Shown here piece by piece: positions 1 to 64,000 of a DNA stretch of 64,000 bases. The DNA lies in the NCBI GenBank assembly GCA_041664285.1, contig JBAYLA010000002.1, positions 1,349 to 65,348 on the forward strand. The letters run 5' to 3'. Below the pieces are notes generated by a model. The model had not been told where the DNA came from and did not search any database. It saw only the letters and a program-made list of their open reading frames with translations. The stretch is from Minisyncoccota bacterium. Lineage in GTDB: Bacteria > Patescibacteriota > Minisyncoccia > Phycocordibacterales > UBA9973. The position numbers were made by a program, and so were the translations under genes. Position 1 is the first letter of the stretch, and every line of letters begins with the position of its first letter.

Positions 1-221
1 CTCTTTATGCTTTAACTCAAGGTTACATGGATGAGGTAGCTGTTGATAAAATAAAAGAATTTGAACAAGCCCTTATTAAATACAGTGAGCAAAAGGCAAA
101 AGTTTTCTATAAAGAAGTTATTGAAAAGAAAATGTGGAGTGAAAAAGGGGAGGCAGAATTAAAAAAGGTAATTGAAGATTTTTCCGCTCAAGGCGGATTC
201 GCCTCTGGCGAAAAAAAGTAA
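1..221 (+). CDS. atpA: ATP synthase F1 alpha subunit, C-terminal fragment (gene starts upstream of window)
   Basis: C-terminal pattern of alpha subunits (V..V..FE..L..Y...LK..I..F); sits directly before atpG-atpD-atpC in the canonical operon order. Confidence 0.75.
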   Translation, partial: LYALTQGYMDEVAVDKIKEFEQALIKYSEQKAKVFYKEVIEKKMWSEKGEAELKKVIEDFSAQGGFASGEKK

Positions 222-224
222 TTT

Positions 225-1157
225 ATGGCTGGAACTAAAGAAATCAAAAGACGAATAAAAAGTGTGAAGAATACAAAGAAAATCACTAAAGCGATGGAGC
301 TTGTGGCTGCTTCTAAAATGAAACGCGCAGTTGTATCTACTTTGGCTTCTCGTCTTTATTCTCGATATTCTTGGGAGATTCTTACCTCGGTTGCTGAAAA
401 TTTAGAACAAAATACGCATCCATTTTTCAATGAACAAAAGCAGGGGAAAATATTAGTGGTTTTAATTACTTCTAATCGTGGACTTTGCGGAGGATATGAT
501 TCTCAAATTATTAAAAAAACTCTCCATCAATTGCAAGAGTTTCAGACGTTGGACGTCCAAGGATCCCGACGTCCAACGTCTGAAATAGTTGATATTATTA
601 CTGTTGGCAAGAAAGGAGACATGGCTATGCGAAGAATTAATCAAAATATTACTGAAGTTTTTACCAATATGCCAGATATTAACATAGCTCTTTCAGACAT
701 TGCTCCACTTTCTAAATCATTAATGGATCAATATATAAATCATATTTATAAAAAAGTTTACATAGCTTATACCCATTTTTCTTCTGCTTTATCACAGAAA
801 CCTATAATTAAACAATTACTTCCAATTTCTAAACAAGAAGTTAAAGAAAATTTACAAGAGGCAATAAAAAATTTGCCCGAGCAAGTAAAAAATACAAAAA
901 TAAATTATTTATTTGAAGGAGATTTTGATACACTCATCACCTCTCTTTCTGAGAATATTACGCGAATGCAAATTTATCAAATGTTTCTTGAATCTAACGC
1001 TTCTGAACAATCGTCTCGGATGCTTGCCATGAAAAATGCTAGTGATGCTTCCAGCGAAATGATTGACGACTTAACTCTGATGTTTAATAAAGCCAGACAG
1101 GCGAATATTACCAGAGAAATATCAGAGATTAGTGCCGGTATGGCAAGTGTGAACTAA
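225..1157 (+). CDS. atpG: ATP synthase F1 gamma subunit
   Basis: N-term MAGTKEIKRRIKSVKNTKKITKAMELVAASKMKRA and C-term ...LTLMFNKARQANITREISEI are classic gamma-subunit helices; internal ITSNRGLCGGYDS motif. Confidence 0.9.
   Translation: MAGTKEIKRRIKSVKNTKKITKAMELVAASKMKRAVVSTLASRLYSRYSWEILTSVAENLEQNTHPFFNEQKQGKILVVLITSNRGLCGGYDSQIIKKTLHQLQEFQTLDVQGSRRPTSEIVDIITVGKKGDMAMRRINQNITEVFTNMPDINIALSDIAPLSKSLMDQYINHIYKKVYIAYTHFSSALSQKPIIKQLLPISKQEVKENLQEAIKNLPEQVKNTKINYLFEGDFDTLITSLSENITRMQIYQMFLESNASEQSSRMLAMKNASDASSEMIDDLTLMFNKARQANITREISEISAGMASVN
540..585. repeat. perfect 18-bp inverted repeat (arms TTTCAGACGTTGGACGTC / GACGTCCAACGTCTGAAA) with a 10-nt centre containing GGATCC, embedded in-frame in atpG
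   Basis: read directly from the sequence; arms are exact reverse complements. Confidence 0.9.
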
Positions 1158-1174
1158 AAGATTATTAATTTTAA

Positions 1175-2569
<1,395 letters not shown>

Positions 2570-2598
2570 TTAGGTGCTAGTGACTAGGGACTAGTAAG

Positions 2599-2631
2599 CT
2601 AGAACCTAGAACCTAGAACCTAGAACCTAAC
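2599..2631. repeat. tandem heptamer CTAGAAC x about 4.7 in the atpD-atpC spacer, part of a CTAG-rich leader element
   Basis: seen directly: ctagaac ctagaac ctagaac ctagaac ctaac immediately 5' of the atpC ATG. Confidence 0.85.
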
Positions 2632-2634
2632 ATT

Positions 2635-3078
2635 ATGAAACAATTAAAATTAAAAATAGTTACACCAGAACGTCTTGTTTTGGAAGAAATGGTTGATCAA
2701 GTTGTTTTGCCGACCACTGAGGGGGAAATTACGGTTTTACCAGATCATGTTCCGTTAATTGTAGGACTTAAATCTGGAGACGTGGTTGCTTTTGTAAGTG
2801 GTGAGCAAGTGCCGATGGCTGTTGTAGGTGGATTTGTGGAAGTAAAAAAAAATGAAGGAGATATTACTGAAGTAGCTGTTTTAGCTGATTTTGCTGAACA
2901 CTTATCGGAACTTTCTGATGCGGTAATAGAAAAAGCAAAAGCTCGAGCAGAAGAATTAAAGAAACTGATGGAAAACAAAGAACATGTTGACTTCGAACAC
3001 TTTGAAGCTGAACTTGAACGCTCACTCACTCGCGTAAAAATCGCAGACAAGTGGAAAACGAAAAAATATAGAAAATAA
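2635..3078 (+). CDS. atpC: ATP synthase F1 epsilon subunit
   Basis: 147 aa, beta-sandwich plus helical hairpin pattern of epsilon subunits, last gene of the atp operon. Confidence 0.85.
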   Translation: MKQLKLKIVTPERLVLEEMVDQVVLPTTEGEITVLPDHVPLIVGLKSGDVVAFVSGEQVPMAVVGGFVEVKKNEGDITEVAVLADFAEHLSELSDAVIEKAKARAEELKKLMENKEHVDFEHFEAELERSLTRVKIADKWKTKKYRK

Positions 3079-3112
3079 CTAAATAGTCTTATGGCATATG
3101 CCAATACAGGGC

Positions 3113-3141
3113 TTGACTTTTTGTATTATGTATGATATACT
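3113..3141 (+). promoter_or_regulatory. sigma70-like promoter (TTGACT-N17-TATACT) upstream of a small ORF
   Basis: hexamers and spacing read from the sequence. Confidence 0.45.
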
Positions 3142-3215
3142 TAAACCTAAAGTAGTTCAAATAAAATTAAATATTAAACTCTGTGCTTTTTTAAGCACAG
3201 AAAAAGGAGGAACAA

Positions 3216-3392
3216 ATGAATAAAGAAGAAAGATTTTACATTTTTGTTATGAGTGTAGGATTGTTTTTAGTGATATCTGCAAATACCATAGCCACAGGCA
3301 ATTTGTTTACAAACATTGAAGAGTCAGTGTGGGTCGCGGTAGGAGCGATTTCAATCTCTGCTTCATTAAACGCAATGTTGAAACGGAGATAA
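3216..3392 (+). CDS. small hydrophobic protein (58 aa), not in the ORF track
   Basis: ATG preceded by AAAGGAGG at about 7 nt; translation MNKEERFYIFVMSVGLFLVISANTIATGNLFTNIEESVWVAVGAISISASLNAMLKRR looks like a single or double TM peptide. Confidence 0.45.
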   Translation: MNKEERFYIFVMSVGLFLVISANTIATGNLFTNIEESVWVAVGAISISASLNAMLKRR

Positions 3393-3480
3393 GGCGTACC
3401 GTGATCGCGCTATGTTCAATCGAATTGAGAATTACGGACTCAATTCAAAAAAGCTCTGATGGAAACATTCAGGGCATTTT

Positions 3481-4440
3481 TTATTTTTGGTTGGCAAGTC
3501 CAAGCATTAATTCTATATTTTGCACAGCTGCGCCTGCAGCTCCTTTTCCAAGGTTATCAAGAGATGCAACAAGTACGGCTTGTTCTTTTTTTCCATCCCA
3601 AAAAACATGCAAGTCAAGTTTGTCAGTTTTGGCTAGTGCTTCAGGATTAAGACGGCTTTCATATGGAGGATGTAAAATAACTTTAATTTGATTAGATTCT
3701 GCATAATGTTTCCTTAACACTTCTGCTATGTTTTCACCTGTTATTTTCCCTGGGAGCTGTTTTAAATGAAGAGGTATGCTTACAAGCATTCCTTGAGGAA
3801 ACCCTCCAACAGAAGGAATAAAGATTGGACTTTCTTTTAATTGGCTGTGCGTTTGTATTTCTGGTATATGTTTATGTTCTAGATCAAGTCCATATAATTC
3901 AAAATTTGGTGCTGTGCCTTTATTGTGGGCTTCTATCATTTTTTTTCCTCCTCCACTATAACCACTCATAGCATTGATAGTTATTGGATAATCTTCTGGG
4001 ATTACTCCAGCTTGAACAAGAGGCCGAAGAAGTGCGATTGCTCCAGTTGCATAACATCCCGGGTTGGAAACGGCGTCAGCTTCTTTAATTTTTTCTGATT
4101 GTTGGTTGTCCATCTCTGGAAAACCATAAACCCATCCCTGAGCAATGCGATGCGCTGTACTGGCATCAAGAATTTTTGGCGCACTTGAACCAAGGGAGTT
4201 TGCTATCGCAACAGATTCTTTTGCAGCATCATCGGGAAGACAAAGTACAACTAGGTCACTTTTTTCCATAGCTTCGCTACGTTCCTTAGGGTCTTTCGGA
4301 GGTCCTTTTACAAAAACCATTTCAATTTCACCTTTTTCTTCAATAAGTTTTTTTAAGCGCTCGCGTATTTCTAGGGCAGTTGTTCCTTCTGCTCCGTCAA
4401 TAAAGATCTTTGGTTTTGGTTTCCATCCTCCTTTTTCCAT
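3481..4440 (-). CDS. argC: N-acetyl-gamma-glutamyl-phosphate reductase, short type-2 ArgC
   Basis: active-site region NPGCYATG and C-terminal LDNLGKGAAGAAVQN are hallmarks of the ArgC/Asd semialdehyde dehydrogenase family, ArgC-like. Confidence 0.7.
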   Translation of the reverse strand: MEKGGWKPKPKIFIDGAEGTTALEIRERLKKLIEEKGEIEMVFVKGPPKDPKERSEAMEKSDLVVLCLPDDAAKESVAIANSLGSSAPKILDASTAHRIAQGWVYGFPEMDNQQSEKIKEADAVSNPGCYATGAIALLRPLVQAGVIPEDYPITINAMSGYSGGGKKMIEAHNKGTAPNFELYGLDLEHKHIPEIQTHSQLKESPIFIPSVGGFPQGMLVSIPLHLKQLPGKITGENIAEVLRKHYAESNQIKVILHPPYESRLNPEALAKTDKLDLHVFWDGKKEQAVLVASLDNLGKGAAGAAVQNIELMLGLANQK

Positions 4441-4469
4441 AGATTAATTATAACAATTCCTCCTTTTTT

Positions 4470-5180
4470 ATGATAGACTATTATAAATCATTAAATATTA
4501 TGTCTAAATTTTATGTTGTAGCTACGCCAATAGGAAATATGGGGGACATCACCTTTCGGGCTGTTGGAATACTGAAAACCGTTGATTTAATTTTATGCGA
4601 AGATACCAGAGAAACTAAAAAGATTCTAGATAAATATGAAATTAGTAAACCCACTATGAGCTACCACGCTCAAAGTAAGTTTTCCAAAGAAGATAAAATT
4701 TTTGAATTATTGGAGGCAGGGAAAGACTTAGCTTTAGTATCAGATGCTGGGACACCTGGAATTTCAGATCCAGGAGCCATGTTGGTATCTAAAATTAAAG
4801 AATATTTCAATGATAGGGTAAAAGTAATCCCAATTCCGGGAGCGACAGCTTTAATCACAGCCCTGTCGGCTTCAGGGTTACCAACGCATGAGTTTACTTT
4901 TTTAGGATTTTTACCACATAAAAAAGGTAGAGAAACTTTATTTAAAGAAATTGCCCAATCAAAGAGAACAATGGTCTTTTACGAATCTCCTCATAGAATT
5001 TTGAAAACCCTTGAATCACTCGTAAAATTTTGTGAAGGCAAAGAGAAAAAAGTTTGTATTGCCCGTGAACTGACAAAAATTTATGAAGAATTTAAAACTG
5101 GAACTCCAGCAGAAGTTTTAGAATATTTCGAGAAGAATAAAGAGAAACAAAGAGGGGAGTTTACCGTAATTGTTTCTTAA
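4470..5180 (+). CDS. rsmI: 16S rRNA (cytidine1402-2'-O)-methyltransferase RsmI (tetrapyrrole-methylase fold); likely true start at the ATG at 4500
   Basis: VVATPIGNMGDITFRAV...LILCEDTRETKKIL motif typical of RsmI. Confidence 0.8.
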   Translation: MIDYYKSLNIMSKFYVVATPIGNMGDITFRAVGILKTVDLILCEDTRETKKILDKYEISKPTMSYHAQSKFSKEDKIFELLEAGKDLALVSDAGTPGISDPGAMLVSKIKEYFNDRVKVIPIPGATALITALSASGLPTHEFTFLGFLPHKKGRETLFKEIAQSKRTMVFYESPHRILKTLESLVKFCEGKEKKVCIARELTKIYEEFKTGTPAEVLEYFEKNKEKQRGEFTVIVS

Positions 5181-5205
5181 AATACCCAAAAGCACTTAGA
5201 ACTTT

Positions 5206-7155
5206 TTATAGTAAATCTTCAGGATCTACAAGTACTTCGTAGGATGGAGGTAAAGAAGAAAGTAAATTAAACAGATTTTGGTCAATAGATGAACCATGAG
5301 AAAGTTCAGGCAGAGACCATTGTTTTAGCTCCAATTTTATTAAAGCATTTGTTCTATAATTATTTTTATTTTTTGCTATAAATCCACTGAATATTTCAGG
5401 ATTATATTCTTTAAAAATCTCCTTCAACATCTTCCTTGCTTTTTTTGTTTGTTCTTTATCTCCTTTGTAAGTGATTTTAATAAAACGCTTAAATGGGGGA
5501 TATCCTAAATTTTTTCTATCTTTTAATTCTTCACGCACAAAAGACAATAAATTAGATGTTTTGATTGCCAACATAGATGCATCATCCTCATTTTTAATCT
5601 GAATAATAACTTTCTCTTTTGTTCTATTAATTATTGAAAGTATTATTTGAATAATTTTTTCCCCCATTTGAAAATTAGGGATACTCCAAAGCGAATCAAA
5701 AGAAGCGATGACTGAAAATGCAACTTTTTCTTGAAGATAGAAGAATGCCATTTCTGTCCCAATCAGGATTGATCCTTTGTTTTCTTCAAAATCTTTTATA
5801 ATTTTTTTCGCACCTGAAGCTGTTTTTGCAGATTCTTTATCTAATTTAAAAATTTTAATTTTTGGAAAAAGTTTACTTATCTCTTCATGCACAGTGTCGG
5901 TGCCAATACCAAGGGGTAATAGATTCCAACCTCCACACAATGTGCAATTAGTGTCTCCATCTATGTTTATTTCACATCGATTACAAACGAATACCCTTTT
6001 TTTGTCTTTATGTGATGTATAAAGTACAAGGGGTGCTCCGCACTTTTTACAACTGACTGTTTCGTTACAGTCTTTACATAGGGTCATGGTCGCCAAGCCT
6101 TTTCTTAATGAAAAAATAAAAACATTTTTTTTGCTTTCTAGCGCCAATTTTATTTCCTTTATACTTTCGTCATTAAATATTTGGAATTTTTCTTTATTAT
6201 TTTTTTTCTTGCTTAAAATTTCTATTTCTCCTTCAAAATCAATTCTAAAAGACAAAGGATATAAAGGATTAAAATTATCTATATCTTTTCTTCCGATTGT
6301 TTCGTAACGGAGTATTTCATCAGCCATTATAAACCTTGCATTTATCTTTGAAGTATAAATTTCTACAAAAACTCTTAAATCGAGGTGGGGCATAGCGATC
6401 ATTTTATAAGCATTTGAATTTTCGTGTTCTAAAATTATGGTACCAATATCCTTTTTAGGAATAGAAAGAAAAGGAGGAGTACCAATGATTAAAACTGGAT
6501 GAGTAGCATTTATTATTTTTTCATAAGTCGTTAGATTTTTCTTTTTATTTATTCCACTTTGGATAGAAAAAGTAAATTGTTCAATGCCTTTTGATAATTG
6601 ATCAGTAAATTTTTCTATATCAAATTGGGTAGGCACGACCACAAAAATAGATTTACCTTTAGCAAAAGATTCACGAATAAGGGTTTTATAGATGGAGATA
6701 CGGTCTTCTAATGGATATTGAAATAATAATTTTTCTGTTCTTAATTTTTGTTCGTTTTTAAAAATGTCCTGGTGGCTATTTTTTATTTTTGCAATCTTGT
6801 CATATTCTTCTAAAAAGATATTTGGAATTAATGAAGCTAGGGTCTTATTTTTATTTTGAGCAAAGTATTTACTGGTATCAAAAATAGTATTTAGAAATTC
6901 TTTTAAAAAAACAGAGTCTCCTTTGTCCTTAGTGACTTTTCTTAAATTGAAATTCATGTTTTTTATATTACTTTTTCTTTCCGTTAATTCTTCGCTGGAC
7001 GTGACTAGAGCTAGAGTTTCTTTATTTCTTATTGGGACAGACACAATATTTCCAACAGCTATATCTAAATTAGAAAAATAGGTTAAATCGCCTCTTAGGG
7101 TGTTCTTTTTTAATGGTATGACTGATATAATTTTCATGATTTTATGTGGCGTCAA
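5206..7155 (-). CDS. priA: primosomal protein N' (PriA) homolog with degenerate helicase ATPase motifs
   Basis: N-terminal 3'-DNA-binding domain, Cys-rich zinc-binding insert (CKDCN...CKKCG...CNRCE...CTLCGG) and C-terminal LGYPPF motif typical of PriA; no GxGKT Walker A where expected and DEEH is replaced by LEHE. Confidence 0.65.
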   Translation of the reverse strand: MTPHKIMKIISVIPLKKNTLRGDLTYFSNLDIAVGNIVSVPIRNKETLALVTSSEELTERKSNIKNMNFNLRKVTKDKGDSVFLKEFLNTIFDTSKYFAQNKNKTLASLIPNIFLEEYDKIAKIKNSHQDIFKNEQKLRTEKLLFQYPLEDRISIYKTLIRESFAKGKSIFVVVPTQFDIEKFTDQLSKGIEQFTFSIQSGINKKKNLTTYEKIINATHPVLIIGTPPFLSIPKKDIGTIILEHENSNAYKMIAMPHLDLRVFVEIYTSKINARFIMADEILRYETIGRKDIDNFNPLYPLSFRIDFEGEIEILSKKKNNKEKFQIFNDESIKEIKLALESKKNVFIFSLRKGLATMTLCKDCNETVSCKKCGAPLVLYTSHKDKKRVFVCNRCEINIDGDTNCTLCGGWNLLPLGIGTDTVHEEISKLFPKIKIFKLDKESAKTASGAKKIIKDFEENKGSILIGTEMAFFYLQEKVAFSVIASFDSLWSIPNFQMGEKIIQIILSIINRTKEKVIIQIKNEDDASMLAIKTSNLLSFVREELKDRKNLGYPPFKRFIKITYKGDKEQTKKARKMLKEIFKEYNPEIFSGFIAKNKNNYRTNALIKLELKQWSLPELSHGSSIDQNLFNLLSSLPPSYEVLVDPEDLL

Positions 7156-7214
7156 GCTCGTAATTTGTATTTCATTCTAGCATGAATATGTATTATATCC
7201 CCATACATATTTCC

Positions 7215-7243
7215 TTGATTTAAAATAGGTGTCGGGGTATATT
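7215..7243 (+). promoter_or_regulatory. promoter-like TTGATT-N17-TATATT carrying the spacer box AGGTGTCGGGGTATA (also upstream of tRNA-Trp)
   Basis: seen directly; the -10 ends 7 nt before the mreB ATG at 7250, which would make the transcript leaderless if this is the promoter. Confidence 0.4.
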
Positions 7244-8269
7244 GTTTTTATGGGATTTTTCTCACGCAAATTAGGAATAGATTTGGGTACAGCTAATACT
7301 TTAGTGTTTATGCCGGGTAAGGGTATTGTTCTAAACGAGCCTTCAGTTGTCGCAGTTTCTGAGCAAGATAATAAAATTCTAGCGATTGGATTTGAGGCGA
7401 AGGATATGATTGGTAAAACTCCAGATTCAATTATTACTTATTGTCCAATGAAAGATGGAGTTATTGCTGACTATCGAGTAACTGAAGCGATGCTTCGTTA
7501 TTTTATAAGCAAAGCAATGGGGAAATTTAGTTTTTTAAAACCAGACGTAATGGTTTCTGTCCCAGCCGGTGTTACTTCCACTGAAAGACGAGCAGTCGTA
7601 GAAGCAGCTATACGAGCAGGTGCTAAAAATGCTTATGTAGTTAAAGAGCCAATCTTAGCAGCCATTGGTGCTGGTATTCCAATTTATGAATCAAAAGGTT
7701 ATATGGTAGTAGACATCGGTGGTGGGACGACAGATGTGGCGGTGATCTCTTTGGGAGGGATTGTGTCTTCGACTTCCGTTAAATGTGCTGGAAATAAAAT
7801 AGATCAAGCGATAGCAGATTATATTAAGAAAACTTTTAATTTAGCTATAGGAGATAGAACAGCCGAGGAAGTAAAAATAAAAATAGGCGCTGCTATTAAC
7901 TTAGACGAAGAACTTCGGGTGACAATTAAAGGTAGAGATTTTATACAAGGATTACCAAGATCGGCTCAAGTAGGGACTAATGAAATAGTTAAAGCGATAG
8001 ATCCGGAACTACGACAAATAATCAAAGCAATAAAAACTGTTTTACAAGAAACTCCTCCAGAACTTGCTTCTGATATTATTGATCATGGAATTGTGATGAC
8101 TGGTGGATCTTCTCAGTTACGTAATTTTACTGATTTAGTTTATCGAAAAACAGGAGTGAAGGCGACTTTAGCTGAAGATGCTCTTTTTTGTGTGGTAAAA
8201 GGTACAGGTGTTGCTCTAGAGCATCTAGATGTTTATAAAAAAACAGTTTTAAGTAAGAAGTATAACTAG
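7229..8269 (+). CDS. mreB: rod shape-determining protein MreB (probable true start ATG at 7250, MGFFSRKLGIDLGTANT)
   Basis: actin-fold phosphate-1 motif GIDLGTANTLVF and overall MreB pattern. Confidence 0.9.
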   Translation: MSGYIVFMGFFSRKLGIDLGTANTLVFMPGKGIVLNEPSVVAVSEQDNKILAIGFEAKDMIGKTPDSIITYCPMKDGVIADYRVTEAMLRYFISKAMGKFSFLKPDVMVSVPAGVTSTERRAVVEAAIRAGAKNAYVVKEPILAAIGAGIPIYESKGYMVVDIGGGTTDVAVISLGGIVSSTSVKCAGNKIDQAIADYIKKTFNLAIGDRTAEEVKIKIGAAINLDEELRVTIKGRDFIQGLPRSAQVGTNEIVKAIDPELRQIIKAIKTVLQETPPELASDIIDHGIVMTGGSSQLRNFTDLVYRKTGVKATLAEDALFCVVKGTGVALEHLDVYKKTVLSKKYN

Positions 8270-8288
8270 TTATTATAAACTAGAATTT

Positions 8289-9062
8289 ATGTCCCTAATC
8301 CAAAAAAATTTAGATAAGAATAATTTACATCATGCATATTTAATAGAGGGCGAGAGGAGTGTAATCGTGAAAGAAATTGAAGAATTTTTAAAAAGTTTAG
8401 GAGTAAGCACCATTGGTAATCCTGACTTTATTCACATTCAATTAGACTCTTTTAAAATTGAAGATGCGAGGAATTTAAAATCCTATGCAAACCAAAAAAG
8501 TTTTTCCTTGGAGAAGAAAATTTTTATTATTTCTGCCAATAACTTTTTACTTGAGGCTCAGAATAGCTTATTGAAGATTTTTGAAGAACCAATAGAAAAT
8601 ACACACTTTTTCTTAATTGTGCCAGATGTCAATTCCCTTTTAAAAACTCTTGTTTCTAGATTTTATTTGATTTCTACAAAGCAAGATATTGGAGAGGTGA
8701 AAGAAGTAGAGAAATTTATTACTATGCCGTTAAAAAACAGAATTGATTTTATAAAAGAATTATTGACTACAGAAGACGAAGAAGATGAAGAAGGAAATGA
8801 AATTATTGTGCTAAATTCTACTCGTTCAAAGGCCTTAAGATTTTTAAATGCGCTAGAGTCTGTGTTATATAGCAAATTTATAAAGAATTTTTCTGGCTTT
8901 ACCCTTCCTGGAGTACCGGGTGGGACTTACGCCATTCAAAATTCTTTACAAATTTGCTTCCCTCATTTTTTTAAGGTTCGCGAATTTCTTCGGATGCCAG
9001 GGAGTTCTGTAAAAAGCTTGATGAAATCCGTAGCAATAGTAACACCAAATTTTAAAAATTAA
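8289..9062 (+). CDS. holB: DNA polymerase III delta-prime-like clamp-loader subunit (no P-loop)
   Basis: HAYLIEG and LLKIFEEP motifs typical of the delta-prime/AAA+ clamp loader; no Walker A, as in delta-prime. Confidence 0.6.
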   Translation: MSLIQKNLDKNNLHHAYLIEGERSVIVKEIEEFLKSLGVSTIGNPDFIHIQLDSFKIEDARNLKSYANQKSFSLEKKIFIISANNFLLEAQNSLLKIFEEPIENTHFFLIVPDVNSLLKTLVSRFYLISTKQDIGEVKEVEKFITMPLKNRIDFIKELLTTEDEEDEEGNEIIVLNSTRSKALRFLNALESVLYSKFIKNFSGFTLPGVPGGTYAIQNSLQICFPHFFKVREFLRMPGSSVKSLMKSVAIVTPNFKN

Positions 9063-9084
9063 TTTTTTGTGATATAGTAAATTT

Positions 9085-9636
9085 ATGCAATACAATTTTT
9101 CAAATTTTAAAGTAGAGCTTAAAAAAACAGAAGATTTCTTAGGCAAAGAATACACTCAGCTTAACATTGGACGAGCGTCACCCATGATCCTCGATGGTGT
9201 GTCTGTCGAATCATATGGTTCATATGTTCCATTAAAAAATGTAGCTTCTATTTCTATTGAAGACCCAAAAACATTACGCATTGCCCCTTGGGATAAATCT
9301 CAAATAAAAGCGATTGAAAAGGCTATTGTTGGTTCAAATTTAGGGTTGTCTGTGGCGACTGATGATTTAGGTATAAGAGTTATTTTTCCACAATTAACTA
9401 CCGAAACGAGGAAAACCTTGGTAAAAGTTTTAAAAGAAAAATTAGAAGAAAGTAGAATTATTGTGCGACGTCTTCGTGAAGCTGTGGTGGTTGAGATAGA
9501 GAAACAAGAAAAAGAAGGTAAAATGACCGAAGATGAAAGATTTCGCGCGAAAGAAGAATTACAGAAAATTATCACTGAAACAAATAGCAAACTAGAAGCA
9601 ATCTTTGAGAAAAAGGAGAGTGAAGTAATGGGATAG
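9085..9636 (+). CDS. frr: ribosome recycling factor
   Basis: 183 aa, conserved RRF pattern (RASPMILDGVSVESYG...LRIAPWDKS...EDERFRAKEELQKI). Confidence 0.85.
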   Translation: MQYNFSNFKVELKKTEDFLGKEYTQLNIGRASPMILDGVSVESYGSYVPLKNVASISIEDPKTLRIAPWDKSQIKAIEKAIVGSNLGLSVATDDLGIRVIFPQLTTETRKTLVKVLKEKLEESRIIVRRLREAVVVEIEKQEKEGKMTEDERFRAKEELQKIITETNSKLEAIFEKKESEVMG

Positions 9637-9641
9637 AAAAT

Positions 9642-10775
9642 ATGAGTATCGTAATTTTTATAATAATTCTATTAGTTCTCGTTCTAGTCCATGAGTTTGG
9701 GCATTTTTTTACCGCGAAGAGTTTTGGTATAAAGGTTGAGGAATTTGGTTTTGGTTTTCCGCCCAAGTTATTTAGTTTTAAAAAAGGGGAGACGGAATAC
9801 AGTTTTAATTTATTACCCTTAGGTGGATTTGTAAAAATTTTTGGAGAAACTGTTGATGAAGCTGATTTTGTAGAAGTGGGATTTTTAGATAAAAAAGAAA
9901 CTCCAGAAAAAGTTGAATTGGCGGAAAGAAGCCTGGCGAACAAGCCAAAATGGCAACAAGCCTTAGTACTTTTTGCTGGGATTTTCGCTAATTTTTTATT
10001 AGCTTGGCTTTTATTTTCTATTGGTTTTATGTCTGGATTTCCTACTTCGGTTGGAAGTGAGTCCGCCGGTTATAAATTAGAAAATATAAATTTAGTCATT
10101 GTTTCTGTTTTAGCCAAGTCTCCCGCTGAAAATGCTGGACTTAAGGCTGGTGATAAAATAATTAATATAAAAAGTGGTGATAATTTCACCACAAATATTA
10201 GTCCTGAAACTGTTAAATCTTTTGTTGTTGAAAATAGAGGAAAAGAAATTGATATTGGATATTTACGGGGGAAAAATTCTGAAGTAAATATTGCCAAAAT
10301 AAATCCTAAAGAAATTAACGGAGAACCTACCATTGGGATTTCTATGGATCAAATAGGAACAGCTAAATTGCCATTTTTTTCAGCAATTTGGCAGGGGTTG
10401 CGTTTAGACCTACTTATGACAAAAAGTACTGCCGTAGGGCTTTATACGCTTGTTTCTGAGGCCATAAAGGGTAAAGGAAGCCTTGCTACAGTTACAGGAC
10501 CTATCGGCATGGTGGGCATTGTCGGAGATGCCTATCAATTTGGCTTTGTTTACCTTTTGTCTTTTGCAGCACTTATTTCGATAAATCTTGCAATCATAAA
10601 TCTTATTCCATTTCCGGCTCTTGATGGTGGGCGACTTTTCTTTTTATTGATTGAAAAAATAAAAGGTTCTCGTATAAATCCAAAAGTTGCAAATACTATG
10701 AATATGATTGGTTTTTATCTCCTAATATTTCTAATGCTCTTCATTACTTATCGTGATGTTATTAAATTGTTTTAG
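9642..10775 (+). CDS. rseP: RIP zinc metalloprotease RseP (site-2 protease) with PDZ domain
   Basis: N-terminal TM plus HEFGH zinc motif, LPLGGFV, central PDZ-like segment, C-terminal LDGG motif. Confidence 0.85.
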   Translation: MSIVIFIIILLVLVLVHEFGHFFTAKSFGIKVEEFGFGFPPKLFSFKKGETEYSFNLLPLGGFVKIFGETVDEADFVEVGFLDKKETPEKVELAERSLANKPKWQQALVLFAGIFANFLLAWLLFSIGFMSGFPTSVGSESAGYKLENINLVIVSVLAKSPAENAGLKAGDKIINIKSGDNFTTNISPETVKSFVVENRGKEIDIGYLRGKNSEVNIAKINPKEINGEPTIGISMDQIGTAKLPFFSAIWQGLRLDLLMTKSTAVGLYTLVSEAIKGKGSLATVTGPIGMVGIVGDAYQFGFVYLLSFAALISINLAIINLIPFPALDGGRLFFLLIEKIKGSRINPKVANTMNMIGFYLLIFLMLFITYRDVIKLF

Positions 10776-10812
10776 TATTTACATATCTCTAATTCGCGTT
10801 AATATTTAAATT

Positions 10813-12522
10813 ATGAACAGCGAAATTAAGAATTGTCAAAATTGTAAAAAGGATTTCACTATTGAACCAGAAGATTTTGATTTTTATGAAAAAATAAAAG
10901 TTCCTCCACCTACTTTTTGTCCAGACTGTAGGTTGATGAGACGTCTTTTATGGCGCAATGAACATTCATTATTTCGTAGTCCTAACGGAGAAAAAGGAAA
11001 ATCTAATTTAATTATATCTATCTATCATCCAGACTCTAAGCTAATATCTTACGATAAAGAAATGTGGTGGAGTGATAAATGGGATCCTTGTGATTATGGC
11101 ATAGGGTATGATTTTTCAAGGTCATTTTTTGAACAATTTAAAGAACTTCTAGAAAAAGTTCCACACTTAGCATTATCTAATTCAAATTCTATAAATTCTA
11201 GATTTTGCCAGACAGCAGTTGAGCTAAAAAATTGCTATTTGGTAGGTTCTAGTATGGCGTGTGAAGATTCTATGTATTGTAATCGTATCTTTCATTGTAA
11301 ATTTACACACGACTCTTATATTTGTTATTCTACAGAATTTGGTTATGACAATGTATATTGTCGTGAATCTAGTAAATTATTTTTTTCCAGAGAAAGCGAA
11401 AGTTGTTTGGACTCATATTTTCTTTATGATTGCAGAAATTGCTCTAGTTGTATTTTATGTACTAATTTAAGAAATAAAAGCTATTGCATAGAAAACATAC
11501 AATACAACAAAGAAGAATATATAAAAAAGAAAAAAGAACTTGCTTTAAATACTCGTTTTGGTATAGAAAAAGCAAGAATTAGATTTGAACAGTTATGGCG
11601 TGATGCATTTCATAAACATTTAAAACTTACTAATACTGTAAATGTTATTGGAGATCAAGTTAAAGATTCTCGTAACTGCTACTACGTTTTTGACCTAGAA
11701 GGAGAAGCGGAAAATGTAAAATATGCTCACTGGGGCTCTAAGGGAACACGTGATTCTTATGACGTTGGACCTGGATGTGGCAATAATGCTGAGCTTCTTT
11801 ATGAAGGTATAAGTACTGGAGTGCAGAACAGTCGAGCTTTTTTTAACGCTGTAGTTTGGTATTCCAATAATATTTATTATAGTTATATGCTAAACAATTG
11901 CCAAAATTGTTTCGGTTGTGCTGAAATGAATAGCAAGCAGTATTGTATTCTAAACAGACAATATACAAAAAAAGAATATGAAAATTTAATGCCAAAGATA
12001 GTTGAACAGATGAAAAATGTTCCTTATATAGACAAAAAAGGCAATATATATAGTTTTGGAGAATTTTTCCCTCCAGAAATATCCCCATTTACTTATAATG
12101 AAACAGTAGCACAGGATTATTTTCCATTAGACAAAAGAAGAGCTGAGGCGGAGGGGTATTCTTGGCGAGAATATCAACCTAGTTCTTATCAAATTACCAT
12201 CAATGGGCAAGATTTACCTCAAGCTATTTCCGAGGTAAATGATTCAATCTTAAATGAGGTTATTGAATGCGAAATTACTAAAAAACCTTTTAAAATTCTT
12301 GAGCAAGAGTTGAGTTTTTATCGAAGACTTGATTTACCACTTCCATCAATTCATCCTGACGAAAGGCACAACAGAAGATTAAAACTTCGCAATCCGATGG
12401 TTTTAAATAAAAGGATGTGCTTCTTTGGAGATGAAGAAGTTCTGACAACTTATTTACCAGAATCTAAAGGTGGTCCGAAAAAAGTAGTATGTACAAAACA
12501 TTACAATCAAGAGATTTATTAA
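10813..12522 (+). CDS. large cysteine-rich protein of unknown function (paralog A, 569 aa; N- and C-terminal zinc-ribbon-like CxxC pairs and many internal CxxC/NC..C motifs)
   Basis: uninterrupted ORF; clear paralog of 56026..57756 (shared blocks CQNCKK.F.I..EDF.FYEKIKV.PPTFCP.CR..RR, YDFS.SFFEQF, CR.C..C.LC.NLRNK..C, NC..C..CFGC, VIEC....KK.F....E.L.YLR). Confidence 0.8.
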   Translation: MNSEIKNCQNCKKDFTIEPEDFDFYEKIKVPPPTFCPDCRLMRRLLWRNEHSLFRSPNGEKGKSNLIISIYHPDSKLISYDKEMWWSDKWDPCDYGIGYDFSRSFFEQFKELLEKVPHLALSNSNSINSRFCQTAVELKNCYLVGSSMACEDSMYCNRIFHCKFTHDSYICYSTEFGYDNVYCRESSKLFFSRESESCLDSYFLYDCRNCSSCILCTNLRNKSYCIENIQYNKEEYIKKKKELALNTRFGIEKARIRFEQLWRDAFHKHLKLTNTVNVIGDQVKDSRNCYYVFDLEGEAENVKYAHWGSKGTRDSYDVGPGCGNNAELLYEGISTGVQNSRAFFNAVVWYSNNIYYSYMLNNCQNCFGCAEMNSKQYCILNRQYTKKEYENLMPKIVEQMKNVPYIDKKGNIYSFGEFFPPEISPFTYNETVAQDYFPLDKRRAEAEGYSWREYQPSSYQITINGQDLPQAISEVNDSILNEVIECEITKKPFKILEQELSFYRRLDLPLPSIHPDERHNRRLKLRNPMVLNKRMCFFGDEEVLTTYLPESKGGPKKVVCTKHYNQEIY

Positions 12523-12528
12523 AAAATT

Positions 12529-13260
12529 ATGAAAACAAAATTAATTCATGAAATCAGGGCGGTAAAGAATAAGAAAGAACTTGTTAATATTATTAGAGCA
12601 CAGAGGATAAGTGAAAAAGTATTAAAAGAAGTACTTAGTAAATTAAAAACAGGCATAACAGAAATTGAAATTGCAAATTTTATTAAAAAATCTTTTGTAA
12701 AGTACGGTATGCATATATTATCTTTTACCCCCATTGTTTCTTTTGGTAAAAATACCGCGAATGTTCATCATGAGCCCAGTAAAACTAAATTAAAGAAAGG
12801 GGACATAATAATGCTTGATTTTGGCTGTACGGTGAACCATTTTTGTTCAGACATGACAAGGACATATTTCTGGGGCGAGCCATCAGAAAAAGGAAAGCGA
12901 ATTTATTTAGCTGTTTTAAAAGCTCAAGAACTTGCTTTAAATAAAATAAAAAATGGTGAACGCAGAGCGAAGACAATAGATAAAGTAGCAAGAGATTTTT
13001 TAAATAAGAAATATAGAAATAAATTCTTACATGGGCTTGGTCATGGGGTTGGTACTGTGATTCACGAATGGCCGAATTTTAAACCAAAGAGCAAAGACAT
13101 TGTTCCAGTGGGGTGTGTGATGACCGTAGAGCCCGGTTTGTATTTAAAAGGTTTTGGTGGTGTGCGAATCGAAGATATGGTTTTAATTACCAAGAATGGC
13201 TGTAAGAATTTAACAAATTTCCCCAAAGATCTTAAAAGTGCCATACTTCCAATTAAATAA
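12529..13260 (+). CDS. M24-family metallopeptidase, catalytic domain only (Xaa-Pro / methionine aminopeptidase-like)
   Basis: pita-bread motifs HGLGHGVGTVIHEWP and GGVRIEDMVLIT; 243 aa. Confidence 0.7.
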   Translation: MKTKLIHEIRAVKNKKELVNIIRAQRISEKVLKEVLSKLKTGITEIEIANFIKKSFVKYGMHILSFTPIVSFGKNTANVHHEPSKTKLKKGDIIMLDFGCTVNHFCSDMTRTYFWGEPSEKGKRIYLAVLKAQELALNKIKNGERRAKTIDKVARDFLNKKYRNKFLHGLGHGVGTVIHEWPNFKPKSKDIVPVGCVMTVEPGLYLKGFGGVRIEDMVLITKNGCKNLTNFPKDLKSAILPIK

Positions 13261-13296
13261 TTTTTTGCAAGAAAAGTGAAGTTATTCACATATTTT

Positions 13297-13325
13297 TTGA
13301 CTTTTCTATTTTTATCTTATAAAAT
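13297..13325 (+). promoter_or_regulatory. sigma70-like promoter TTGACT-N17-TAAAAT upstream of ddl
   Basis: hexamers and spacing seen directly. Confidence 0.45.
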
Positions 13326-13356
13326 AAGGATATGTTAAAAATAATTTTTTGCAAAA

Positions 13357-15774
13357 ATGTCTGTTAAAACCACTAAAAACAAGATAAGTGTTGCGGTGCT
13401 CTGTGGAGGTCCTTCACTTGAGCGTGGAATATCACTTAACTCTGCAAGAAGTGTGCTCGATCATCTAGGTAGCCAAGGTGTAGGAATTATTCCAATTTAT
13501 TTTAATGAACAAAAAAAGCCTTATAAGATTTCTACCGCTCAACTTTATTCCAACAATCCTTCTGATTTTGATTTTAAATTAAATAAATCTAGTAAAGAGC
13601 TTTCAGAATCAGAGCTTATAAAAATTTTAAAAAGTGTTAGCATTACTTTTCCGTGTATTCATGGAGCATTTGGTGAGGATGGAGAAATACAAAGTTTTCT
13701 AGAAAAACACAGCATTCCTTTTGTCGGATCCAACTCAGTGTCCTGCAAAAAAGCCTTTGATAAATTTAAAGCAAATGAATATATTAGATCTCTCGGATTT
13801 TACGCTCCACAATCTATTTTATTGAAAATTACCGATAGTGAAAAAGAAATTAGAAAAAAAGTACAAGATTTTTGGAAAAATCAAAAAATAACTCGTGCGA
13901 TAGTAAAGCCTGCTTCCGGAGGGTCAAGTATTGGTGTATTTTCTGTTAATAAAGCAAGTGAAGCCATAGAAAGTATTAAAACTTTATTTAGTAAACGGAT
14001 GGATACACGCGTGGTCATCGAACCCTTTATTCAAGGTAAGGAATTCACGGTTATTATTTTACAGAATAGATTTAATATGCCGGTAGCAATTTTGCCGACT
14101 GAAATGGAAATGGATTATGACAAGCATCAATTTTTTGATTTTCGTAAAAAATATTTACCGACACGTCAAGTTACTTATCATTGCCCTCCACGATTTCCAA
14201 ATGAAATAATAGAAAAAATACAAATAGAAGCTGAGCAATTGTTTTCTGTTTTTGGAATGCAAGATTTTGCTCGTTTTGATGGATTTCTTTTACCCGACGG
14301 TAATGTTTGGTTTTGTGACTTTAATCCAATTTCTGGAATGGAACAGAATAGTTTCTTGTTTCAGCAGTCATCTCGAATTGGTCTTTCCCATCAGGACCTT
14401 TTACGTTTTATCATCAACAACGCTTGTTTGCGTAGGAATATACCAGTAGTAATTGAAAATGTCTTTTCCGACAAAAAACTTGTCCGCCGTGGTGGGCGAA
14501 AACCGCTTGCTGTACTTTTTGGTGGTGAAACTGCAGAAAAACAAGTTTCACTGATGAGTGGTACCAATGTTTGGCTGAAATTACGAGGATCTACAGTTTA
14601 CAAACCACGTCCATTTCTTCTGGTTGGGAAAAAAGAAGTTTGGGAACTTCCTTATTCTTACATCTTAAATCATACAGTTGAAGAAATAATAGAAAATGCA
14701 GAAAAAGCTCCACGAGACAGTGAGAGATTATTTTTTCTAATTGAAAAAGTAAAAATGAGATTATTCCTACAAAAATCAGATGCTACTGAGGATTTCTTTA
14801 TGCCGAAAAAGCATACCCTGGATAAAATTTTGAAACAATATTCAAATATATTTTTAGCTCTTCATGGTGGAGTGGGTGAAGACGGAACGATTCAAAGAAT
14901 TTTAGAAAAAAATAAAATTAAATACAATGGTTCGGATAGTCTTACTTCAAAATTATGTATAGATAAATGGCTAACTAGTGAAATGATCTTGCAAGCAAAT
15001 ATAAAAGGTGTCAGTGTTGCTCCGCATGTTTTATTAAAAATTAAGGATTTTTCTAAATTATCTGACGATAAAATTAAAGAAGCTTACTGGGCCATGCTTC
15101 TTAAAACACTTGGAACAAAAACAATTATTGCGAAGCCCAGAAGTGATGGTTGTTCGGCTGGAGTGGTGAGGCTTTTTAATAAAAAAGATTTATCCACTTA
15201 CATTTCTTTTGTAAAAAATAAATACACAGTTGCACCCTTGGGTACCTTTACTAGTCAGCGTGGCATTACCCAAATGCCTGAAGGAGAGGTAGCGGATATT
15301 ATTTTTGAATCTTTTATAGAGACTGATAAGTTAAAAATTAGTGGAGATAAAATTTCTCATATTCGAAAAAGTGGTTATGTGGAGATGACGGTGGGAGTGA
15401 TAGAAGACAAAGGTCACCTTAGGGCACTATCTCCAAGTATTACTGTGGCAGAAGAAACGGTTTTGAGTGTTGAAGAAAAATTCCAAGGTGGTACTGGTGT
15501 CAATATTACCCCTCCTCCTAAGGAAATTATTTCCATGAAAAATGTGAATAAGGTGAAAAAATCTATTGAGTTAGTAGCTAAAAAAATTGGGATTCGTGGA
15601 TACGCAAGAATTGATATTTTTGTTCAAATTAAAACTGGTGATATTATTATTATTGAAATAAATACTCTCCCTGGGCTTACTCCTTCGACGGTTATTTATC
15701 ACCAAGCTTTAGCTGAAAAAGAGCCGATGTCCCCAATAAAATTTTTGGAACTTATAACTGAAAACAAAAAATAA
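13357..15774 (+). CDS. ddl: tandem fusion of two D-alanine--D-alanine ligase (ATP-grasp) modules, 805 aa
   Basis: two successive Ddl-like units, each with an N-terminal motif (ISVAVLCGGPSLERGISLNSA / LAVLFGGETAEKQVSLMSG), a central ATP-grasp segment (AIVKPASGGSSIGV / IIAKPRSDGCSAGV) and a C-terminal motif (FARFDGF...CDFNPISG / ARIDIFV...EINTLPGLTP). Confidence 0.75.
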   Translation: MSVKTTKNKISVAVLCGGPSLERGISLNSARSVLDHLGSQGVGIIPIYFNEQKKPYKISTAQLYSNNPSDFDFKLNKSSKELSESELIKILKSVSITFPCIHGAFGEDGEIQSFLEKHSIPFVGSNSVSCKKAFDKFKANEYIRSLGFYAPQSILLKITDSEKEIRKKVQDFWKNQKITRAIVKPASGGSSIGVFSVNKASEAIESIKTLFSKRMDTRVVIEPFIQGKEFTVIILQNRFNMPVAILPTEMEMDYDKHQFFDFRKKYLPTRQVTYHCPPRFPNEIIEKIQIEAEQLFSVFGMQDFARFDGFLLPDGNVWFCDFNPISGMEQNSFLFQQSSRIGLSHQDLLRFIINNACLRRNIPVVIENVFSDKKLVRRGGRKPLAVLFGGETAEKQVSLMSGTNVWLKLRGSTVYKPRPFLLVGKKEVWELPYSYILNHTVEEIIENAEKAPRDSERLFFLIEKVKMRLFLQKSDATEDFFMPKKHTLDKILKQYSNIFLALHGGVGEDGTIQRILEKNKIKYNGSDSLTSKLCIDKWLTSEMILQANIKGVSVAPHVLLKIKDFSKLSDDKIKEAYWAMLLKTLGTKTIIAKPRSDGCSAGVVRLFNKKDLSTYISFVKNKYTVAPLGTFTSQRGITQMPEGEVADIIFESFIETDKLKISGDKISHIRKSGYVEMTVGVIEDKGHLRALSPSITVAEETVLSVEEKFQGGTGVNITPPPKEIISMKNVNKVKKSIELVAKKIGIRGYARIDIFVQIKTGDIIIIEINTLPGLTPSTVIYHQALAEKEPMSPIKFLELITENKK

Positions 15775-15778
15775 CAAA

Positions 15779-16915
15779 ATGCAAAGAAAAATATTTCTTT
15801 CTTGTATAGAATTATCGAAAAAGAACCTTATTTATAATTTTAAACAATTTAAAAACTTAGCTAAAAAGGGGACTAAGTTTTCTGTTGTGGTAAAAGGGAA
15901 CGCTTATGGCCATGGGCAAAATGAAATAGTAAAAATTTTAGATCCTTTTGTAGATTATTTTCAAGTTGATAGTATCTCTGAGCTTAAATTATTACGTAAA
16001 ATAAGTACTAAAAAAACATTTGTTTTAGGGTATATTCAAAACATAGATTTAAGGCAAGCCATTAAACTTGGATGCATACTGTCAATTTTTTCAATACAAG
16101 AATTAAAACAAGTAGAGAAGACTGCAAAAAAACTTAAAATAATACAAGAGATCCACATACCCTTCGATGCATATTTAGGACGAGAAGGTTTCTTATTAGA
16201 TGAATTACCAAAACTTTTTATAGAAATTAAAAAATGTAGGAATATAAAATTTTCTGGTATGTATGCACACTTTGCAAACATTGAAGATACTACAAATTTT
16301 TCTCATGCCCAAAAACAAATTAAGGAATTCAAAAAAGCTTTAAAGTTAGCAGATAAATTTAATTTTAACAACTTACAAACGCATATCTCTGCCACTTCTG
16401 GACTTTTAGCTTATGAAAAAGATCATGGAATTCATTCGATTATTCGTTTAGGAATCGGAGTATATGGCATGTGGCCATCAGAACACTTAAGGTCTATTTA
16501 TAAAAATAAATTTAGTTTGAAATCTGTACTAACATGGAAAACAAAAATCACGCAAATTAAAATTTTACCAGAAGGCCATACTATTGGTTATGGATTAACC
16601 TATAAAACAAAGAAGAAAACAAAGATTGCTATTATCCCACAAGGTTATGCAGATGGTTTTGATAGAGGTTTTTCAAATAATGGATTTGTCTTGATCGGTG
16701 GTAGTAGGTGTAAAATATTAGGACGAGTGATGATGAATATGTTTGTAGTGGATATAAATCATTTAAAGAAAGCTCAAGAGGAAGATGATGTAGTAATAAT
16801 AGGAGTTCAAGGTAAAGAGGAAATTACGGCAGAAGAGAATGCTGAGCGTATAAATACTATTAATTACGAGATAACTACACGTATTAGTGCACTATTGCCT
16901 AGAGTTATTATTTAA
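15779..16915 (+). CDS. alr: alanine racemase
   Basis: PLP-lysine motif VVKGNAYGHG, 378 aa, immediately downstream of ddl. Confidence 0.9.
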   Translation: MQRKIFLSCIELSKKNLIYNFKQFKNLAKKGTKFSVVVKGNAYGHGQNEIVKILDPFVDYFQVDSISELKLLRKISTKKTFVLGYIQNIDLRQAIKLGCILSIFSIQELKQVEKTAKKLKIIQEIHIPFDAYLGREGFLLDELPKLFIEIKKCRNIKFSGMYAHFANIEDTTNFSHAQKQIKEFKKALKLADKFNFNNLQTHISATSGLLAYEKDHGIHSIIRLGIGVYGMWPSEHLRSIYKNKFSLKSVLTWKTKITQIKILPEGHTIGYGLTYKTKKKTKIAIIPQGYADGFDRGFSNNGFVLIGGSRCKILGRVMMNMFVVDINHLKKAQEEDDVVIIGVQGKEEITAEENAERINTINYEITTRISALLPRVII

Positions 16916-16951
16916 CTTGCTTTTAATGCTTTTTTATATTAATCTATACAC

Positions 16952-17110
16952 ATGTCACAAGATAGACTTATAAAGCTTGCTTGCGGAACTTGTAAACGTA
17001 TAAATTACTGGTCCAGTAAAAACAAGAAACTCGTTACTAAAAAAATCGAGCTTAAAAAATACTGCAAATGGTGTCGCAAACAGACCAAGCATAAAGAGAT
17101 TAAAAAATAG
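16952..17110 (+). CDS. rpmG: 50S ribosomal protein L33, apparently frameshifted at an A6 run (17039..17044); not in the ORF track
   Basis: frame 1 gives MSQDRLIKLACGTCKRINYWSSKNKKLVTKK; the -1 frame continues IELKKYCKWCRKQTKHKEI*, matching the L33 zinc-ribbon C-terminus (compare Bacillus ...IELKKYCPR...). One extra A would restore a canonical 50-aa L33 with two CxxC pairs. Confidence 0.55.
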   Translation: MSQDRLIKLACGTCKRINYWSSKNKKLVTKKIELKKYCKWCRKQTKHKEIKK

Positions 17111-17120
17111 ATTTTTTCTA

Positions 17121-17151
17121 GAAATACCCCTTAAGGGGATTTCTTTTTTTG
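17121..17151 (+). terminator. rho-independent terminator after rpmG (GAAATACCCC-TTAA-GGGGATTTC followed by T7)
   Basis: GC-containing hairpin with one bulge, then TTTTTTT on the + strand. Confidence 0.6.
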
Positions 17152-18240
17152 TTATTTCTATGGTATTTTATAAATATGGTGAAAGAAAGTATTTCTTTCA
17201 ATTCTAATAGAATTGAAATATCTAAATTAAGGGCAGCTTTGTTGAAAGCTGAAGCTAAAGGGGACGAAGAGGCAGTTCTCGCCCTAGAAGCAGAGTTGAG
17301 AGCTCTTGAAAAAGGGGAAGTTTTTAATCGTGAACAATTTTTACTTGAAAGAGCCGAAGTTGAAAAATCAAAACAGCCAATTACAAAAAACAATAAACAT
17401 AATATTTTAAAAGAAATGCAAGATCTTTCAAAATCGGATAAGATAGAAGCAGATAGTTGGACATATGATGGAATACATGAATATGATCCAGGAAAATATT
17501 CTAAAGATAAATCTTATGAAAATACTTTTAGAGGTATTTTAGACAAAATGCATTGCGTAAGTTTTACAGAGTTAGTTAAAAATAAATCTTTAGAGTTAGG
17601 TAGAAAAATTGAAGTAATGGATTTATTTGGCGGAGCTTATTTTTTAAGTGACTTAGAAAATGTTTCTAGAATAATAGGAGTTCGCACTAGAAATATTGAT
17701 GAAATACTTCTACAAGATTTAAAAGAAAGTAAACTACTGAATCTTGAGAAAATTCTCCCAGAAGAATTTAAAGGATTAGATATTAGAATTAATGATTATA
17801 TTAAAAAAGTTAGTGAACTAATGAATGACAAAAAACGATTAATAATAGAGGGTAATTTGTATAAAGGAAAAACATGGAAAAAATTAACTAAGTATAGTAA
17901 ATTAGGAGAGAATCATGGTTTTGATCTTATTGTTTGTAGACCACAAGGAGTTTTCAATGGAATATCAAGTGCTAAAAATATTACAAACATAGATAATAAA
18001 GAGTTCCACAAAGAAGAAATTTTTCTTTCTCTACTTGAAAGAACTTTAAAATTATTGTCTCCTGATGGTGGTGTATTTTTTACACAACTTCCTAATTTTG
18101 ATACAAAAGATGATATTTTAAACAATTTTATGTATGAATACATAAAAAAGAAAGAAAAAGAGGGGTATGAATTTTTAAGTGGTAAAGATGGTACATCAGA
18201 AGGAAATAAGGTCATAGCATTTAAAAGAATAAAAAACTAA
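17149..18240 (+). CDS. hypothetical protein; coiled-coil N-terminus and a C-terminal region reminiscent of a Rossmann methyltransferase, with DPPY replaced by CRPQ (probable start ATG 17176)
   Basis: VMDLFGGAY (motif I-like), FDLIVCRPQG (motif IV position), LLSPDGGVFFTQLP; weak, fold-level only. Confidence 0.4.
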   Translation: MLFLWYFINMVKESISFNSNRIEISKLRAALLKAEAKGDEEAVLALEAELRALEKGEVFNREQFLLERAEVEKSKQPITKNNKHNILKEMQDLSKSDKIEADSWTYDGIHEYDPGKYSKDKSYENTFRGILDKMHCVSFTELVKNKSLELGRKIEVMDLFGGAYFLSDLENVSRIIGVRTRNIDEILLQDLKESKLLNLEKILPEEFKGLDIRINDYIKKVSELMNDKKRLIIEGNLYKGKTWKKLTKYSKLGENHGFDLIVCRPQGVFNGISSAKNITNIDNKEFHKEEIFLSLLERTLKLLSPDGGVFFTQLPNFDTKDDILNNFMYEYIKKKEKEGYEFLSGKDGTSEGNKVIAFKRIKN

Positions 18241-18294
18241 AAAATACAGTACAATTTTTATTTTTCGGCTATACCCACACACCTGTTTTGTATT

Positions 18295-18322
18295 TTGAAA
18301 ATAATAGGTGTCGGGGTATACT
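18295..18322 (+). promoter_or_regulatory. promoter TTGAAA-N16-TATACT with AGGTGTCGGGGTATA box, flanked upstream by its imperfect inverted copy TATACCCACACACCT (18270..18284)
   Basis: seen directly; located 50 nt upstream of tRNA-Trp. Confidence 0.5.
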
Positions 18323-18371
18323 AAAGTCGATCCTCATTAAGGTCGTTTTTTGTTCTAGTTAAGTTTAATAA

Positions 18372-18442
18372 GGGTGATTAGTTAAGTGGTATAACTTCGG
18401 TCTCCAAAACCGATGTCGGGGGTTCGATTCCCTCATCACCCG
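18372..18442 (+). tRNA. trnW: tRNA-Trp (anticodon CCA)
   Basis: manual cloverleaf: acceptor GGGTGAT/ATCACCC, anticodon stem TCGGT/ACCGA with loop CTCCAAA, T-arm GGGGG-TTCGATT-CCCTC; CCA end not fully encoded. Confidence 0.9.
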
Positions 18443-18556
18443 CAGGGAGATAGCAAGCAAACTGCTTTGCTTACGGAGGGAAGCGAAAAGCTTTTCATTA
18501 GTAGCGAAGAATTTATTCTAAGCTATTTGAAAAGGTATACTGTTCCTGTAAGGAAA

Positions 18557-18575
18557 GATTCCCTCATTACCCGCA
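18557..18575 (+). repeat. direct repeat of the tRNA-Trp 3' end (GATTCCCTCATTACCCGCA vs GATTCCCTCATCACCCGCA in the tRNA), 131 bp downstream
   Basis: 18 of 19 nt identical, same orientation; classic appearance of an att-site duplication at a tRNA 3' end. Confidence 0.7.
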
Positions 18576-18579
18576 TTTT

Positions 18580-18939
18580 ATGAATAATAGTCAATTAAGA
18601 AAACCATTTAAAAAAAAATTAACTGAAATTCCAACAGAAGAAGCACATGGTGGAAGTGGAAAAAGACAGTTAATTCTTTCAAAAGAGGACGCTATTTCTA
18701 GGGAATTACAAGCTTTGACAAAAGGTTTTTTAGAAATTGGCGAATGTTTTGATTGGCATAACCACAAAAACATTGATGAATTTTTTTTAGTAATAAAAGG
18801 ATCTGGGATAGTTGAATTTGAAGATGACTTAAAAATCGAATATAAAAATGAAGATTTAATTTATACTCCAGCCAATATAAAACATAAAATTACCGCAAAA
18901 GAAGATAGTGAATTTTTCTTTATTAGATTGAATGGTTAA
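18580..18939 (+). CDS. cupin-domain protein
   Basis: two-His/Glu cupin motif region WHNHKNIDEFFLVIKGSG...YTPANIKHKI; 119 aa. Confidence 0.55.
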   Translation: MNNSQLRKPFKKKLTEIPTEEAHGGSGKRQLILSKEDAISRELQALTKGFLEIGECFDWHNHKNIDEFFLVIKGSGIVEFEDDLKIEYKNEDLIYTPANIKHKITAKEDSEFFFIRLNG

Positions 18940-18941
18940 TT

Positions 18942-19994
18942 ATGTATTTTATTAAAATTATTGGAAAAGTATTAGTTATTATTTTTGCTATAATTGGGCT
19001 TGTTTTTGCCGGTGTTTTTGTCGCGATGAAGCTTGGTTGGACCAACGTGAGAGGAACTATTAAAGAGCGTAATTCAGCTTATTTTCAAGATATTAGTAAT
19101 AGCCAAACTGTAAGTGGAGATGAAAATAAAGAAATAATTTTATCTTGCAAGATTCATGCACTTTTTAATTACGCACCAGATACAGCCAACAAAATAGACA
19201 CAGAATACAGAATGATCGGCAACGTAGCATTTATAGAAAAAATGCTTGAATATGCCTTGATTCGTTATAGAGATACCGCCCTTGTTTCTGATTTTAATAA
19301 TTGTAATGGGGCAACGATACTGGACAAAACTCCACTTGCGCAGACTGCATACGCCTGGGCTGATTCTGACGAATGGGGAGTTTTAAAATTTGTCTTTACT
19401 CGTGATCAAGATATTATAAAAAAGGCAGCGAAGGATGCCGGTATTTCTCCTAGAATTTTACTCGGCGGTGTTATTGGAGAACAATTAAGATTTTTCTCTA
19501 ATCGACGTGAGTCATTTAAAGCATATTTTGAACCATTGAAGATTCTTGCGACCTTATCAAGTTTCTCATATGGTATTGCTGGATTGAAGCCAGACACTGT
19601 TGCAAAAATTGATGATAATTTAAAGAACAAAAATTCTGTTTTTTATCTTGGGAGTAGTATGGAAAACGTCATTACATATCCGGAAGGTGAAAACATAGAA
19701 AAGTTACGTTTTGAAAGAATTACAGACACGAAGAATACATATTATTCTTATCTATATGTTGGGCTTTTTATGCGACAAGTTACTGCCCAATGGTTGGCGT
19801 CTGGTTATGACATTAGGAATCGTGTTGGTATACTTTCTACTCTATATAATCTTGGATTTAATCGCTCAATACCAAAGCCTGATGCTTCTCTTGGAGGGTC
19901 AAGTATTACTATAAATGATCAAGAGTATAGTTTTGGTGAGTTGGGTGAGGAGTTTTATTATTCAGGTGAGTTACTTAGAGAATTTCCATTATAA
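18942..19994 (+). CDS. hypothetical membrane-anchored protein (N-terminal TM helix, 350 aa)
   Basis: ORF with hydrophobic N-terminus MYFIKIIGKVLVIIFAIIGLVFAGVFVAM; no recognisable domain. Confidence 0.5.
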   Translation: MYFIKIIGKVLVIIFAIIGLVFAGVFVAMKLGWTNVRGTIKERNSAYFQDISNSQTVSGDENKEIILSCKIHALFNYAPDTANKIDTEYRMIGNVAFIEKMLEYALIRYRDTALVSDFNNCNGATILDKTPLAQTAYAWADSDEWGVLKFVFTRDQDIIKKAAKDAGISPRILLGGVIGEQLRFFSNRRESFKAYFEPLKILATLSSFSYGIAGLKPDTVAKIDDNLKNKNSVFYLGSSMENVITYPEGENIEKLRFERITDTKNTYYSYLYVGLFMRQVTAQWLASGYDIRNRVGILSTLYNLGFNRSIPKPDASLGGSSITINDQEYSFGELGEEFYYSGELLREFPL

Positions 19995-20022
19995 ATTTTT
20001 ATCAATAAGCAAAAATATAATC

Positions 20023-20292
20023 ATGGAAAAAGATCCAATAAAAAAAGCAGAAGAATTAGTAAGAGAAGTGCATAACACTGCTGGGAAATATACTCGACCA
20101 GTCCTTAAGCGATACCCACTTTTGTTTGCCTTCTTAATTGTTTTTAGTGCTGCAGCAATCATAGAAGGATTTAGACTTTTTGTTGATGAAATTCCTTTTT
20201 TTAGAGAGCATCCAACTTTCTTAATTTTTATTGGAGTTCTCACTTTACTTTTTACAGGTAAACTTTATGAATCTCTGGAAAAGATGAAATAA
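20023..20292 (+). CDS. small membrane protein (start chosen at MEKDPIKK; the ORF track starts earlier at 19915, overlapping the previous gene)
   Basis: two predicted TM segments; weak. Confidence 0.35.
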   Translation: MEKDPIKKAEELVREVHNTAGKYTRPVLKRYPLLFAFLIVFSAAAIIEGFRLFVDEIPFFREHPTFLIFIGVLTLLFTGKLYESLEKMK

Positions 20293-20294
20293 TT

Positions 20295-20966
20295 ATGGAA
20301 AAGAACTATAAATATTTAGGGGCTATCAGTGTTTTCTTTGTTTCTATTTTGTTGATTTCTAATGTCGCTTCAACAAAAATAGCTGATTTTGGTTGGTTCA
20401 CTTTTGATGGGGGGACTTTACTTTTCCCACTTTCTTATATTTTTGGAGATATTTTAACCGAAGTTTATGGTTATAGAAAATCTCGGAGTGTCATTTGGCT
20501 TGGATTTTTTATGGCTCTACTGATGTCCATAATATTTATTATCGTTGGCAAGCTTCCTCCTGCTTCTGGTTGGGAAAATCAATCTGCCTATGATGCTATT
20601 TTAGGATTAACTCCACGAATAGTTTTTGCCAGTTTGATTGCTTATATTTGTGGAGAATTTTCTAACTCCTACATTTTAGCTAAAATGAAAATATGGACCA
20701 AGGGAAAATGGCTCTGGACTAGAACAATAGGCTCTACTTTAGTTGGTGAATTAGTAGACAGCATCCTTTTTATTATGATAGCTTTTTGGGGTATCTTGCC
20801 AAATTCTTTACTTCTTATACTTGTAATTTCAAATTATATTTTTAAAACTGGAGTTGAGATATTGTTTACACCCATAACATATAGAATTATAAAATTTTTG
20901 AAAAGGGAAGAGGGGGAAGATTATTATGATATCAATACCAACTTTAATCCTTTTAAAACAGAGTAA
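20295..20966 (+). CDS. YhhQ/DUF165-family membrane protein (queuosine-precursor transporter family)
   Basis: multi-TM protein with FPLSYIFGDILTEVYGY motif characteristic of COG1738/YhhQ. Confidence 0.55.
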   Translation: MEKNYKYLGAISVFFVSILLISNVASTKIADFGWFTFDGGTLLFPLSYIFGDILTEVYGYRKSRSVIWLGFFMALLMSIIFIIVGKLPPASGWENQSAYDAILGLTPRIVFASLIAYICGEFSNSYILAKMKIWTKGKWLWTRTIGSTLVGELVDSILFIMIAFWGILPNSLLLILVISNYIFKTGVEILFTPITYRIIKFLKREEGEDYYDINTNFNPFKTE

Positions 20967-20978
20967 GTATTTTATAAT

Positions 20979-21320
20979 TTATTCTTCCTTCTCAAATATT
21001 TCTAAAGCCCAGCTGATGATTGCGAGCACAATACCGAACAAAAGAGCCCACCAGAAATTATCTACTGTAAATCCAGGTACGATATAACTTGCCAACATTA
21101 CAAGTAAACCATTGATAACTAATACAAAAACCCCAAGCGTTAAGATTGTAATAGGCAAAGTAAGGAATATAAGTATTGGACGCAAAATTGTATTAATAAT
21201 TCCTAGGACTAGTGCTAAAACAAGAGCTGCTACTATGCCACTTACGTGCACTCCTGGTAAAATATAAGCAGTTATTAATATTGCTAAAACCGAAATAACA
21301 AAATGTAATATTGTTTTCAT
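20979..21320 (-). CDS. phage-holin-like 4-TM membrane protein (Phage_holin_4_2 / YvlD-like family)
   Basis: 113 aa; pattern ...ILRPILIFLTLPITILTLGVFVLVINGLLVMLASYIVPGFTVDNFWWALLFGIV matches the conserved core of this family. Confidence 0.6.
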   Translation of the reverse strand: MKTILHFVISVLAILITAYILPGVHVSGIVAALVLALVLGIINTILRPILIFLTLPITILTLGVFVLVINGLLVMLASYIVPGFTVDNFWWALLFGIVLAIISWALEIFEKEE

Positions 21321-22210
21321 AATGTTTTAATTATATCATTAAGCTTCATTTTTGACGAATCAAACCATTTAATATCTTTATCTCTTTTAAACCACGTAAT
21401 TTGACGTTTGGCGTATTTATAAATTTCAGAATTTAATCTTTTTAACATCTCCTGTTTAGTAATTTTATTTTGCAAATATAAAGCCATAAATCTATATTCT
21501 AACCCAAGTTCTTCCATTCTTGAGTAAGATAAACCCTGCCCATGAAGTCTTTTAGCTTCATTTAACATGCCAGCCCTTATTCTTACTAATAGTCTTTTTT
21601 CTATTTTCTTTTTTAATAAATCTTCCGGTAAATATAATCCAATTTTTATGAATTTATATGGGGGAGGTGTTGTCTTCACTACTGGAACTTTCCCTAAAAC
21701 CTTTAATATTTCAATAGCTCGAATTAGCCTTACTTTATTATTTTTATCAATATTGTTTGCTCGTCTTAAGTCAAGTTTTTTTAATATCTGGAAAAGTTCT
21801 TTAACTGATTTTTTTTCTAAAACTTTTCTTAGTTTCAAATTTGGTGGAACTTCAGGGAAAATTATGCCTTTTGTTACAGCATCAATATAAAATCCTGTTC
21901 CTCCGCAAATGATAGGAGTTTTATTCCTTTTTACAATATCAGCCATGGCTGATATTGCTAATTTTTGATATTCAACAACAGTAAACTTTTTTTTAGGATT
22001 TGCTACATCGAGTAAATGGTGGGGAACACCCCGCATTTCTTTTTTGGTAATTTTTCCTGTACCTATATCTAATCCTTTGTAAACTTGTCTAGAATCAGCA
22101 GAAATGATCTCACCACTAATTTTCTTAGCGATCTTGACCGATAAATCACTCTTTCCAGCCGAAGTTTGGCCTAAAATCACAATAATTTTAGGTTGATTAT
22201 TTTTCACCAT
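21317..22210 (-). CDS. miaA: tRNA dimethylallyltransferase
   Basis: P-loop GQTSAGKS, ISADSRQVYKGLDIGTGK, typical MiaA length. Confidence 0.9.
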   Translation of the reverse strand: MVKNNQPKIIVILGQTSAGKSDLSVKIAKKISGEIISADSRQVYKGLDIGTGKITKKEMRGVPHHLLDVANPKKKFTVVEYQKLAISAMADIVKRNKTPIICGGTGFYIDAVTKGIIFPEVPPNLKLRKVLEKKSVKELFQILKKLDLRRANNIDKNNKVRLIRAIEILKVLGKVPVVKTTPPPYKFIKIGLYLPEDLLKKKIEKRLLVRIRAGMLNEAKRLHGQGLSYSRMEELGLEYRFMALYLQNKITKQEMLKRLNSEIYKYAKRQITWFKRDKDIKWFDSSKMKLNDIIKTL

Positions 22211-22217
22211 AAGTTTA

Positions 22218-23549
22218 TTATTTCAAAATTTTAATATCTGCACCGATAGAATTTAATCGCTCAGCTATTTCTTCGTAGCCACGATTTATCATATATACAT
22301 TACGAAGAATAGAAGTTCCTCCTGCTGCCAACATAGAAATAAATATAACCATTGAAGGGCGGAGAGCAGGCGGACAGACTACTTGAGCAGCTTTTAAGGG
22401 TGTTCCACCCTGAATATAAACTCGATGTGGATCTGCCAGAGTAATGTTTGCTCCTAAACGATTTAATTCTGTGAAATAGATTGCCCGATTTTCATAAACC
22501 CAATCATGAATCATTGTTTGACCTTTTGCCTTTATTGCTATTGGTACAAAAAATGGAAGATTGTCGATGTTTATTCCCGGGTAAGGATTGGAATGGATCT
22601 TATCTTTTAGAGCTCTTAATTTACTTGGAAAAATTTCAATATCAGCAAGTCTGGTACGGCCATTATAGGAATAATATTTCTTTGAAATTTTATATTTTAA
22701 ATTCATTCTTTTTAATTTTTCAAGTTCCAGTGAAAGAAAATCAATTGGACATCGAGTTACTGTCAGTTTCGAGTCTGTGACGATACAAGCCGATATAAAC
22801 ATCATAGACTCAATCGGATCTTCGCTATTCCAATATTCAATATCTTTATTTATTTCCTTGATTCCATGAACAGTTAAAGTAGCTGTTCCAATACCATCAA
22901 TTTTTACACCTAAAGTTTCAAGGAAGAAACATACTTCTTGAACCATGTAGTTGGCACTTGCAAAACTTATGGTAGTGGTACCATTTATTAAAGCAGCAGC
23001 GGTTAAGACATTTTCACAAGCTGTATCCCCAGATTCATACATCACTATTTCTGCAGATTTTAATTTTTTTGCGTTGATTTCGTAAACCTTTGGTGTTGTT
23101 TTTATTTTTACCCCAAGCTCTTCTAGGGCATAAGTGTGAGCAGCAATTGTACGTTTACCTAAAATACAGCCTTGTGCATGAGGAAGAGGAAAGTTAGTTA
23201 ATTTATGTATTAGGGGCCCAATCAACATAACAATCGAACGTGTTTTAATAGCTGATTCTGTATTAATGTTTTTTATTTGAAACACCTTAGGAGGTGTAAT
23301 TTTTATTGTATTGCGATCCAACCAATGTACTTTTACTCCAATGCTTTCAAGAATTTCAATCACTCTATTTACTTCTTCAATATGGGCAATGCCATGCAGG
23401 GTCGTTGTTCCACTATTGAGGAGAGAAGCACAAAGCAGTCCAACAGAACCATTTTTCGAAAAATTGGTTTTAATTTTTCCACTTAACTTTTTTCCACCAT
23501 TTACTTGGAAATCAATTGAGTTACTTAATTGTATTTTCTCTTTTTTCAT
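22218..23549 (-). CDS. murA: UDP-N-acetylglucosamine 1-carboxyvinyltransferase (EPSP-synthase fold)
   Basis: 443 aa, repeated beta-alpha-beta-alpha-beta-beta units, C-terminal ...AAGGTSILRNVYMINRGYEEIAERLNSIGADIKIL like MurA. Confidence 0.75.
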   Translation of the reverse strand: MKKEKIQLSNSIDFQVNGGKKLSGKIKTNFSKNGSVGLLCASLLNSGTTTLHGIAHIEEVNRVIEILESIGVKVHWLDRNTIKITPPKVFQIKNINTESAIKTRSIVMLIGPLIHKLTNFPLPHAQGCILGKRTIAAHTYALEELGVKIKTTPKVYEINAKKLKSAEIVMYESGDTACENVLTAAALINGTTTISFASANYMVQEVCFFLETLGVKIDGIGTATLTVHGIKEINKDIEYWNSEDPIESMMFISACIVTDSKLTVTRCPIDFLSLELEKLKRMNLKYKISKKYYSYNGRTRLADIEIFPSKLRALKDKIHSNPYPGINIDNLPFFVPIAIKAKGQTMIHDWVYENRAIYFTELNRLGANITLADPHRVYIQGGTPLKAAQVVCPPALRPSMVIFISMLAAGGTSILRNVYMINRGYEEIAERLNSIGADIKILK

Positions 23550-23559
23550 TTTTTCTATG

Positions 23560-23641
23560 TGCCGGAGGAGAGAATCGAACTCTCACCCCTTGCGAGACAC
23601 GATTTTGAGTCGTGCGCGTCTACCAATTCCGCCACTCCGGC
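23560..23641 (-). tRNA. trnL: tRNA-Leu (anticodon CAA), type II with long variable arm
   Basis: reverse complement folds: acceptor GCCGGAG/CTCCGGC, anticodon loop CTCAAAA, variable arm TCTCGCAAGGGGT, T-arm GAGAG-TTCGATT-CTCTC. Confidence 0.85.
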
Positions 23642-23722
23642 CTGCTTCGCTAATCAAGGCGAGCAATTAACACATTCTACACACTTTTACGCTCAAAATC
23701 AATTTTTGAAAATAAAAATTTT

Positions 23723-24736
23723 ATGTTAAAATGGAGCATGTCTAATTTATATTCTAATTCAATTTTTTGGATTGATACCGACAAAATAAAACCAAATCCT
23801 TTTCAACCTAGGAGAGATTTTGACGAAGCTCGTTTACAAGATTTATCTGATTCCATAAAACAATACGGAGTGCTTCAGCCACTCATTGTTTCTCGGGTAG
23901 AAATGGAAAAAGAAGACGGTGGAGGATTAGTGACAGAATATGAACTAATAGCAGGGGAGCGCAGGTTACGAGCTGCTAAGCTTGCGATGGTGTCGCAAGT
24001 ACCAGTTGTAATTCGCACAGGAGATACAGCCATCATGAAGCTTGAGCTTGCCATTATTGAGAATTTACAACGTGAAGATCTAAATGTTGTTGATCGTGCC
24101 AGAGCCTTTTTTAGATTAGTGAGTGAATTTAAATTCACTCATATTGAAATTGCCAAAAAAATGGGTCGCAGTAGGGAATATGTTTCTAATACTTTACGTA
24201 TTTTGTCTTTACCTGAAGAAATATTGAATGGCTTATCAGAAGGGAAAATTACCGAAGGGCACACTCGCCCGATTTTAATGCTAGCAGACCATCCAGAAGA
24301 ACAAATGGTTTTGTTTAAAGAGATTGTATATAAAAAGATAACGGTTCGCGAAGCAGAAAGATTAGCTCGAAAAATAGCATATGATCGCGTACGCAAGAAA
24401 GAATTTATGCCTGATCCAGAAATTACTGAACTAGAAGAGGAATTTCAAGAAAAATTAGGTACTCGTGTCCACATAGACAGAAAGGAATTAGGTGGACAGA
24501 TTAAAATTGATTTCTTTTCCACTGAAGACCTACGGACTATCTTAGACTTAATTCATAAGGGAGAAAATGAAAAAAAGCCGGAAGAGATGATGGAAAATTA
24601 CATTACTCAAAATAATTTAGCTGAAGCAGACGGCCCTGATCTAATGCCTGAAAGTATGCCTATTGACGACAGAACAAAAGAGGAAACACAAAAAGACGAT
24701 ACAGATTTATATAATATTTCTAACTTTAGTCTTTAG
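23723..24736 (+). CDS. parB: chromosome partitioning protein ParB/Spo0J
   Basis: ParB box LQPLIVSR...YELIAGERRLRAAKLA and HTH region; acidic C-terminal tail. Confidence 0.85.
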   Translation: MLKWSMSNLYSNSIFWIDTDKIKPNPFQPRRDFDEARLQDLSDSIKQYGVLQPLIVSRVEMEKEDGGGLVTEYELIAGERRLRAAKLAMVSQVPVVIRTGDTAIMKLELAIIENLQREDLNVVDRARAFFRLVSEFKFTHIEIAKKMGRSREYVSNTLRILSLPEEILNGLSEGKITEGHTRPILMLADHPEEQMVLFKEIVYKKITVREAERLARKIAYDRVRKKEFMPDPEITELEEEFQEKLGTRVHIDRKELGGQIKIDFFSTEDLRTILDLIHKGENEKKPEEMMENYITQNNLAEADGPDLMPESMPIDDRTKEETQKDDTDLYNISNFSL

Positions 24737-24748
24737 GTTATATAAAAA

Positions 24749-26218
24749 TTAGTTTTGTCCAAAAGATTTAAGCTTAGATAGCAAGCTATGTTTTTCTAGA
24801 TATGATCTTATGTGTTTTTTTGCGACAGAGGTTTTTATATATTCAAGCCATTTATTAGAAGGCTTAGAGTCTTTCTTTGTTATTATTTCAACGATATCTC
24901 CATTTTTTAACTTTGTAAAAATTTGAGACATTTTACCATTTATTTTAGCTCCAAAAATATGATCTCCAATATCTGAATGTATTGAATAAGCGAAATCTAT
25001 TGGATTCGAATCTTCAGGCAAATCTATAACGTCTCCTTTGGGTGTAAAAATAAAAATACGATTATTGAAAAAATCCATTTTAAGGTGGTCAATAAACTTT
25101 TTTGGGTCATCATCATCTGAATATTTTAATTCTTTTAATTCATTAATCCATTTTAATTTATTTTTATCATTCTTCCCTTTATTATTATTTTCTTTATAAG
25201 CAAAATGTGCGGCAATACCATAAGCTGCCTCAGCATGCATGTCTTTTGTTCGTATTTGAATTTCAGCTACTCCACCTAAGCCAGTAAAAACAGTTGTGTG
25301 GATAGAACGATAACCGTTTGGTTTAGGGATAGCAATATAATCTTTGATTCTGCCAGGCAATGGATTCCATAGAGAATGAACCAATCCCAAAACCCTATAA
25401 CATTCTTCTATGGTATTAACGACAACACGAAGAGCTACAATGTCATAGATTTTTTCTATGTCCATGTTATATCTTAAAAGTTTTTTATAGAGACTATATT
25501 TGTGTTTTATTCGGTAATCAATTTCAACAAATTTTATTTTATTTTTTTCTAATTCTTTTTTTAATTTTACATTTACTTCTGTTAAATATTTTTTAAAAAG
25601 TTCTTTTTTTTCTTTTAATATTTCCTCTATTTCTTTATATTCTTTTGGATAAGCATACGAGAAAGCAGCATCTTCTAATTCACCTTTAAGTTTTCCCATT
25701 CCTAGACGGCTAGCGAGCGGGGCATAGATTTCGATTGATTCTAATGCGATTCTACGTCTCTTATTTTCAGGAATGAATTCTAATGTTCTTAAATTATGAA
25801 GTCTATCAGCAAATTTTATAATAACTACTCGCAAATCATTTGCCATTGCAACAAAAAATTTACGTAAAGATTCCACGTGTCTTTCGTGCCCTCTATATTT
25901 TAAGGTTCCTAATTTTGTAACACCTTTTATTAAAAATAAAATATCATCACCGAAATTTTTCTGTATTTCTTCTTCTTTGGTTGATGTATCTTCCAGAACA
26001 TCATGCAATAGTCCTGCAACAATAGTCTGTGTATCCATTCCCAGGCTTGCTAAAATTTTTGCTGTCTCAAAAGGATGGATAAAATATGGCTCCCCACTCA
26101 TTCTTTTTTGACCGGCATGAGCCTTTTCGGCAAAATCATAAGCTTTTTTAAGGAGTTCTGCTTCTTCTCTTTTTATACCTCCCCCCATAAGGTCAATTAT
26201 TTCTTTTATTCTTGCCAT
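24749..26218 (-). CDS. bifunctional (p)ppGpp synthetase/hydrolase, short Rel/SpoT form with TGS domain
   Basis: HD hydrolase motif HDVLEDT, synthetase RIKDYIAIPKPNGYRSIHTTV, C-terminal TGS-like FTPKGDVIDLPEDSNPIDFAYSIHSDIG. Confidence 0.85.
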   Translation of the reverse strand: MARIKEIIDLMGGGIKREEAELLKKAYDFAEKAHAGQKRMSGEPYFIHPFETAKILASLGMDTQTIVAGLLHDVLEDTSTKEEEIQKNFGDDILFLIKGVTKLGTLKYRGHERHVESLRKFFVAMANDLRVVIIKFADRLHNLRTLEFIPENKRRRIALESIEIYAPLASRLGMGKLKGELEDAAFSYAYPKEYKEIEEILKEKKELFKKYLTEVNVKLKKELEKNKIKFVEIDYRIKHKYSLYKKLLRYNMDIEKIYDIVALRVVVNTIEECYRVLGLVHSLWNPLPGRIKDYIAIPKPNGYRSIHTTVFTGLGGVAEIQIRTKDMHAEAAYGIAAHFAYKENNNKGKNDKNKLKWINELKELKYSDDDDPKKFIDHLKMDFFNNRIFIFTPKGDVIDLPEDSNPIDFAYSIHSDIGDHIFGAKINGKMSQIFTKLKNGDIVEIITKKDSKPSNKWLEYIKTSVAKKHIRSYLEKHSLLSKLKSFGQN

Positions 26219-26261
26219 AGTATGAAGTATAGCATTTATTAAAAGCTTCGAAAATGTTATT

Positions 26262-28478
26262 TTAAGCCTCTATCTTTGGTATTTTATGAGGATTGTGCAT
26301 TTTACAAGTTTTATTAGAACATCTTTCAGGGATAGTTTTTGTGCCTTCCATCATTAAACTTCCGCATTCTTTACATATATTTCCAGTAGGTTTAGCCTTG
26401 ATGGCAAATTTACAATCTGGATAATTTGAACAAGAATAAAAAATTCCAAATCTTCCACGTCGTTCTGAAATATCTCCTTTTTTACAAACAGGGCAAATAA
26501 CCCCTGTACGCTTTCTTGCTTCCTCTTCTTCGTCTTTTTTTATAAATTTACATTTTGGATAACGAGAACAAGAAATAAATGTACCTGTACCATCACGTCT
26601 TTCTTTAATGATAAGTTTACCTCCACCAGACTTTCTCTTTTTTTCTCCACATTGGGGACATAGTTCGCCAGTCTCTTTGGGGCCTTTTAATTCGGTACCA
26701 TCCAACATTAAGGCTCCATCGCAGTCAGGATATTTAGAACAAGAATAAAATTTACCCCCTCGAGAAAGTTTAATGATCATAGAACTACCACATTTCGGAC
26801 ACTTTATATTTTCTGGTGCATCACCTAAATTTGTTGCTTTCTCTAGTTTTTCTTTTGATTTTACATCTTTTGAAAAAGGTGTATAAAAATCTTTTAATGT
26901 CTTTTCATATTCACGCTCGCCTCTAGATATTTCATCTAGTTCATCTTCCATTAAAGCAGTAAATGTGTCGGAAATATAATTAGCGAAATGTTTTTCTAGA
27001 AAATCTGAAACAACTTCACCAACATCAGTCGGGAATAATGTTTTACCTTCTTTTTTTACATAACCTCTGTCGTCAATTGTTCTCATAATAGATGCATAGG
27101 TAGAAGGTCGTCCTATTCCTCTTGCTTCAAGTTCTTTAATTAATCCTGCTTCAGAATATCTACTTGGTGGTTCGGTAAACTTTTCTTCTCCACTCAAGCC
27201 GAGCAGTTTTAATTTTTCTCCTTCCTGACACAAAGGAAGTTCTACGTCTTCGCCTCGAGCGCCGGTATCTACGGCTAGCCATCCAGGGAAAAGTAAACGA
27301 GATCCAGTTGCTCCAAAATCAGGGATATCATCATGACCTTCCACCACAGCTGTAATTTTTGTTTTAAGTAATTTTGCTTCTGTCATTTGAGAAGATACAG
27401 CTCTTTCCCAAATAAGTCTATAAAGCTTACTTTGATCTTCGGTACCGGCATGCAATTTTTCTATATGAGTTGGACGAATAGCTTCGTGCGCTTCTTGGGC
27501 ATTTTTTGATTTAGTTTTATAAACTCTGGCTTGGGCATATTTATCTCCATATTCTTTCTTAATAAAAGATAAAATTTGATTTACTGCAGCCCCTCCAAGA
27601 TTCGTGCTGTCTGTTCTCATATAGGTGATATGTCCAGCTTCATAAAGTTTCTGAGCAATTTGCATTGTACGTGAAGGGGAATATCCAAGTCTAGAAGAAG
27701 CTGTTTGCTGTAAGGTAGAAGTGGTAAAGGGTGCTCTAGGAGAGCGTTTCTGTTCAGATTCTTTTACACTTTTTACTATCCAAGAACCCTTTTTCCCTTC
27801 AATCATTATTTTTTCAAATAATTTTTCATCTCTTGGTTCTTCAGAACACGTTAAAGTAATTTTTTCTTTTTTTTGTGTTTCAAATAATCCTAATATTTTC
27901 CAAAATTTTTCAGGTACGAAAGCGCGAATTTCACGTTCACGTTCCATTATTATACGAAGTGCAGGGGATTGAACACGACCAGCCGAGAGTCCATATCTTA
28001 CTTTTTTCCAAATTAAACCCGAGAGATCATAACCAACTAATCTATCAAGAACCCTGCGTGCTTCTTGAGCTTTACGTAGTGCTGTATCAATTTTACGTGG
28101 ATGTTGCAATGCTTCTTCTACTGCTTCTTTTGTAATTTCATAAAAAGCTACTCTTTTTATTGGTGCCTTAACTTTCTTGTCTTGATTTAGAAGTGTCTCA
28201 ATGTGCCAAGCAATAGCTTCTCCCTCACGGTCTGGGTCTGTGGCGAGAAGTATTTCATTTGCTTTTTCCGCTAGTCCTTGAAGTTCGTGAACAATTTTTT
28301 CTTTACCTTTTGAGATTTCATAATGTGGAATAAATCCGCCCTCTATATCTATGGCTTGTTTGTTTGATTTTGGTAAGTCACGAATATGTCCAACAGAAGC
28401 GCGTACAGTAAATTTGCCTTCAAGATATTTCTCAATAGTTTTTGCTTTGGATGGCGATTCAACAATTAATAATTTCAT
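26262..28478 (-). CDS. topA: DNA topoisomerase I with C-terminal zinc ribbons
   Basis: TOPRIM start MKLLIVESPSKAKTIEKYLEGKFTVRASVGHIRDLP, catalytic Tyr region, multiple C4 ribbons at the C-terminus. Confidence 0.9.
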   Translation of the reverse strand: MKLLIVESPSKAKTIEKYLEGKFTVRASVGHIRDLPKSNKQAIDIEGGFIPHYEISKGKEKIVHELQGLAEKANEILLATDPDREGEAIAWHIETLLNQDKKVKAPIKRVAFYEITKEAVEEALQHPRKIDTALRKAQEARRVLDRLVGYDLSGLIWKKVRYGLSAGRVQSPALRIIMEREREIRAFVPEKFWKILGLFETQKKEKITLTCSEEPRDEKLFEKIMIEGKKGSWIVKSVKESEQKRSPRAPFTTSTLQQTASSRLGYSPSRTMQIAQKLYEAGHITYMRTDSTNLGGAAVNQILSFIKKEYGDKYAQARVYKTKSKNAQEAHEAIRPTHIEKLHAGTEDQSKLYRLIWERAVSSQMTEAKLLKTKITAVVEGHDDIPDFGATGSRLLFPGWLAVDTGARGEDVELPLCQEGEKLKLLGLSGEEKFTEPPSRYSEAGLIKELEARGIGRPSTYASIMRTIDDRGYVKKEGKTLFPTDVGEVVSDFLEKHFANYISDTFTALMEDELDEISRGEREYEKTLKDFYTPFSKDVKSKEKLEKATNLGDAPENIKCPKCGSSMIIKLSRGGKFYSCSKYPDCDGALMLDGTELKGPKETGELCPQCGEKKRKSGGGKLIIKERRDGTGTFISCSRYPKCKFIKKDEEEEARKRTGVICPVCKKGDISERRGRFGIFYSCSNYPDCKFAIKAKPTGNICKECGSLMMEGTKTIPERCSNKTCKMHNPHKIPKIEA

Positions 28479-28552
28479 ATGAATTAGGTTATAGGTTTTA
28501 GTTTCTAGAATTTTTACTAGTCCCTAGCAACTAGTCACTAACACCTAACCTT
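28479..28552 (-). promoter_or_regulatory. CTAG-rich leader element immediately 5' of the topA ATG, homologous to the atpD-atpC spacer element
   Basis: on the - strand it reads TTAGGTGTTAGTGACTAGTTGCTAGGGACTAGTAAAAATTCTAGAAACTAAAACCTATAACCTAATTC-AT-ATG, versus TTAGGTGCTAGTGACTAGGGACTAGTAAGCTAGAACC(TAGAACC)3TAAC-ATT-ATG for atpC. Confidence 0.6.
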
Positions 28553-28587
28553 GAGTATTACACAAAATTGAATTCTTTTGCAAATAT

Positions 28588-28615
28588 TTGCATAAAAAAT
28601 GGTGTTTAGTATAAT
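28588..28615 (+). promoter_or_regulatory. sigma70-like promoter TTGCAT-N16-TATAAT for the divergent hypothetical gene
   Basis: hexamers and spacing seen directly. Confidence 0.45.
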
Positions 28616-28690
28616 GTAGTAGATATATGAAAAAGGAAGTTAGAAATAAAAAAATAGCTAATTAAATTTTATTATTAGTACACAATAAAT

Positions 28691-29065
28691 ATGGAATTTA
28701 AACAATCAATAAAGAAAGAGGAGAAGACAAAATTTATTATAGCAGATAATGGTTTTGAAAGAGCGATAGGCCCTGCTGAAGAAATTAAAAATCGTTATAC
28801 CTTTTATAGAGATAAAGATTATCCTGCAGAGCTAAGACTTAATGGAAATCTCCTTTATGATGAATATAAACCTATAACTATCGAAGAAGATAGTATTATC
28901 TATGATAATGCGGGACTTAGTAATTATGTGCTTAGAAAGGGTGATTTAATTGTTGTCACCAAAGATGGCAAACAGCCAGATGGAGAAAACTGGAATCTTA
29001 TTAACGAAGAATCAGTCAAGGGGATAAAAACTGCCGTATGGGTGAAAAAAAATAAATTACATTAA
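28691..29065 (+). CDS. hypothetical protein (124 aa)
   Basis: ORF only; no recognisable motif. Confidence 0.45.
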   Translation: MEFKQSIKKEEKTKFIIADNGFERAIGPAEEIKNRYTFYRDKDYPAELRLNGNLLYDEYKPITIEEDSIIYDNAGLSNYVLRKGDLIVVTKDGKQPDGENWNLINEESVKGIKTAVWVKKNKLH

Positions 29066-29917
29066 TCTAATTTCTCCTATTTCCTCTTTTATTAATCCTT
29101 TAATTTCCATTACAGACAAGAGAGCGTTAGCTGTAGGTGTCGACATTTTTAACGCACGGATTAAATCATCTCGAGACATTGGTTCCCGTAATAAATCTGC
29201 AACTTTTTTCTCTTCAGGGAGTAAATCAAAAAATAATTTTGCTTGCCTTTCTTTATTTTTTGGAAGTTCAAAACCAAGAGCTTCTAAAACATCTTCCGAA
29301 CAAGTGACGGGTGTTGCGCCTTGATGTAACAATTTATTTACACCTTTAGAATTGGGAGAAAAGATTGATCCAGGTACAACTAATAAATCTCTATTATATT
29401 CTGTGGTTAAACGGGCAGTGATAAGCGTTCCAGACTTTTCTTCTGCTTCTATAATAAGTACTGCTTTTGAAATTCCTGCCATCAACCTGTTTCTTCTTGC
29501 AAAGCCCCATAAGGTTGCCTTGAAGTCTGGTTCAAATTCTGAAATTAAACATCCACCACTTTTAATAATTTCTTCTGCTAATTTTGCATTTGTTTTTGGA
29601 TACATAGCTTCTCTTGATAATCCTGATCCAGGAAATACTAAAACTTTTAATCCAACAGCTAAAGCTTTTTGGTGGGCAATAGCATCAATGCCCATAGCCA
29701 GTCCAGAAACTATCACTATTGGGTAATCTTTCAAGCCTGCAATTATCTTTTCACACGCTTCACGACCGTAACTAGTGTTTTTTCGTGAACCGACGATACA
29801 TAAATGTATTAAATGTTCTTCTGGTAACTCACCAATTATCCAAAGATTTTCTGGAGGTTGAGGAATTTCTAAAAGTGCTTTTGGGAATTTATTTTTTGGT
29901 AATTTTTTTATTTGCAT
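29057..29917 (-). CDS. dprA: DNA processing protein DprA (Smf)
   Basis: Rossmann-like core IVSGLAMGIDAIAHQKAL...VLVFPGSGL typical of DprA; C-terminal winged-helix tail. Confidence 0.85.
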   Translation of the reverse strand: MQIKKLPKNKFPKALLEIPQPPENLWIIGELPEEHLIHLCIVGSRKNTSYGREACEKIIAGLKDYPIVIVSGLAMGIDAIAHQKALAVGLKVLVFPGSGLSREAMYPKTNAKLAEEIIKSGGCLISEFEPDFKATLWGFARRNRLMAGISKAVLIIEAEEKSGTLITARLTTEYNRDLLVVPGSIFSPNSKGVNKLLHQGATPVTCSEDVLEALGFELPKNKERQAKLFFDLLPEEKKVADLLREPMSRDDLIRALKMSTPTANALLSVMEIKGLIKEEIGEIRLM

Positions 29918-30073
29918 AAAAATATATACTCAGTATGTCTTTTATAAAGCAATCTATCTGGCGAAGCTTCGGGAGCGTTCTGCTCGTCAATCAAGAAAAT
30001 AATAAATGGAATACCATTTTTATTTTCTAATTTCCCGCGCAAGGCTTTCTAAAAAACATACTTTCGCTATATT

Positions 30074-30102
30074 TTGCAATTATAACAATATTTATATATA
30101 AT
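30074..30102 (+). promoter_or_regulatory. sigma70-like promoter TTGCAA-N17-TATAAT upstream of serS, followed by a CTAG-heptad leader (30103..30149)
   Basis: seen directly; leader ACTAGAATAGCACTAGAAACTATAATCTAGAAGCTAGAACCTAATTT-ATG. Confidence 0.45.
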
Positions 30103-30149
30103 ACTAGAATAGCACTAGAAACTATAATCTAGAAGCTAGAACCTAATTT

Positions 30150-31418
30150 ATGTTAGACATAAAATTTATTCGTGAGAACAAAGACATTGTGGAAGCGGGT
30201 GCGAAAAAGAAACATATAGAGATAGATATTGAAAAATTAATTTCTCTAGATGATGAACGCTTAAAGACACTTAAAGAAGTGGAAGATCTTCGTAGTGAAG
30301 TTAATAAAGTTTCAAACGATATTGCTCGTGATCAAGATCCTGCGCTTAAAATTCAGCTGATCGAAGAAATGCGAGTAGTTAAAGACGATATTAAAACTAA
30401 AGAAGAAAAACTTAAAAAAATAATTGAAGAATGGCAAAAGCTTATGGTTCAAGTACCCAATGTACCAGATATTTCTGTGCCAGACGGGGATTGTGATGAA
30501 AACAATCTTGAATTTCGCACATGGGGAGAGAAACCACAATTTTCTTTCACTCCTAAAAATCATACAGAGCTTATGCTCTCTCACGATATGGCAGATTATG
30601 AAAGAGGGAGCAAGGTAGCAGGTTTCCGTGGATATTTTATGAAAAATGATGGAGCCCGTTTACAATGGGCGCTTATGCATTTTGTGGAGGATCATTTTAT
30701 GAACAAACAAGATTTTACGCCAATGATAGTGCCTTCACTCACTAGGCGTGAACCTTTCGTCGGTACAGGATATTTACCTCAGAGTGAAGAAGATTTATAC
30801 AAAACTCAAGATGGTGAATATCTTGCTGGAACAGCCGAAGTATCTACGATGGGTTATTACATGAATGAAATAATTGATAAAAAAAATCTTCCCATTAAAT
30901 TTTTCTCTTTTTCTCCATGTTTTCGTCGTGAAGCGGGGAGTCATGGGAAAGACACCAAAGGAATATTCAGAATTCATGAATTTATGAAATATGAACAAGT
31001 TGTTTTGTGTGAAGCTAATCACGAAGAGTCTGTGCGTTTTCATGAAGAATTAACTGCAAACTCAGAAGCTCTTTTACAAGAGTTAGGACTTCCTTATCGG
31101 GTAGTTGTAAATTGTGGAGGGGACTTAGGTCTTGGTCAAGTAAAAAAATATGACATAGAAGCTTGGATGCCAAGTGATAATAAATACAGAGAAACACATT
31201 CTTCTTCATATTTTCACGATTTTCAAACTAGAAGACTAGGAATTAGATATAAAGACGATAATGGTAAATTGCATTTCGCACATTCTTTGAACAATACTGC
31301 TCTTGCTATGCCTCGAATAATTTGTCAGATAGTTGAAAACTACCAACAAGCTGACGGTTCTATAAAAATTCCAGAAGTTTTACGTAAATATATGGGAGGG
31401 AGGGAATTTATAAAGTAA
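30150..31418 (+). CDS. serS: seryl-tRNA synthetase
   Basis: N-terminal coiled-coil MLDIKFIREN..., class II motifs, 422 aa. Confidence 0.95.
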   Translation: MLDIKFIRENKDIVEAGAKKKHIEIDIEKLISLDDERLKTLKEVEDLRSEVNKVSNDIARDQDPALKIQLIEEMRVVKDDIKTKEEKLKKIIEEWQKLMVQVPNVPDISVPDGDCDENNLEFRTWGEKPQFSFTPKNHTELMLSHDMADYERGSKVAGFRGYFMKNDGARLQWALMHFVEDHFMNKQDFTPMIVPSLTRREPFVGTGYLPQSEEDLYKTQDGEYLAGTAEVSTMGYYMNEIIDKKNLPIKFFSFSPCFRREAGSHGKDTKGIFRIHEFMKYEQVVLCEANHEESVRFHEELTANSEALLQELGLPYRVVVNCGGDLGLGQVKKYDIEAWMPSDNKYRETHSSSYFHDFQTRRLGIRYKDDNGKLHFAHSLNNTALAMPRIICQIVENYQQADGSIKIPEVLRKYMGGREFIK

Positions 31419-31437
31419 AGCTGTTTCGTTAAATCTA

Positions 31438-32289
31438 ATGCAAAAAAGAAACGTTTTAAATTCTCCGCGTCTTTTGGAATTAAAAAAACATCGGCGGAGA
31501 GTTGTTTTAATTAAAATTTTTATGTCCCTGCTCGCATTTTCGGTGGTTTTTTTCCTATTAGCTTATTTTTCTAATTTAAAAAGTTTAAATATTAGTAATG
31601 TTGAAATCACTGGTAATAAGGTAATAGATACAGAAGCTTTACAAGGAACGGTGGAAGAGCAAATAACTGGAAAATATCTTTGGCTTTTTCCGAAAACAAA
31701 CATTTTACTTTATCCTAAAAATAGTATAAAAAATACACTTCAAGAAAAATTTAAAAGACTGAATAATATGAATTTATCAATTAAAAATAATACCTTAGAA
31801 GTCTCTCTAGGTGAACGCACTGCGAAATATACTTGGTGTGGTACTGAATCCCCAGAAGCACCTCTCCAAAACCAGCAATGTTATTTTGTTGACGAAGATG
31901 GTTATGTTTTTGATGAGGCTCCTTATTTTTCTGGTGAAGTTTATTTTAAATTTTATGGTGTTCAATCCGAATCTTATTTTTATAAGCAGAATTTTAAACA
32001 ATTAATTGCTTTTAAGGATATCCTTATCGGCTTAGATTTGAAACCTATTATTCTATATGTCGCAAACAATGGTGATGTAGAAATATTTCTTTCCAAAGGT
32101 ATATCTTCAGTTTCAACTATTGGGCCTAAAATTATTTTTAAATTAAATGCTGATTTTGAAAATGTTGCGGAGAATCTAGGCGCAGCCTTGAATAATGAAC
32201 CATTAAAGTCAAAATTCAAAAATAAATATTCCTCACTTTTATATGTTGATTTACGATTTGGAAATAAAGTTTATGATAAATTCCAGTAA
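31438..32289 (+). CDS. FtsQ/DivIB-like cell division protein (TM plus POTRA)
   Basis: basic cytoplasmic N-terminus, one TM, then POTRA-like ISNVEITGNKVIDTEALQ and LEVSLGERTAKYTWC. Confidence 0.5.
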   Translation: MQKRNVLNSPRLLELKKHRRRVVLIKIFMSLLAFSVVFFLLAYFSNLKSLNISNVEITGNKVIDTEALQGTVEEQITGKYLWLFPKTNILLYPKNSIKNTLQEKFKRLNNMNLSIKNNTLEVSLGERTAKYTWCGTESPEAPLQNQQCYFVDEDGYVFDEAPYFSGEVYFKFYGVQSESYFYKQNFKQLIAFKDILIGLDLKPIILYVANNGDVEIFLSKGISSVSTIGPKIIFKLNADFENVAENLGAALNNEPLKSKFKNKYSSLLYVDLRFGNKVYDKFQ

Positions 32290-32294
32290 GACAT

Positions 32295-33296
32295 ATGAAT
32301 AATTTTTGGCATAAATTAGATAGGCCATTTTTCTGCTTGGCTCCAATGTCAGATGTTACAGATATTGCTTTTCGTTACATTTTGGCAAAATATGGCAAAA
32401 ATAGAGAAAATAAAAATAGAATTGTTTTCTGGACAGAGTTTATTTCTGCAGATGGTTTGTGTAATAAGCTTGCCAGGAAAAAATTATCACATATATTAAA
32501 ATATTCAGAATCTGAAAGGCCGATTGTGGCTCAGGTTTTCGGAGCAAATCCGGAAAATATGAAAAAAGCTTGTCAGTATATTGCTAGTCTTGGTTTTGAT
32601 GGAATAGATATAAATATGGGTTGTCCAGATAAATCTGTTATTAGCCAAGGAGCTGGATCTGCTTTAATAAAAACTCCACAACTTGCAAGAAAGATCATTG
32701 AAGCTGCGCATGCCGGTATAGAGGCTACTGGTTCGCATATTCCTGTATCAGTCAAAACGAGAATTGGTTTTAATAAAGAAGAAATAGATAAATGGATTCC
32801 TGAGTTAGTAAAAAAAGATATCTCTGCTCTAACAATTCATTTACGTACCACTAAAGAACTTTCACTTGTTCCCGCAAACTGGAATCATCTTAAAAAAATA
32901 AAAGAACTTATTAAAAAGAGTGGGGAAAAGATCTTACTTATTGGTAATGGAGATATTGTAGATATGAAGGATGGAGAAAGTAAAGCCAAAGAATATGGCT
33001 GTGATGGAGTAATGATAGGCCGGGGAGTTTTTGGTAATCCATTTTTCTTTTCGGGAGAAAAAAATCAAAATATTTCAACGGAAGAAAGATTAAAAATCTT
33101 AGTGGAACATACTCAAATTTTTGACAAAGAACTCTCTAAGCCTAAATATAAAAATTTTGCTGTGATGAAAAAACATTTTAAGGCTTATGTGCATGGTTTT
33201 GATGGGGCGAAAGAGCTTCGAGTGAAACTAATGGAAACTGAAAATGCCAAACAAGTAGAAAAAATAGTAAAGAAATTTTTAGAAAGAAAAAATTAA
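32295..33296 (+). CDS. dus: tRNA-dihydrouridine synthase
   Basis: LAPMSDVTDIAFR start, FMN-binding TIM-barrel motifs (NMGCP, catalytic Cys region). Confidence 0.85.
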   Translation: MNNFWHKLDRPFFCLAPMSDVTDIAFRYILAKYGKNRENKNRIVFWTEFISADGLCNKLARKKLSHILKYSESERPIVAQVFGANPENMKKACQYIASLGFDGIDINMGCPDKSVISQGAGSALIKTPQLARKIIEAAHAGIEATGSHIPVSVKTRIGFNKEEIDKWIPELVKKDISALTIHLRTTKELSLVPANWNHLKKIKELIKKSGEKILLIGNGDIVDMKDGESKAKEYGCDGVMIGRGVFGNPFFFSGEKNQNISTEERLKILVEHTQIFDKELSKPKYKNFAVMKKHFKAYVHGFDGAKELRVKLMETENAKQVEKIVKKFLERKN

Positions 33297-33340
33297 AACT
33301 TTGATTTTAATTTTTTCTTATTTTAAGGTATACTACTTTT

Positions 33341-34384
33341 ATGCACGATTTAGCTTTATATCGTAAATATAGGCCGAAAACTTTCAAGGAAGTCTTGGGC
33401 CAAGACCATATTGTAAAGGTATTAGCGAGCTCGGTGGAGACCAATAAGGTTTCTCATGCTTATCTTTTTGTGGGTTCGCGAGGCACTGGTAAGACTTCGG
33501 TGGCTAGGATTTTTGCGACCAATATCGGTGTATCAGTTAACGACCTTTATGAAATAGATGCTGCTTCTAATAGAGGAATTGAGGATATTAAAGAATTACG
33601 TAATGGTGTCCGAGTATTGCCCTTTGATTCAAAATATAAAGTTTATATCATTGATGAAGTTCATATGCTGTCTAAAGATGCTTGGGGAGCGCTTCTAAAA
33701 ACCTTAGAAGAACCACCGAAACATGTGATTTTTATTTTAGCTACGACTGAATTTCACAAAGTCCCAGAAACAATTATTTCTCGTTGTCAGGTTTTTACAT
33801 TTAAAAAAGCTTCTGACGCCATTAACAGGAAAATGTTATTGGATATTGGTAAAAAAGAAGGCTTTGAACTAGATGCTGGAGGAGCAGAACTATTAGCTAT
33901 TTTGGCAGATGGATCATTCCGTGATGCATTAGGAGAACTTCAAAAAATTATAAACTTTAGCAAGGGCAAAAAAGTTACCAGAGAAGACGTGGAGAAAATA
34001 ACCGGTGCACCGAAGACGACCCTGGTAAATGATTTTATCTCCGCTATTGTTGAGAAAGATTTAGAAAAGGGAATATCCGTTGTCCGAAATGCATCTTTAG
34101 CGAATTTGGATATGAAATTATATTTTAAACTTATAATCCAAAAGTTTCGGATGGCTATAATTTTACGCTATGCTCCAAAATTAGAAAAGGAAATGGCAGG
34201 GGATTTAGGGGAAACAGATTTAGAATTTTTGAAGGAGTTAATTAAAAAAGACAAGGAGGGCATGCTTCGATCAGGGGCACTGTCTATTTTACTTGAAGCA
34301 TATCAAAGCATGGATAATGCGTTTATTACCGAATTACCACTAGAACTTGCTCTTGTGAAGATAATATCTATTGCAAAATCTTAA
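33341..34384 (+). CDS. dnaX: DNA polymerase III subunit gamma/tau (short, domains I-III)
   Basis: YRKYRPKTF...HAYLFVGSRGTGKTSVARIFA Walker A, DEVHML Walker B, SRC motif. Confidence 0.85.
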   Translation: MHDLALYRKYRPKTFKEVLGQDHIVKVLASSVETNKVSHAYLFVGSRGTGKTSVARIFATNIGVSVNDLYEIDAASNRGIEDIKELRNGVRVLPFDSKYKVYIIDEVHMLSKDAWGALLKTLEEPPKHVIFILATTEFHKVPETIISRCQVFTFKKASDAINRKMLLDIGKKEGFELDAGGAELLAILADGSFRDALGELQKIINFSKGKKVTREDVEKITGAPKTTLVNDFISAIVEKDLEKGISVVRNASLANLDMKLYFKLIIQKFRMAIILRYAPKLEKEMAGDLGETDLEFLKELIKKDKEGMLRSGALSILLEAYQSMDNAFITELPLELALVKIISIAKS

Positions 34385-34958
34385 GAGCTTCCTTTAAAGT
34401 CTCACTATCGTTTTTAAATACGGGATAATTATATTTTTCAGCTTCTTTCTTAAAATATGGCTGGTCGCCCAAGAAAAGAGCAACTGATTGCAATTCAAGC
34501 TCTTCACTGTCCCATTCAGGCCTTTCTTTGTTTGCTTCTATCACCTCTTTAAGATTTATTCCGATAATCACTACACAAGGAAAATCTAGATCTTGATGGA
34601 CTAAGTGTGGCAACATACCAACACCCTCAAAAATGACGGGACGCTCCTCGTCTTTATAACTATTTATTTTTTCCAACACTCCTTCCCACAATTGTTCAGA
34701 TTGAGTAACAAGGTTTTTCCACTGTTGATTATAAGGCGTTTTTATATAATACGCCCTCTTGTTTTTGTCTTTCCAAAAATATGTAGTAGCGGTGTATTTT
34801 GGATTTGATCTAAGATAATTTCGAATTTCTTCACTGGAGACACAAATTCCCCCGACTGCTTCCGCAAGCTGTTTTGCTAAGTTTGTTTTACCAATAGTTG
34901 GTATTCCAGTTATAATTAATCTTTTCCCCTTATGCTGTACTTTATTTTTTGTTTCCAT
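34368..34958 (-). CDS. P-loop NTPase/kinase-like protein (196 aa)
   Basis: Walker A GIPTIGKTNLAKQL; otherwise unassigned. Confidence 0.4.
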   Translation of the reverse strand: METKNKVQHKGKRLIITGIPTIGKTNLAKQLAEAVGGICVSSEEIRNYLRSNPKYTATTYFWKDKNKRAYYIKTPYNQQWKNLVTQSEQLWEGVLEKINSYKDEERPVIFEGVGMLPHLVHQDLDFPCVVIIGINLKEVIEANKERPEWDSEELELQSVALFLGDQPYFKKEAEKYNYPVFKNDSETLKEALKILQ

Positions 34959-35092
34959 AAATAAATTTTAATATATAAATATGATTATATCAAATTTGTA
35001 TGCATAAATTATACCACTTATGATTTTAATAGCCAACTAATATATAGATTTTTGTTAAGATTCATGCTATAAATTAAGTGTTTTAAAGATAT

Positions 35093-35166
35093 TGGGAGAT
35101 CGTCTAACGGTAGGACAGCGGCCTTTGAAGCCGTGAATCTTGGTTCGATTCCAAGTCTCCCAGCCA
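35093..35166 (+). tRNA. trnQ: tRNA-Gln (anticodon TTG), CCA encoded
   Basis: acceptor TGGGAGA/TCTCCCA, anticodon stem GCGGC/GCCGT with loop CTTTGAA, T-arm CTTGG-TTCGATT-CCAAG, discriminator G then CCA. Confidence 0.85.
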
Positions 35167-35221
35167 CCTCGAGCGCGTCTCGAACGCTCTAGATGCTTAG
35201 AAATCATTATTAATAAATAAT

Positions 35222-36085
35222 ATGGATCAAGTCTCAGCATTAACATTAATAAATTTATCAAAAGACATAGCACAGCTTAATTTAGGATATTTAGGAATAT
35301 CAGTGGCCATTTTGGGTGTACTTGGTGTGGTTTTTGTTTATTTCAATTTAAATCCATTAAAGGAAACCTTAAGTAAACAAGAGAAAAAAATTGAAGATTT
35401 AAAAACAGAAGCACATGATTTATTAAATCAATCAAAGGAGCAGTCTGAAAAAACTCTCGATGATTTTAAAATAAATCAATCCAATATGGTGACTTCAATT
35501 TTTAAACAACAAAAAAATGAAATCGATCTAGAAACAAAAAATAAAATTCAAGAATCTTATACTATATTGTTAGAAAAAATAGAAAGTATTTCAGAAGACA
35601 AGGACACAAAACTTAAAGAAATTATTATATCTGAAGCTAATAATAGTTTAGCTAATTTAGACAAAGATCTTACTGCAAAAATAAGCGCCATGAAAGAAGA
35701 TATTCTCAAAGAAGTTAAGGCGATAAATACTGGATTTAAAGCAAGAATAAAAGAACTGGATGAGAAAATTAAAGAATTACAAGTTTATAAGTATAGTAAA
35801 GAGGGACAAATGGGCGCAATAATTTATTCCATTGAATTGCTTGAAAATGCTATAGATGATTATCTAGAATTCAAAAAAATACTTAAAGGAGTTCCATTTA
35901 ACGCTGAAACACATGGTTGGAAAATTAATCTTAGAATAGAAGGATTAATAAAAGAAATTGGTGATCTTCCTGTTGAACAAGAATATATTTCAAAAATTAA
36001 TTTACAATTAACAAAAATTGAAAACGAATCTATTTTTAAAAATTTAATTGACAAACTCAGGAAAAAACTTTTACCTGTGGCATAA
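35222..36085 (+). CDS. hypothetical membrane-anchored coiled-coil protein (287 aa)
   Basis: one N-terminal TM then long K/E-rich heptad-like region. Confidence 0.5.
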   Translation: MDQVSALTLINLSKDIAQLNLGYLGISVAILGVLGVVFVYFNLNPLKETLSKQEKKIEDLKTEAHDLLNQSKEQSEKTLDDFKINQSNMVTSIFKQQKNEIDLETKNKIQESYTILLEKIESISEDKDTKLKEIIISEANNSLANLDKDLTAKISAMKEDILKEVKAINTGFKARIKELDEKIKELQVYKYSKEGQMGAIIYSIELLENAIDDYLEFKKILKGVPFNAETHGWKINLRIEGLIKEIGDLPVEQEYISKINLQLTKIENESIFKNLIDKLRKKLLPVA

Positions 36086-36096
36086 ACTGGATACTC

Positions 36097-36188
36097 TAGA
36101 CGCGTCGTTTTGGTATAATAAAATAGAGCAGGGAAGCTTTACAGGGTAATGAATTGTACGGTTCTGTCACGAGACCGCCAGCCAGCAC
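36097..36188 (+). repeat. repeat R1: ~78-nt element (extended -10 TGGTATAAT plus conserved leader) ending in box GACCGCCAGCCAGCAC; near-identical copy at 38883..38960
   Basis: manual alignment of 36097..36174 with 38883..38960 gives about 9 of 10 identical positions; the CCAGCCAGCA box recurs at 36728..36751 and 37093..37115. Confidence 0.85.
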
Positions 36189-36219
36189 TTGTTAGGTTAA
36201 TAAATAGTATACTTAACTT

Positions 36220-36576
36220 ATGGAACCACTTTTTTCTGAAATCAAAAAATCTCTAGAAGATGGAAATTTTTATGCTGCGCTTTTTATGGTTCTGACTATC
36301 CCTGATATTTGTTTGTCTGTAAAAATGGGTAAGCACGCTGGGCAAGACTATGAAGAATGGTTTAATAATAATTTATCAAGATATAAAGGATACATGACGG
36401 GTAAAGATTGCTATGCTTTTAGGTGTGCTATCTTACACGAAGGATCAGATAATGTTTTATCTCAGTCAAAGAAAGATATAATTGATAAATTTGAAATTTT
36501 ATCTAAAAAAGAATCTTCTCATTTAATTTATATGGGGGCAATAAGTATAACGGGATTTTACAACCAACAAAATTAA
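36220..36576 (+). CDS. hypothetical protein (118 aa)
   Basis: ORF downstream of R1; no motif. Confidence 0.45.
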   Translation: MEPLFSEIKKSLEDGNFYAALFMVLTIPDICLSVKMGKHAGQDYEEWFNNNLSRYKGYMTGKDCYAFRCAILHEGSDNVLSQSKKDIIDKFEILSKKESSHLIYMGAISITGFYNQQN

Positions 36577-36727
36577 TTATAAATTTACATATTTTTTGCA
36601 ACGACATTATGAATTCTTCACAAAAATTTATTAGTGACAATAACCTAAATGCCAGAAATATTGTAGATATTAAAAGTAAATATAATGACGGATTTATAAG
36701 TATTGGTTAGATAAAACGACTCCGATA

Positions 36728-36751
36728 TCATTCCAGACTGCCAGCCAGCAC
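36728..36751 (+). repeat. repeat R2 box TCATTCCAGACTGCCAGCCAGCAC, 21 nt upstream of the next ATG
   Basis: matches R3 at about 25 of 28 positions; ATTCCA...CCAGCCA core loosely matches the tRNA-Gln T-loop/acceptor 3' end (GATTCCAAGTCTCCCAGCCA). Confidence 0.75.
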
Positions 36752-36772
36752 TTTTTAAGCTATAATTAAATT

Positions 36773-37078
36773 ATGAAGAAAGTTATTTTTAAAAAAGATA
36801 AATATAAAAAAGCTAGAGGAGGTTATTCAAGACTTTTGAATATTTTTTGTAGAAAATGTGGCAAACAAATTTGTCAGTATCAGAAAGATGGTCAAGGAAA
36901 TTTAAGAAGAATGTATATTGATAGAATCTCGGGAAAGAAAGTTCCTATCTTGGGAAAAAATTTGAGTTGTCCTGAAGGACACACACTAGGAATAAAAATT
37001 ATTTACGAAAAAGAGAATCGTCCAGCATTTCGATTATTTGTTGATTCAGTGACAAAAAAGATCGTTAAATTACATTAA
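36773..37078 (+). CDS. small zinc-ribbon protein (101 aa)
   Basis: CRKCGKQIC ... CPEGH spacing; basic. Confidence 0.45.
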   Translation: MKKVIFKKDKYKKARGGYSRLLNIFCRKCGKQICQYQKDGQGNLRRMYIDRISGKKVPILGKNLSCPEGHTLGIKIIYEKENRPAFRLFVDSVTKKIVKLH

Positions 37079-37092
37079 TAGCGGTTCCAACG

Positions 37093-37115
37093 TCATTCCA
37101 GACACCCAGCCAGCA
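37093..37115 (+). repeat. repeat R3 box TCATTCCAGACACCCAGCCAGCA, 5 nt upstream of the MFS gene ATG
   Basis: see R2. Confidence 0.75.
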
Positions 37116-37120
37116 TTTTT

Positions 37121-38380
37121 ATGAGAATTGAGAAAAAAACTTTTGAATCACTTAAGATAAGAAACTACAGATTATATTTTATTGGTCAATCTATTTCTTT
37201 ACCTGGAACTTGGATGCAGACAGTTGCTCAATCTTGGCTTGTATTAAAATTAACTGGTTCTGGTACAGCCTTGGGGCTTGTCCTTGCCTTACAATATTTG
37301 CCGATGCTTATTCTTGGACCCTGGGGAGGACTTTTAGTAGATAGATTTCCAAAAAGAAAATTATTATTTTTTACCCAATCCGCTTATGGTATATTCGCTT
37401 TAATTTTGGGAATTTTAGTACTTATAGGTACAGTACAGTTATGGATGATTTATATCTTTGCTTTTTGTTTGGGTTTGATAAATACAGTAGATAATCCGAC
37501 ACGACAGACTTTCGCTGTTGAAATGGTAAGTAAGGACAAGTTACATAATGCTATTGTTTTAAATTCAATTGAAATAAATCTCGCTCGAGTTGTTGGGCCT
37601 GCCCTAGCTGGTATTTTAATCTTATCTGTTGGAATTGGATTTTGTTTTATCCTAAATGCAATTTCTTTTATAGGGGTCATCATTTCTTTGTCTATGATGC
37701 ACTCAAAAGAATTATTCCCTTCTCCTCTGGTAAAAAAGAAAAAAGGACAAGTTATAGAAGGCCTAAAATATGTGAAAAACTCTCCAGTAATTAAAGACAC
37801 GATTATTATGATGGCAATCATTGGAACTTTGACTTATGAATTTAGTGTCAGTTTGCCACTTTTGACACAATCTACTTTTCATGGAGATGCAGGAACTTTT
37901 ACATTACTGACTTCTTCTATTGGAATAGGTGCAGTCATCGGTGGATTATTTATTGCTAGTCGTAAAAAAACTGGTTCTGTGACTATTGTTACTGGAGCTT
38001 TTTTCTTAGGACTTTTTGTTTTAGGTGCCTCAATGGCTCAAAATATCTTGATGGCGATTTTGTTGTTAATAGGAGTTGGCTTTTTTTCTATCTATTTTAA
38101 TTCTTCAGGAAATACTACAATTCAACTTGAAAGTTCTCCTTCTATGCGAGGCAGGGTCATGGCTCTTTGGGCAGTGGCATCTCTCGGTTCAACTCCAATA
38201 GGGAGCCCAATCATTGGTTGGGTCGGAGAACATATGGGAGCTAGATACTGCGTGGCTCTAGGAGGGGTAGCTGCAATTGTAGCTGCTTTGTTCGGGGCAA
38301 TACAATTAAAAAGAGGTAAATATCTAGAAGTACAGGAAAAAGAAATAGAGGAAACCGATATTTCTGTGCCAAAGATTTAA
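37121..38380 (+). CDS. MFS transporter (12 TM)
   Basis: MFS signature GPWGGLLVDRFPKRK between TM2 and TM3, 419 aa with about 12 hydrophobic segments. Confidence 0.8.
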   Translation: MRIEKKTFESLKIRNYRLYFIGQSISLPGTWMQTVAQSWLVLKLTGSGTALGLVLALQYLPMLILGPWGGLLVDRFPKRKLLFFTQSAYGIFALILGILVLIGTVQLWMIYIFAFCLGLINTVDNPTRQTFAVEMVSKDKLHNAIVLNSIEINLARVVGPALAGILILSVGIGFCFILNAISFIGVIISLSMMHSKELFPSPLVKKKKGQVIEGLKYVKNSPVIKDTIIMMAIIGTLTYEFSVSLPLLTQSTFHGDAGTFTLLTSSIGIGAVIGGLFIASRKKTGSVTIVTGAFFLGLFVLGASMAQNILMAILLLIGVGFFSIYFNSSGNTTIQLESSPSMRGRVMALWAVASLGSTPIGSPIIGWVGEHMGARYCVALGGVAAIVAALFGAIQLKRGKYLEVQEKEIEETDISVPKI

Positions 38381-38477
38381 ATAAACAAGGACGGTCCTTG
38401 TTTATTTAGCAGAAGGTACTTTTAGTTTTATTTTGATATAATAGTTTTATGAAAAATAAATATGTTATTATTTAAAA

Positions 38478-38876
38478 ATGGATTTTAGTTCAACCTCACT
38501 TGGATACATTTTAGATCTGTTTGCGACTATCTTTATTGTTTTTTCCATAGTTTTCCGATCTAAAAGAAGGATAGGGGTCGACTCTGAAACTTTATATGGT
38601 GGAAATCCGTTTGTATATGAGTCACAATTGAGATCATTTTGGGATGGATGGATTGGAATAATAATCTTTTTTATAGGAACAGTACTGCATTTATTTCATT
38701 TTCAATTAGGAATTAGGAATTTTATTCTAGTTCTCATCTTAACAATAATATTGTTAATAATTTTGAGGTTAATAATAATATTCTTTATAAAAAGAGATGT
38801 TAGAAAAAGATACAAACATTATGATTCTGTAAAGAAAGCGATGGATGAAGGTAAATATGATACTTATCCCAAATAG
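38478..38876 (+). CDS. hypothetical small membrane protein (132 aa)
   Basis: 3-4 TM segments; no motif. Confidence 0.45.
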   Translation: MDFSSTSLGYILDLFATIFIVFSIVFRSKRRIGVDSETLYGGNPFVYESQLRSFWDGWIGIIIFFIGTVLHLFHFQLGIRNFILVLILTIILLIILRLIIIFFIKRDVRKRYKHYDSVKKAMDEGKYDTYPK

Positions 38877-38882
38877 TCGCTC

Positions 38883-38960
38883 GAGATGCGTCGTTTTGAT
38901 ATAATAAAATAGAGCAGGGAAGCTTTACCGGGTAAGGAATTGTACAGTTCTATCACGAGG
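38883..38960 (+). repeat. repeat R4: second copy of the ~78-nt R1 element (extended -10 TGATATAAT plus leader), with the terminal CCAGCCAGCA box degenerated
   Basis: see R1. Confidence 0.85.
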
Positions 38961-39030
38961 ATGTCAGCAAAGTATTAAAACTGTTATTTTAAAGTTGCAA
39001 ATAGACTTAAAGGTTGTAGTATTATAATAC

Positions 39031-39846
39031 ATGGTCAAAACATTAATTCTAAATGATGTTAAAAAGACTTTTGACGTTGGAAAACCGTTTGAAGTGTTAA
39101 AGAATATTACTCTAGATGTGAATGAAGGAGATTTTGTTTCCATAGTTGGACCAAGTGGTTGTGGAAAATCAGTTCTTCTTTATTTAATTGCTGGTTTTAT
39201 AGAAAAAACATCTGGACAAGTTTTAATTAATAATAATTCTATTGTTCGGCCCGGTACTGATAGAATGATGGTTTTCCAGGACTACGTGCTACTTCCATGG
39301 AAAAGCGTTTATGATAATGTTCTCTTCAGTTTAGAAAAAAGCGATTTAAGCGATAAAGAAAAAAAGGAGCTTACAACAAAATATATTGACTTAGTAGGAC
39401 TTACTCAATTTAAAAATTGGCATATTCACAGACTCTCTGGAGGGATGAAACAAAAAGTTGCTATCGCCCGAGCGTTGATTGTAAATTCAAAAATTCTGCT
39501 TATGGATGAGCCTTTTTCCGCACTGGATCCACAGCAACGTAAATATTTGCGAAAAAGTCTTTTAGAGATATGTGAAAAGACAAAAAAAACAGTATTATTT
39601 GTTACACATAGTGTAAGTGAGGCTTTATATCTTTCAAACAAAATATATGTAATGAGTTCATGTCCGGCAGTAATTAAAAATCGTTATGACATTAATATAC
39701 CACATCCACGACATTCTTCAGATCCACAATATGTTCGTTTTAAAGAAAAAATTGAAGAAGATTTATTTCAAGAGTTTGAAAAAACACTACTAAATCAAAG
39801 AGAGGAAACATTAATTGATTTAATATTAAAAACAGAAGTGATATGA
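39031..39846 (+). CDS. ABC transporter ATP-binding protein (NitT/TauT family, SsuB/TauB-like)
   Basis: Walker A GPSGCGKS, signature LSGGMKQKVAIARAL, Walker B LLMDEPFSALD. Confidence 0.85.
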   Translation: MVKTLILNDVKKTFDVGKPFEVLKNITLDVNEGDFVSIVGPSGCGKSVLLYLIAGFIEKTSGQVLINNNSIVRPGTDRMMVFQDYVLLPWKSVYDNVLFSLEKSDLSDKEKKELTTKYIDLVGLTQFKNWHIHRLSGGMKQKVAIARALIVNSKILLMDEPFSALDPQQRKYLRKSLLEICEKTKKTVLFVTHSVSEALYLSNKIYVMSSCPAVIKNRYDINIPHPRHSSDPQYVRFKEKIEEDLFQEFEKTLLNQREETLIDLILKTEVI

Positions 39847-40880
39847 GTAAATCTAAAAAAAGTTTAATTATAGTCATCAGTATATTTCTTGCCTTATGTT
39901 TTATTTTTTTTCTATATATAACATTTGAACAGGAATTTAAAAAAGATGAGTTTCTTAAAATAGGATATGCTGGTCATAGTCTCAATTACGGATCAGTAAT
40001 GGTGGCATACGAGGGGGATTTTTTTAATAAGCATGGAGTATCAACCAAGCTAGTATCTTTTAAATCTGGTTCAGAAATAGGCCTTGCACTTGCAACGGGG
40101 AAAATTGATGTGGCCCTTCTTAGTATTTCTAGCGCTCTGATCACTATTGATGCTGGAGCTCCAATTAAAATAATAGGCCCAACAGCAAGAGCATCTACTG
40201 TTGTATTTGTAAGACCGAACGACTCTATCCAGTCATTTAGTGATCTGCGCGGGAAAAAGATTGAGGGTGGAGGGACAGGTACTTCAAAACTCGAGTTTCT
40301 TCGTGCAGCGTCTAAAGAAGGGTTAAAAGAATCTGATTTTACGTTTGTAGATGTTGACAAAGATTATAAAGAGATTGCTCTTTTACAAAAAAAAATAATT
40401 GATGCAATACCAACTAGTAAATATAACGCTGATTCTTTAATCAAAGCAGGGGCAATTCCATTAAAAGAATGGGAAGAAAAGAGATATGACAGAGTCTTTA
40501 ATGCGCACACATATATGGTGGTAAACACAAAATACGCACAAAACCATGAAGCAGAGATAGAAAAAGTTATAGATTCGATAATTGACGCACAGAGTTTTAT
40601 TGCCAAGGATCCTCAGAATGCGGCACCACTTGTAGTTCGAAATATTCAAAACGCAACCGATGGCGTTGCAAATTTTACTACTTCACAAGTATTGGAAAAT
40701 TGGCAAAAAAGTATTCGGTATATTGTGTGGTCAGATCCAAATGAAGTTATTGATATAGTAAATTTTTTACGTGCATCAAAAGGAATTAAAAATACACTTA
40801 CTCTTGATCAGATATTTGATTTACATTTTTTATCAAAACTAGAAAAAATGCAAAAAATAATATATGGCTCGGAAAATTAA
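39843..40880 (+). CDS. ABC transporter substrate-binding protein, NMT1/THI5-SsuA-like, membrane anchored
   Basis: N-terminal TM, periplasmic-binding-protein type 2 fold features; ATGA overlap with the ATPase gene. Confidence 0.55.
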   Translation: MSKSKKSLIIVISIFLALCFIFFLYITFEQEFKKDEFLKIGYAGHSLNYGSVMVAYEGDFFNKHGVSTKLVSFKSGSEIGLALATGKIDVALLSISSALITIDAGAPIKIIGPTARASTVVFVRPNDSIQSFSDLRGKKIEGGGTGTSKLEFLRAASKEGLKESDFTFVDVDKDYKEIALLQKKIIDAIPTSKYNADSLIKAGAIPLKEWEEKRYDRVFNAHTYMVVNTKYAQNHEAEIEKVIDSIIDAQSFIAKDPQNAAPLVVRNIQNATDGVANFTTSQVLENWQKSIRYIVWSDPNEVIDIVNFLRASKGIKNTLTLDQIFDLHFLSKLEKMQKIIYGSEN

Positions 40881-41643
40881 AAACATAGCGCTAGGTTCTA
40901 TTCCATTTTTAGTTGTTATTATTATCTGGTTTTTTGGTAATTATTTTTCTTTCTTTCCGAGATGGATGATACCATCACCATTTACAACCGCACAAACATT
41001 TTTTTGGCTTATCAAAGATGGTACATTGCTTCAGCTGGCGTGGGGAAGCATTCAAATCGCTTTAGTTGGTTTTGGATTTGCAACGATCGTTGCAGTTATT
41101 TTGGGAATCCTTATAGGGAGTTATCCAACAATGCGTAAAATTTTCTTTCCTTTTTTCTCTGCAGTATATATTGTTCCTTCACTAGCTTGGTTACCTGTAA
41201 TTATATTGATTTTGGGATTTACAAAAACAACAGTTATCTGTATTGTGTTCCTCTCAAGTTTTAAAAAAATAATTTATAACGTGGTAAGCGGAGTACGTAG
41301 TGTAAATATCAGCTGGATACTGGCTGGAAAAAACATTGGTTTAAATAAGTTTGAAATTACGTACAAAATTATTATTCCCGCTGCATTACCTCAAATAATT
41401 ACAGGTCTTAGAATGGGATTTGCTAGTGCTTGGAGAACTTTGATTGGAGCTGAAATGTTAGTTTCCGGAGCTGCTGGCTTGGGAAGATTTATTTGGAATG
41501 CACAATGGTTTTTGGCTTTTGATAAGGTTTTTTCTGGAATTATTATAATTGCATTAATTGGTATGCTAGCGGAACAATTTGTATTTAAACCTTTTGAGGA
41601 TAAGACATTAATAAAATGGGGTTTAGCACAAGAAGAAATATGA
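40864..41643 (+). CDS. ABC transporter permease (NitT/TauT family)
   Basis: six TM helices and the EAA-like loop motif of binding-protein-dependent permeases; overlaps the upstream gene. Confidence 0.75.
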   Translation: MARKIKNIALGSIPFLVVIIIWFFGNYFSFFPRWMIPSPFTTAQTFFWLIKDGTLLQLAWGSIQIALVGFGFATIVAVILGILIGSYPTMRKIFFPFFSAVYIVPSLAWLPVIILILGFTKTTVICIVFLSSFKKIIYNVVSGVRSVNISWILAGKNIGLNKFEITYKIIIPAALPQIITGLRMGFASAWRTLIGAEMLVSGAAGLGRFIWNAQWFLAFDKVFSGIIIIALIGMLAEQFVFKPFEDKTLIKWGLAQEEI

Positions 41644-41686
41644 AAATATTATCCTTATTCTTCTATAAGTTTGATATAATAAAAAT

Positions 41687-41983
41687 ATGAAAAAACCATT
41701 TTTATATGCATTGGGGGCAGCTAGCTATATTGTTGTTATAGTTTTCGTTGTAAAAGTCTTGGGTTCTGCCCTAAAGATCCAAAACGAAACTATAATTATT
41801 CCAATGACTATGTTAAGCCTATTTGTATTGTCAGCTGCAGTGATGGGATTTTTATTTTTATCTGAATCTCTATATTTACTTGTAGAGAATCGAAGAAAAG
41901 AAGCTATTATTTTCTTTGGGAAAATTGTTGGATTTTTTGCTTGCTTCGTAGTTGTTTTTACAATTTTACTTTTCTTTCTATGA
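41687..41983 (+). CDS. hypothetical small membrane protein (98 aa)
   Basis: three hydrophobic segments. Confidence 0.4.
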   Translation: MKKPFLYALGAASYIVVIVFVVKVLGSALKIQNETIIIPMTMLSLFVLSAAVMGFLFLSESLYLLVENRRKEAIIFFGKIVGFFACFVVVFTILLFFL

Positions 41984-43074
41984 TAATTATTTTTCTCTCT
42001 GTAGTTTCTTTTGTCCTTGCTTTGACGCATTTTGTTATTTATAAAGTAATTATTTCTTTATTTTCTTTTTCTTCAGTTGAGCGAATAATTATAGGAATTA
42101 TTTTAACGATTCTTTGCCTTAGTTTTATTATTGCATCAATATTAACTTTTAATTTTAATAATTCATTTACTCGTATTTTTTATATAACTTCTGCTTCATG
42201 GCTTGGTTTTGCTTTTTACTTATTTTTATTTTCTTGTATATACATTCTAACCCTAGAAATGTTGAGACTATTTGGAGTAAATATTTCATTAAAATGGTTC
42301 GGCATTTTATGTCTTATTATTGCTATTATTATCGGAATTTATGGTCTCATTCATGCACGCTATATAAATATAAAAAACATAAATGTCGCTCTACCTAATC
42401 TTCCGGTTAGTTGGCAAGGGAAAAAAGCTGTATGGATTAGTGATTTACATTTAGGAGTTATATATGATACAAATTTTACTCAAAACATAGTAAACAAAAT
42501 AAATGAAATAAATCCAGACATCGTTTTTATTGGAGGGGATCTTTATGATGGAACAAAAGTAGATGAAATTGACATTGTAAAACCTTTTACAGGATTACAT
42601 CCGGCACTTGGTACGTATTTCATTACAGGAAATCATGAAGAATTTCGCAATAATAAAGTTTACTTGAATGCAATAAGCAGTACAGGAATTCATATTCTCG
42701 ATAATGAAATGATTATAATAGACGGAGTACAGATAATAGGTGTAAATGACAAAGACTCTACAAATGTTGCTGAGTTTAACATTATTCTTTCAAGTTTAAA
42801 TATAGATAAAAGTAAACCAATTATTCTTTTAAAGCACCAGCCTTTTCAATTAGCGCAAGCTGCACAAGCAGGCATTTCTTTCCAAATTTCGGGACATACT
42901 CATCAAGCCCAGATGTTTCCTCTTAATATATTTACAAATTTAATTTATAAGGGTTATGATTATGGTTTTCACAAAGTAGATAAAATGGACGTATTTACTT
43001 CAAACGGAGTAGGAACATGGGGGCCTCCTATGAGAGTGGGAAATAATGCTGAAATAGTTGTTTTTAATTTTTAA
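41979..43074 (+). CDS. membrane-anchored metallophosphoesterase (calcineurin-like)
   Basis: N-terminal multi-TM region then VWISDLHLG, GGDLYDG, GNHE, GHTH motifs; start set at the ATGA overlap with the previous gene. Confidence 0.7.
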
Positions 43075-43111
43075 AGGGGTATAGTATAGTAAAATTTTAA
43101 TCCAATAGAAT

Positions 43112-43735
43112 ATGAAATTTTTTAAACCAAAAAGTTCAGAATTTTTTAATTTATTTAAAGAAGTAGGGAATGATTTAAGTAATATATCTACATTGTTAGT
43201 GCGGTTTTCTAAGGAATTTAAGGATTTCGAAAGATATGCGCAGGAGGCTAAAAAAATTGAACATTTAGCTGATCAAAAAACTTATCAAATAGTCGATTTA
43301 TTGAATAAAACATTTATTACTCCTTTTGACCGAGAAGATATTTACCTCTTGGCTCATGAGCTTGATGACATTATTGATTTAACTGAAAACGTAGTACATT
43401 ACATTTATCTTTATGAAATTACCAATAAAATTTCTTCTTTTGAAGAATTTTCTGATCTTATTAAGCAGGGAGCAGTTAATACAGAAAAATTAATTGTTTG
43501 CCTAGAAAAACAAAAATGTACTCCTGAACTTTATCAAATAAAAAAATTCATGCACGACTTAGAAGATCGAGGCGATGAAGCTTTTGCTAAAGCTATTTCT
43601 CAATTATTTAAGAAAGAGAAAGATCCAATCATAATAATGAAGGAAAAAGAAATCTTAGAATGCTTGGAAAATATTTTAGACAAATATCAGAAAGTGAGTG
43701 ACATTATTGAGGGAATTTTAGTTAAATCAAGTTAA
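43112..43735 (+). CDS. DUF47 / PhoU-like Pit accessory protein
   Basis: pattern of DUF47 (YkaA-like) proteins, which are typically adjacent to pit; 207 aa. Confidence 0.65.
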   Translation: MKFFKPKSSEFFNLFKEVGNDLSNISTLLVRFSKEFKDFERYAQEAKKIEHLADQKTYQIVDLLNKTFITPFDREDIYLLAHELDDIIDLTENVVHYIYLYEITNKISSFEEFSDLIKQGAVNTEKLIVCLEKQKCTPELYQIKKFMHDLEDRGDEAFAKAISQLFKKEKDPIIIMKEKEILECLENILDKYQKVSDIIEGILVKSS

Positions 43736-43741
43736 AATTTT

Positions 43742-44746
43742 ATGGTCAGTACAACTCTTCTGCTGGTGATCTTCATTATAGTTATTGCCTTAATTTTTGA
43801 TTTTACTAACGGTATCCATGATTCAGCTAATTCTATTGCTACTATTGTTTCTACTCGTGTCCTCTCTCCCAGACAAGCTGTGTGCTGGGCGGCCTTTTTT
43901 AATTTTATTGCTTTTCTAGTTTTTGGTACGGGAGTAGCGAGTACCATAGGAAAAGGTCTAATAGATTTAAAAACAGTTACTCCTTTTGTTGTCTTGGCAG
44001 GTTTATTGGGTGCTATTATTTGGAATTTAATAACTTGGTTTTTGGGTTTACCTACAAGTTCTTCTCATGCTTTAATTGGTGGTTATATTGGCGCGTCTAT
44101 TGTTAATGCAGGATTCGGGGTAATTATTTTAGGTGGTTTTATTAAAATAATTATATTTATTTTTCTAGCTCCTATTATAGGATTCCTTCTTGGTATGTTG
44201 TTTATGTATATCACTATGCGTGTTTTAGAAAAAAAACATGCTTCACCACAACCTGTAACCACCTGGTCTAAACGTATGCAACTTGTTTCTGCTGCAGCTT
44301 ATAGCCTGGGTCATGGTGGCAATGATGCACAGAAAACAATGGGCATTATCACTAGTTTGTTATTTTCTGTTGGATATATTAAAACTTTTACTATTCCACT
44401 ATGGGTTGTTTTATCTGCACAAGCAGCTATTGCGCTCGGTACTTTAATGGGGGGATGGAGGATTGTAAAAACAATGGGTCAAAAAATTGTACGATTGAAA
44501 CCGTTAGATGGTGTTTGCGCAGAAACGGCTAGTGCTATTAGTATTTTCTTAGCGACACATTTTGGTATTCCTGTTTCCACTACTCATATTATTACTGGAG
44601 CAATTTCAGGGGTAGGAGCAACAAAGAGAATGTCGTCGGTACGATGGCAAACAACTTTTCGTATTGTTTGGGCGTGGGTGTTTACTATCCCAGCAGCAGC
44701 TTTTGTCGGGGGATTCATTTTCTTTATTCTAAAATTTATATTTTAA
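43742..44746 (+). CDS. pit: inorganic phosphate transporter, PiT family
   Basis: PHO4 motifs GIHDSANSIAT (N half) and GHGGNDAQKTMG (C half). Confidence 0.8.
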   Translation: MVSTTLLLVIFIIVIALIFDFTNGIHDSANSIATIVSTRVLSPRQAVCWAAFFNFIAFLVFGTGVASTIGKGLIDLKTVTPFVVLAGLLGAIIWNLITWFLGLPTSSSHALIGGYIGASIVNAGFGVIILGGFIKIIIFIFLAPIIGFLLGMLFMYITMRVLEKKHASPQPVTTWSKRMQLVSAAAYSLGHGGNDAQKTMGIITSLLFSVGYIKTFTIPLWVVLSAQAAIALGTLMGGWRIVKTMGQKIVRLKPLDGVCAETASAISIFLATHFGIPVSTTHIITGAISGVGATKRMSSVRWQTTFRIVWAWVFTIPAAAFVGGFIFFILKFIF

Positions 44747-44752
44747 TCTTGT

Positions 44753-44781
44753 TTGACAACACACCATTTTTCTGGTAAAGT
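44753..44781 (+). promoter_or_regulatory. sigma70-like promoter TTGACA-N17-TAAAGT
   Basis: consensus -35 and spacing seen directly. Confidence 0.4.
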
Positions 44782-44823
44782 ATTTTCGGCTATTTGTTTC
44801 TTACAAAAAAAGGAGGATACGTA

Positions 44824-45135
44824 ATGGCGACAGTTCAGCCTAAAAAGAAAAGAAAGAAAGAAAAAATGGATGTTGTGGAAGAAGGAATTATCCTTGAGCT
44901 GTTGGAACATGGAGAGAAGGCTTACTTTAATAAATGCGGGTATTTTATTAAGGGGAGCAGTGATTCTGCCTGGGTGCATTCAAAAGATGCACTTATGCTA
45001 AAAATGGAATCATTACGCCCTAAGGCTGAGTATTTATTTTTTCATCCGGCTATTTACAACTTCACAACGGGGCGGAAGAAAATAATAGGAAAACCCGACT
45101 CTTTTAATGATTTCTTCACTAAGAAAAAAATTTAA
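44824..45135 (+). CDS. hypothetical basic protein (start set at the ATG after AAAGGAGG)
   Basis: strong SD AAAAAGGAGG 8 nt before the ATG at 44824; the ORF track starts earlier at 44794. Confidence 0.5.
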   Translation: MATVQPKKKRKKEKMDVVEEGIILELLEHGEKAYFNKCGYFIKGSSDSAWVHSKDALMLKMESLRPKAEYLFFHPAIYNFTTGRKKIIGKPDSFNDFFTKKKI

Positions 45136-45179
45136 TTAATAGAGACAAATAGCCAAAATTTGTTTCCCAAAAAATCTCG

Positions 45180-45220
45180 AAGGGCAGATTACATCATGTG
45201 TGTCTGCCTTTCTTTAATTT
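45180..45220 (+). terminator. possible rho-independent terminator (AAGGGCAGA...TCTGCCTTT followed by a T-rich run)
   Basis: 9-bp stem but a long 14-nt loop; weak. Confidence 0.35.
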
Positions 45221-45317
45221 TAGTCACTATTTTTTATAAAAAGATCATTATTAGACTTTCAATAAAGTAAATAATCTAGTATAATATATCTATTAAAAGT
45301 AACGCCACAAAAATTAT

Positions 45318-45554
45318 ATGAAAAATAACAATTGTGAAAGTTGTATGATGCCTCTTAGTAAAGACCCTGGTCAAAGTGGGTCCGACCAATACTGCAGTTA
45401 TTGTTTTAAAGATGGTAAATTTACCTATGAAGGAAATGATGTAAATGAATTTAAAAAAGGTTCATATGAAGAGATGCGAAAGAAAGGCACGAATCCAATT
45501 CTAGCAAAATTCTATACTTGGATGATTGGTTTCGCTCCTAGGTGGAAAAAATAA
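45318..45554 (+). CDS. small zinc-ribbon domain protein (78 aa)
   Basis: CESCMMP...CSYCFKDG pairs. Confidence 0.45.
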   Translation: MKNNNCESCMMPLSKDPGQSGSDQYCSYCFKDGKFTYEGNDVNEFKKGSYEEMRKKGTNPILAKFYTWMIGFAPRWKK

Positions 45555-45557
45555 AAT

Positions 45558-46052
45558 ATGAAATTCATCAGAATATTTTTACTTATCTTAATAATCATTG
45601 GTATTTTCTTGTTGTGCACTCAACAAATTTGGGTACCGAAATTGGTTGATAGAATTCTTTCATCTGAAGCTTCAAAAAATATAATACCCGTTCCAAATAA
45701 GACAACAACAAAAGCTGATCTCATTCAAGTTGATTATCCTCAACCAAATCAAAATATTTCAAGCCCACTTGTTATAAAAGGAAAAGCACGAGGTAATTGG
45801 TTTTTTGAAGCAAGTTTTCCGGTAGTTTTGACTAATTGGGATGGATTAATAATTGCACAGGGAGTTGCCCAAGCACAAGGAGATTGGATGACAACAGAAT
45901 TTGTCCCATTTGAGGCAACCCTTACATTTGATGTAGATAAAAAAGCATATAGCAATAAAGGAGCATTAACATTACAAAAAGATAATCCATCTGGCTTGTC
46001 AGAAAAGGATGATTCAATTGAAATTCCTGTTGTATTTACTGAAGTAAAATAA
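45558..46052 (+). CDS. membrane-anchored Gmad2-like immunoglobulin-fold protein
   Basis: signal/TM, then ISSPLVIKGKARGNWFFEASFPVVL...AQGDWMTTEFVPFEATLTF pattern of the Gmad2 Ig-like domain. Confidence 0.55.
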   Translation: MKFIRIFLLILIIIGIFLLCTQQIWVPKLVDRILSSEASKNIIPVPNKTTTKADLIQVDYPQPNQNISSPLVIKGKARGNWFFEASFPVVLTNWDGLIIAQGVAQAQGDWMTTEFVPFEATLTFDVDKKAYSNKGALTLQKDNPSGLSEKDDSIEIPVVFTEVK

Positions 46053-46056
46053 AAAT

Positions 46057-47145
46057 ATGTTTCCTATACACTATATTCGTAATTTTTATGGCAAGTTTGA
46101 ACGCCCAATTTCGTCTCTATCTTTGGTAGCTGGATTCGTTTTTGACGCATTAACACTCAAACGAGTAGATACTTTATGGGAAAATCTTTGGATTTTAGGA
46201 CACCTTCTTATTATTGGGATTTTTATAACCTTAATACATTTAAAAGAAAACGAAGGTGGTAATGAGAAAGATCCAAAAAAAGCCCATTTTTGGTACGTTA
46301 ATATATTGCAGTTTTTCTTTGGAGGAATTCTTTCCACTTATTTAGTTTTTTATTTTCGAAGTGCTGATATTTTTGTAACTTGGCCATTTATTGCTCTTTT
46401 AGTTGGCGCTTTTATCGCTAACGAATCTTTAAAACGACACTATATTAGGCTTAGTTTCCAAATAAGTTTATTTTTTCTTTCTGTTTATTCATTCGCAATT
46501 TTTTTAGTACCGGTAGTGTTACATAAAATTGGCGATTGGGTATTTCTACTTTCTGGATTTCTAAGCTTAATTTTTATTGTTATTTTCTTAAAGATTTTAT
46601 TTTATTTTATAAAAGATAAATTCACGGAAAGTAAAAAATTAATTATATCCTTGATTTTAGGTATTTTTATTTTAGTTAACTTTTTATATTTCACAAATTT
46701 AATTCCGCCTATTCCACTTTCTCTTAAAGATGCTGGGATGTATCATTCAATTCAAAAAAACAGAGAGGGGAATTATGACATTACTTATGAGAATTATGGA
46801 TGGAGAGGCTTTTTCAATTTATATCCAAATTTCCAACAAATTGATGGAGCTCCTGTCTATGCTTTTAGTGCTATTTTTTCTCCTAAAAATCTTAACCTTA
46901 CGATTTTGCACGAATGGCAACATTACGATGAAATACAAAAGGAATGGATAACCGAAAGGGTAATAAATTTACCTGTTATCGGTGGGCGAGATGGTGGTTT
47001 CCGTACATACTCTATGCGAATAAACTTAGCGTCTGGTAAATGGCGAGTAAATATTAAGACTGAGCAAAATCAAAATATTGGCAGTTTACGCTTTAATATA
47101 ATTCAAACAAACACCGAACCTACGCTCGCTATAGGGGTAAAATAG
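46057..47145 (+). CDS. hypothetical polytopic membrane protein (362 aa)
   Basis: about 7 TM segments then a soluble C-terminal domain. Confidence 0.5.
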   Translation: MFPIHYIRNFYGKFERPISSLSLVAGFVFDALTLKRVDTLWENLWILGHLLIIGIFITLIHLKENEGGNEKDPKKAHFWYVNILQFFFGGILSTYLVFYFRSADIFVTWPFIALLVGAFIANESLKRHYIRLSFQISLFFLSVYSFAIFLVPVVLHKIGDWVFLLSGFLSLIFIVIFLKILFYFIKDKFTESKKLIISLILGIFILVNFLYFTNLIPPIPLSLKDAGMYHSIQKNREGNYDITYENYGWRGFFNLYPNFQQIDGAPVYAFSAIFSPKNLNLTILHEWQHYDEIQKEWITERVINLPVIGGRDGGFRTYSMRINLASGKWRVNIKTEQNQNIGSLRFNIIQTNTEPTLAIGVK

Positions 47146-47151
47146 AGAAAA

Positions 47152-47709
47152 TTATTCATTTATTTCATTCATAATAAGGCTCTTAGCATTTTGTCCTGTA
47201 TAAAGAATCGTTTTTAAATTAGGATATTTTTTAAAATCAAGATCTTCAAAATGCTTAGCTTTATCATCAATAAATACCACTTTTTCTTCTTTATGCTTAG
47301 TGCATATTTTTTCTATTGCTTCTTTTTTACTTCCTGATACAACAATTATTTCTGAAAACAAAGAGGACACTCCTGTTCGCTCTATTTTATCTATTTGATA
47401 TTCTGCTTCACCATAACTAACAACATAACAATTTGATTTTCCAAGTTTTTTTATCCATGTAATTAATTCATTTTTAACAAAACTTTTATTTTTACCCATT
47501 ATCTCTTTATACATATTTTCATTTACGGAAAAATGAGCCAGCATTTTTTTTAATGAAAATTTATTCCATCGTTCTTTCTCAACATATTCTTTTGATAGAT
47601 TATGTGGCACACCGGCTTTTTCTAATGAGGAATATATATGTTCTCTAAAATTTTTTGGATTACAAGAAGTATTGAATAACACATCGTCAAAATCAAAAAT
47701 ATACTTCAT
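47152..47709 (-). CDS. HAD-superfamily hydrolase
   Basis: motif I FDFDDVLFNT at the N-terminus. Confidence 0.5.
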   Translation of the reverse strand: MKYIFDFDDVLFNTSCNPKNFREHIYSSLEKAGVPHNLSKEYVEKERWNKFSLKKMLAHFSVNENMYKEIMGKNKSFVKNELITWIKKLGKSNCYVVSYGEAEYQIDKIERTGVSSLFSEIIVVSGSKKEAIEKICTKHKEEKVVFIDDKAKHFEDLDFKKYPNLKTILYTGQNAKSLIMNEINE

Positions 47710-47710
47710 C

Positions 47711-48700
47711 TTATTTGTTTATTATTTTAGCTATACATTCTGCTAATTTAAGAGAATCATGACGAATAAATCCTCTTGTAACTGGAATAACATCCTCAGA
47801 ACTTTTCTTGAAAACTATATGAGATAAAAGGGGAGTTCGAACTACCCTACTATCCCTAAAATCATCTTCTATAAATACCCCTTCTCCTTCTTCTAGTTTA
47901 TATTGCTCCATTTGGGAAGAGGATGGTTCTTCGCTATTAACTAAAATAATATCAACTAACTTTCCTAGATATTTTTCTATATCATTTACATAATTACTCA
48001 CTTTCCAATCAGTGGTATGTCCTAATTTATTCGTAAGATTAATTGGTAAAATAATCTTTGCCTTACTTTCTATAACAGCTTCTTTAAAACCACTTACTAT
48101 TAGATTAGGTACAATGGAGCAAAAATAGTTTCCTGGACCAAGAATAATATAATCGGCTTTTAGAATAGCTACTTTAGCGTGTTCATTTAATAAAACTTCA
48201 TTTTTGTAAAAAATTTCTTTTATTCCTTCAGCTTGCAAATTGGCATTTTGGATATTGTCTTCTCCTTTAAATACTTTTCCATTTAAAAGTGAAGCTACTA
48301 ATTCAGCTTTGTAATTTGTTACAGGAATAACCTTTCCATTAACTTTCAAAATCTCTGATGCGATTTCTACTCCTTTTCCAAAATCCCCAGTAACTTTTTC
48401 TAAGGCTGCAAGAAAAATATTGCCAAAATTGTGCCCTTTTAAAGTTCCTTCATTGAATCGATAGTTCATTAACTTGCGAACAATATCGCTATGTTCACTT
48501 AGGGCAACCAAGCATTGCCTAACGTCTCCAGGAGGCAAGACTCCAAGTTCATCCATTAGTACCCCTGTTGAACCGCCATTATCTGACATAGAGACAAGCG
48601 CAGTCAAAGAAACATCTGGTAAATTTTTCAAACCAGATAAAACAGTATAGCTTCCTGTTCCTCCGCCTATTGTCACAATATTTTTTATCATAGGTTCCAT
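47711..48700 (-). CDS. yvcK: YvcK/CofD-family protein (gluconeogenesis factor / UPF0052)
   Basis: IVTIGGGTGSYTVLSGLK ... SMSDNGGSTGVLMDELGVLPPGDVRQCLVAL. Confidence 0.8.
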   Translation of the reverse strand: MEPMIKNIVTIGGGTGSYTVLSGLKNLPDVSLTALVSMSDNGGSTGVLMDELGVLPPGDVRQCLVALSEHSDIVRKLMNYRFNEGTLKGHNFGNIFLAALEKVTGDFGKGVEIASEILKVNGKVIPVTNYKAELVASLLNGKVFKGEDNIQNANLQAEGIKEIFYKNEVLLNEHAKVAILKADYIILGPGNYFCSIVPNLIVSGFKEAVIESKAKIILPINLTNKLGHTTDWKVSNYVNDIEKYLGKLVDIILVNSEEPSSSQMEQYKLEEGEGVFIEDDFRDSRVVRTPLLSHIVFKKSSEDVIPVTRGFIRHDSLKLAECIAKIINK

Positions 48701-48745
48701 TTGTAAATATTAGCCTAAATTCCATTTTTTTGCTATATTTTAACG

Positions 48746-50617
48746 ATGTGTGGGATTGTTGGATACATCGGAACAAAAGAAGCTTGGCCAATTTTAATTA
48801 AAGGACTAGAGCGATTAGAGTATCGTGGTTATGATTCGGCTGGAATTGCCTTGCTTGATAAAGGTAATTTTTCTGTTTATAAGAAAAAGGGGAAAGTTGC
48901 AGAATTATCTAAATTTATTAAAAATAAAAATAGTAATGAACTTTCAGGTGGAGTAGGTATCGCACACACACGTTGGGCAACCCATGGCATACCATCAGAT
49001 CTAAATTCTCATCCACATTTATCTAATGGAGGAGATATTGTGATAGTTCATAACGGTATCATTGAGAATTATCTTTCTATAAAAAAAGTATTAGTGAGTA
49101 AAGGGTATAAATTTAAAAGCGATACTGATACTGAGGTATTGGCCAATTTAATTGAAGATATAAAAAAACACGAAAAAGTTGCCATTGACGAAGCAGTGCG
49201 TCTTGCTTTGGCGGAAGTTATTGGAGCTTACGCAATCTTAGTTTTGTCTAAAAATGAACCGGAAACCATGGTAATAGCCAAAATGGGTAGCCCTGTTGTC
49301 ATCGGCATTGGTAAAGGTAAATCCAAAAGTGAATTTTTTGTGGCTTCTGACGCCACTCCTATCATTGAACATACGAATAAAGTAGTTTATTTAGAAGATG
49401 GAGAAATAGCCATCATAAATAAAAAAAATAAAAAACTTACTCTAAAAATAAAATCAATAAAAAACAATGGAATAAAAAATCCATATGTTCACATCTTAGA
49501 AACAAAAATCGAAGAATTAGAAAAAGGTGGTTTTCCACATTTTATGTTGAAAGAAATTTTTGATCAACCAGAATCCTTACGTAATACGATGCGAGGCCGG
49601 ATTGTTTTAAATAAAGGTAATATAAAATTTGGTGGATTGGAAAAATTTGAAAAAGAAATTAAAAATTTAAAACGTCTAACAATAACAGGTATGGGAACTG
49701 CTCGTTTTACTGGGCTCATAGGTGAATATGCCTTCGAGGAGTTGTCTAATATTCCAACGAAGGTAGAATATGGTTCAGAATTTACTTATCGTAATATTGC
49801 AGAACCATTAGATACTGGACTCATTGCTATTTCACAATCTGGAGAAACTGCTGATACATTAAACGCTATCAAAAAAGCAAAAAAAGAAAAGATGTTAACT
49901 TTAGGAGTGGTAAATGTCATTGGTTCAAGTATTGCTAGAGAAGTAGATGCTGGTATTTATAATCACGTTGGGCCAGAGACCGCAGTCGCCTCAACTAAAG
50001 CATCAACCTCCCAGGTGCTCCTCCTTATTATGCTTGCTCTTTATTTTGGAAGAATGCGTGGCCTCTCAAAATCAAAAGGTCAAGAAATTCTGAAAGAAAT
50101 AGAAAGGCTTCCTGCCCTTGTTGAAAAAATTCTAAAAAATGCAAAGTTAATTGAAAAATTAGCTAAAAAATATAAAAAATATAATAACTTTTTTATTCTC
50201 GGTAGAAAATATAATGCTGGCACTGCCATGGAGGGAGCTTTGAAAATGAAAGAATGTTCTTATATTCATGCTGAAGGATGTAATTCCGCAGAATTAAAAC
50301 ACGGTCCGATCTCTCTTATTGATAAGAATTTTCCATCCATTGTAATAGCGCCAATGGACAGTATGTATGAAAAAATGAAGAGTTCGATACAAGAAATTAA
50401 AGCTCGCGGAGGTTTAGTTATAGCTCTGACCACTGACGGGAATAAGGAATTAAAAAATATCGTTGATGATGTAATCTATATCCCGAAAACTCTTGAAATA
50501 TTAACTCCAATTTTAGCTTTTATCCCAATGCAACTTTTAGCATATTATATATCTACAGAGCGAGGGAATGACGTTGATAAACCTCGTAATTTAGCAAAAA
50601 GTGTGACCGTGGAATAA
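48746..50617 (+). CDS. glmS: glutamine--fructose-6-phosphate aminotransferase
   Basis: N-terminal MCGIVGYIG (Ntn Cys), two SIS domains, C-terminal ...KSVTVE. Confidence 0.95.
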   Translation: MCGIVGYIGTKEAWPILIKGLERLEYRGYDSAGIALLDKGNFSVYKKKGKVAELSKFIKNKNSNELSGGVGIAHTRWATHGIPSDLNSHPHLSNGGDIVIVHNGIIENYLSIKKVLVSKGYKFKSDTDTEVLANLIEDIKKHEKVAIDEAVRLALAEVIGAYAILVLSKNEPETMVIAKMGSPVVIGIGKGKSKSEFFVASDATPIIEHTNKVVYLEDGEIAIINKKNKKLTLKIKSIKNNGIKNPYVHILETKIEELEKGGFPHFMLKEIFDQPESLRNTMRGRIVLNKGNIKFGGLEKFEKEIKNLKRLTITGMGTARFTGLIGEYAFEELSNIPTKVEYGSEFTYRNIAEPLDTGLIAISQSGETADTLNAIKKAKKEKMLTLGVVNVIGSSIAREVDAGIYNHVGPETAVASTKASTSQVLLLIMLALYFGRMRGLSKSKGQEILKEIERLPALVEKILKNAKLIEKLAKKYKKYNNFFILGRKYNAGTAMEGALKMKECSYIHAEGCNSAELKHGPISLIDKNFPSIVIAPMDSMYEKMKSSIQEIKARGGLVIALTTDGNKELKNIVDDVIYIPKTLEILTPILAFIPMQLLAYYISTERGNDVDKPRNLAKSVTVE

Positions 50618-50634
50618 CTTACCTTTAATTTTTA

Positions 50635-52461
50635 ATGATTACTAACAAACAATTTCAAAAAATTTACGCTGAATCTATTCAAGACTCAGAAAAATTTTGG
50701 GCAAATGTTGCAGAAACGACGATTGAATGGTTTACAAAATGGGATAAAGTCTTAAAGTGGGAATTCCCAAATTATCAATGGTTTGTAGGAGGGAAATTAA
50801 ATGCTACTTATAATTGTTTAGATCGTCATGTTACAGCAGGGCTAGGAGAAAAAACTGCCTTAATTTATTTAAATGAAAACAACGAAAGAATAACAATTAA
50901 TTATCGGGATTTATTAAAACAGGTTAATAAATTTTCTAACGGGTTAAAATCATTGGGCGTAAAGAAAGGAGATCGGGTTTTGATTTATATGCCCTTGGTT
51001 ATTGAACAAATTATAGCCATGTTAGCTTGTGCTAGAATTGGCGCAATTCATAGTGTGGTATTCGCTGGATTTAGTGCTAATGCTTTACGTGAACGAGCAG
51101 AGAGCTTAAAAGCCAAAGTTGTTATTACGGCTACTTGGACTTTACGACGTGGAAAAAATAAATTATTAAAACCAGTTGCCGAAGAAGCAATAAAAGATTT
51201 GGAGTTTATAGAGAAACTGATAGTTTTAAATCGAGACGAGGAAAAAGTTAGCTCTGTGAATGAGCAGGAAATTGATTTCTATGATTTATTAAATCCGCAA
51301 AGCGATGTTTGTGAAGGAGAAATTATGGATAGTGGAGATCCCTTGTTTGTTCTTTATACTTCTGGTTCTACTGGTAAACCTAAAGGTATAGTACATACTA
51401 CTGGTGGATTTTTAGTCTACGCACAATATACTCTACAAACTGCTTTTGACATTAAGTCAGATGATATTTATTGGTGCACAGCAGACCCAGGATGGATAAC
51501 TGGTCATAGTTATGTAACTTATGGACCCTTATCTAAGGGTTTAACTGTTCTCTTAGTAGAAGGTGTTCCGGATTATCCCAAACCAGATAATTGGTATAAA
51601 ATTATTGAACAAGAAAAAGTTAATATTTTTTATACCTCACCTACCGCTCTGCGAATGCTTAAAAAATACGGAGAAGGGTATTGCAAGCAGCATGACCTTA
51701 GTTCACTGCGAATTTTAGGGACAGTTGGTGAGCCAATTAATCCCGAAGTTTGGAAATGGTATTACGAATTTATTGGTAATAAAAAATGTTCAATTGTTGA
51801 CACTTGGTGGCAAACTGAAACAGGTGGGCATATGATTATGACCTTACCGGGATTAGAAGAAAAACCTGGCGTAGCTGGTCTGCCTTTTTATGGGATTGAT
51901 GTTGCGATTATAAATCAAAATGGAGAAGAAATGCCGGTTAATGAAAAAGGATTTTTGGTAGTAAAAAAACCATGGCCCGGAGCTTTAGTTAATTGTTGGG
52001 AAAATTCGGATCGTTTTATTCAATATTGGAATGAGGTTGGTAAAGTATTTTTTACTGGAGATTTTGCTATTAAAGATGTGGACGGTTATATTCAAATTCT
52101 AGGTCGCAGTGATGATGTAATAAATATATCTGGTCATCGCATTGGAACTGCAGAAGTAGAAAACTTATTAGTTTCTTTTAATGGAATTGTTGAAGCGGCT
52201 GTAATTTCTAAACCCGATGAGCTTAAAGGGGAAAAGCTTAAGGCTTTCGTTGTGCTAAAATCAAATATAAAAGGTGATGACGTTTTGAAACTAAATATTC
52301 AAAAATATATAAAAATGGAAATTGCTTCATTTGCCGTGCCAGAAGAGATAGAATTCATAGCCAGTTTACCTAAAACTAGAAGTGGTAAGATTATGCGTCG
52401 AATACTTAAAGCGCAAGAATTAGGACAAGATGTTGGCGATTTAACAACTTTAGAAGATTAA
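50635..52461 (+). CDS. acs: acetyl-CoA synthetase-like AMP-forming ligase
   Basis: N-terminal FW..VA....W.....VL.WEFPNYQWFVGGKLNATYNCLDRH typical of Acs; AMP motif YTSGSTGKPKG; C-terminal PKTRSGKIMRR. Confidence 0.8.
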   Translation: MITNKQFQKIYAESIQDSEKFWANVAETTIEWFTKWDKVLKWEFPNYQWFVGGKLNATYNCLDRHVTAGLGEKTALIYLNENNERITINYRDLLKQVNKFSNGLKSLGVKKGDRVLIYMPLVIEQIIAMLACARIGAIHSVVFAGFSANALRERAESLKAKVVITATWTLRRGKNKLLKPVAEEAIKDLEFIEKLIVLNRDEEKVSSVNEQEIDFYDLLNPQSDVCEGEIMDSGDPLFVLYTSGSTGKPKGIVHTTGGFLVYAQYTLQTAFDIKSDDIYWCTADPGWITGHSYVTYGPLSKGLTVLLVEGVPDYPKPDNWYKIIEQEKVNIFYTSPTALRMLKKYGEGYCKQHDLSSLRILGTVGEPINPEVWKWYYEFIGNKKCSIVDTWWQTETGGHMIMTLPGLEEKPGVAGLPFYGIDVAIINQNGEEMPVNEKGFLVVKKPWPGALVNCWENSDRFIQYWNEVGKVFFTGDFAIKDVDGYIQILGRSDDVINISGHRIGTAEVENLLVSFNGIVEAAVISKPDELKGEKLKAFVVLKSNIKGDDVLKLNIQKYIKMEIASFAVPEEIEFIASLPKTRSGKIMRRILKAQELGQDVGDLTTLED

Positions 52462-52465
52462 AATT

Positions 52466-53053
52466 ATGGAAATTATTCCACAAACAGATTTAAAAAAATT
52501 ATCATTTCCATTACCAATTTATCAAACTATTGAAATTGGTGAGGCTATTAGTAGAGATGGAGAACATTTTTATATCTTTGTCGGATTGAATAAAGAAATG
52601 GTCATACAGCTTAAAACTTTATCCTTAGATGGAAATGATATTGATCTACAGAAAAATACTGTAGATAAAAATCGTTTTGGAAAAGGATCTTATGAAGACT
52701 GGTATAGAAAAAATCGTACTCCTTTTGTTCTTGTTCACAAAAATACAAATGCCTTAGCTGCTTTAGTTTGGTTTGGGCCAGACTCATTACCTGAACATGA
52801 AGGTAACTGGCACACATCTGCATGGCGTTCGTATATACCTTTTCGAGGAAAAGGATTAATAAAAGAATTTTTAGCTTTTTCAATAAATACTTATTTCAAA
52901 AATGCTCCTCATGTTAAGCTTTGGGCTCGTATCAAGAGCGAAAATATTACTAGTGAAAAACTAGTTGAAGGATTAGGTTTTAAACTATTAGAAAAACTGT
53001 CCAATAATAATTCTCATTATCTTGTTCTGGTTAATAATTTAGAATTAGTATAA
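52466..53053 (+). CDS. GNAT-fold acetyltransferase-like protein (195 aa)
   Basis: motif A-like FRGKGLIKEFLAF and C-terminal ...LVEGLGFKLLEK; weak. Confidence 0.35.
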   Translation: MEIIPQTDLKKLSFPLPIYQTIEIGEAISRDGEHFYIFVGLNKEMVIQLKTLSLDGNDIDLQKNTVDKNRFGKGSYEDWYRKNRTPFVLVHKNTNALAALVWFGPDSLPEHEGNWHTSAWRSYIPFRGKGLIKEFLAFSINTYFKNAPHVKLWARIKSENITSEKLVEGLGFKLLEKLSNNNSHYLVLVNNLELV

Positions 53054-53062
53054 TATACCTAT

Positions 53063-55975
53063 ATGATTTCTCGGATATATGTGACACCTAAAGGAAAAGT
53101 TAATTTCATTAATTCTTATCTAATTTCACACAAATTAGGAAATGAAAAAATCAGTAAAATTGCTGAGGCTTTAACTAACTCTATCCTTGAAGATTTTTCT
53201 ATAAATAAATTTCCCTCGGTTAAAGGATTTACTTATGCTATTGAAATAGGATTTAAGCCTGGGGTTACAGACAATGTCGGACATACAGTCAAAGAAACCA
53301 TCACTGACTTGCTGCATCTTAAAAATAATTCTGATTTAGCTGTTTATACTTCTAAAATTTTTTTAATCTACGATCATGTAAATGAAGATAAGGTAAAAGA
53401 AATTGCTTTTTCTTTACACAATCCTTTAATTGAACGTTCTTATATTGCAAGTTTTAAAGAAATAAAGAAAAAAAATGGTTTTCCTTTAAAAGTTCCTGAG
53501 GTAATTTTTAAAAAAACTATTCCCGTTATTAAAGTACCGCTTTCAAAAATGACAGACGAAGAATTAGAACAAATTGGGAAAATGGGAATAATGGAAAACA
53601 ATGGCCTACATCGTGGGCCACTTGCTCTTGATTTATCGTCGATGAAAGTAATCAAAGAGCATTTCAAAAAATTAAAAAGGGAACCAACTGATATTGAAAT
53701 TGAATCATTGGCGCAAACTTGGTCTGAACATTGTAAACATACTATTTTCGCGAATCCAATTGATGATATAAAAGATGGTTTATACAAAACATATATTAAA
53801 GGTGCCACTAATCTAATTAGAAAAAATAAAAAGAAAAAAGATTTTTGTGTTTCTGTATTTAATGATAATTCTGGTGGAATAGTTTTTGATAAAAATTATT
53901 TAATAACGCATAAAGTAGAAACACATAACAGTCCTTCAGCCTTGGATCCTTTCGGTGGAGCAATTACCGGAATTGTGGGCGTAAATCGAGATACGATTGG
54001 TTTTGGGCTAGGGGCCAAGCCGGTGGCTAATGTTTATGGTTTTTGTTTTGGTAATCCGTACGACACAAGACCACTTTTCCGCGACAAAGATTTAAAAAAC
54101 AAAATGTTATTACCTAAACGCATTATGGAAGGTGTGATAAAGGGTATAAATGTTGGTGGAAATTGTTCTGGCATCCCAACTCTTTCTGGTTTTGTTCATT
54201 ATGATGATAGATACAGGGGCAAGCCTTTAGTTTTTGCTGGTACTGTAGGGATTATTCCAAGAAAAATTAATGGAAAATTTTCACATCTCAAAAAAGCGCG
54301 AAAAGGGGACTATGTGGTAGTGGTAGGGGGAAGAGTTGGAGCAGATGGAATTCACGGGGCAACATTTTCTTCTGTTGCTATGGACTCAAATTCTCCGGCA
54401 ACCGCCGTGCAAATCGGAGATCCAATCACTCAGAAAAAATTAAGTGATGCTATAGTAAAAGAAGCACGAGATATGAATTTATATAACAGTATTACAGACA
54501 ATGGAGCTGGAGGAATTTCTTGTTCAGTAGCAGAAATGGCAAAAGAGTGCGGGGGAGTAAAAGTTTATTTAGAAAAAGTTCCGCTAAAATATCCTGGTCT
54601 TCGTCCTTGGGAAATTTGGATTTCAGAATCACAAGAACGGATGACTCTCGCAGTCCCAAAAGGAAAATGGGAAGTTTTTCATAAATTAATGGAAAGTCGT
54701 GGAGTAGAAGCTTTTGTTATAGGAGAGTTCACAAATTCTGGAAAAGCTGTCGTTCAATGGAAAGGAAAAACAATAATGGATATAGATATGGAATTTTTAC
54801 ATAATGGGCTTCCTAAACACATGCTGACAACGGCTCCAGTTGTTTATAAAAATACTGAGCCAATACTGAAGATACAAAAATCTTATACAGAAATTTTAGA
54901 AAAATTACTTGGAAATAAAAATATCAATGGATTTTCTTTCATTTCCGAACAATATGATCACGAAGTTCAAGGATCTTCGGTGCTAAAACCCCTCTCGGGA
55001 GCTGGCCGTATAAATACCGATGCGCAAGTTTTTAGTCCAGTTTTAAATTCAAATAAAGGAGTTGTACTAGCTTCCAGTGTTTATCCTTCCTATGGAGATA
55101 TCAGTACTTATCATATGGCCGCTTGTGCTATTGATACCGCAATTAGAAACATTATATCTGCGGGTGGAACACTTTCAGAGCTGGCTATTTTAGATAATTT
55201 CTGTTGGTGCTCATCATATGATCAAAAACGCCTAAAACAGCTTGTAGGTGCAGTAAAAGCTTGTTATGACTATGCTATAGGCTATGGTACACCATTTATT
55301 TCCGGCAAAGATAGTATGTTTAATGATTTTAAAGGTTATGATGAAAAAGGGAATTTTGTGGCTATCTCTATACCACCCACCCTTCTCATTTCCGCCATTA
55401 GCATAATGCCAAATATTTCTAAAACTGTTTCTCCTGAGTTTAAAAATAGTGGTGATGTAATTTATTTACTAGGAGAAACATATGATGAATTGGGTGGAGG
55501 AGAATATTTCAAAATGTTAAATTTTATTGGCAACAATGTACCCAAGGTTAATTTAAAGAAAAATCTAAAAACTTATCGAGTTGCCGAACGGCTTATTTCG
55601 GACGAATTGATCCGTTCGACCATTTCCGTAGCTTCTGGAGGACTGGGAATTGCACTAGCGAAAGCCTGCGTTGGTGGAATGATCGGATGTAAAATATCTC
55701 TTGAGAAATTAGTAGGCAACGCAAAGTCTACAGATGTAAAGCTTTTCTCTGAAAGTCAGGGCAGAATTCTTGTATCTGTTGCTCCAAAAAATATAAAACA
55801 ATTTGAGAAAATAATAAAAGATATTCCTTGTACTAAATTAGGTAAAACCACAAAAGATGGAAAAGTTATTGTTCTAGATGAAAAGCTTGCCCGTCGTGGT
55901 GGGAAAAAGATGATTGAAACAACTGTTAAAAAATTACATGGTATTTACCACAGTTTTTCAAATAGTATGAAGTAA
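53063..55975 (+). CDS. purL: phosphoribosylformylglycinamidine synthase II with N-terminal PurS-like domain (PurS-PurL fusion, 970 aa)
   Basis: N-terminal ~90 aa with GFKPGVTDNVGHTVKE resembling PurS; remainder has PurL AIR-synthase-related N and C domain repeats. Confidence 0.8.
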   Translation: MISRIYVTPKGKVNFINSYLISHKLGNEKISKIAEALTNSILEDFSINKFPSVKGFTYAIEIGFKPGVTDNVGHTVKETITDLLHLKNNSDLAVYTSKIFLIYDHVNEDKVKEIAFSLHNPLIERSYIASFKEIKKKNGFPLKVPEVIFKKTIPVIKVPLSKMTDEELEQIGKMGIMENNGLHRGPLALDLSSMKVIKEHFKKLKREPTDIEIESLAQTWSEHCKHTIFANPIDDIKDGLYKTYIKGATNLIRKNKKKKDFCVSVFNDNSGGIVFDKNYLITHKVETHNSPSALDPFGGAITGIVGVNRDTIGFGLGAKPVANVYGFCFGNPYDTRPLFRDKDLKNKMLLPKRIMEGVIKGINVGGNCSGIPTLSGFVHYDDRYRGKPLVFAGTVGIIPRKINGKFSHLKKARKGDYVVVVGGRVGADGIHGATFSSVAMDSNSPATAVQIGDPITQKKLSDAIVKEARDMNLYNSITDNGAGGISCSVAEMAKECGGVKVYLEKVPLKYPGLRPWEIWISESQERMTLAVPKGKWEVFHKLMESRGVEAFVIGEFTNSGKAVVQWKGKTIMDIDMEFLHNGLPKHMLTTAPVVYKNTEPILKIQKSYTEILEKLLGNKNINGFSFISEQYDHEVQGSSVLKPLSGAGRINTDAQVFSPVLNSNKGVVLASSVYPSYGDISTYHMAACAIDTAIRNIISAGGTLSELAILDNFCWCSSYDQKRLKQLVGAVKACYDYAIGYGTPFISGKDSMFNDFKGYDEKGNFVAISIPPTLLISAISIMPNISKTVSPEFKNSGDVIYLLGETYDELGGGEYFKMLNFIGNNVPKVNLKKNLKTYRVAERLISDELIRSTISVASGGLGIALAKACVGGMIGCKISLEKLVGNAKSTDVKLFSESQGRILVSVAPKNIKQFEKIIKDIPCTKLGKTTKDGKVIVLDEKLARRGGKKMIETTVKKLHGIYHSFSNSMK

Positions 55976-56025
55976 GCCAATATCAGCCATGGCGTATATG
56001 ATAATTTAGAGATGTATATATAATT

Positions 56026-57756
56026 ATGAAAGAAGAAATAAAAACACAATCTACGATATGCCAGAATTGCAAAAAGAACTTTGCCATAGACGTGGAAGAT
56101 TTTAATTTTTATGAAAAAATAAAAGTTTCACCACCTACTTTTTGTCCGGAATGCAGAATGCAAAGACGATTTGGCTATAGAAACGAACGTACTCTTTATC
56201 GTCGTAAGTGTGCCTTAACTGGTAAAGATGTTATTTCTTGCTTTGCGCCAGAAGTCCCTTTTAAAGTTATTGATCGTGATTTATGGTGGGGAGATAATTG
56301 GAACGAACTTGAAAGTGGTCGTGATTATGATTTTTCTAAATCATTTTTTGAACAATTTCATAAGCTTATGCAAGAAACTTACATGCCTGCACTTTTTATC
56401 GGCAAATGCGTGAATACAAAATATGGCAATCATATTGGCGAATTTAAAAATGCTTATCTTGTTTCTGCTTCGTGGATGGGAGAAGACATAATGTATGCTT
56501 CTCGTTGTAATTCTTGTAAAAATTCACTTGATATGTTCTCAACTTTTGAATGTCAGTTTTGTTATGGAGATATAGCTTGTATAAAATGCAACACCGTCTA
56601 TTTTTCAGAATACGCAACAGCTTGTTCGAGTTCAGCATTCCTTTATAATTGTCGTGGATGTATGGACTGTTTTTTGTGTTCAAATTTACGAAATAAACAA
56701 AATTGTTTTATGAACGAACAACTTTCTAAAGAGGAGTATAAAAAGCGTTTAGAAGAATACGAAATTGGTACTTGGTCTGGACTACAAAAAGCAAAAAATG
56801 CTTTCGAAAATCTAAAAAAAGAAACGATAAGGCGTTATGCGATAGTAATAAACTCTCAAAATGTGACTGGTGACAATATCACCAATGCCTTTAATCTTAA
56901 ACAATGTTTTGACGTAGCTAATCATATAAAAGATTGTTGTTATATTACAAACTCTCTTGATCGAGTTGAAGATTGTTATGATGGGCATGGTTTGGCTTCT
57001 ATTACCACCGGTCTAGAAATGATTGATACAGGAGACGAAGCTGGGCGTTGTTTCTTTGTGGCGACGGTGTGGGGAAGTCAAGATATGTGGTATTCATATA
57101 ATTGTCACAGCTGTAATAATTGTTTTGGTTGTGTGTGTTTAAAGAAAAAGTCTTATTGTGTTTTTAATAAACAATATTCAAAAGAAGAATATTTAATTTT
57201 AAAAGACAAAATTATTGAACAAATGAAAAAAGTACCTTTTATCGATAAAAAAGGGCGTATACATTCTTTCGGTGATTATTTTCCTGTAGAGCTTTCACCC
57301 TTTGCATATAATAAAACTATTGCCCAAGATTATTTTCCTAAGAGTAAAGAGGAAATAGAAAAAGAAGGTTGGTTTTTTGCAGAAATGAAACAAAGTGAAT
57401 ATACTATAACAAAACGTGAAAAAGATATTCCCGATTCAATTAATGATATTCAGGATTCTTTTGTTAACGAAGTTATTGAATGTACAATGTGTAAAAAAGC
57501 TTTTCGGGTAATGGAAAATGAACTTATTTATTTACGTAAGTTTGGTATTGCTGTTCCACGTTATTGTTTTGAGTGCCGCCACTTAGAAAGATTTTCAATG
57601 GTGAATTTACCAAGACTGTACCATAGACAATGTATGTGCGATAAGGAAAATCATAATCATGATGGAAATTGTATTAATAAATTTGAAACAAGCTACGCAC
57701 CCGATCGACCAGAGATAGTGTATTGTGAAAAATGTTACCAACAAGAAGTTTACTAG
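56026..57756 (+). CDS. large cysteine-rich protein of unknown function (paralog B, 576 aa), inserted between purL and purQ
   Basis: paralog of 10813..12522 (see there); no signal peptide. Confidence 0.8.
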   Translation: MKEEIKTQSTICQNCKKNFAIDVEDFNFYEKIKVSPPTFCPECRMQRRFGYRNERTLYRRKCALTGKDVISCFAPEVPFKVIDRDLWWGDNWNELESGRDYDFSKSFFEQFHKLMQETYMPALFIGKCVNTKYGNHIGEFKNAYLVSASWMGEDIMYASRCNSCKNSLDMFSTFECQFCYGDIACIKCNTVYFSEYATACSSSAFLYNCRGCMDCFLCSNLRNKQNCFMNEQLSKEEYKKRLEEYEIGTWSGLQKAKNAFENLKKETIRRYAIVINSQNVTGDNITNAFNLKQCFDVANHIKDCCYITNSLDRVEDCYDGHGLASITTGLEMIDTGDEAGRCFFVATVWGSQDMWYSYNCHSCNNCFGCVCLKKKSYCVFNKQYSKEEYLILKDKIIEQMKKVPFIDKKGRIHSFGDYFPVELSPFAYNKTIAQDYFPKSKEEIEKEGWFFAEMKQSEYTITKREKDIPDSINDIQDSFVNEVIECTMCKKAFRVMENELIYLRKFGIAVPRYCFECRHLERFSMVNLPRLYHRQCMCDKENHNHDGNCINKFETSYAPDRPEIVYCEKCYQQEVY

Positions 57757-57838
57757 CGTCGCACTTTAGTCGCATTTTAAAGGAGAATGCGACATGATTC
57801 AGCAGAATCAATTGCGCGACATGATTTCGTAAAATCAA
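57757..57838 (+). promoter_or_regulatory. cluster of GTCGCA / TGCGAC repeats upstream of purQ (possible operator)
   Basis: CGTCGCAC-TTTA-GTCGCATTTT...AATGCGACATGATT...TTGCGCGACATGATT: two direct plus two inverted copies, and GCGACATGATT repeated twice. Confidence 0.35.
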
Positions 57839-58681
57839 ATGAAAAAAACAAAAGTAAAAATACATTCGAAAATTTCAGTACCTACGGCTAAAAAGCCTCG
57901 GATCATAATAATGTCAGGATACGGACTTAATTGTGAAGAAGAAACAAAATTCGCTTTTGAGTGGGCGGGCACTAAAAAGAATGTTCTTGCGGATATTGTT
58001 CACATTAACGATTTAATAAAAAAACCAAAAATACTTTCAACTTACGATATTCTTGTTTTTCCTGGTGGATTTTCTTATGGAGATGACACTGGTAGTGGGA
58101 AAGCTTACGCAAATAAGTTTAAAAATCATCTTAGTAAAGAACTTGGAGAATTTTTATCTCGAGATACTCTCGCCATAGGCATATGTAATGGATTTCAAAT
58201 TATGACCAATTTAGGAATTTTGCCTGGTGGTCTAACTTATAATAAGAATGGAAAATACATAGACCGTTGGGTTGATTTAGAAATAGTGAGTTCCCCCCGC
58301 CATGACGAGACAAGTAGTCCTTGGCTTAAGGGGATTAAGGCAATATCTTTACCAATAGCGCACGGAGAGGGAAATTATGTAATAAACGAAAAAAATTATA
58401 AAAATTTAAAGAAAAATAATCAAGTAGCCTTTACTTATGTAAAAGGTGAAATAACTAAATTCCAAAATCTAGACTATAACCCAAATGGTTCAGATTTTTG
58501 CATTGCTGGAGTTTTGGCATATAATGGGAGAGTCCTTGGAATGATGCCTCATCCGGAGCGTGCGATGTTCGCTCATCAAAGTCCCTTATGGCAAATTAAT
58601 AAAAACAAACAAAAGGAGGGTGCTGGATTACAAATTTTTAAAAATGCAATTAATTACTTTAAAAAAAATACTGAAACATAA
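57839..58681 (+). CDS. purQ: phosphoribosylformylglycinamidine synthase I (glutaminase subunit)
   Basis: class I GATase triad context ICNGFQIM and HPER; 280 aa. Confidence 0.85.
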   Translation: MKKTKVKIHSKISVPTAKKPRIIIMSGYGLNCEEETKFAFEWAGTKKNVLADIVHINDLIKKPKILSTYDILVFPGGFSYGDDTGSGKAYANKFKNHLSKELGEFLSRDTLAIGICNGFQIMTNLGILPGGLTYNKNGKYIDRWVDLEIVSSPRHDETSSPWLKGIKAISLPIAHGEGNYVINEKNYKNLKKNNQVAFTYVKGEITKFQNLDYNPNGSDFCIAGVLAYNGRVLGMMPHPERAMFAHQSPLWQINKNKQKEGAGLQIFKNAINYFKKNTET

Positions 58682-58684
58682 TTT

Positions 58685-60094
58685 ATGAGTGAATTAAAAG
58701 AAAAGTGTGGAATTGTAGGAATATATGGTAAGAATTTACCTGTCTCAAGGCTCGCCTTTTTTTCTTTATTTGCATTACAACATAGAGGACAAGAAGCATC
58801 CGGTATAACTACTAGTGATGGGAAAAATCTTTATACTCACAAGGGTGCAGGATTAGTGCCTCAAGTTTATACAGAAAAAAACATCGAAGACTTAAAAGGT
58901 TATATAGCTATCGGACATAATAGATACTCAACTTCTGGTGGTGGAGCGTTAGACCATGCTCAACCCATTTTAAATAATAAGATTAATAAAGATGCTACTT
59001 TTGCTTTAGCTCATAATGGAAATTTACCAAGTGTTAAAAAACTTGAAAAGTTTTTAGCTTCTAAAAAAGCCTTACAGAAAAATCGAATGGACTCTGAGCT
59101 CATTACTGATGCAATTGATGTTTATATAAAAGAAGGTAATACAATCGCCAGATCTGTAGAAAAAATTTTTCCACTAATTACCGGAGCCTTTTCATTAGTA
59201 ATGATGGATAAAGATACCTTGGTGGCTATACGAGATACTTATGGAATGCGCCCGCTTTCATTGGGTAGGTTTGGCCATGGTTATGTGGTTGCATCAGAAA
59301 CATGCGCCCTTCAAACCATTGGAGCAACATTTATAAGAGATATTAAGCCAGGGGAAATGGTTGTCATAAATAAAAATGAATTAAAAAGCAAACAATTAGC
59401 GCCATCAAATCCAAAGCACGACATCTTTGAATACGTTTATTTTGCTCGACCAGACAGTGTCCTTTCCGGTAAATTAATTTACGACGTCAGAAAAAACTTT
59501 GGAAAAGCTCTGGCTGATGAATTTAAATTAAAAGTAGATGCTATTGTGCCAGTGCCTGATACTGCCACTCCTGTTGCTTTAGGCTACAGTAAGGCAACAG
59601 GAATTCCAATTGAAATGGCTTTAGTGAAAAATCGCTATGTCCATAGAACTTTCATCGAACCTGACCAGAAATCTCGTCGAAAAAGTGTTGCTCTTAAGCT
59701 CATACCACTTCCTTCTGTTTTAAAAGGTAAAAAAATAGCAGTCATAGATGATTCGATAGTCAGAGGAAATACCTCTAAAAAATTAGTGGAAACACTTTTT
59801 AAATCAGGAGCTAAAGAAGTACATTTTTTGGTTTCTTCTCCACCAATACGTTTTCCAGACTTTTATGGGATGGATACTCCAAATCAAAATGAATTAATTG
59901 CTTCTAATAAAACCATCGAAGAGACTCGTAAATTTCTCGGGGCTACCTCATTAAATTATCTTTCTCTCGGTGGGCTAATAAAATCTGTCGGTCTTCCAAA
60001 GAATCATATATCGACTTCATGTTTTACGGGTATTTATCCTATTGATTTAAAGGAACGTAAAGATGAGGTAAATTACGATGTCCCAAATAAATAA
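58685..60094 (+). CDS. purF: amidophosphoribosyltransferase
   Basis: N-terminal CGIVGIYG, PRTase motif VIDDSIVRGNTS. Confidence 0.9.
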   Translation: MSELKEKCGIVGIYGKNLPVSRLAFFSLFALQHRGQEASGITTSDGKNLYTHKGAGLVPQVYTEKNIEDLKGYIAIGHNRYSTSGGGALDHAQPILNNKINKDATFALAHNGNLPSVKKLEKFLASKKALQKNRMDSELITDAIDVYIKEGNTIARSVEKIFPLITGAFSLVMMDKDTLVAIRDTYGMRPLSLGRFGHGYVVASETCALQTIGATFIRDIKPGEMVVINKNELKSKQLAPSNPKHDIFEYVYFARPDSVLSGKLIYDVRKNFGKALADEFKLKVDAIVPVPDTATPVALGYSKATGIPIEMALVKNRYVHRTFIEPDQKSRRKSVALKLIPLPSVLKGKKIAVIDDSIVRGNTSKKLVETLFKSGAKEVHFLVSSPPIRFPDFYGMDTPNQNELIASNKTIEETRKFLGATSLNYLSLGGLIKSVGLPKNHISTSCFTGIYPIDLKERKDEVNYDVPNK

Positions 60095-60704
60095 AACATC
60101 TAATAATTTAAAATTGGTGGTATTAATTTCTGATACTGGTACGGGTACCAATCTTCAAGCAATAATTGATGGAATTAACGCAGGTAAAATTAAAGCAGAA
60201 ATCTGTACGATAATTTCTGATACTGAAAATGCCCTAGGATTAGAACACGCTAAAAAATACAATATAAAAATTGAAATATGCTTTAAAAAAGAAAATTTAT
60301 TAGCACTTTTACAAAGACTGAACCCCGACTATGTTTGTCTAGCAGGCTGGAAACAAATTATATTAGACGAAGTAATTATCGCTTTTCACAACAAAATTAT
60401 AAATTTACATCCTGGTTTAATTCCAGACACAGTTGATGGAAATGTTAAAAATCCAGATGGAACAATTGCGCTTTGGAACAAAGGCATGTTAACAGATAAG
60501 GCGATTGCTAACTTTTTAGATAAAAAAGTTACCTTTGCCGGTTCCTCAATTCATTTTTTAACTTTAAACTTTGATTTCGGTCCAGTCTTAGGCAGAACTT
60601 TTGAAAAAGTTGAACCCAATGATAATGTTGAATCTCTATACACAAGACTTAAGAAAAAAGAAAACGAATTGTATGTAGAAGTTTTAGAAAAATTATGTAA
60701 ATAA
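60078..60704 (+). CDS. purN: phosphoribosylglycinamide formyltransferase
   Basis: KLVVLISDTGTGTNLQAIID start and formyl-transferase core; overlaps the purF end. Confidence 0.8.
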   Translation: MSQINKTSNNLKLVVLISDTGTGTNLQAIIDGINAGKIKAEICTIISDTENALGLEHAKKYNIKIEICFKKENLLALLQRLNPDYVCLAGWKQIILDEVIIAFHNKIINLHPGLIPDTVDGNVKNPDGTIALWNKGMLTDKAIANFLDKKVTFAGSSIHFLTLNFDFGPVLGRTFEKVEPNDNVESLYTRLKKKENELYVEVLEKLCK

Positions 60705-60708
60705 TTAT

Positions 60709-61449
60709 ATGAAAATGTTTGATCGATTTGAAAAAAAAAGTATTTCCTTCGAAAAACCTACTGGTCAAAAGACAGAGGTGTACATTGTAAGTGAAATTCC
60801 TATTGATGGAGGAAGTTTTGGAAAAATTTTTAAGACTGTTATTAGAGTTGGCAATTTAGAAGAGATGTTTATAGTAAAAAAATATCGTAGCAACGGTAGT
60901 ATATGGGGAGAAGAAGGTGCTCAAAATAGTGCTCAAAATGCATTCAAAAACTACTATTTAGCCAAAAAAGCTGGATTAAAGGTATTTCCAACTTTTCGAA
61001 TAGGGGAGGATAAAAAAAGTATATTAATGACAGCTGGTTTTTCTGATGATTCAATATGTATTGGAAGTAATACTAATAAAGGCATTGCTCATTTTGAAAG
61101 ACCACGTATTAAAGAAATTGAAAACTTGGGGAAATTCTTGACTGCTATTTTTACTGAAGGGATAAAAGCAGCTAATAATAATATTTCTTTATATGACGAT
61201 ATCTTTTTCTTTATTATAAGTAAGACTGAACCGACAAAAATAGATTTTGTTCTTGGTGACCTTGATCTTTTAGAAAAATTAGAACCTATAAATGATATAA
61301 GATTAGAAAATATTAAAGTAATAAAAAGCACCTTAACTGAATTTTGTAATAATAATATTGACCCTAGTTTTTCTGATGATTTTTTTAGTAAAGTGGAAAG
61401 CTGTTACGAACAAAACAAGAATGATATAATCAACAGCTATAAAAAATAA
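60709..61449 (+). CDS. hypothetical protein with faint protein-kinase-like features
   Basis: glycine-rich DGGSFGKIFKTV followed by IVKKY, later FVLGDLDLL; speculative. Confidence 0.35.
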   Translation: MKMFDRFEKKSISFEKPTGQKTEVYIVSEIPIDGGSFGKIFKTVIRVGNLEEMFIVKKYRSNGSIWGEEGAQNSAQNAFKNYYLAKKAGLKVFPTFRIGEDKKSILMTAGFSDDSICIGSNTNKGIAHFERPRIKEIENLGKFLTAIFTEGIKAANNNISLYDDIFFFIISKTEPTKIDFVLGDLDLLEKLEPINDIRLENIKVIKSTLTEFCNNNIDPSFSDDFFSKVESCYEQNKNDIINSYKK

Positions 61450-61452
61450 TTT

Positions 61453-62190
61453 ATGCAAATAAAAAAGCAGAAAATTAGTTTTTTGAGCAAAAAGCAAAAG
61501 ATCCAAGGAACCCTTGTGATGCCAGTTAAGATGAAAAAAAAGATTCCTGGAGTTATATTTTTCCATGGAATGACAACTAGTGAAAAAAGATATATTTCAA
61601 TTGCTGAAAAATTATCTAAACTAGGTATTTGTGTAATGACTTTTAGCCTCAGGGGTCACGGTAATAGTGAAGGAAGCTTTAATAATCTTAAATTTCCGAA
61701 CGGTGTGCAAGACGGATTAAATGCCTATGATTTTCTAGTAAAACATAGCTTTGTTGATAAAAATAAAATTGGTTTATGTGGCTCAAGCGTCGGAGGTGCA
61801 ATTGTTGCTATAATTTCTAAACAAAGAAAAGTAAAAAGTTTAATTTTAAAAGCACCAGCAATATACACTAAAAAAATGATGGCCATGACTTATGATCATC
61901 TAATGAAGATAGAAAACAGGGTATTTAAAGAGATAAAAAATCCAAGCGACACCCCGGCCATAAAAGCAATTTCCCAGTTTAGGGGGAATTTATTAGTAAT
62001 ACTTTCAGAAAAAGATAATATTATTCCGATTAAAAAACAAGAACAATATTTAATAAATGCAAAAAAAGTATCAAGAAAAAAGAAGGTTATAATAAAAGGT
62101 GCCAACCATAGTCTTTCAAAGAAAAAATGGAAGGAAGAATTTGTTGAAAAAATGACAAAATGGTTTATATTAACACTTTTAAAAGTATGA
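61453..62190 (+). CDS. alpha/beta hydrolase (dienelactone-hydrolase-like)
   Basis: HGMTTS...RGHGNSEG and nucleophile elbow GSSVG; 245 aa. Confidence 0.65.
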   Translation: MQIKKQKISFLSKKQKIQGTLVMPVKMKKKIPGVIFFHGMTTSEKRYISIAEKLSKLGICVMTFSLRGHGNSEGSFNNLKFPNGVQDGLNAYDFLVKHSFVDKNKIGLCGSSVGGAIVAIISKQRKVKSLILKAPAIYTKKMMAMTYDHLMKIENRVFKEIKNPSDTPAIKAISQFRGNLLVILSEKDNIIPIKKQEQYLINAKKVSRKKKVIIKGANHSLSKKKWKEEFVEKMTKWFILTLLKV

Positions 62191-63476
62191 ATAATAAGCA
62201 AAAAATTTTAATAATTGGAAGTGGGGGAAGAGAACACGCTATCGGTTGGAAAGTTGCACAATCGCCAAAAGCAGAACAAATTTTCTTTGCGCCAGGAAAT
62301 GGTGGCACTAGTAAAATTGGAACTAATATTGATATAAAAGCCACTAATATTGTGGGACTCTTGGAATTTACAAAAAAAGAAAAGATAGATTTAACTTTGG
62401 CTCTACCAGACGATCCACTTGCCCTTGGCATTGTAGATCAATTTAAGAAAGAAGGTTTGCGAATCTGGGGTCCAAATAAGGCTGCTAGTAAGCTTGAATG
62501 GTCTAAAGCTTTTTCAAAAGACTTTATGCGTCAACATAATTTACCGACGGCTAGATTTGAAATATTTAATGATTATGAAAAAGCAAAAGAATATGTTCTA
62601 AAACAAAATCTCCCTATTGTTGTAAAGGCAAGTGGTTTAGCGCTTGGAAAAGGTGTAATTATTTGCCAAACACTAGAGGAAACAGATGAAGCACTTAAAG
62701 ATATGTTTATTAAAAAAGTTTTTGGAAATTCGGGTAATGAGGTCGTGATAGAAGAATTCATGACTGGGCCAGAAATCTCTATTCATGCATTTTCTGATGG
62801 AAAAAATTATAAAATGTTTCCAAGTTCTCAAGATCATAAGAAAATAGGAGAAAATGATGTTGGATTAAATACTGGTGGAATGGGCACAATTGCTCCGCTA
62901 CCTTTTGTGACAGAAACAGTTTTAAAAAATATTGAAGAAAATATCGTTGCTCCGACCATTGAGGCAATGGTCAAAGAAGATAATCCATTTTTAGGTGTGC
63001 TTTATCCGGGATTAATTCTTACGGAGGACGGTCCTAAAATTCTTGAATACAATGCACGTTTTGGCGACCCAGAAACTCAAACATATATGAGACTTTCAGA
63101 TGGAGATATTATAGATATTTTCAACGCATGTATTGATGGAAACTTAGATAAAATTGAAATAAAGTGGAAAAAAGGATTTGCTTGTACGATAGTACTTGCT
63201 TCAGGTGGTTATCCAGAAAATTATGAAAAAGATAAGGTGATTTCAGGAATTGAGGAGGCAGAAAAGGAATTAGATATCGTTGTTTTCCACGCTGGCACAA
63301 AAGTTGTTGGGGGAAACCTTGTTACTAATGGCGGACGAGTATTAGGAGTTTCAGCGACAGGGGACACTCTACAGGAAGCACTTGCAAAAGCCTATAAAGC
63401 AATAGAAAAAATTTCATTTGAAGGTATGCAATACCGCAGAGACATCGGCCAATCTGCTTTAAAAATCAAAAATTAA
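62187..63476 (+). CDS. purD: phosphoribosylamine--glycine ligase (start at the ATGA overlap; ORF track 62160)
   Basis: KILIIGSGGREHAIGWK N-terminus and ATP-grasp core. Confidence 0.9.
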   Translation: MNNKQKILIIGSGGREHAIGWKVAQSPKAEQIFFAPGNGGTSKIGTNIDIKATNIVGLLEFTKKEKIDLTLALPDDPLALGIVDQFKKEGLRIWGPNKAASKLEWSKAFSKDFMRQHNLPTARFEIFNDYEKAKEYVLKQNLPIVVKASGLALGKGVIICQTLEETDEALKDMFIKKVFGNSGNEVVIEEFMTGPEISIHAFSDGKNYKMFPSSQDHKKIGENDVGLNTGGMGTIAPLPFVTETVLKNIEENIVAPTIEAMVKEDNPFLGVLYPGLILTEDGPKILEYNARFGDPETQTYMRLSDGDIIDIFNACIDGNLDKIEIKWKKGFACTIVLASGGYPENYEKDKVISGIEEAEKELDIVVFHAGTKVVGGNLVTNGGRVLGVSATGDTLQEALAKAYKAIEKISFEGMQYRRDIGQSALKIKN

Positions 63477-63477
63477 T

Positions 63478-64000
63478 TTATTTATCCCAATTAAAGAAAT
63501 GTTCTCGGCCTGGGCCCGTACCGACTGAAATAATTTTCACATTCAAGTCAGAAAGTTTACTTTTTATATATTTTAAATAAGAAGAGAGTTCTTTAGAAAC
63601 TTTCTGCTTATTTTTAACACCAAAGTTGGCATTGCCCCAACCTGGCATTTCTTCTGTTTGTACATCCGTTACGTGATTTAAATAAAGTGGAAATTCTTTT
63701 AGAATTTTTCCTTTTTGCTTATATCCAGTAACTACTTTTATCTTATCACTCAAACAAATGTCAGATTTGTTGATGAAAATTTTATTCGCCCCAGATAATG
63801 CAATAGCATAACGAAGTGCAAATAAATCAAGCCATCCACACATTCTAGGTCTTCCTGTGGTTGCTCCAAATTCATTCCCAGCCTTTTGGAAAAGTTTTTC
63901 TAAAGCTTCATCTTTAATTCTAGCTGGGAAATTTCCACCTCCAACTTTGGTGGTATAAGCCTTAAGAACACCATAAATATTCCGCAAGTAAGTATGTGAG
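63478..64000 (-). CDS. purA: adenylosuccinate synthetase, C-terminal part (gene continues beyond the window end)
   Basis: ...AYTTKVGGGNFPARIKDE...GATTGRPRMCGWLDL... matches the PurA C-terminal half; the frame stays open to position 64000. Confidence 0.8.
   Translation of the reverse strand, partial: SHTYLRNIYGVLKAYTTKVGGGNFPARIKDEALEKLFQKAGNEFGATTGRPRMCGWLDLFALRYAIALSGANKIFINKSDICLSDKIKVVTGYKQKGKILKEFPLYLNHVTDVQTEEMPGWGNANFGVKNKQKVSKELSSYLKYIKSKLSDLNVKIISVGTGPGREHFFNWDK

Follow-up and report, generated by a model that had tools for sequence, protein, structure and literature searches.

A perfect palindrome in-frame in atpG of a patescibacterium, best explained as a REP/REPIN-type element of a family linked to a Y1 transposase

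The window, the 64-kb stretch of patescibacterial DNA that was analysed as a whole, carries an F1 ATP synthase gene cluster in which the gamma-subunit gene, atpG, holds a perfect inverted repeat in its reading frame (Table 1). The two 18-nt arms, TTTCAGACGTTGGACGTC (540-557) and GACGTCCAACGTCTGAAA (568-585), are exact reverse complements that enclose the 10-nt spacer CAAGGATCCC (558-567), and the claim of the initial annotation that atpG contains a perfect 18-bp in-frame palindrome is thus borne out. No other perfect inverted repeat of the window is as long: its 18 nt compare with the 9-13 nt reached in 30 simulations matched for composition, and its GC content is 0.52, that of the window 0.33. 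The predicted hairpin is strongly favoured over those of shuffled sequences both as RNA (-36.3 kcal/mol, z = -8.1) and as DNA (-20.9 kcal/mol, z = -9.2). The resemblance to AatII and BamHI sites that had been remarked on is real in that GACGTC is present at 552-557 and 568-573 and GGATCC at 561-566, but has no demonstrated meaning: GACGTC forms part of a conserved unit, and GGATCC falls in a variable spacer, its midpoint 1 nt off that of the inverted repeat and its counterpart in a related allele (L004) reading GGATTC. The weaker complementarity that continues outward from the arms may be due to chance in AT-rich DNA; in another allele (L003), the corresponding extension has 24-nt arms that are 92% complementary.

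Table 1. Features of the atpG palindrome and its surroundings, in window coordinates
Feature	Coordinates	Strand	Basis or remark
atpG, F1 gamma subunit, in the atpA-atpG-atpD-atpC cluster	225..1157	+	Pfam PF00231; neighbours ATP-synt_ab, ATP-synt_DE_N
AtpG codons 106-120 = FQTLDVQGSRRPTSE, element-encoded peptide	540..584	+	reading frame
Complete palindrome, interpreted as REP doublet (REPIN), 18-nt arms and 10-nt spacer	540..585	.	core also in 46 loci of 12 Patescibacteria genomes
Left putative REP unit AGACGT-TGG-ACGTC, itself a small near-palindrome	544..557	+	matches transposase-flanking hairpin CCAGACGT-TGG-ACGTCTGG
Spacer/loop CAAGGATCCC, the variable part of the element	558..567	.	differs among L003, L004 and L051
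Right putative REP unit GACGT-CCA-ACGTCT, the left unit inverted	568..581	+	sequence
Outer stem TTTC, pairs with GAAA at 582-585; varies among copies with complementarity kept	540..543	.	
Imperfect continuation of the inverted repeat outward, arms of 29 nt with 83% complementarity	529..596	.	sequence

Alignment with 120 AtpG orthologues shows that loop length varies at the palindrome site. In P0002, the closest orthologue at 91% identity, the protein is shorter by 9 residues exactly there, and in most others by 10-12 residues, in agreement with the earlier statement that other gamma subunits lack about 10 residues at this point; the alignment likewise upholds the proposal of an in-frame palindromic insertion in a length-variable gamma loop. 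The size first given for this insertion, about 30 nt, is right as a net gain of 27 nt only, since 50 nt (the 46-nt palindrome plus 4) stand where the closest element-free allele has 23 native nt. With 23 native nt exchanged for 50, the insertion is not a simple addition. As every frame of the palindrome core is free of stop codons and the net gain is 27 nt, atpG stays open. In an AlphaFold model, the element residues make up the end of helix 93-110 and the coil that follows, with strand 122-127 directly after, and residues 109-118 have pLDDT values below 50; so modelled, the element, presumably translated, is predicted to form an additional loop that links a helix of gamma to a strand.

The initial annotation had proposed a search for further copies of the 18-mer. 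None was found in the window at up to 3 mismatches, and fuzzy searches of the window with the 18-mer, a 13-mer arm and the 9-mer core returned no second copy, leaving a single copy there. Additional exact 9-mer matches at 11761, 37086 and 39073 are non-palindromic and for that reason are put down to chance. A scan for GC-rich, REP-like hairpins elsewhere in the window found none, only AT-rich terminator-like hairpins, and the window contains no homologue of a Y1 transposase (best tblastn E = 0.35). The window copy may be an immobile relic.

Other atpG alleles are occupied at the same position. The same palindrome lies at the same codon in L003 (JGI 3300050348) and L004 (GCA_031291825.1), versions with a single mismatch are present in L051 and L053, one arm is mutated in L052, and L054 retains a remnant with an internal deletion. 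By assembly, a same-codon element is found in ENA ERZ27249449, JGI 3300050348, NCBI GCA_031291825.1, and ENA ERZ27245409 and ERZ27249030, which represent different samples and different pipelines. The closest relatives of the window genome, P0002 and P0004, are without the element and have loops of normal length. At third codon positions of atpG, the window is 0.65 identical to L003 and 0.61 to L004; over the 46-nt element, it differs from L003 at 1 position and from L004 at 4, two of which are a compensatory pair. To judge from these alignments, conservation of the element is at the nucleic-acid level and above that of synonymous sites. The spacer reads CAGGGATCCC in L003 and CAGGGATTCC in L004, with the exact reverse complement, GGAATCCCTG, in L051; the spacer is inverted in L051 and probably also in L052. 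The outer stem is TTCC/GGAA in L004 and L051 and TTGC/GCAA in L053. The window, L003, L004, L051, L052 and L054 have a common junction, GAG-TTyC...GrAA-AyA, which on sequence grounds favours a single origin of these copies, and the junction of L053 is different. Repeated independent insertion and recombinational spread of one filled allele both fit the data. The atpG site as a whole carries the element in both orientations, plus other palindrome families.

Beyond atpG, the element belongs to a dispersed family. A scan for the exact core, AGACGTTGGACGTC-N-GACGTCCAACGTCT, recovered 46 loci with about 52 copies in 12 species-level genomes, all of them Patescibacteria; in JARLIG01, CAZKWN01, JBAYFP01 and CAWHSF01, exact-core copies are spread over many contigs. 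The layout of a doublet of inverted units is seen in these ~52 copies, with spacers of 6-22 nt across the family. Outer stems at other loci include CTCC/GGAG, TAC/GTA and CCC/GGG, and the fraction of copies that are paired at positions 1-4 outside the core declines from 0.88 through 0.77 and 0.65 to 0.54. Nearly half of the scan copies (24/49) lie where the DNA is open for 90 aa or more, and 16/49 are in-frame in long ORFs, in housekeeping genes such as atpD (in L004 and L034), guaA, gatB, topA, murE and purH. Pfam searches confirmed 10 host ORFs, coding for GMP synthase, GatB, an ABC transporter, topoisomerase I, MnmA, a class-V aminotransferase, PurH, a Mur ligase, a XerC/D-type recombinase and a metallo-beta-lactamase-fold protein. 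Besides these many unrelated genes, the hairpin is found in intergenic DNA; in the cases that could be identified, L005, L018 and L036, the copies lie between separate same-strand genes, and none was seen to cut a gene into out-of-frame halves. At each of atpG, atpD, guaA, gatB, murE and a cysteine desulfurase gene, a copy occupies one site in at least two species. At the atpG site, the peptide ..QTLDV..RRPTS.. recurs in 7 orthologues and 3 remnants, and elsewhere the element DNA is read in other frames, as PDVGRL..RRPTSG or RRWTS..QTSNV. A search of a viral contig collection, bearing on carriage by phages, found no copies of the family.

The family is associated with a candidate transposase. 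In the three genomes with the highest copy numbers (L022, L029 and L048), an ORF of ~220 aa adjoins copies, is bracketed by the family hairpin and matches Pfam Y1_Tnp at 23.5-26.4 bits, against a gathering score of 23; a divergent paralogue in L013 scores 40.5 bits and has no family hairpin beside it. The sole NCBIfam match of the transposase is REP_Tyr_transpos, at 30 bits. Among 71 metagenomic relatives of the transposase with enough flank, 47 have small GC-rich hairpins on both sides, with the same stem in 44 of the 47, and 21 have one on one side only, whereas such a hairpin is present in only 15 of 165 control windows. The stem sequence shifts with the transposase clade. The transposase-flanking hairpin is CCAGACGT-TGG-ACGTCTGG, with stems of 9-14 bp in the relatives, and the arms of the atpG palindrome correspond to two such units in inverted orientation. 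Searches of the PDB with a single sequence or a 3-sequence profile returned nothing relevant for the transposase, with no solved RAYT structure matched, and a DnaA-like HTH sought in its C-terminus gave no Pfam match even at E = 10. A neighbouring ORF of ~310 aa that was considered as a component of the system is YceG, an ordinary neighbour.

A subset of copies carries a DnaA-box-like motif, TTWTNCACA, a few nucleotides from the hairpin foot or within the spacer. No GTAG guide tetranucleotide was found next to the hairpin foot among the family copies, and the only GTGG, present in a subset of them, belongs to a TGTGGAWAA box at a distance of at least ~6 nt from the foot; the base next to the core is C in 48/52 copies. 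A published survey of Y1 transposases with DnaA-like domains looked for DnaA boxes in their vicinity and found none. It is conceivable, although rather unlikely, that the family represents a distinct, CPR-native REPIN-RAYT branch characterised by a DnaA-box-consensus tag and repeated colonisation of the same essential-gene codons. If so, the tag would point to a part of the replication initiator, or of the replication fork, in recruiting or targeting the element, and the family would supply new loops to proteins in a recurrent, semi-site-specific manner, in genomes where intergenic space is nearly absent.

Taken together, these findings make it highly probable that a mobile, non-autonomous element of REP/REPIN type, from a family linked to a Y1/HUH transposase, landed in a tolerant loop of gamma. 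The element would pair a ~14-nt REP unit, AGACGT-TGG-ACGTC, with its inverted counterpart across a short spacer. Its family is dispersed in Paceibacteria-type Patescibacteria and, in the high-copy genomes, accompanies an IS200-like Y1 (HUH) tyrosine transposase. By analogy with IS200/IS605 and the RAYT of E. coli, the transposase may act on single-stranded DNA, binding the hairpin in its folded form, cleaving and rejoining beside it and thereby spreading doublets. One copy would have inserted, or arrived by recombination, in the loop between the first helix and the second strand of the globular domain, where the frame is open through the element and translation would add ~15 residues to a surface loop that is predicted to be disordered and probably tolerates them. 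Because selection would purge frame-breaking insertions, only in-frame copies in permissive loops are to be seen inside genes. The perfect arms may reflect a recent origin, constraint from recognition by the transposase, or self-correction of the palindrome through template switching. The window copy is probably a passive passenger without gene-specific function.

Four other accounts of the palindrome have to be weighed against the REP/REPIN reading. One of the options raised at the outset was a chimera from assembly or amplification, which as a fold-back product would have no biological existence. Fold-back chimeras can indeed yield perfect palindromes, and the genome data of the window hold just one copy. 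An artefact would have to have arisen at one and the same codon in several independent assemblies, made from different samples with different pipelines, to account for ~50 more copies in 12 genomes and to leave the atpG reading frame intact; the option is refuted, and we regard a chimera as practically impossible. A local origin, in which a template switch at a quasi-palindrome copied adjacent atpG sequence in inverted form with no mobile element involved, would draw on an established route to perfect palindromes, and the flanks (529-596) are weakly complementary. It is nevertheless extremely unlikely: dispersed copies in unrelated genes and genomes share the identical 28-nt core, as does the transposase-flanking hairpin.

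The two remaining alternatives assign the element a role in its host gene, and each is given a very small chance. A gene-specific mRNA hairpin could, through ribosome pausing or mRNA decay, lower the synthesis of gamma relative to alpha and beta in the atp operon, and both the great stability of the hairpin (-36 kcal/mol, z = -8) and its conservation beyond synonymous sites are what such a regulator would display, as is the second copy in atpD of L004 and L034. Yet P0002 and P0004 do without it and have normal loops, the same hairpin recurs in many unrelated genes and intergenic DNA, and in several lineages mutation and deletion have eroded the copy in atpG. No Rfam family matches the palindrome, the one hit being a chance-level miRNA match (17 bits against a gathering score of 57), and the RNA-structure option of the initial annotation is left unsupported. 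Alternatively, the 15-residue loop may have been selected as protein for gamma function, in regulation or partner contact, with the palindrome incidental. Regulatory insertions occur in gamma subunits of other lineages, and the recurrence of the peptide at the site in orthologues and remnants would fit. Against adaptation stand the reading of the same DNA in other frames in other proteins, the different peptide that results from the reverse-complement spacer of L051, the predicted disordered coil, the absence of the loop from sister lineages and its erosion in L052 and L054.

Since the palindrome is genuine and not a chimera, the gene call for atpG should be kept, 15 extra residues included. 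The REP/REPIN reading would mean that REP/REPIN-type elements and a Y1 transposase exist in Patescibacteria and that, with so little intergenic DNA, a large share of copies survive only in-frame in surface loops of essential proteins. It would account for at least part of the length variation of AtpG in the CPR, and it urges caution on annotators and assemblers who meet GC-rich hairpins within AT-rich genes. With a small transposase, a 14-nt unit and a possible DnaA-box tag, the family also offers a tractable test system for target choice by hairpin-specific transposases.

The closest parallels are the REP/REPIN elements and RAYTs of Pseudomonas and Enterobacteria (Bertels & Rainey 2011, PMC3116915; Nunvar 2010, PMC2817692; Quentin 2018, PMC6006769). 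Shared with them are short GC-rich hairpin units in many dispersed copies (here in relatives), often as inverted doublets that fold into one long hairpin, and a Y1/HUH transposase gene that is bracketed by the same units, which co-vary with the transposase clade. The present family differs in its CPR/Patescibacteria host, in its shorter units (6-9 bp stem, 3-nt loop) and doublets of only 34-50 nt, and in a transposase that falls under the NCBIfam RAYT cutoff (30 vs 80 bits). Classical REPs carry a guide tetranucleotide, GTAG or GTGG, at 0-2 nt on the 5' side of the hairpin foot (PMC6006769), in place of which a subset of the copies here has TTWTNCACA; classical REPs are also mostly extragenic, whereas about a third to a half of the copies here lie inside ORFs. 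In the literature searched, we found no paper linking palindromic in-frame elements or RAYTs with Patescibacteria/CPR, and no report of a CPR host, of so high an in-gene fraction, of several palindrome families reusing one atpG loop, or of a DnaA-box-like tag beside many copies.

The initial annotation had also offered a miniature inverted-repeat insertion, and of its options this comes closest. As with classical MITEs, the element is small and non-autonomous, has an inverted-repeat structure and is able to make in-frame fusions; unlike those DDE-derived elements, it is associated with a Y1/HUH enzyme. No direct target-site duplication was seen at family copies, the core flanks being inverted complements and not direct repeats, and native sequence is replaced, not duplicated, relative to the empty atpG allele. 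With neither target-site duplications nor DDE-type terminal repeats, the element is not a classical MITE and is better described as a Y1/HUH-linked REP doublet.

Intragenic REP singles and dimers, including the CGTC-tagged Rickettsia RPE-4 and RPE-6, have been documented in-frame in conserved genes, where they encode roughly 20-30 extra residues that were judged to be tolerated and not functional, in a survey that left CPR genomes out (Di Nocera et al. 2013, PMC3733652). In the CGTC REPs of that survey, CGTC is terminal and unpaired, the stem of 8-9 bp opens with A-T pairs, the loop measures 4-5 nt and the tail is CCA; a dedicated transposase is reportedly lacking (PMC3733652). The family described here departs from this definition, with CGTC within the stem, a 3-nt loop (TGG/CCA) and a transposase flanked by its units. 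The RPE-1 type, of ~100-150 bp and restricted to Rickettsia (Ogata et al. 2000, as summarised in PMC10969869), for which the sources consulted name no dedicated transposase, likewise comprises selfish palindromic repeats that sit in-frame in many unrelated housekeeping genes in a manner compatible with protein folding (PMC10969869). The likeness is one of behaviour only: the present element is 46 bp long, unrelated in sequence, linked to a Y1 transposase and carried by a Paceibacteria-type MAG. With intragenic REP dimers and Rickettsia RPEs on record, the kind is already known, and the atpG element is a new member of it.

The palindrome in the atpG gene of the window is a real, non-random feature: an in-frame doublet of REPs (short hairpin units) from a repeat family associated with a Y1 transposase, which a surface loop of the gamma subunit probably accommodates. 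The initial annotation had described a perfect 18-bp inverted repeat lying in frame within atpG, and the arms, the spacer and the codons involved are exactly as it claimed (see the table). The repeat stands far above chance expectation, its 18-nt arms comparing with longest perfect inverted repeats of 9–13 nt across 30 composition-matched simulated windows. Its G+C content is 52% against 33% for the window, and the predicted hairpin folding energies are −36.3 kcal/mol as RNA (z = −8.1) and −20.9 kcal/mol as DNA (z = −9.2). The 18-mer has no second match in the window with 3 mismatches allowed; two AT-rich inverted repeats elsewhere in the window look like intrinsic-terminator stems unrelated to the REP family. 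The gene product, from a normal atp operon of a 'Candidatus Paceibacterota' MAG, is the F1 gamma subunit. Other gamma subunits had been said to be about 10 residues shorter at the insertion point, which agrees with the 9 residues fewer in the closest orthologue (P0002, 91% identity) at the exact palindrome site and with the 10–12 fewer in most of the 120 orthologues examined. In the AlphaFold model (mean pLDDT 67), residues 106–120 form the tail of helix 93–110 plus coil right ahead of strand 122–127, with residues 109–118 modelled as coil at pLDDT < 50, a prediction that fits an exposed, unstructured loop.

Positions of the palindromes and associated features (L, DNA loci from other assemblies or genomes; P, AtpG orthologue proteins)
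Location	Strand	Feature	Details
Window 225–1157	+	atpG ORF	310 codons; contains the whole palindrome in frame
Window 540–585		Perfect inverted repeat	Left arm TTTCAGACGTTGGACGTC, spacer CAAGGATCCC, right arm GACGTCCAACGTCTGAAA
atpG codons 106–120		Peptide encoded by the palindrome	FQTLDVQGSRRPTSE
AtpG site A (window equivalent ~425–445)		8-residue GC-rich insert between FFNEQ and GKTL	IHPGQPGG or VYPGQQGG; P0005/L004, P0014, P0020, P0029
AtpG site B (loop of window 540–585)		Recurring peptides in distant orthologues	SQKTVFGE..PQRRPSFG, SGESLKLSPEE, DPRHGGAS; P0039, P0045, P0047, P0056, P0076, P0085; P0048, P0054, P0063; P0083, P0112
L018:~2110–2170		Perfect palindrome, atpG site C of the P0004 contig, in frame	TTGCCGAAGCCTTGCTTTGGC-AAGATA-GCCAAAGCAAGGCTTCGGCAA, 21-nt arms; encodes EFAEALLWQDSQSKASA
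AtpG site C		Palindrome GACGTCGGGCTTCCGC-AGA-GCGGAATGCCGACGTC, encoding DVGLPQSGxPTS	L053, L054, L051, L004; P0010, P0015, P0019, P0020, P0022, P0029, P0035
L053:1540–1620		Second, degenerate right-arm remnant after a near-perfect palindrome	TCCAATGTCTGGA
L004:11290–11360; L034:~5790–5860		atpD element with flanks (vs window 1500–1560)	44 nt, between GATGAT and GGTAAA
L018:4301–4339		Family copy between atpC and a TP_methylase gene	P0004 contig, close relative
Window 3080–4470		Interval matching that of L018	Repeat absent; 58-aa ORF
Window 3481–4440	−	Extra gene in that interval	Semialdehyde-dehydrogenase-like
L013:3–506 and 540–620		Divergent second Y1_Tnp paralogue, beside an apparent tRNA gene	40.5 bits
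Window 33284–33319; 38378–38408		AT-rich inverted repeats	14–15-nt perfect stems (AAGAAAAAATTAAAA/..., TAAATAAACAAGGAC/...)

The comparison with atpG orthologues that the initial annotation had proposed recovered both relatives carrying the palindrome at the same codon and shorter, element-free ones. Locus L003 (JGI 3300050348; AtpG 84% identical) differs by 1 spacer base and L004 (GCA_031291825.1; 79% identical) at 4 positions, two of which compensate for each other in the outer stem (TTTC/GAAA to TTCC/GGAA). That the same palindrome occupies the same codon in these independent assemblies of other samples refutes the suggestion of an assembly or amplification artefact. At third codon positions, the window atpG has an identity of only 0.65 to L003 and 0.61 to L004, and against this background the few changes in the 46-nt element show that it is conserved at the DNA level. 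Elements at the same site with a single arm mismatch (L051 and L053), a mutated left arm (L052) or an internal deletion that leaves a remnant (L054) represent later stages in its history. The spacers of L051 and L004 are exact reverse complements, so the element is present at this codon in both orientations.

In the AtpG tree, all lineages that bear the element have sisters that lack it and whose loops look native (P0001 with P0002/P0004, P0003 with P0026/P0028, P0005 with P0012/P0017, P0006 with P0020 and P0015 with P0009). Relative to the closest empty allele, L002, the window carries AG plus 46 nt plus TA in place of 23 native nt, a net gain of 27. The filled alleles have a common junction, GAG-TTyC...GrAA-AyA, which argues for a single origin and later spread via short-tract recombination. 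More than one event must nevertheless have occurred at the site, since the L053 junction differs (2 codons further upstream, outer stem TTGC/GCAA, an additional right-arm remnant) and the spacer is inverted in L051 and probably also in L052. The remnant in L053 suggests that a fresh copy entered, or landed next to, an older one already in decay. DNA directly beside the window element is closer to L002 than to L003, a pattern compatible with a short conversion tract or with an independent insertion.

The same loop has been reused by several palindrome families across lineages, with further families at two other atpG sites. The peptides recurring at site B probably stem from other repeat families; L034 (DPRHGGAS), the sole locus of these viewed as DNA, has a weak 5-bp hairpin only. 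At site C, the L018 palindrome differs from the window element, and further orthologues (P0013, P0026, P0028, P0046, P0047 and P0056) contain peptides of a related type, EALLSxGESKAS; the DVGLPQSGxPTS palindrome found there spans several lineages. The site A insert, encoded in L004 by CACCCTGGCCAGCCAGGCGGGG with the short palindrome CCTGG-CCAG-CCAGG inside, is absent from the window atpG.

Beyond atpG, a scan for AGACGTTGGACGTC-N(1-24)-GACGTCCAACGTCT in one genome per species returned 46 loci with ~52 copies in 12 genomes, all Patescibacteria and several with many copies. The 14-nt arms are invariant through search design; the 3–4 nt outside this core differ among copies (CTCC/GGAG, TAC/GTA, CCC/GGG, TGC/GCA) yet stay complementary, the paired fraction being 0.88, 0.77, 0.65 and 0.54 at positions 1–4 and at background level farther out. 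Spacers are 6–22 nt and frequently palindromic themselves, and the core is stop-free in all frames. Nearly half of the copies (24/49) fall inside open stretches of ≥90 aa that continue for ≥10 codons in either direction; 16/49 lie in long ORFs, of which Pfam confirmed 10, the hosts comprising GMP synthase, GatB, an ABC transporter, topoisomerase I, MnmA, a class-V aminotransferase, PurH (2 copies), a Mur ligase, a XerC/D-type recombinase and a metallo-beta-lactamase-fold protein. Because the frame in which this DNA is read varies among hosts (QTLDV..RRPTS, PDVGRL..RRPTSG, RRWTS..QTSNV), what is conserved is the nucleic acid and not a peptide. The remaining copies are extragenic, the identifiable ones lying between separate same-strand genes, the usual REP position, and none of these was seen to break a gene into out-of-frame halves. 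In several other genes, two species have a copy at one and the same position. The neighbouring atpD of L004 has a second copy in frame (LPDVGRQESGRPTSP), with nothing comparable in the window AtpD loop. GGTAAA, the hexamer that follows the atpD element, is also found in empty alleles, and the segment after the element is 17 nt shorter than in these (net gain +27 nt), which may reflect a frame-restoring deletion.

An all-against-all comparison of ORFs near family copies identified a ~220-aa protein encoded beside copies in L022, L029 and L048, the three genomes richest in them. In all cases it scores above the gathering threshold of Pfam Y1_Tnp ('Transposase IS200 like'); its sole NCBIfam match, under the model cutoff, is to REP-associated tyrosine transposases (RAYTs). 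It carries an HUH-like NHFHF motif and a GGYTKYFN...LFQGRFKS region. The hairpin lies on both sides of its gene, each time followed, on the coding strand, by GGAGGkTTATCCACA. A metagenome scan with the three-sequence transposase alignment yielded 304 relatives, from which 80 loci were fetched, 71 with enough flank. Small GC-rich hairpins (stem of at least 7 bp) flank both sides in 47/71, with the same stem on both sides in 44 of these 47, and one side in a further 21/71, compared with 15/165 control windows. Stem sequence shifts with transposase divergence (CCAGACGT-TGG-ACGTCTGG, TTCGGACGT-TGG-ACGTCCGAA and GTCGGGTGT-TGG-ACACCCGAC; with other loops, CAGATAGAGGT-TTA-ACCTCTATCTG and CAGACAGCGCC-TAA-GGCGCTGTCTG). 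This pattern is the hallmark reported for REP/RAYT systems (PMC2817692, PMC3116915, PMC6006769). The paralogue in L013, ~35% identical to the main transposase, has no family hairpin beside its gene.

The atpG palindrome resolves into two such units inverted to each other, AGACGT-TGG-ACGTC and GACGT-CCA-ACGTCT, which makes it a REP doublet (REPIN). The earlier proposal of a miniature inverted-repeat insertion stands insofar as this is an inserted palindrome of a transposase-linked family, and fails in the sense of a DDE-type MITE, for which the tests were negative. The window copy may be a relic, as the window contains a single family copy and no transposase homologue.

A DnaA-box-like tag accompanies part of the family. 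The consensus TTWTNCACA (9-mer TTATCCACA) lies within 25 nt of the hairpin foot, commonly a few nt away, in 12/56 copies versus 0.38 expected by chance, in every case directed away from the hairpin; four further copies in one genome (JBAYFP) carry it within the doublet spacer. Tags lie next to or inside family copies at L011, L022, L026, L027, L029, L031, L038, L040, L047 and L048, and near transposase genes at L057, L062, L068, L073, L077, L080, L082 and L086, with related GTTwTCCACA strings after many transposase-flanking hairpins. In-gene copies translate the tag as VDNP or VDKP; the window atpG copy lacks it. Y1 transposases with DnaA-like C-terminal domains have been described whose flanking repeats are unlike DnaA boxes (Quentin et al. 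2018, PMC6006769). Here, conversely, the boxes are present, and no DnaA-like domain was detected in the C-terminus of the hairpin-flanked transposase.

The element belongs to the family, relatives link that family to a flanked Y1 transposase, its reading frame is preserved and it is conserved as DNA. By analogy with IS200/IS605 transposases and the E. coli RAYT, the transposase would recognize the unit once it has folded in single-stranded DNA, and would move doublets; insertions within genes would persist only when the frame is kept and the loop is permissive. Why the arms are perfect could be explained by a recent origin, by constraint that transposase recognition imposes, or by template switching through which the palindrome corrects itself.

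REP/REPIN-RAYT systems are already well described (PMC2817692, PMC3116915, PMC6006769). Several species harbour REP singles and dimers within conserved genes, dimers or groups that encode 20–30 residues making up over half of these intragenic inserts, and Rickettsia RPE-4 and RPE-6 have been reclassified as 'CGTC-tagged' REPs (Di Nocera et al. 2013, PMC3733652); Rickettsia palindromic elements (RPEs) are the classic selfish palindromes in frame within genes (PMC10969869). Assignment of the atpG element to the CGTC-class REPs, the RPEs or the DDE-type MITEs was rejected in each case. No report linking such elements or RAYTs with Patescibacteria/CPR was found in the literature searched, and the main points of interest are this CPR context, the high in-gene fraction, the reuse of sites and the DnaA-box-like tag. 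The atpG element nonetheless belongs to a known kind of repeat: it differs from REP/REPIN-RAYT systems in having no GTAG/GTGG guide at the hairpin foot and in being intragenic rather than extragenic, and it shares with them the hairpin unit, the arrangement as an inverted doublet and the link to a Y1 transposase whose gene is flanked by units that co-vary with it.

Follow-up and report, generated by a model that had tools for sequence, protein, structure and literature searches.

A large, unnamed family of cysteine-rich proteins in Patescibacteria with a predicted capped double beta-helix and terminal zinc fingers

Two paralogous genes and their predicted domains

The window, the whole 64-kb stretch of DNA that was analysed, carries two open reading frames (ORFs) on the + strand, copy A and copy B, which the first-pass annotation had singled out as paralogues, and both were found where it had placed them. 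The two proteins aligned over their full length (41% identity, 59% positives, E 5e-155), which bears out a real and old paralogy, and tblastn detected no third copy within the 64-kb window. The shared C-terminal ends (QEIY and QEVY) were confirmed, as was the lack of a transmembrane segment, since the maximum Kyte-Doolittle mean over 19 residues was 0.59 and 0.81 and neither protein thus has a hydrophobic segment. The shared sequence blocks quoted earlier were also present, except that NC..C..CFGC has all four Cys only in B (A reads NNCQNCFGC). The two proteins had further been described as carrying several dozen Cys, mostly in CxxC or CxxCxxC clusters, which overstated the case: A has only 27 Cys with 5 CxxC motifs, and B has 39 with 12. 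The dN/dS ratio was uninformative because synonymous sites are saturated.

From sequence analysis, coevolution and an AF2 model (pTM 0.82, pLDDT 79.5), we infer the domain order treble-clef finger pair, cap, beta-helix M1, helical linker, beta-helix M2, cap and treble-clef finger pair. The chain would double back on itself as a hairpin, in which M1 and M2 run antiparallel as very tight beta-helices of 12 residues per turn and the helical linker joins them. Comparison by hhalign of the N-end with the C-end modules (probability 99%, E 5.5e-18) and of M1 with M2 (probability 99.7%, E 4.3e-25) indicates that the two ends of the protein are homologous to each other, and likewise M1 and M2. The predicted features are as follows.

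10813..12522, + strand: copy A, whole ORF (569 aa, 27 Cys, 4.7%)
10822..10983, + strand: A, N-terminal treble-clef finger ZnR1 with basic helix (C8, C11, C36, C39)
10984..11181, + strand: A, degenerate second finger and cap domain X (motif WWSDxWDPxxYGxxYDFSxxFFEQF; coevolution of 101/103 with 396/399)
11182..11502, + strand: A, beta-helix M1 (about 8.5 turns of 12 residues, [C/S/L]-x-[N/D/G/Y] triplets)
11503..11628, + strand: A, helical linker (model helices 233-243 and 248-264; coevolution with the last M1 turns)
11629..11964, + strand: A, beta-helix M2, homologue of M1 (hhalign; couplings at separation 12-13)
11965..12252, + strand: A, long helix and cap domain Y (motif GEFFPxEISPFxYNETxAQDYFP)
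12253..12519, + strand: A, degenerate C-terminal finger pair (ZnR2 and tail finger)
56026..57756, + strand: copy B, whole ORF (576 aa, 39 Cys, 6.8%), flanked by purL and purQ
56047..56208, + strand: B, ZnR1 (C12, C15, C40, C43)
56209..56400, + strand: B, degenerate second finger (C62 alone kept) and cap domain X
56401..56721, + strand: B, beta-helix M1 (13/13 Cys in one 3-residue register; four-Cys turn C209/C212/C215/C218)
56722..56850, + strand: B, helical linker
56851..57177, + strand: B, beta-helix M2 (full four-Cys turn C360/C363/C366/C369)
57178..57465, + strand: B, helix and cap domain Y
57466..57630, + strand: B, intact treble-clef finger ZnR2 (C486, C489, C514, C517)
57631..57753, + strand: B, intact tail finger, zf_Tbcl_2-like (C536/C538, C549, C567, C570)

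Predicted beta-helix, cysteines and terminal fingers

Profile autocorrelation was confined to multiples of 3, with maxima at 12, 24 and 36, and in mean-field DCA (about 460 effective sequences) 33 of the top 150 couplings fell at a separation of exactly 12. This coevolution peak indicates a tight beta-helix of 12 residues per turn; a 15-residue turn, our initial guess from hydrophobic spacing, was replaced by 12 on the basis of the autocorrelation and coevolution. The M1 cysteines occupied a single 3-residue register (98.2% of 6,073), to which every M1 column with at least 10% Cys belonged, and in each copy the first repeat module had its 13 Cys all in one register (chance about 2e-6 per copy). 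The register of the Cys was strictly 3 residues, with a super-period of 12, in place of the 20-25 residue Cys period proposed earlier. Every third residue of the beta-helix would face the core, as Cys, Ser or a small hydrophobic residue; in the outward registers Tyr, Phe, Glu, Asn and Asp predominate, and Thr does not. Outside the four-Cys turn that terminates M1 (C207/C210/C213/C216 in A), the central Cys columns contain 10-69% Cys, most of them 10-60%, exchanged in register with Ser, Leu, Val or Thr. This exchange, together with the i to i+12 couplings, suggests that most central Cys are inward core residues and not metal ligands, which argues against the repeated zinc-knuckle or Fe-S-like modules previously suggested for the central region.

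The beta-helix of the Tenebrio molitor antifreeze protein (PDB entry 1EZG) is built on the repeat TCTxSxxCxxAx. The present family resembles it in its 12 residues per turn, seen in both periodicity and coevolution, in its richness in Cys and in the small residue at every third position, facing a very narrow core. Unlike the antifreeze protein, it has no detectable sequence relationship or Pfam match, no Thr-x-Thr (Thr-Cys-Thr) ice-binding face and no fixed pairs of Cys positions, and it carries two modules per chain, caps and zinc fingers; being bacterial and apparently cytoplasmic, it is unlikely to contain disulfides. An antifreeze function was rejected for want of the Thr face. On a further reading, to which we give a rather low probability, the fold is a prokaryotic counterpart, natural and cytoplasmic, of the Cys-laddered beta-helix with 12-residue turns known from insect antifreeze proteins. 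A pair of capped 12-residue beta-helices with treble-clef fingers holding them would be of interest for structural biology and protein design. Curlin CsgA, bactofilin, left-handed hexapeptide beta-helices and pentapeptide-repeat proteins differ in having turns of about 18-23 residues; the family has no sequence or Pfam match to these beta-solenoids, appears capped at both ends and, unlike curlin, has no secretion signal.

The ends of both proteins had been described as zinc ribbons, which was upheld, and they can more precisely be said to resemble treble-clef fingers. The AF2 model has C8/C11 flanked by strands 4-7 and 14-17, and helix 37-45 begins at C36/C39, so that the modelled finger has a zinc knuckle on a beta-hairpin and its second CxxC at a helix N-terminus, as in a treble clef; the layout is repeated at 483-523. 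The same two CxxC pairs, the second at the start of a helix, occur in zf_Tbcl (PF13451) and zf_Tbcl_2 (PF23477), both probable treble-clef fingers, although the scores are sub-threshold and the fingers of the family are terminal on a 570-aa protein, the bulk of which has no Pfam model. Against PF13451, the N-terminal segment of the family consensus scored 16.6 bits (E 0.0075; gathering threshold 24 bits), and 15 of 43 members matched at E <= 0.1 (best E 8.4e-5), A and B not among them; ZnR1 and ZnR2 aligned to positions 4-44 of its 48. The second finger and the tail aligned to PF23477 (consensus 20.2 bits, E 4.8e-4, below the 27-bit gathering threshold; tail of member P0091, E 0.017).

The four Cys of ZnR1, predicted to be the only intact terminal metal site of A, are conserved in 519 of 543 family sequences. 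Finger ligands are kept or lost mostly as sets and co-vary (in ZnR2, 489-517 and 489-514 by DCA), with the exceptions that the second N-terminal finger (finger 1b) usually retains C62 and A-type ZnR2 retains C486. A-type proteins form a distinct subfamily (relatives 66-77% identical to A), in which Cys have been lost from the second N-terminal finger, from the C-terminal ribbon and from the tail finger; in A, C489, C514 and C517 of ZnR2 are replaced by T, H and E, and C536 and C560 alone are retained in the tail finger. A has lost three of its four fingers and keeps the fold-defining residues. Coevolution placed the ZnR1 helix against domain Y (47-417, 50-421, 58-430), and further DCA contacts in the head region were 55-515, 42-530 and 101-396. 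On this evidence both chain ends would converge in one conserved head made of caps X and Y and up to four treble-clef zinc fingers. Conservation is stronger in this head (entropy 1.4-1.8 bits) than on the helix surfaces (2.2-2.5 bits), and outside the fingers it is highest in domain Y. Metal is probably bound at the terminal fingers and perhaps at a single four-Cys turn.

Distribution and gene neighbourhood of the family

Homologue searches returned more than 7,000 database matches and 5,026 clusters at 50% identity, with at least 594 loci confirmed in GTDB species genomes; the suggestion of a real family is borne out, and the family is conserved. Nearly all of the 80 loci kept came from MAGs labelled Patescibacteria, mostly Paceibacteria-type. 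The family is very large and unnamed, and is seen almost only in Patescibacteria-labelled MAGs, mostly of Paceibacteria-type, which are ultra-small bacteria. It had been said to belong to no recognisable family, and this agrees with Pfam, NCBIfam and PDB searches by sequence and fold: A and B gave only noise against Pfam and NCBIfam, the 43 aligned members gave only sub-threshold finger matches in Pfam, and the best PDB hits had E 1.3 (sequence profile) and E 2.7 (Foldseek). PADLOC anti-phage defence models did not match A or B, no relative was found among IMG/VR viral contigs, and PHROGs gave one weak match (phrog_15341, function not annotated, E 1.2e-4). Literature searches turned up neither the family nor the names of the Pfam fingers; according to a preprint, families enriched in Parcubacteria are mostly hypothetical. 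Paceibacteria genomes are about 1 Mb or less, yet in some of them this 1.7-kb gene is present at least 6-7 times and takes up more than 1% of the sequence, although the family has no name, Pfam model or solved relative. A concrete, testable architecture can now be given for it, and the tempting Fe-S or zinc-knuckle reading is corrected.

The earlier picture of two copies in housekeeping contexts holds within the window, where the neighbours of both A and B are housekeeping genes, but is incomplete, since elsewhere the genes form tandem arrays beside VirD4-like ATPases and dnaK/dnaJ. Among 82 loci compared, which are phylogenetically related to one another, 55 held at least two copies (maximum 7), and the copies formed same-strand arrays. 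A VirD4/TrwB-like ATPase gene lay within 6 kb in 33 of the 82 loci and was not found within that distance in 49. It was directly adjacent on the same strand in 23 (gaps -50 to 244 bp, mostly below about 105 bp), frequently between dnaK and dnaJ. The window contains no such ATPase, dnaK or dnaJ. The closest relatives of A and of B are in grpE/dnaK/ATPase/dnaJ loci. One form of the neighbouring ATPase carries a bona fide PF23477 finger (E 4e-14), to which the second finger of the family aligned by hhalign with a probability of 96.6% and the tail with 77.8%, values that are partly circular because the segments were picked by one shared Cys pattern.

Possible functions

Our preferred reading, which we hold tentatively and at somewhat less than even chances, is that A and B are two old, Paceibacteria-restricted paralogues that serve as soluble, non-enzymatic, zinc-stabilised scaffolds with a capped double beta-helix and an ATPase-docking head. 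The description as a zinc-stabilised, rod-like scaffold and not an iron-sulfur enzyme is probably correct, and a non-enzymatic scaffold or adaptor acting with VirD4-like ATPases is our best guess from gene context alone. On the same evidence of context, the conserved head may dock onto a common partner, most likely the soluble VirD4/TrwB-like ATPase encoded beside the arrays, one form of which shares the finger type, and the variable outer faces of the beta-helices may give each paralogue a distinct binding specificity. In the genome of the window, both copies would have moved out of the ATPase locus. The genes resemble those of type IV coupling-protein (VirD4/TraG/TrwB) substrates or adaptors in adjoining a P-loop ATPase on the same strand with short gaps, a likeness of gene context alone; unlike those substrates, the family shows no relaxase and no recognisable export signal.

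The Cys-rich composition of the family (16 to 47 Cys per protein, median 33) could also point to a metal-cluster protein, in which the Cys ladder binds several Zn or Fe-S groups and serves redox chemistry, electron transfer, or metal storage and buffering. The CxxCxxCxxC turn of M1 is 83-98% conserved per position, B has a second such turn, and 5 arrays include a CutA1 divalent-ion-tolerance gene, at least 3 a small ArsR-family HTH gene. However, the remaining central columns vary as described, few of their Cys positions are common to A and B outside the four-Cys turns, the full M2 turn (CCCCC) is present in only 57 of 543 members (about 10%), and the i to i+12 couplings are better explained by a stacked core. 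Unlike ferredoxin-type 4Fe-4S proteins, the family lacks a CxxCxxCxxxCP-type motif, and no Fe-S Pfam model (Fer4-type) matched at E <= 1; unlike metallothioneins, which are small, with about 15-30% Cys and few aromatics, these proteins of 569 and 576 aa have 4.7% and 6.8% Cys and repeat surfaces rich in Tyr and Phe. We therefore regard a metal-cluster function as very unlikely. Still less probable is a cytoskeletal role, in which filaments comparable to bactofilins or curli would be built from beta-helix rods, stacked either end to end or laterally, with the paralogues as hetero-polymers. Several conserved paralogues per genome and the position of A three genes downstream of mreB fit such a polymer, but both ends of the beta-helix appear capped by X, Y and the linker, which would block open-ended stacking, no bactofilin Pfam match was found, and the mreB neighbourhood recurs in only 3 of the 82 related loci (L055, L060, L078).

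Two further readings, both improbable in our judgement, start from the neighbouring ATPase. The paralogues could be cargo, effectors passed by VirD4-like coupling ATPases to a secretion channel and possibly into the host of the episymbiont, with DnaK, DnaJ and GrpE holding them export-competent. Directly adjacent VirD4/TrwB/TraG-like ATPases, diverged multi-copy tandem arrays and conserved genomic slots in which the copies are only 38-43% identical and the flanking genes 59-91% are all consistent with this, as is the abundance of orphan VirD4-like homologues: of 5,713 reported in 2,918 Patescibacteria genomes, only 148 have virB4 nearby, which leaves most as orphans without an assigned role (PMC12102498). 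Against export, the neighbouring ATPases, read from their sequences, lack a membrane anchor at the N-terminus, the loci contained no recognisable virB4 or channel genes, the termini are predicted to be folded zinc fingers and not disordered export signals, and unfolding a tight beta-helix with bound zinc would be difficult; the conserved head and stable subfamilies (A-type, 66-77% identity) point to purifying selection rather than an arms race. Alternatively, four fingers and basic helices could bind DNA or RNA and work with an FtsK/HerA/VirD4-type motor in DNA uptake, segregation or processing. Both ribbons are followed by near-invariant basic helices (CRxxRRxxxRNE and CRHxxRLxxRN), DNA translocases belong to the family of the neighbouring ATPase, and one array contains an HhH-GPD-like gene (sub-threshold match). 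Coevolution, however, sets the basic helix of ZnR1 against domain Y and ZnR2 (among others 55-515), so the conserved Arg, Asn and Glu may be buried contacts; the overall pI is about 6.4, with the linker as the sole strongly basic region, and the A subfamily is well conserved despite the loss of three fingers.

The scaffold reading can be extended, with rather low probability, to a family that is the missing partner of the orphan VirD4-like ATPases and forms with the Hsp70 genes a lineage-specific ATP-driven machine, the beta-helix proteins being interchangeable adaptors or cargo, possibly at the symbiont-host interface. The gene neighbourhoods tie the family to the unexplained orphan VirD4-like ATPases of Patescibacteria (PMC12102498) and to a chaperone operon, and a true ATPase link would offer an entry into an unknown piece of episymbiotic bacterial cell biology.

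Two other candidates were rejected. A role in purine synthesis is not favoured by the slot of B, because only two related genomes have a family gene in the purL-purQ slot, where the copy is only 39-40% identical to B, and the nearest relatives of B are located elsewhere. DNA mimicry was set aside because the modules are not strongly acidic. The strongly conserved motifs of X and Y may have a catalytic role.

A paralogous pair and its family

Both open reading frames were confirmed on the forward strand:

10813..12522, + strand, copy A, 569 aa
56026..57756, + strand, copy B, 576 aa

BLASTP aligned the two proteins end to end (41% identity, 59% positives, E 5e-155), in agreement with the whole-length paralogy proposed in the first-pass annotation, and the shared sequence blocks and QEIY/QEVY endings quoted there were found. 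The claim that neither has a transmembrane segment also held (maximum Kyte-Doolittle mean over 19 residues: 0.59 for A, 0.81 for B). The Cys content, described as several dozen residues each and mostly in CxxC clusters, did not match: the counts were 27 Cys with 5 CxxC motifs in copy A and 39 Cys with 12 CxxC motifs in copy B. A tblastn search of the window, which has a G+C content of 33%, found no third copy.

Searches of Pfam, NCBIfam, PADLOC and PHROGs with A and B returned no significant match, in keeping with the earlier view that the pair belongs to no recognisable family, and a 43-sequence profile found nothing among PDB sequences (best E 1.3). In a collection of 5.8 billion proteins, A and B each had thousands of relatives, all labelled 'hypothetical' and none with a Pfam domain. 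When 1.84 billion cluster representatives were searched with the profile, 5,026 clusters matched at E <= 1e-3, of which 2,221 also passed E <= 1e-30; among the matches listed (150 clusters), all were 444-625 aa long and most spanned the whole profile. The GTDB species genomes contained at least 594 confirmed family loci, the best 80 of which came from Nomura-, Staskawicz-, Lipton-, Giovannoni-, Sungii- and Jorgensenbacteria, Paceibacterota and Minisyncoccia. No relatives were found in the viral contigs searched.

The copy A subfamily was well separated (relatives 66-77% identical, next step down 54%), and a protein 100% identical to copy A carries the NCBI label 'Candidatus Paceibacterota bacterium'. 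The copy B sequence was absent from the matches of the 5.8-billion-protein search, where the best was 82% identical. In ENA sample ERZ27249449, copy B lies on a 35.7-kb contig and copy A on a separate 69.9-kb contig, so that assembly is more fragmented than the source of the window. Many metagenome-assembled genomes (MAGs) with family loci are labelled 'uncultured Candidatus Saccharibacteria', which we suspect to be a generic label. One MAG labelled 'Burkholderiales' (JAMPXW010000002.1, 268 kb contig; locus L040) holds three family copies, an ATPase and dnaJ, and the family is also present in one labelled 'Bacteroidales' (L042, 1.8 kb contig). Both labels probably reflect binning contamination; for the former, mis-binning is likelier than transfer because its gene content resembles that of Paceibacteria loci.

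Terminal fingers and the central Cys ladder

The chain is ordered as N-terminal ribbon (ZnR1), finger 1b, cap X, central module M1, helical linker, module M2, long helix with cap Y, C-terminal ribbon (ZnR2) and tail finger. Profile-profile comparison revealed two internal duplications, one relating the ribbons (residues 3-57 and 481-535; probability 99%, E 5.5e-18) and the other relating M1 (about 133-239) to M2 (about 281-392; probability 99.7%, E 4.3e-25). A second finger comes after each ribbon (copy B numbering). Finger 1b (C62/C65/C83/C86) is complete in only 134 of 543 sequences and degenerate in both A and B; the tail finger (C536/C538, C549, C567, C570) is intact in copy B and most members. 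The ribbons resemble Pfam zf_Tbcl and the second-type fingers zf_Tbcl_2, both below threshold. In the AF2 model, a beta-hairpin carries the first Cys pair and a helix begins at the second, a predicted treble-clef layout for the terminal ribbons. In the copy A subfamily, the ZnR2 ligands are replaced (pattern C-HE in 64/543; T489 in copy A itself), as are those of the tail (CFGCH), and the surrounding sequence is kept. Strong coevolution linked ligand positions 65-86, 65-83, 489-517, 489-514 and 549-570, and ligand sets were kept or lost largely together, behaviour that would be expected of structural zinc sites.

In a 170-sequence alignment, all M1 columns with at least 10% Cys fell into one register modulo 3; most were just 10-60% Cys, with Ser, Leu, Val, Thr or Asn alternating. 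Across 543 sequences, 98.2% of M1 Cys (5,966/6,073) lay within this register, and the consensus read as 33 uninterrupted triplets of [C/S/L]-x-[N/D/G/Y]. Profile autocorrelation was positive at multiples of 3 only, with maxima at 12, 24 and 36, and control regions had no such autocorrelation. Mean-field direct-coupling analysis (543 sequences, about 457 effective) gave a separation of exactly 12 in 33 of the 150 strongest couplings, tiling positions 127-229; M2 had couplings at 12-13 and several at 6. This pattern, in place of the 20-25 residue period proposed initially, is the signature of a putative solenoid with 12 residues per turn and every third residue facing a narrow core. The triplet register and separation-12 couplings indicate that most central Cys are core residues rather than ligands. 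Of the first-pass structural proposal, the zinc-ribbon ends are supported, as treble-clef-like finger pairs, and the central zinc-knuckle or Fe-S ladder is not supported, its Cys being mostly core and non-conserved. The final turn of M1 differs (C209/C212/C215/C218, B numbering): each of its positions is 83-98% Cys, and it may form a metal site or cross-core bonds. Its M2 counterpart has all four Cys in copy B but in just some 10% of the family. Among known structures, the nearest analogue is the Tenebrio antifreeze protein, a Cys-laddered beta-helix with 12 residues per turn.

Long-range couplings joined the ZnR1 helix to cap Y (47-417, 50-421, 58-430, 74-452) and to ZnR2 (55-515, 42-530), cap X to the helix after M2 (101-396, 103-399) and the M1 start to the M2 end (120-358), and linker helices were contacted by the last M1 turns. 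These couplings suggest a hairpin of two antiparallel beta-helices, in which the linker would join the helices at one end and both termini would pack into one head (X, Y and the terminal fingers) at the other. Column entropy was lower in the head (1.4-1.8 bits) than in the helices (2.2-2.5 bits), showing stronger conservation of the head, and the inward-facing positions were the best conserved part of M1.

Related loci and candidate roles

We found 189 family ORFs in 82 related 14-kb loci. At least two copies were present in 55 loci and seven in one, nearly always on the same strand (median gap 31 bp). The commonest neighbour was a soluble VirD4/TrwB-like P-loop ATPase (TrwB_AAD_bind, T4SS-DNA_transf, DUF87 and TraG-D_C above Pfam thresholds), with 47 ORFs in 33 loci; in 23 loci it lay right beside the family genes in the same orientation (gaps -50 to 244 bp, most below about 105 bp). 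Upstream of the array there is usually the long form (about 610-800 aa), which combines a bona fide zf_Tbcl_2 finger (E 4e-14) with an extended low-complexity tail; downstream, adjoining dnaJ, is the short form (about 485-510 aa). Two loci contain the following ATPases:

L001, 4146..6122 and 11086..12588
L088, 2829..4958 and 8887..10401

The recurrent block is (grpE) dnaK .. long ATPase, family array, short ATPase, dnaJ, membrane protein, .. cysS; the usual dnaK-dnaJ neighbourhood is split by the two ATPase forms. DnaJ occurred in 16 of the 82 loci and DnaK in 10, and 38 had an ATPase, DnaJ or DnaK. CutA1, a divalent-ion tolerance protein, was encoded in five arrays (L017, L021, L033, L038, L080), and a small ArsR-family HTH gene in at least three (L001, 9771..10043; L002; L059; L088, 6721..6993), which may hint at metal-linked regulation. 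A survey of Patescibacteria counted 5,713 VirD4-like homologues in 2,918 genomes, only 148 of them near virB4 (PMC12102498).

Reasonably good support exists for the family, its internal duplications and finger sites, the triplet register, the 12-residue turn and the head contacts. We tentatively favour a non-enzymatic, zinc-stabilised scaffold or adaptor whose head engages a common putative partner. That partner would most plausibly be the adjacent VirD4-like ATPase, and the paralogues would be distinguished by their variable helix faces. The family second finger matched the ATPase zf_Tbcl_2 finger at an hhalign probability of 96.6%, a partly circular comparison since the segments were picked by one shared pattern. 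Translocated cargo of these coupling ATPases is an attractive reading, yet an unlikely one given that no channel genes were recognised in the loci and that the ATPases lack a membrane anchor and the family a disordered signal, and we consider nucleic-acid binding similarly doubtful because the basic helices seem to make internal contacts. The non-conserved Cys make a metal-cluster or redox protein quite improbable, and polymer formation is less probable still, as the ends look capped.

The component parts of the favoured scaffold, treble-clef fingers and a beta-solenoid, are of known kinds. In the libraries and literature searched, no description was found of their combination, of a bacterial and apparently cytoplasmic protein with a 12-residue Cys/Ser ladder, of the family's size, lineage restriction and arrays, or of its association with the Hsp70 operon and orphan VirD4-like ATPases.

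Surroundings of the two copies in the window

Copy A is flanked by an M50 site-2 protease and an M24 peptidase, with mreB, a DNA polymerase III delta-prime-like (holB-type) gene and frr upstream, and a double ddl and alr downstream; copy B lies between purL and purQ inside a purine operon. These contexts are not typical of the family. The closest relatives of copy A (P0003 and P0008, 73-76% identical) were in chaperone/ATPase loci, as were those of copy B (P0121, 82%; P0129, 56%), rather than in window-type contexts. The slot after the M50 protease recurred in L055, L060 and L078, and the purL-purQ slot in L059 and L068, whose copies are 74% identical to each other. In these slots the family genes were only 38-43% identical to A/B, whereas flanking genes were 59-91% identical, so the copies seem to have been exchanged among a few slots. 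This turnover suggests paralogue replacement or cassette-like exchange.

The double ddl (13357..15774, +) encodes an 805-aa fused tandem Ddl matching Dala_Dala_lig_N and _C twice each, followed by the alanine racemase gene. The purine de novo operon (53063..63476, +) comprises purL (970 aa, with a long N-terminal extension), copy B, purQ, purF, purN, a 246-aa ORF, an alpha/beta hydrolase gene and purD; it is possibly noteworthy, as CPR bacteria are usually described as lacking nucleotide biosynthesis. Three + strand ORFs had no Pfam match at E <= 1e-5 (17149..18240, 363 aa; 52466..53053, 195 aa; 60709..61449, 246 aa). Two of them lie inside or beside the purine operon, and the 195-aa ORF had a weak Acetyltransf_3 match in a precomputed table.

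Follow-up and report, generated by a model that had tools for sequence, protein, structure and literature searches.

A two-module D-alanine–D-alanine ligase in a Paceibacterial genome shares the architecture of plant DDL

[quoted passage not shown] We consider it probable that the gene product is the Paceibacterial D-alanine–D-alanine ligase for peptidoglycan precursors, as a member of this ancient two-module or “plant-type” family. Neither module is a copy of the other, and their different active-site signatures are frozen from CPR bacteria to angiosperms.

Architecture of the fused gene

The open reading frame (13357..15774, on the forward strand like all features given below) is complete, with an ATG start and 805 amino acids plus stop. 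The original prediction of two complete Ddl-type modules in this frame is confirmed by the frame itself and by Pfam. The Pfam domains Dala_Dala_lig_N (PF01820) and Dala_Dala_lig_C (PF07478) each match in two stretches, one per module (E 8e-44 and 6e-46), with scores of 149.5 and 156.9 bits that lie above the gathering score. TIGR01205 gives 344.3 bits for the whole protein, 215.1 for the N half alone and 134.7 for the C half alone, against a curated cutoff of 245.65. Each half separately also matches many other Ddl models, and the two halves recognize each other at 25% identity (E 5e-18) and a profile–profile probability of 99.9%. The PDB sequence matches of each half are Ddl/Van ligases only, and among the models, too, the C half matches those of Ddl/Van enzymes only. 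The second half thus belongs to the Ddl family, as had been proposed, and not to another ATP-grasp family. Glutathione synthetase or cyanophycin synthetase-type ATP-grasp enzymes, considered as identities for the second half, gave only weak sub-threshold matches, all in the first half. An identical protein in NCBI (P0001) bears the name [quoted passage not shown].

From model matches and residue alignment, the N-type module comprises residues 1-360 (13357..14436) and the C-type module residues 381-805 (14497..15771). Between them lies a linker of poorly conserved columns, residues 361-380 (NIPVVIENVFSDKKLVRRGG; 14437..14496), in which residues 371-380 have a mean pLDDT of 61 in the AF2 model. 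This model of the tandem protein has a pLDDT of 86 and a pTM of 0.85, disorder inside the chain is confined to the two omega-loops, and the scores imply a defined packing of the modules against each other. The fold of both modules is the three-domain ATP-grasp type of Ddl (Foldseek TM 0.78-0.87, target-normalised). A fold search of the PDB returned single-module Ddl structures only and no tandem structure, which implies that a tandem structure has yet to be solved. A covalent-dimer geometry for the Ddl-Ddl fusion, as had been suggested, is plausible on the basis of the model.

Two different active sites

Residues are compared here with those of E. coli DdlB. Across 115 close homologues, both modules keep the equivalents of DdlB Lys97, Lys144, Glu180, Glu187, Lys215, Arg255, Asp257, Asn272 and Gly276. 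In the window protein itself, neither module has lost any of the residues for ATP, Mg or catalysis; the sole change is a conservative one, with Asp321 of the N module at the place of Glu270. Both the fold and these residues are common to each window module and to single-module Ddl enzymes (E. coli DdlB, 2DLN/1IOV; DdlA-type, 3I12 and 3K3P). Those enzymes are homodimers, whereas the window protein carries both of its modules on a single chain.

The N module has the classical dipeptide-ligase triad, Glu22/Ser190/Tyr266, matching DdlB Glu15/Ser150/Tyr216. Lys136, Lys184, Glu222, Glu229, Lys265, Arg306, Asp308 and Asn323 are likewise intact, and the residues listed for this module are invariant or near-invariant among family members (at least 114 of 115). 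Lys265 and Tyr266 (codon 14152-14154) stand in the omega-loop DKHQFFDFRKKYLPTRQVTYHCPP (14119..14190), where residues 260-262 have low pLDDT in the AF2 model. The Asp at the Glu270 position falls in the motif DFNPISGM. Of the EINT.PG motif that had been read in both halves, only the second copy stands (EINTLPG, residues 767-773, in the canonical EINTLPGL), while the first module has DFNPISG.

In the C module the place of the triad is taken by Glu394/Cys599/Phe709. Three alignment methods agree on the two specificity positions, Ser150 to Cys599 and Tyr216 to Phe709, and the second-module motifs originally quoted, TAEKQVSL and RSDGCSAGV, are correct. The alignment puts the Cys599 codon at 15151..15153. 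Phe709 (codon 15481-15483) belongs to the omega-loop EETVLSVEEKFQGGTGVNITPPP (15451..15519), which is near-invariant in the family and has pLDDT below 50 at residues 699-713 of the AF2 model. Ser281 and Leu282 of DdlB correspond to Thr778 and Val779, and Lys537, Lys593, Glu651, Glu676, Lys708, Arg751, Asp753, Glu767 and Asn769 are intact. Two insertions, counted relative to both DdlB and the N module, further set the C module apart. The first (residues ~437-470, LNHTVEEI...; 14665..14766) forms a long helix, residues 441-469 in the AF2 model, that is missing from both DdlB and the N module, and the members of the close family all share its LNHTVEEI motif unchanged. The second insertion region (residues ~618-672; 15208..15372) lies in the central ATP-grasp domain, includes a beta-hairpin, and is where the HMM match of the C module is split.

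These differences amount to module-specific signatures, S/Y/D...SG for the N module and C/F/E...PG with T for the C module, which the window protein shares with most bacterial members. Each module's signature is by far the commonest among 150 representatives (50% identity clusters), among 80 genome loci and among plant DDLs (117 of 119). Departures from it are scattered single substitutions (for example in P0246, P0270, L034 and L071) at identities down to 29%, and no systematic decay of either module was seen in any lineage among the 150 representatives and 80 loci. We found no description in the searchable literature of this Ser/Tyr versus Cys/Phe difference between the modules.

Distribution of the tandem family

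At least 581 species-representative genomes carry the N-type plus C-type architecture, among them many Patescibacteria, Chlamydiae, Bdellovibrionota, Proteobacteria, Actinomycetes, Clostridia and Dependentiae. This number, together with the fact that the same architecture is that of plant DDL, does not bear out the original view of the fusion as unusual. Twenty of the 150 representatives resembled stand-alone C modules, most of which start mid-domain. Four were inspected: P0172, P0146 and P0167 lie at contig edges and P0216 on a frameshift-ridden contig, and no genuine split form was found among the representatives and these four lone C modules.

In earlier work plant DDL is presented as two DDL enzymes fused into one (PMC9954125). 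Its identity was established here through named homologues, annotated as D-alanine--D-alanine ligase in many plants. It has the same order of N-type and C-type modules as the window protein and is collinear with it over ~880 residues; the Coffea protein (P0192; N module 76-462, C module 495-948) and the window protein share 42% identity across both modules. The 18-residue active-site signature of the two modules is identical to that of the window protein in 117 of 119 angiosperm proteins. In contrast to the window protein, plant DDL has an N-terminal extension of ~80 aa that is presumably a transit peptide, and its gene is nuclear. The window gene forms an operon-like pair with alr. Our search turned up no relevant papers on bacterial tandem Ddl or on Ddl in Patescibacteria. 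The double DDL is discussed in the searchable literature for plants only, even though the architecture is widespread in bacteria. Because it is found in so many species across many phyla, the fusion is very probably older than its arrival in plants.

Gene neighborhood

The alanine racemase gene alr (378 aa; 15779..16915; TIGR00492, 266 bits, cutoff 168) directly follows the Ddl-Ddl gene, as first noted, with its start 4 nt past the stop codon. A promoter and terminator scan found no terminator-like site between the two, and alr is probably co-transcribed with the Ddl-Ddl gene. In the 96-nt gap upstream of the frame there is a sigma-70-like promoter match (TTGACT-17-TAAAAT, 10/12; 13297..13325), a candidate that is indistinguishable from background, as the region holds 22 promoter-type matches against a shuffled expectation of 19.8. 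The M24 peptidase gene further upstream (12529-13260) was rejected as a part of the system, since it is kept in close relatives only (3 of 80 loci).

The pairing with alr recurs. In eight related loci (L002, L004, L008, L009, L014, L017, L019 and L025) alr lies directly downstream of the fused gene, and in 21 of 80 a racemase domain, either as free alr or as a MurF-Alr fusion, is encoded within 6 kb of it. MurF-Alr bifunctional genes, murF or murC adjoin the fused gene in Actinomycetes, Alphaproteobacteria and Bdellovibrionales, with MurF-Alr as a neighbor in Actinomycetes, and the family includes the Rosetta-stone fusions Ddl-Ddl-MurF and Ddl-Ddl-MurF-Alr. Unbiased clustering of the neighbors in 80 loci yielded alr/murF, aminotransferase and housekeeping clusters only. 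Taken together, these neighbors and fusions assign the enzyme to the D-Ala branch in the synthesis of peptidoglycan precursors. The MurC-Ddl of Chlamydia (NF011171) and MurF-Alr (NF008897) likewise join consecutive or cooperating enzymes of this synthesis. The window protein differs from these in having no Mur ligase or racemase domain, and is a duplication-type fusion of paralogous modules. No second Ddl is encoded within the 64-kb window.

Function of the two modules

We propose that D-alanine would be made by the alanine racemase encoded immediately downstream. The fused enzyme would use ATP to form D-alanyl phosphate and then condense it with a second D-amino acid, and the resulting dipeptide would be added to UDP-MurNAc-tripeptide by MurF. 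Under this proposal the usual homodimer would give way to a covalent hetero-pair of Ddl modules. We predict that both modules are capable of catalysis yet non-equivalent, the N module with a classical Glu/Ser/Tyr site and the C module with a fixed Glu/Cys/Phe variant. While the architecture, the residue conservation, the distribution and the links to alr and murF through context and fusions are shown directly, we infer the activity of the two sites, D-Ala-D-Ala as the product and a packing of the modules much as in a Ddl dimer. Indirect support for D-Ala-D-Ala synthesis comes from the alr, murF and MurF-Alr neighbors and fusions and from moss. There, DDL is genetically required for D-Ala dimerisation for plastid peptidoglycan according to the accounts in PMC9954125 and PMC7432710, which cite Hirano 2016, and the precursors end in D-Ala-D-Ala (PMC9434261). 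Plant DDL and the window protein are both linked to the supply of D-Ala-D-Ala for peptidoglycan.

Several observations count against this explanation. Each half by itself falls below the TIGR01205 cutoff, the C module is without the Ser and Tyr of the triad, and the N module has Asp at the position of the Mg ligand Glu270. The Phe of the C module, which is the residue found in depsipeptide ligases (PMC5996685), is counted here as well. Plants without MurF retain DDL (PMC4815162), which may point to an extra or a different role, and according to PMC9954125 the ligase function of AtDDL or of its C half is still to be demonstrated.

The chance is a little under even that the protein is simply a covalent dimer, in which D-Ala-D-Ala is the product of either site and the fixed differences adapt the structure to an asymmetric pseudo-dimer while leaving the chemistry unchanged. 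Ddl is normally a homodimer in which each subunit has a complete site of its own, and all residues essential to the chemistry are kept in both modules. The pTM of the AF2 model points to fixed packing, and the moss genetics to D-Ala-D-Ala. However, the changed positions belong to the active site (Ser150 and Tyr216 of the triad, and Glu270 as Mg ligand) and not to the interface, and packing alone hardly explains why they should be invariant over such an evolutionary distance.

It is unlikely that the protein is a bifunctional ligase whose N module makes D-Ala-D-Ala and whose C module, with another preference for the second substrate, makes D-Ala-D-lactate, D-Ala-D-Ser or another D-Ala-D-X, so that a single polypeptide would yield both kinds of product. 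Phe709 is placed at the Tyr216 position by all three alignment methods, and in ligases of lactic acid bacteria Phe in place of Tyr at the equivalent site switches synthesis from dipeptide to depsipeptide (PMC5996685). The C module shares this Phe with the Phe-type enzyme LmDdl2 of Leuconostoc (1EHI), whose structure matches a single window module at TM 0.84. Ser150 is replaced too, and the persistence of these differences across phyla and plants argues for a selected function over drift. In addition, many plants without MurF retain DDL (PMC4815162). In contrast to the Phe-type D-Ala-D-lactate ligases and VanA, the C module is, from its sequence, fused to a Tyr-type module.

The altered specificity once suggested for one module is not borne out by comparison with the Van-type enzymes, as neither module rises above the curated D-Ala-D-Lac or D-Ala-D-Ser cutoffs. 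The D-Ala-D-Lac model NF000206, with its cutoff at 550 bits, scores the whole protein at 172.9, the N half at 102 and the C half at 77, and the D-Ala-D-Ser models also score the whole protein far below their cutoffs (VanG, 244 bits against 495; D_ala_D_ser, 207 against 520). Neither a D-lactate dehydrogenase (VanH) nor a D,D-dipeptidase (VanX) was found beside the gene in the window, and neighbors of the vanH or vanX type or specific to serine racemase do not recur in the 80 loci. VanC-type enzymes have Arg at the Leu282 position, which is Val or Cys in the tandem family. Finally, moss peptidoglycan precursors end in D-Ala-D-Ala (PMC9434261).

That one of the modules has lost catalysis and serves as a scaffold or a regulatory pseudo-enzyme is a good deal less likely still. 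The exchange of Glu270 for Asp and of NTxPG for NPISG in the N module, the loss of the Ser/Tyr triad residues in the C module and the scores of the single halves under the TIGR01205 cutoff could be read in this way. Pseudo-enzymes lose catalytic residues, however, and neither module varies at the ATP-binding lysines, the Mg ligands, Arg255 or Lys215 across 115 close homologues and 119 plant DDLs, while the scattered substitutions described above leave no lineage among the 150 representatives and 80 loci with a decayed module. An artefact, in which adjacent ddl genes were joined by a sequencing or gene-calling error, has the unusual length of the protein as its sole point in favor and is effectively refuted by the unbroken 805-codon frame, by more than 100 full-length homologues on independent contigs, by the order of N module then C module in 130 of 150 representatives and at 581 genome loci, and by the contig edges and frameshifts that account for all four inspected lone C modules.

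Implications

On the preferred explanation, a two-module D-alanine–D-alanine ligase, the window gene itself would be ordinary cell-wall housekeeping for a candidate-phyla bacterium. Many tandem Ddl proteins are auto-annotated as “hypothetical” or “ATP-grasp domain-containing”, and their annotation could be improved. We give only a low probability to the idea that the sites differ in function throughout the family, with the Tyr-type N module making D-Ala-D-Ala and the Cys/Phe C module having another product or another kinetic or regulatory regime. If it were true, the plant DDL family would be a bifunctional ligase from CPR bacteria to angiosperms, which could also explain the retention of DDL in plants without MurF. 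For researchers of plant and bacterial cell walls, the difference in signature between the modules offers a testable handle on what each half of DDL does.

A tandem Ddl gene beside alr

[quoted passage not shown] When the protein was cut at residue 378 and the halves were analysed apart, each matched the Ddl model TIGR01205, the N half from end to end (215 bits) and the C half in two pieces (135 bits) with a stretch of the central domain unmatched. The halves share 25% identity, with a profile-profile probability of 99.9%. The second half was tested against other ATP-grasp families and belongs with Ddl: PDB sequence matches of both halves were D-Ala-D-Ala, D-Ala-D-Lac and D-Ala-D-Ser ligases only. 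The EINT.PG motif, predicted for both halves, is present in the second module (EINTLPG), while the first reads DFNPISG. The next gene is indeed alanine racemase (alr; 15779..16915; TIGR00492, 266 bits, cutoff 168), which starts 4 nt past the Ddl-Ddl stop. An mreB and a MurA-like gene of the EPSP_synthase family also lie within the window, and no second Ddl gene was found within its 64 kb.

A terminator-like hairpin with a T-run (14489-14513, +) falls within the Ddl-Ddl ORF, exactly at the module junction, and is probably there by chance, because the region holds 5 such sites against 2.6 expected. Upstream and in the same orientation is a Cys-rich 569-aa ORF (10813-12522, +) in which CxxC motifs recur; it lacks a Pfam match and is kept in close relatives only (2 of 80 loci). 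Five other ORFs, between 283 and 649 aa long, match no Pfam family at E <= 1e-4 (for the second, at 1e-2): 5206-7155 (-), 17149-18240 (+), 18942-19994 (+), 31438-32289 (+) and 56026-57756 (+).

A family shared by bacteria and plants

The tandem Ddl is no new kind of system: the architecture is already known from plants, whose DDL has been described as two fused DDL enzymes (PMC9954125), and the bacterial proteins are already in databases, including the window protein itself (entered for a Candidatus Paceibacterota MAG as 'ATP-grasp domain-containing protein'). One of the cluster representatives, P0192 (956 aa; N module 76-462, C module 495-948), is a Coffea protein with relatives of about 950 aa throughout the angiosperms, many of them named 'D-alanine--D-alanine ligase (family)'. 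It shares 42% identity with the window protein and is collinear with bacterial members across both modules (40-42% identity), and an 18-residue signature covering both modules is exactly as in the window protein in 117 of 119 plant proteins. Because of this collinearity, identity and common signature, the window protein is, judged by sequence, a bacterial member of the family known as plant DDL. By percent identity, and in a sample biased to relatives of the window protein, the bacterial members closest to P0192 (compared with those of loci L012, L016, L019, L023, L040 and L044) came from the CPR groups Peregrinibacteria and Peribacteria, where some 880 residues aligned with 40-42% identity; the FCB group has been reported as closest to plant DDL (PMC9434261).

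The fusion, originally called unusual, is so relative to textbook Ddl only, since plant DDL has the same architecture and, when one genome was scanned for each GTDB species, the fused gene was confirmed at no fewer than 581 loci. These span many Patescibacteria classes, Chlamydiae, Bdellovibrionota, Alpha- and Gammaproteobacteria, Actinomycetes (complete Dactylosporangium genomes included), Clostridia, Planctomycetota, Holophagae and Dependentiae. At least 120 Patescibacteria clusters of about 800 aa are 58-85% identical to the window protein, and bacterial members are annotated as D-alanine--D-alanine ligase, as an ATP-grasp domain-containing protein or simply as hypothetical. The breadth of this distribution is apparently undescribed in the searchable literature.

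Relatives were examined for split forms. An exhaustive HMMER search of 50% identity cluster representatives with the diverged C half as query matched 282 at E < 1e-30, and among the best 150 of these an N-type module precedes the C-type in 130. The remaining 20 'C-only' proteins mostly begin mid-domain, and the four examined in their genomic place lie at a contig edge or on a frameshift-ridden contig; no genuine split form was found among the 150. In a Mycobacteriales MAG (L067, 6274-8464) the two modules occupy separate ORFs of 294 and 401 aa, for which a frameshift, a pseudogene or a genuine split could each be the explanation. The fused gene of Candidatus Moanabacter is followed, about 1.1 kb downstream, by an additional ORF of 278 aa (L027, 9540-10376) whose signature resembles that of a C module; this ORF may be a partial duplicate.

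Neighbours and larger fusions

Unbiased clustering of every ORF lying up to 6 kb from the fused gene at 80 loci left alanine racemase and Mur-ligase genes as the sole broadly conserved neighbour class (24 loci), with a racemase domain, either free alr or a MurF-Alr fusion, at 21. Free alr comes immediately after the fused gene at eight loci from Patescibacteria (L002, L004, L008, L009, L014, L017, L019 and L025), the Actinomycetes neighbour is bifunctional MurF-Alr (NF008897, up to 554 bits), murF follows directly in one alphaproteobacterium, and murC is close by elsewhere. A class I/II aminotransferase recurs near the fused gene at six loci. Some of these functions are joined to the tandem itself, as Ddl-Ddl-MurF (P0141, 1262 aa), Ddl-Ddl-MurF-Alr (P0196, 1638 aa) and, in Paceibacteria, Ddl-Ddl-class I/II aminotransferase (P0025/P0047, about 1180 aa). 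Ddl-Ddl-PASTA proteins (P0240 and P0241, about 1250 aa) also occur, and the PASTA domain is odd on an enzyme expected to be cytoplasmic.

A PLP aminotransferase (class I/II) adjoins the tandem Ddl at L045, L047, L051, L053, L055, L057 and L084, often together with MurF-Alr, in Actinomycetes, one alphaproteobacterium and Clostridia. Large Actinomycete genomes would be expected to carry a canonical ddl as well, and their aminotransferase/MurF-Alr/Ddl-Ddl arrangement looks like a separate cassette.

Two conserved but different active sites

Catalytic residues were numbered by E. coli DdlB (ddlB from NC_000913) and mapped by three concordant routes for both modules: MAFFT, the C profile against the N profile, and each profile against DdlB. 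The modules do differ at specificity-determining positions. The N module has the classical triad (Glu22/Ser190/Tyr266 for Glu15/Ser150/Tyr216) and retains the full set of ATP, Mg and catalytic residues except Glu270, replaced by Asp321 and followed by a loop of NPISG in place of NTxPG. The C module keeps them all, Glu767 and Asn769 included, and differs in Ser150 to Cys599, Tyr216 to Phe709, Ser281 to Thr778 and Leu282 to Val779, in two insertions (residues 437-470 and about 618-672) and in an almost invariant omega-loop, EEKFQGGTGxNxTPPP. Among 115 full-length homologues with identities of 58% or more, the mapped residues are invariant or nearly so within their own module. This frozen two-site asymmetry, common to bacteria and plants, is apparently undescribed in the searchable literature.

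The asymmetry raises the possibility that the C site differs in chemistry: the dipeptide-ligase triad is present at the N site, and Phe takes the place of Tyr216 at the C site. The DdlB mutants Y216F and S150A gain D-Ala-D-Lac activity. In lactic acid bacteria, Phe or Tyr at this position sets depsipeptide or dipeptide synthesis (PMC5996685). We consider different chemistry rather improbable. The idea of a dedicated D-Lac or D-Ser enzyme is opposed by three findings: the curated NCBIfam models stay far under their cutoffs, vanH/vanX-like neighbours are absent from the 80 loci, and moss peptidoglycan precursors terminate in D-Ala-D-Ala (PMC9434261). It is also unlikely that one module is a pseudo-enzyme; in no lineage have catalytic residues been lost systematically from either module, down to 29% identity (Dependentiae), and changes are scattered single substitutions in individual sequences only, for which reason both sites are, from their residues, very probably active.

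The AF2 model of the window protein is confident (pLDDT 86, pTM 0.85) and has the two omega-loops as its only disordered internal segments. Such loops are the lids that close over Ddl substrates. For a two-module chain, this pTM implies that the predicted modules pack in a defined way, as would fit a Ddl dimer made covalent. PDB fold matches were all single-module (TM 0.78-0.87 target-normalised, <=0.39 query-normalised), and since each spans one module, no solved tandem Ddl structure exists among them.

Proposed role in peptidoglycan precursor synthesis

Ligase activity of AtDDL or of its C half is yet to be shown (PMC9954125), and plants without MurF retain DDL (PMC4815162). Moss DDL knock-outs are described as losing D-Ala dimerisation for peptidoglycan (PMC9954125, PMC7432710). 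Because NCBIfam scores, neighbours and moss precursors oppose a dedicated D-Lac or D-Ser enzyme, we favour D-Ala-D-Ala supply as the likely function of the tandem Ddl. Given its neighbours, the longer fusions and the moss genetics, we propose that the fused enzyme acts in the Alr -> Ddl -> MurF branch of peptidoglycan precursor synthesis.
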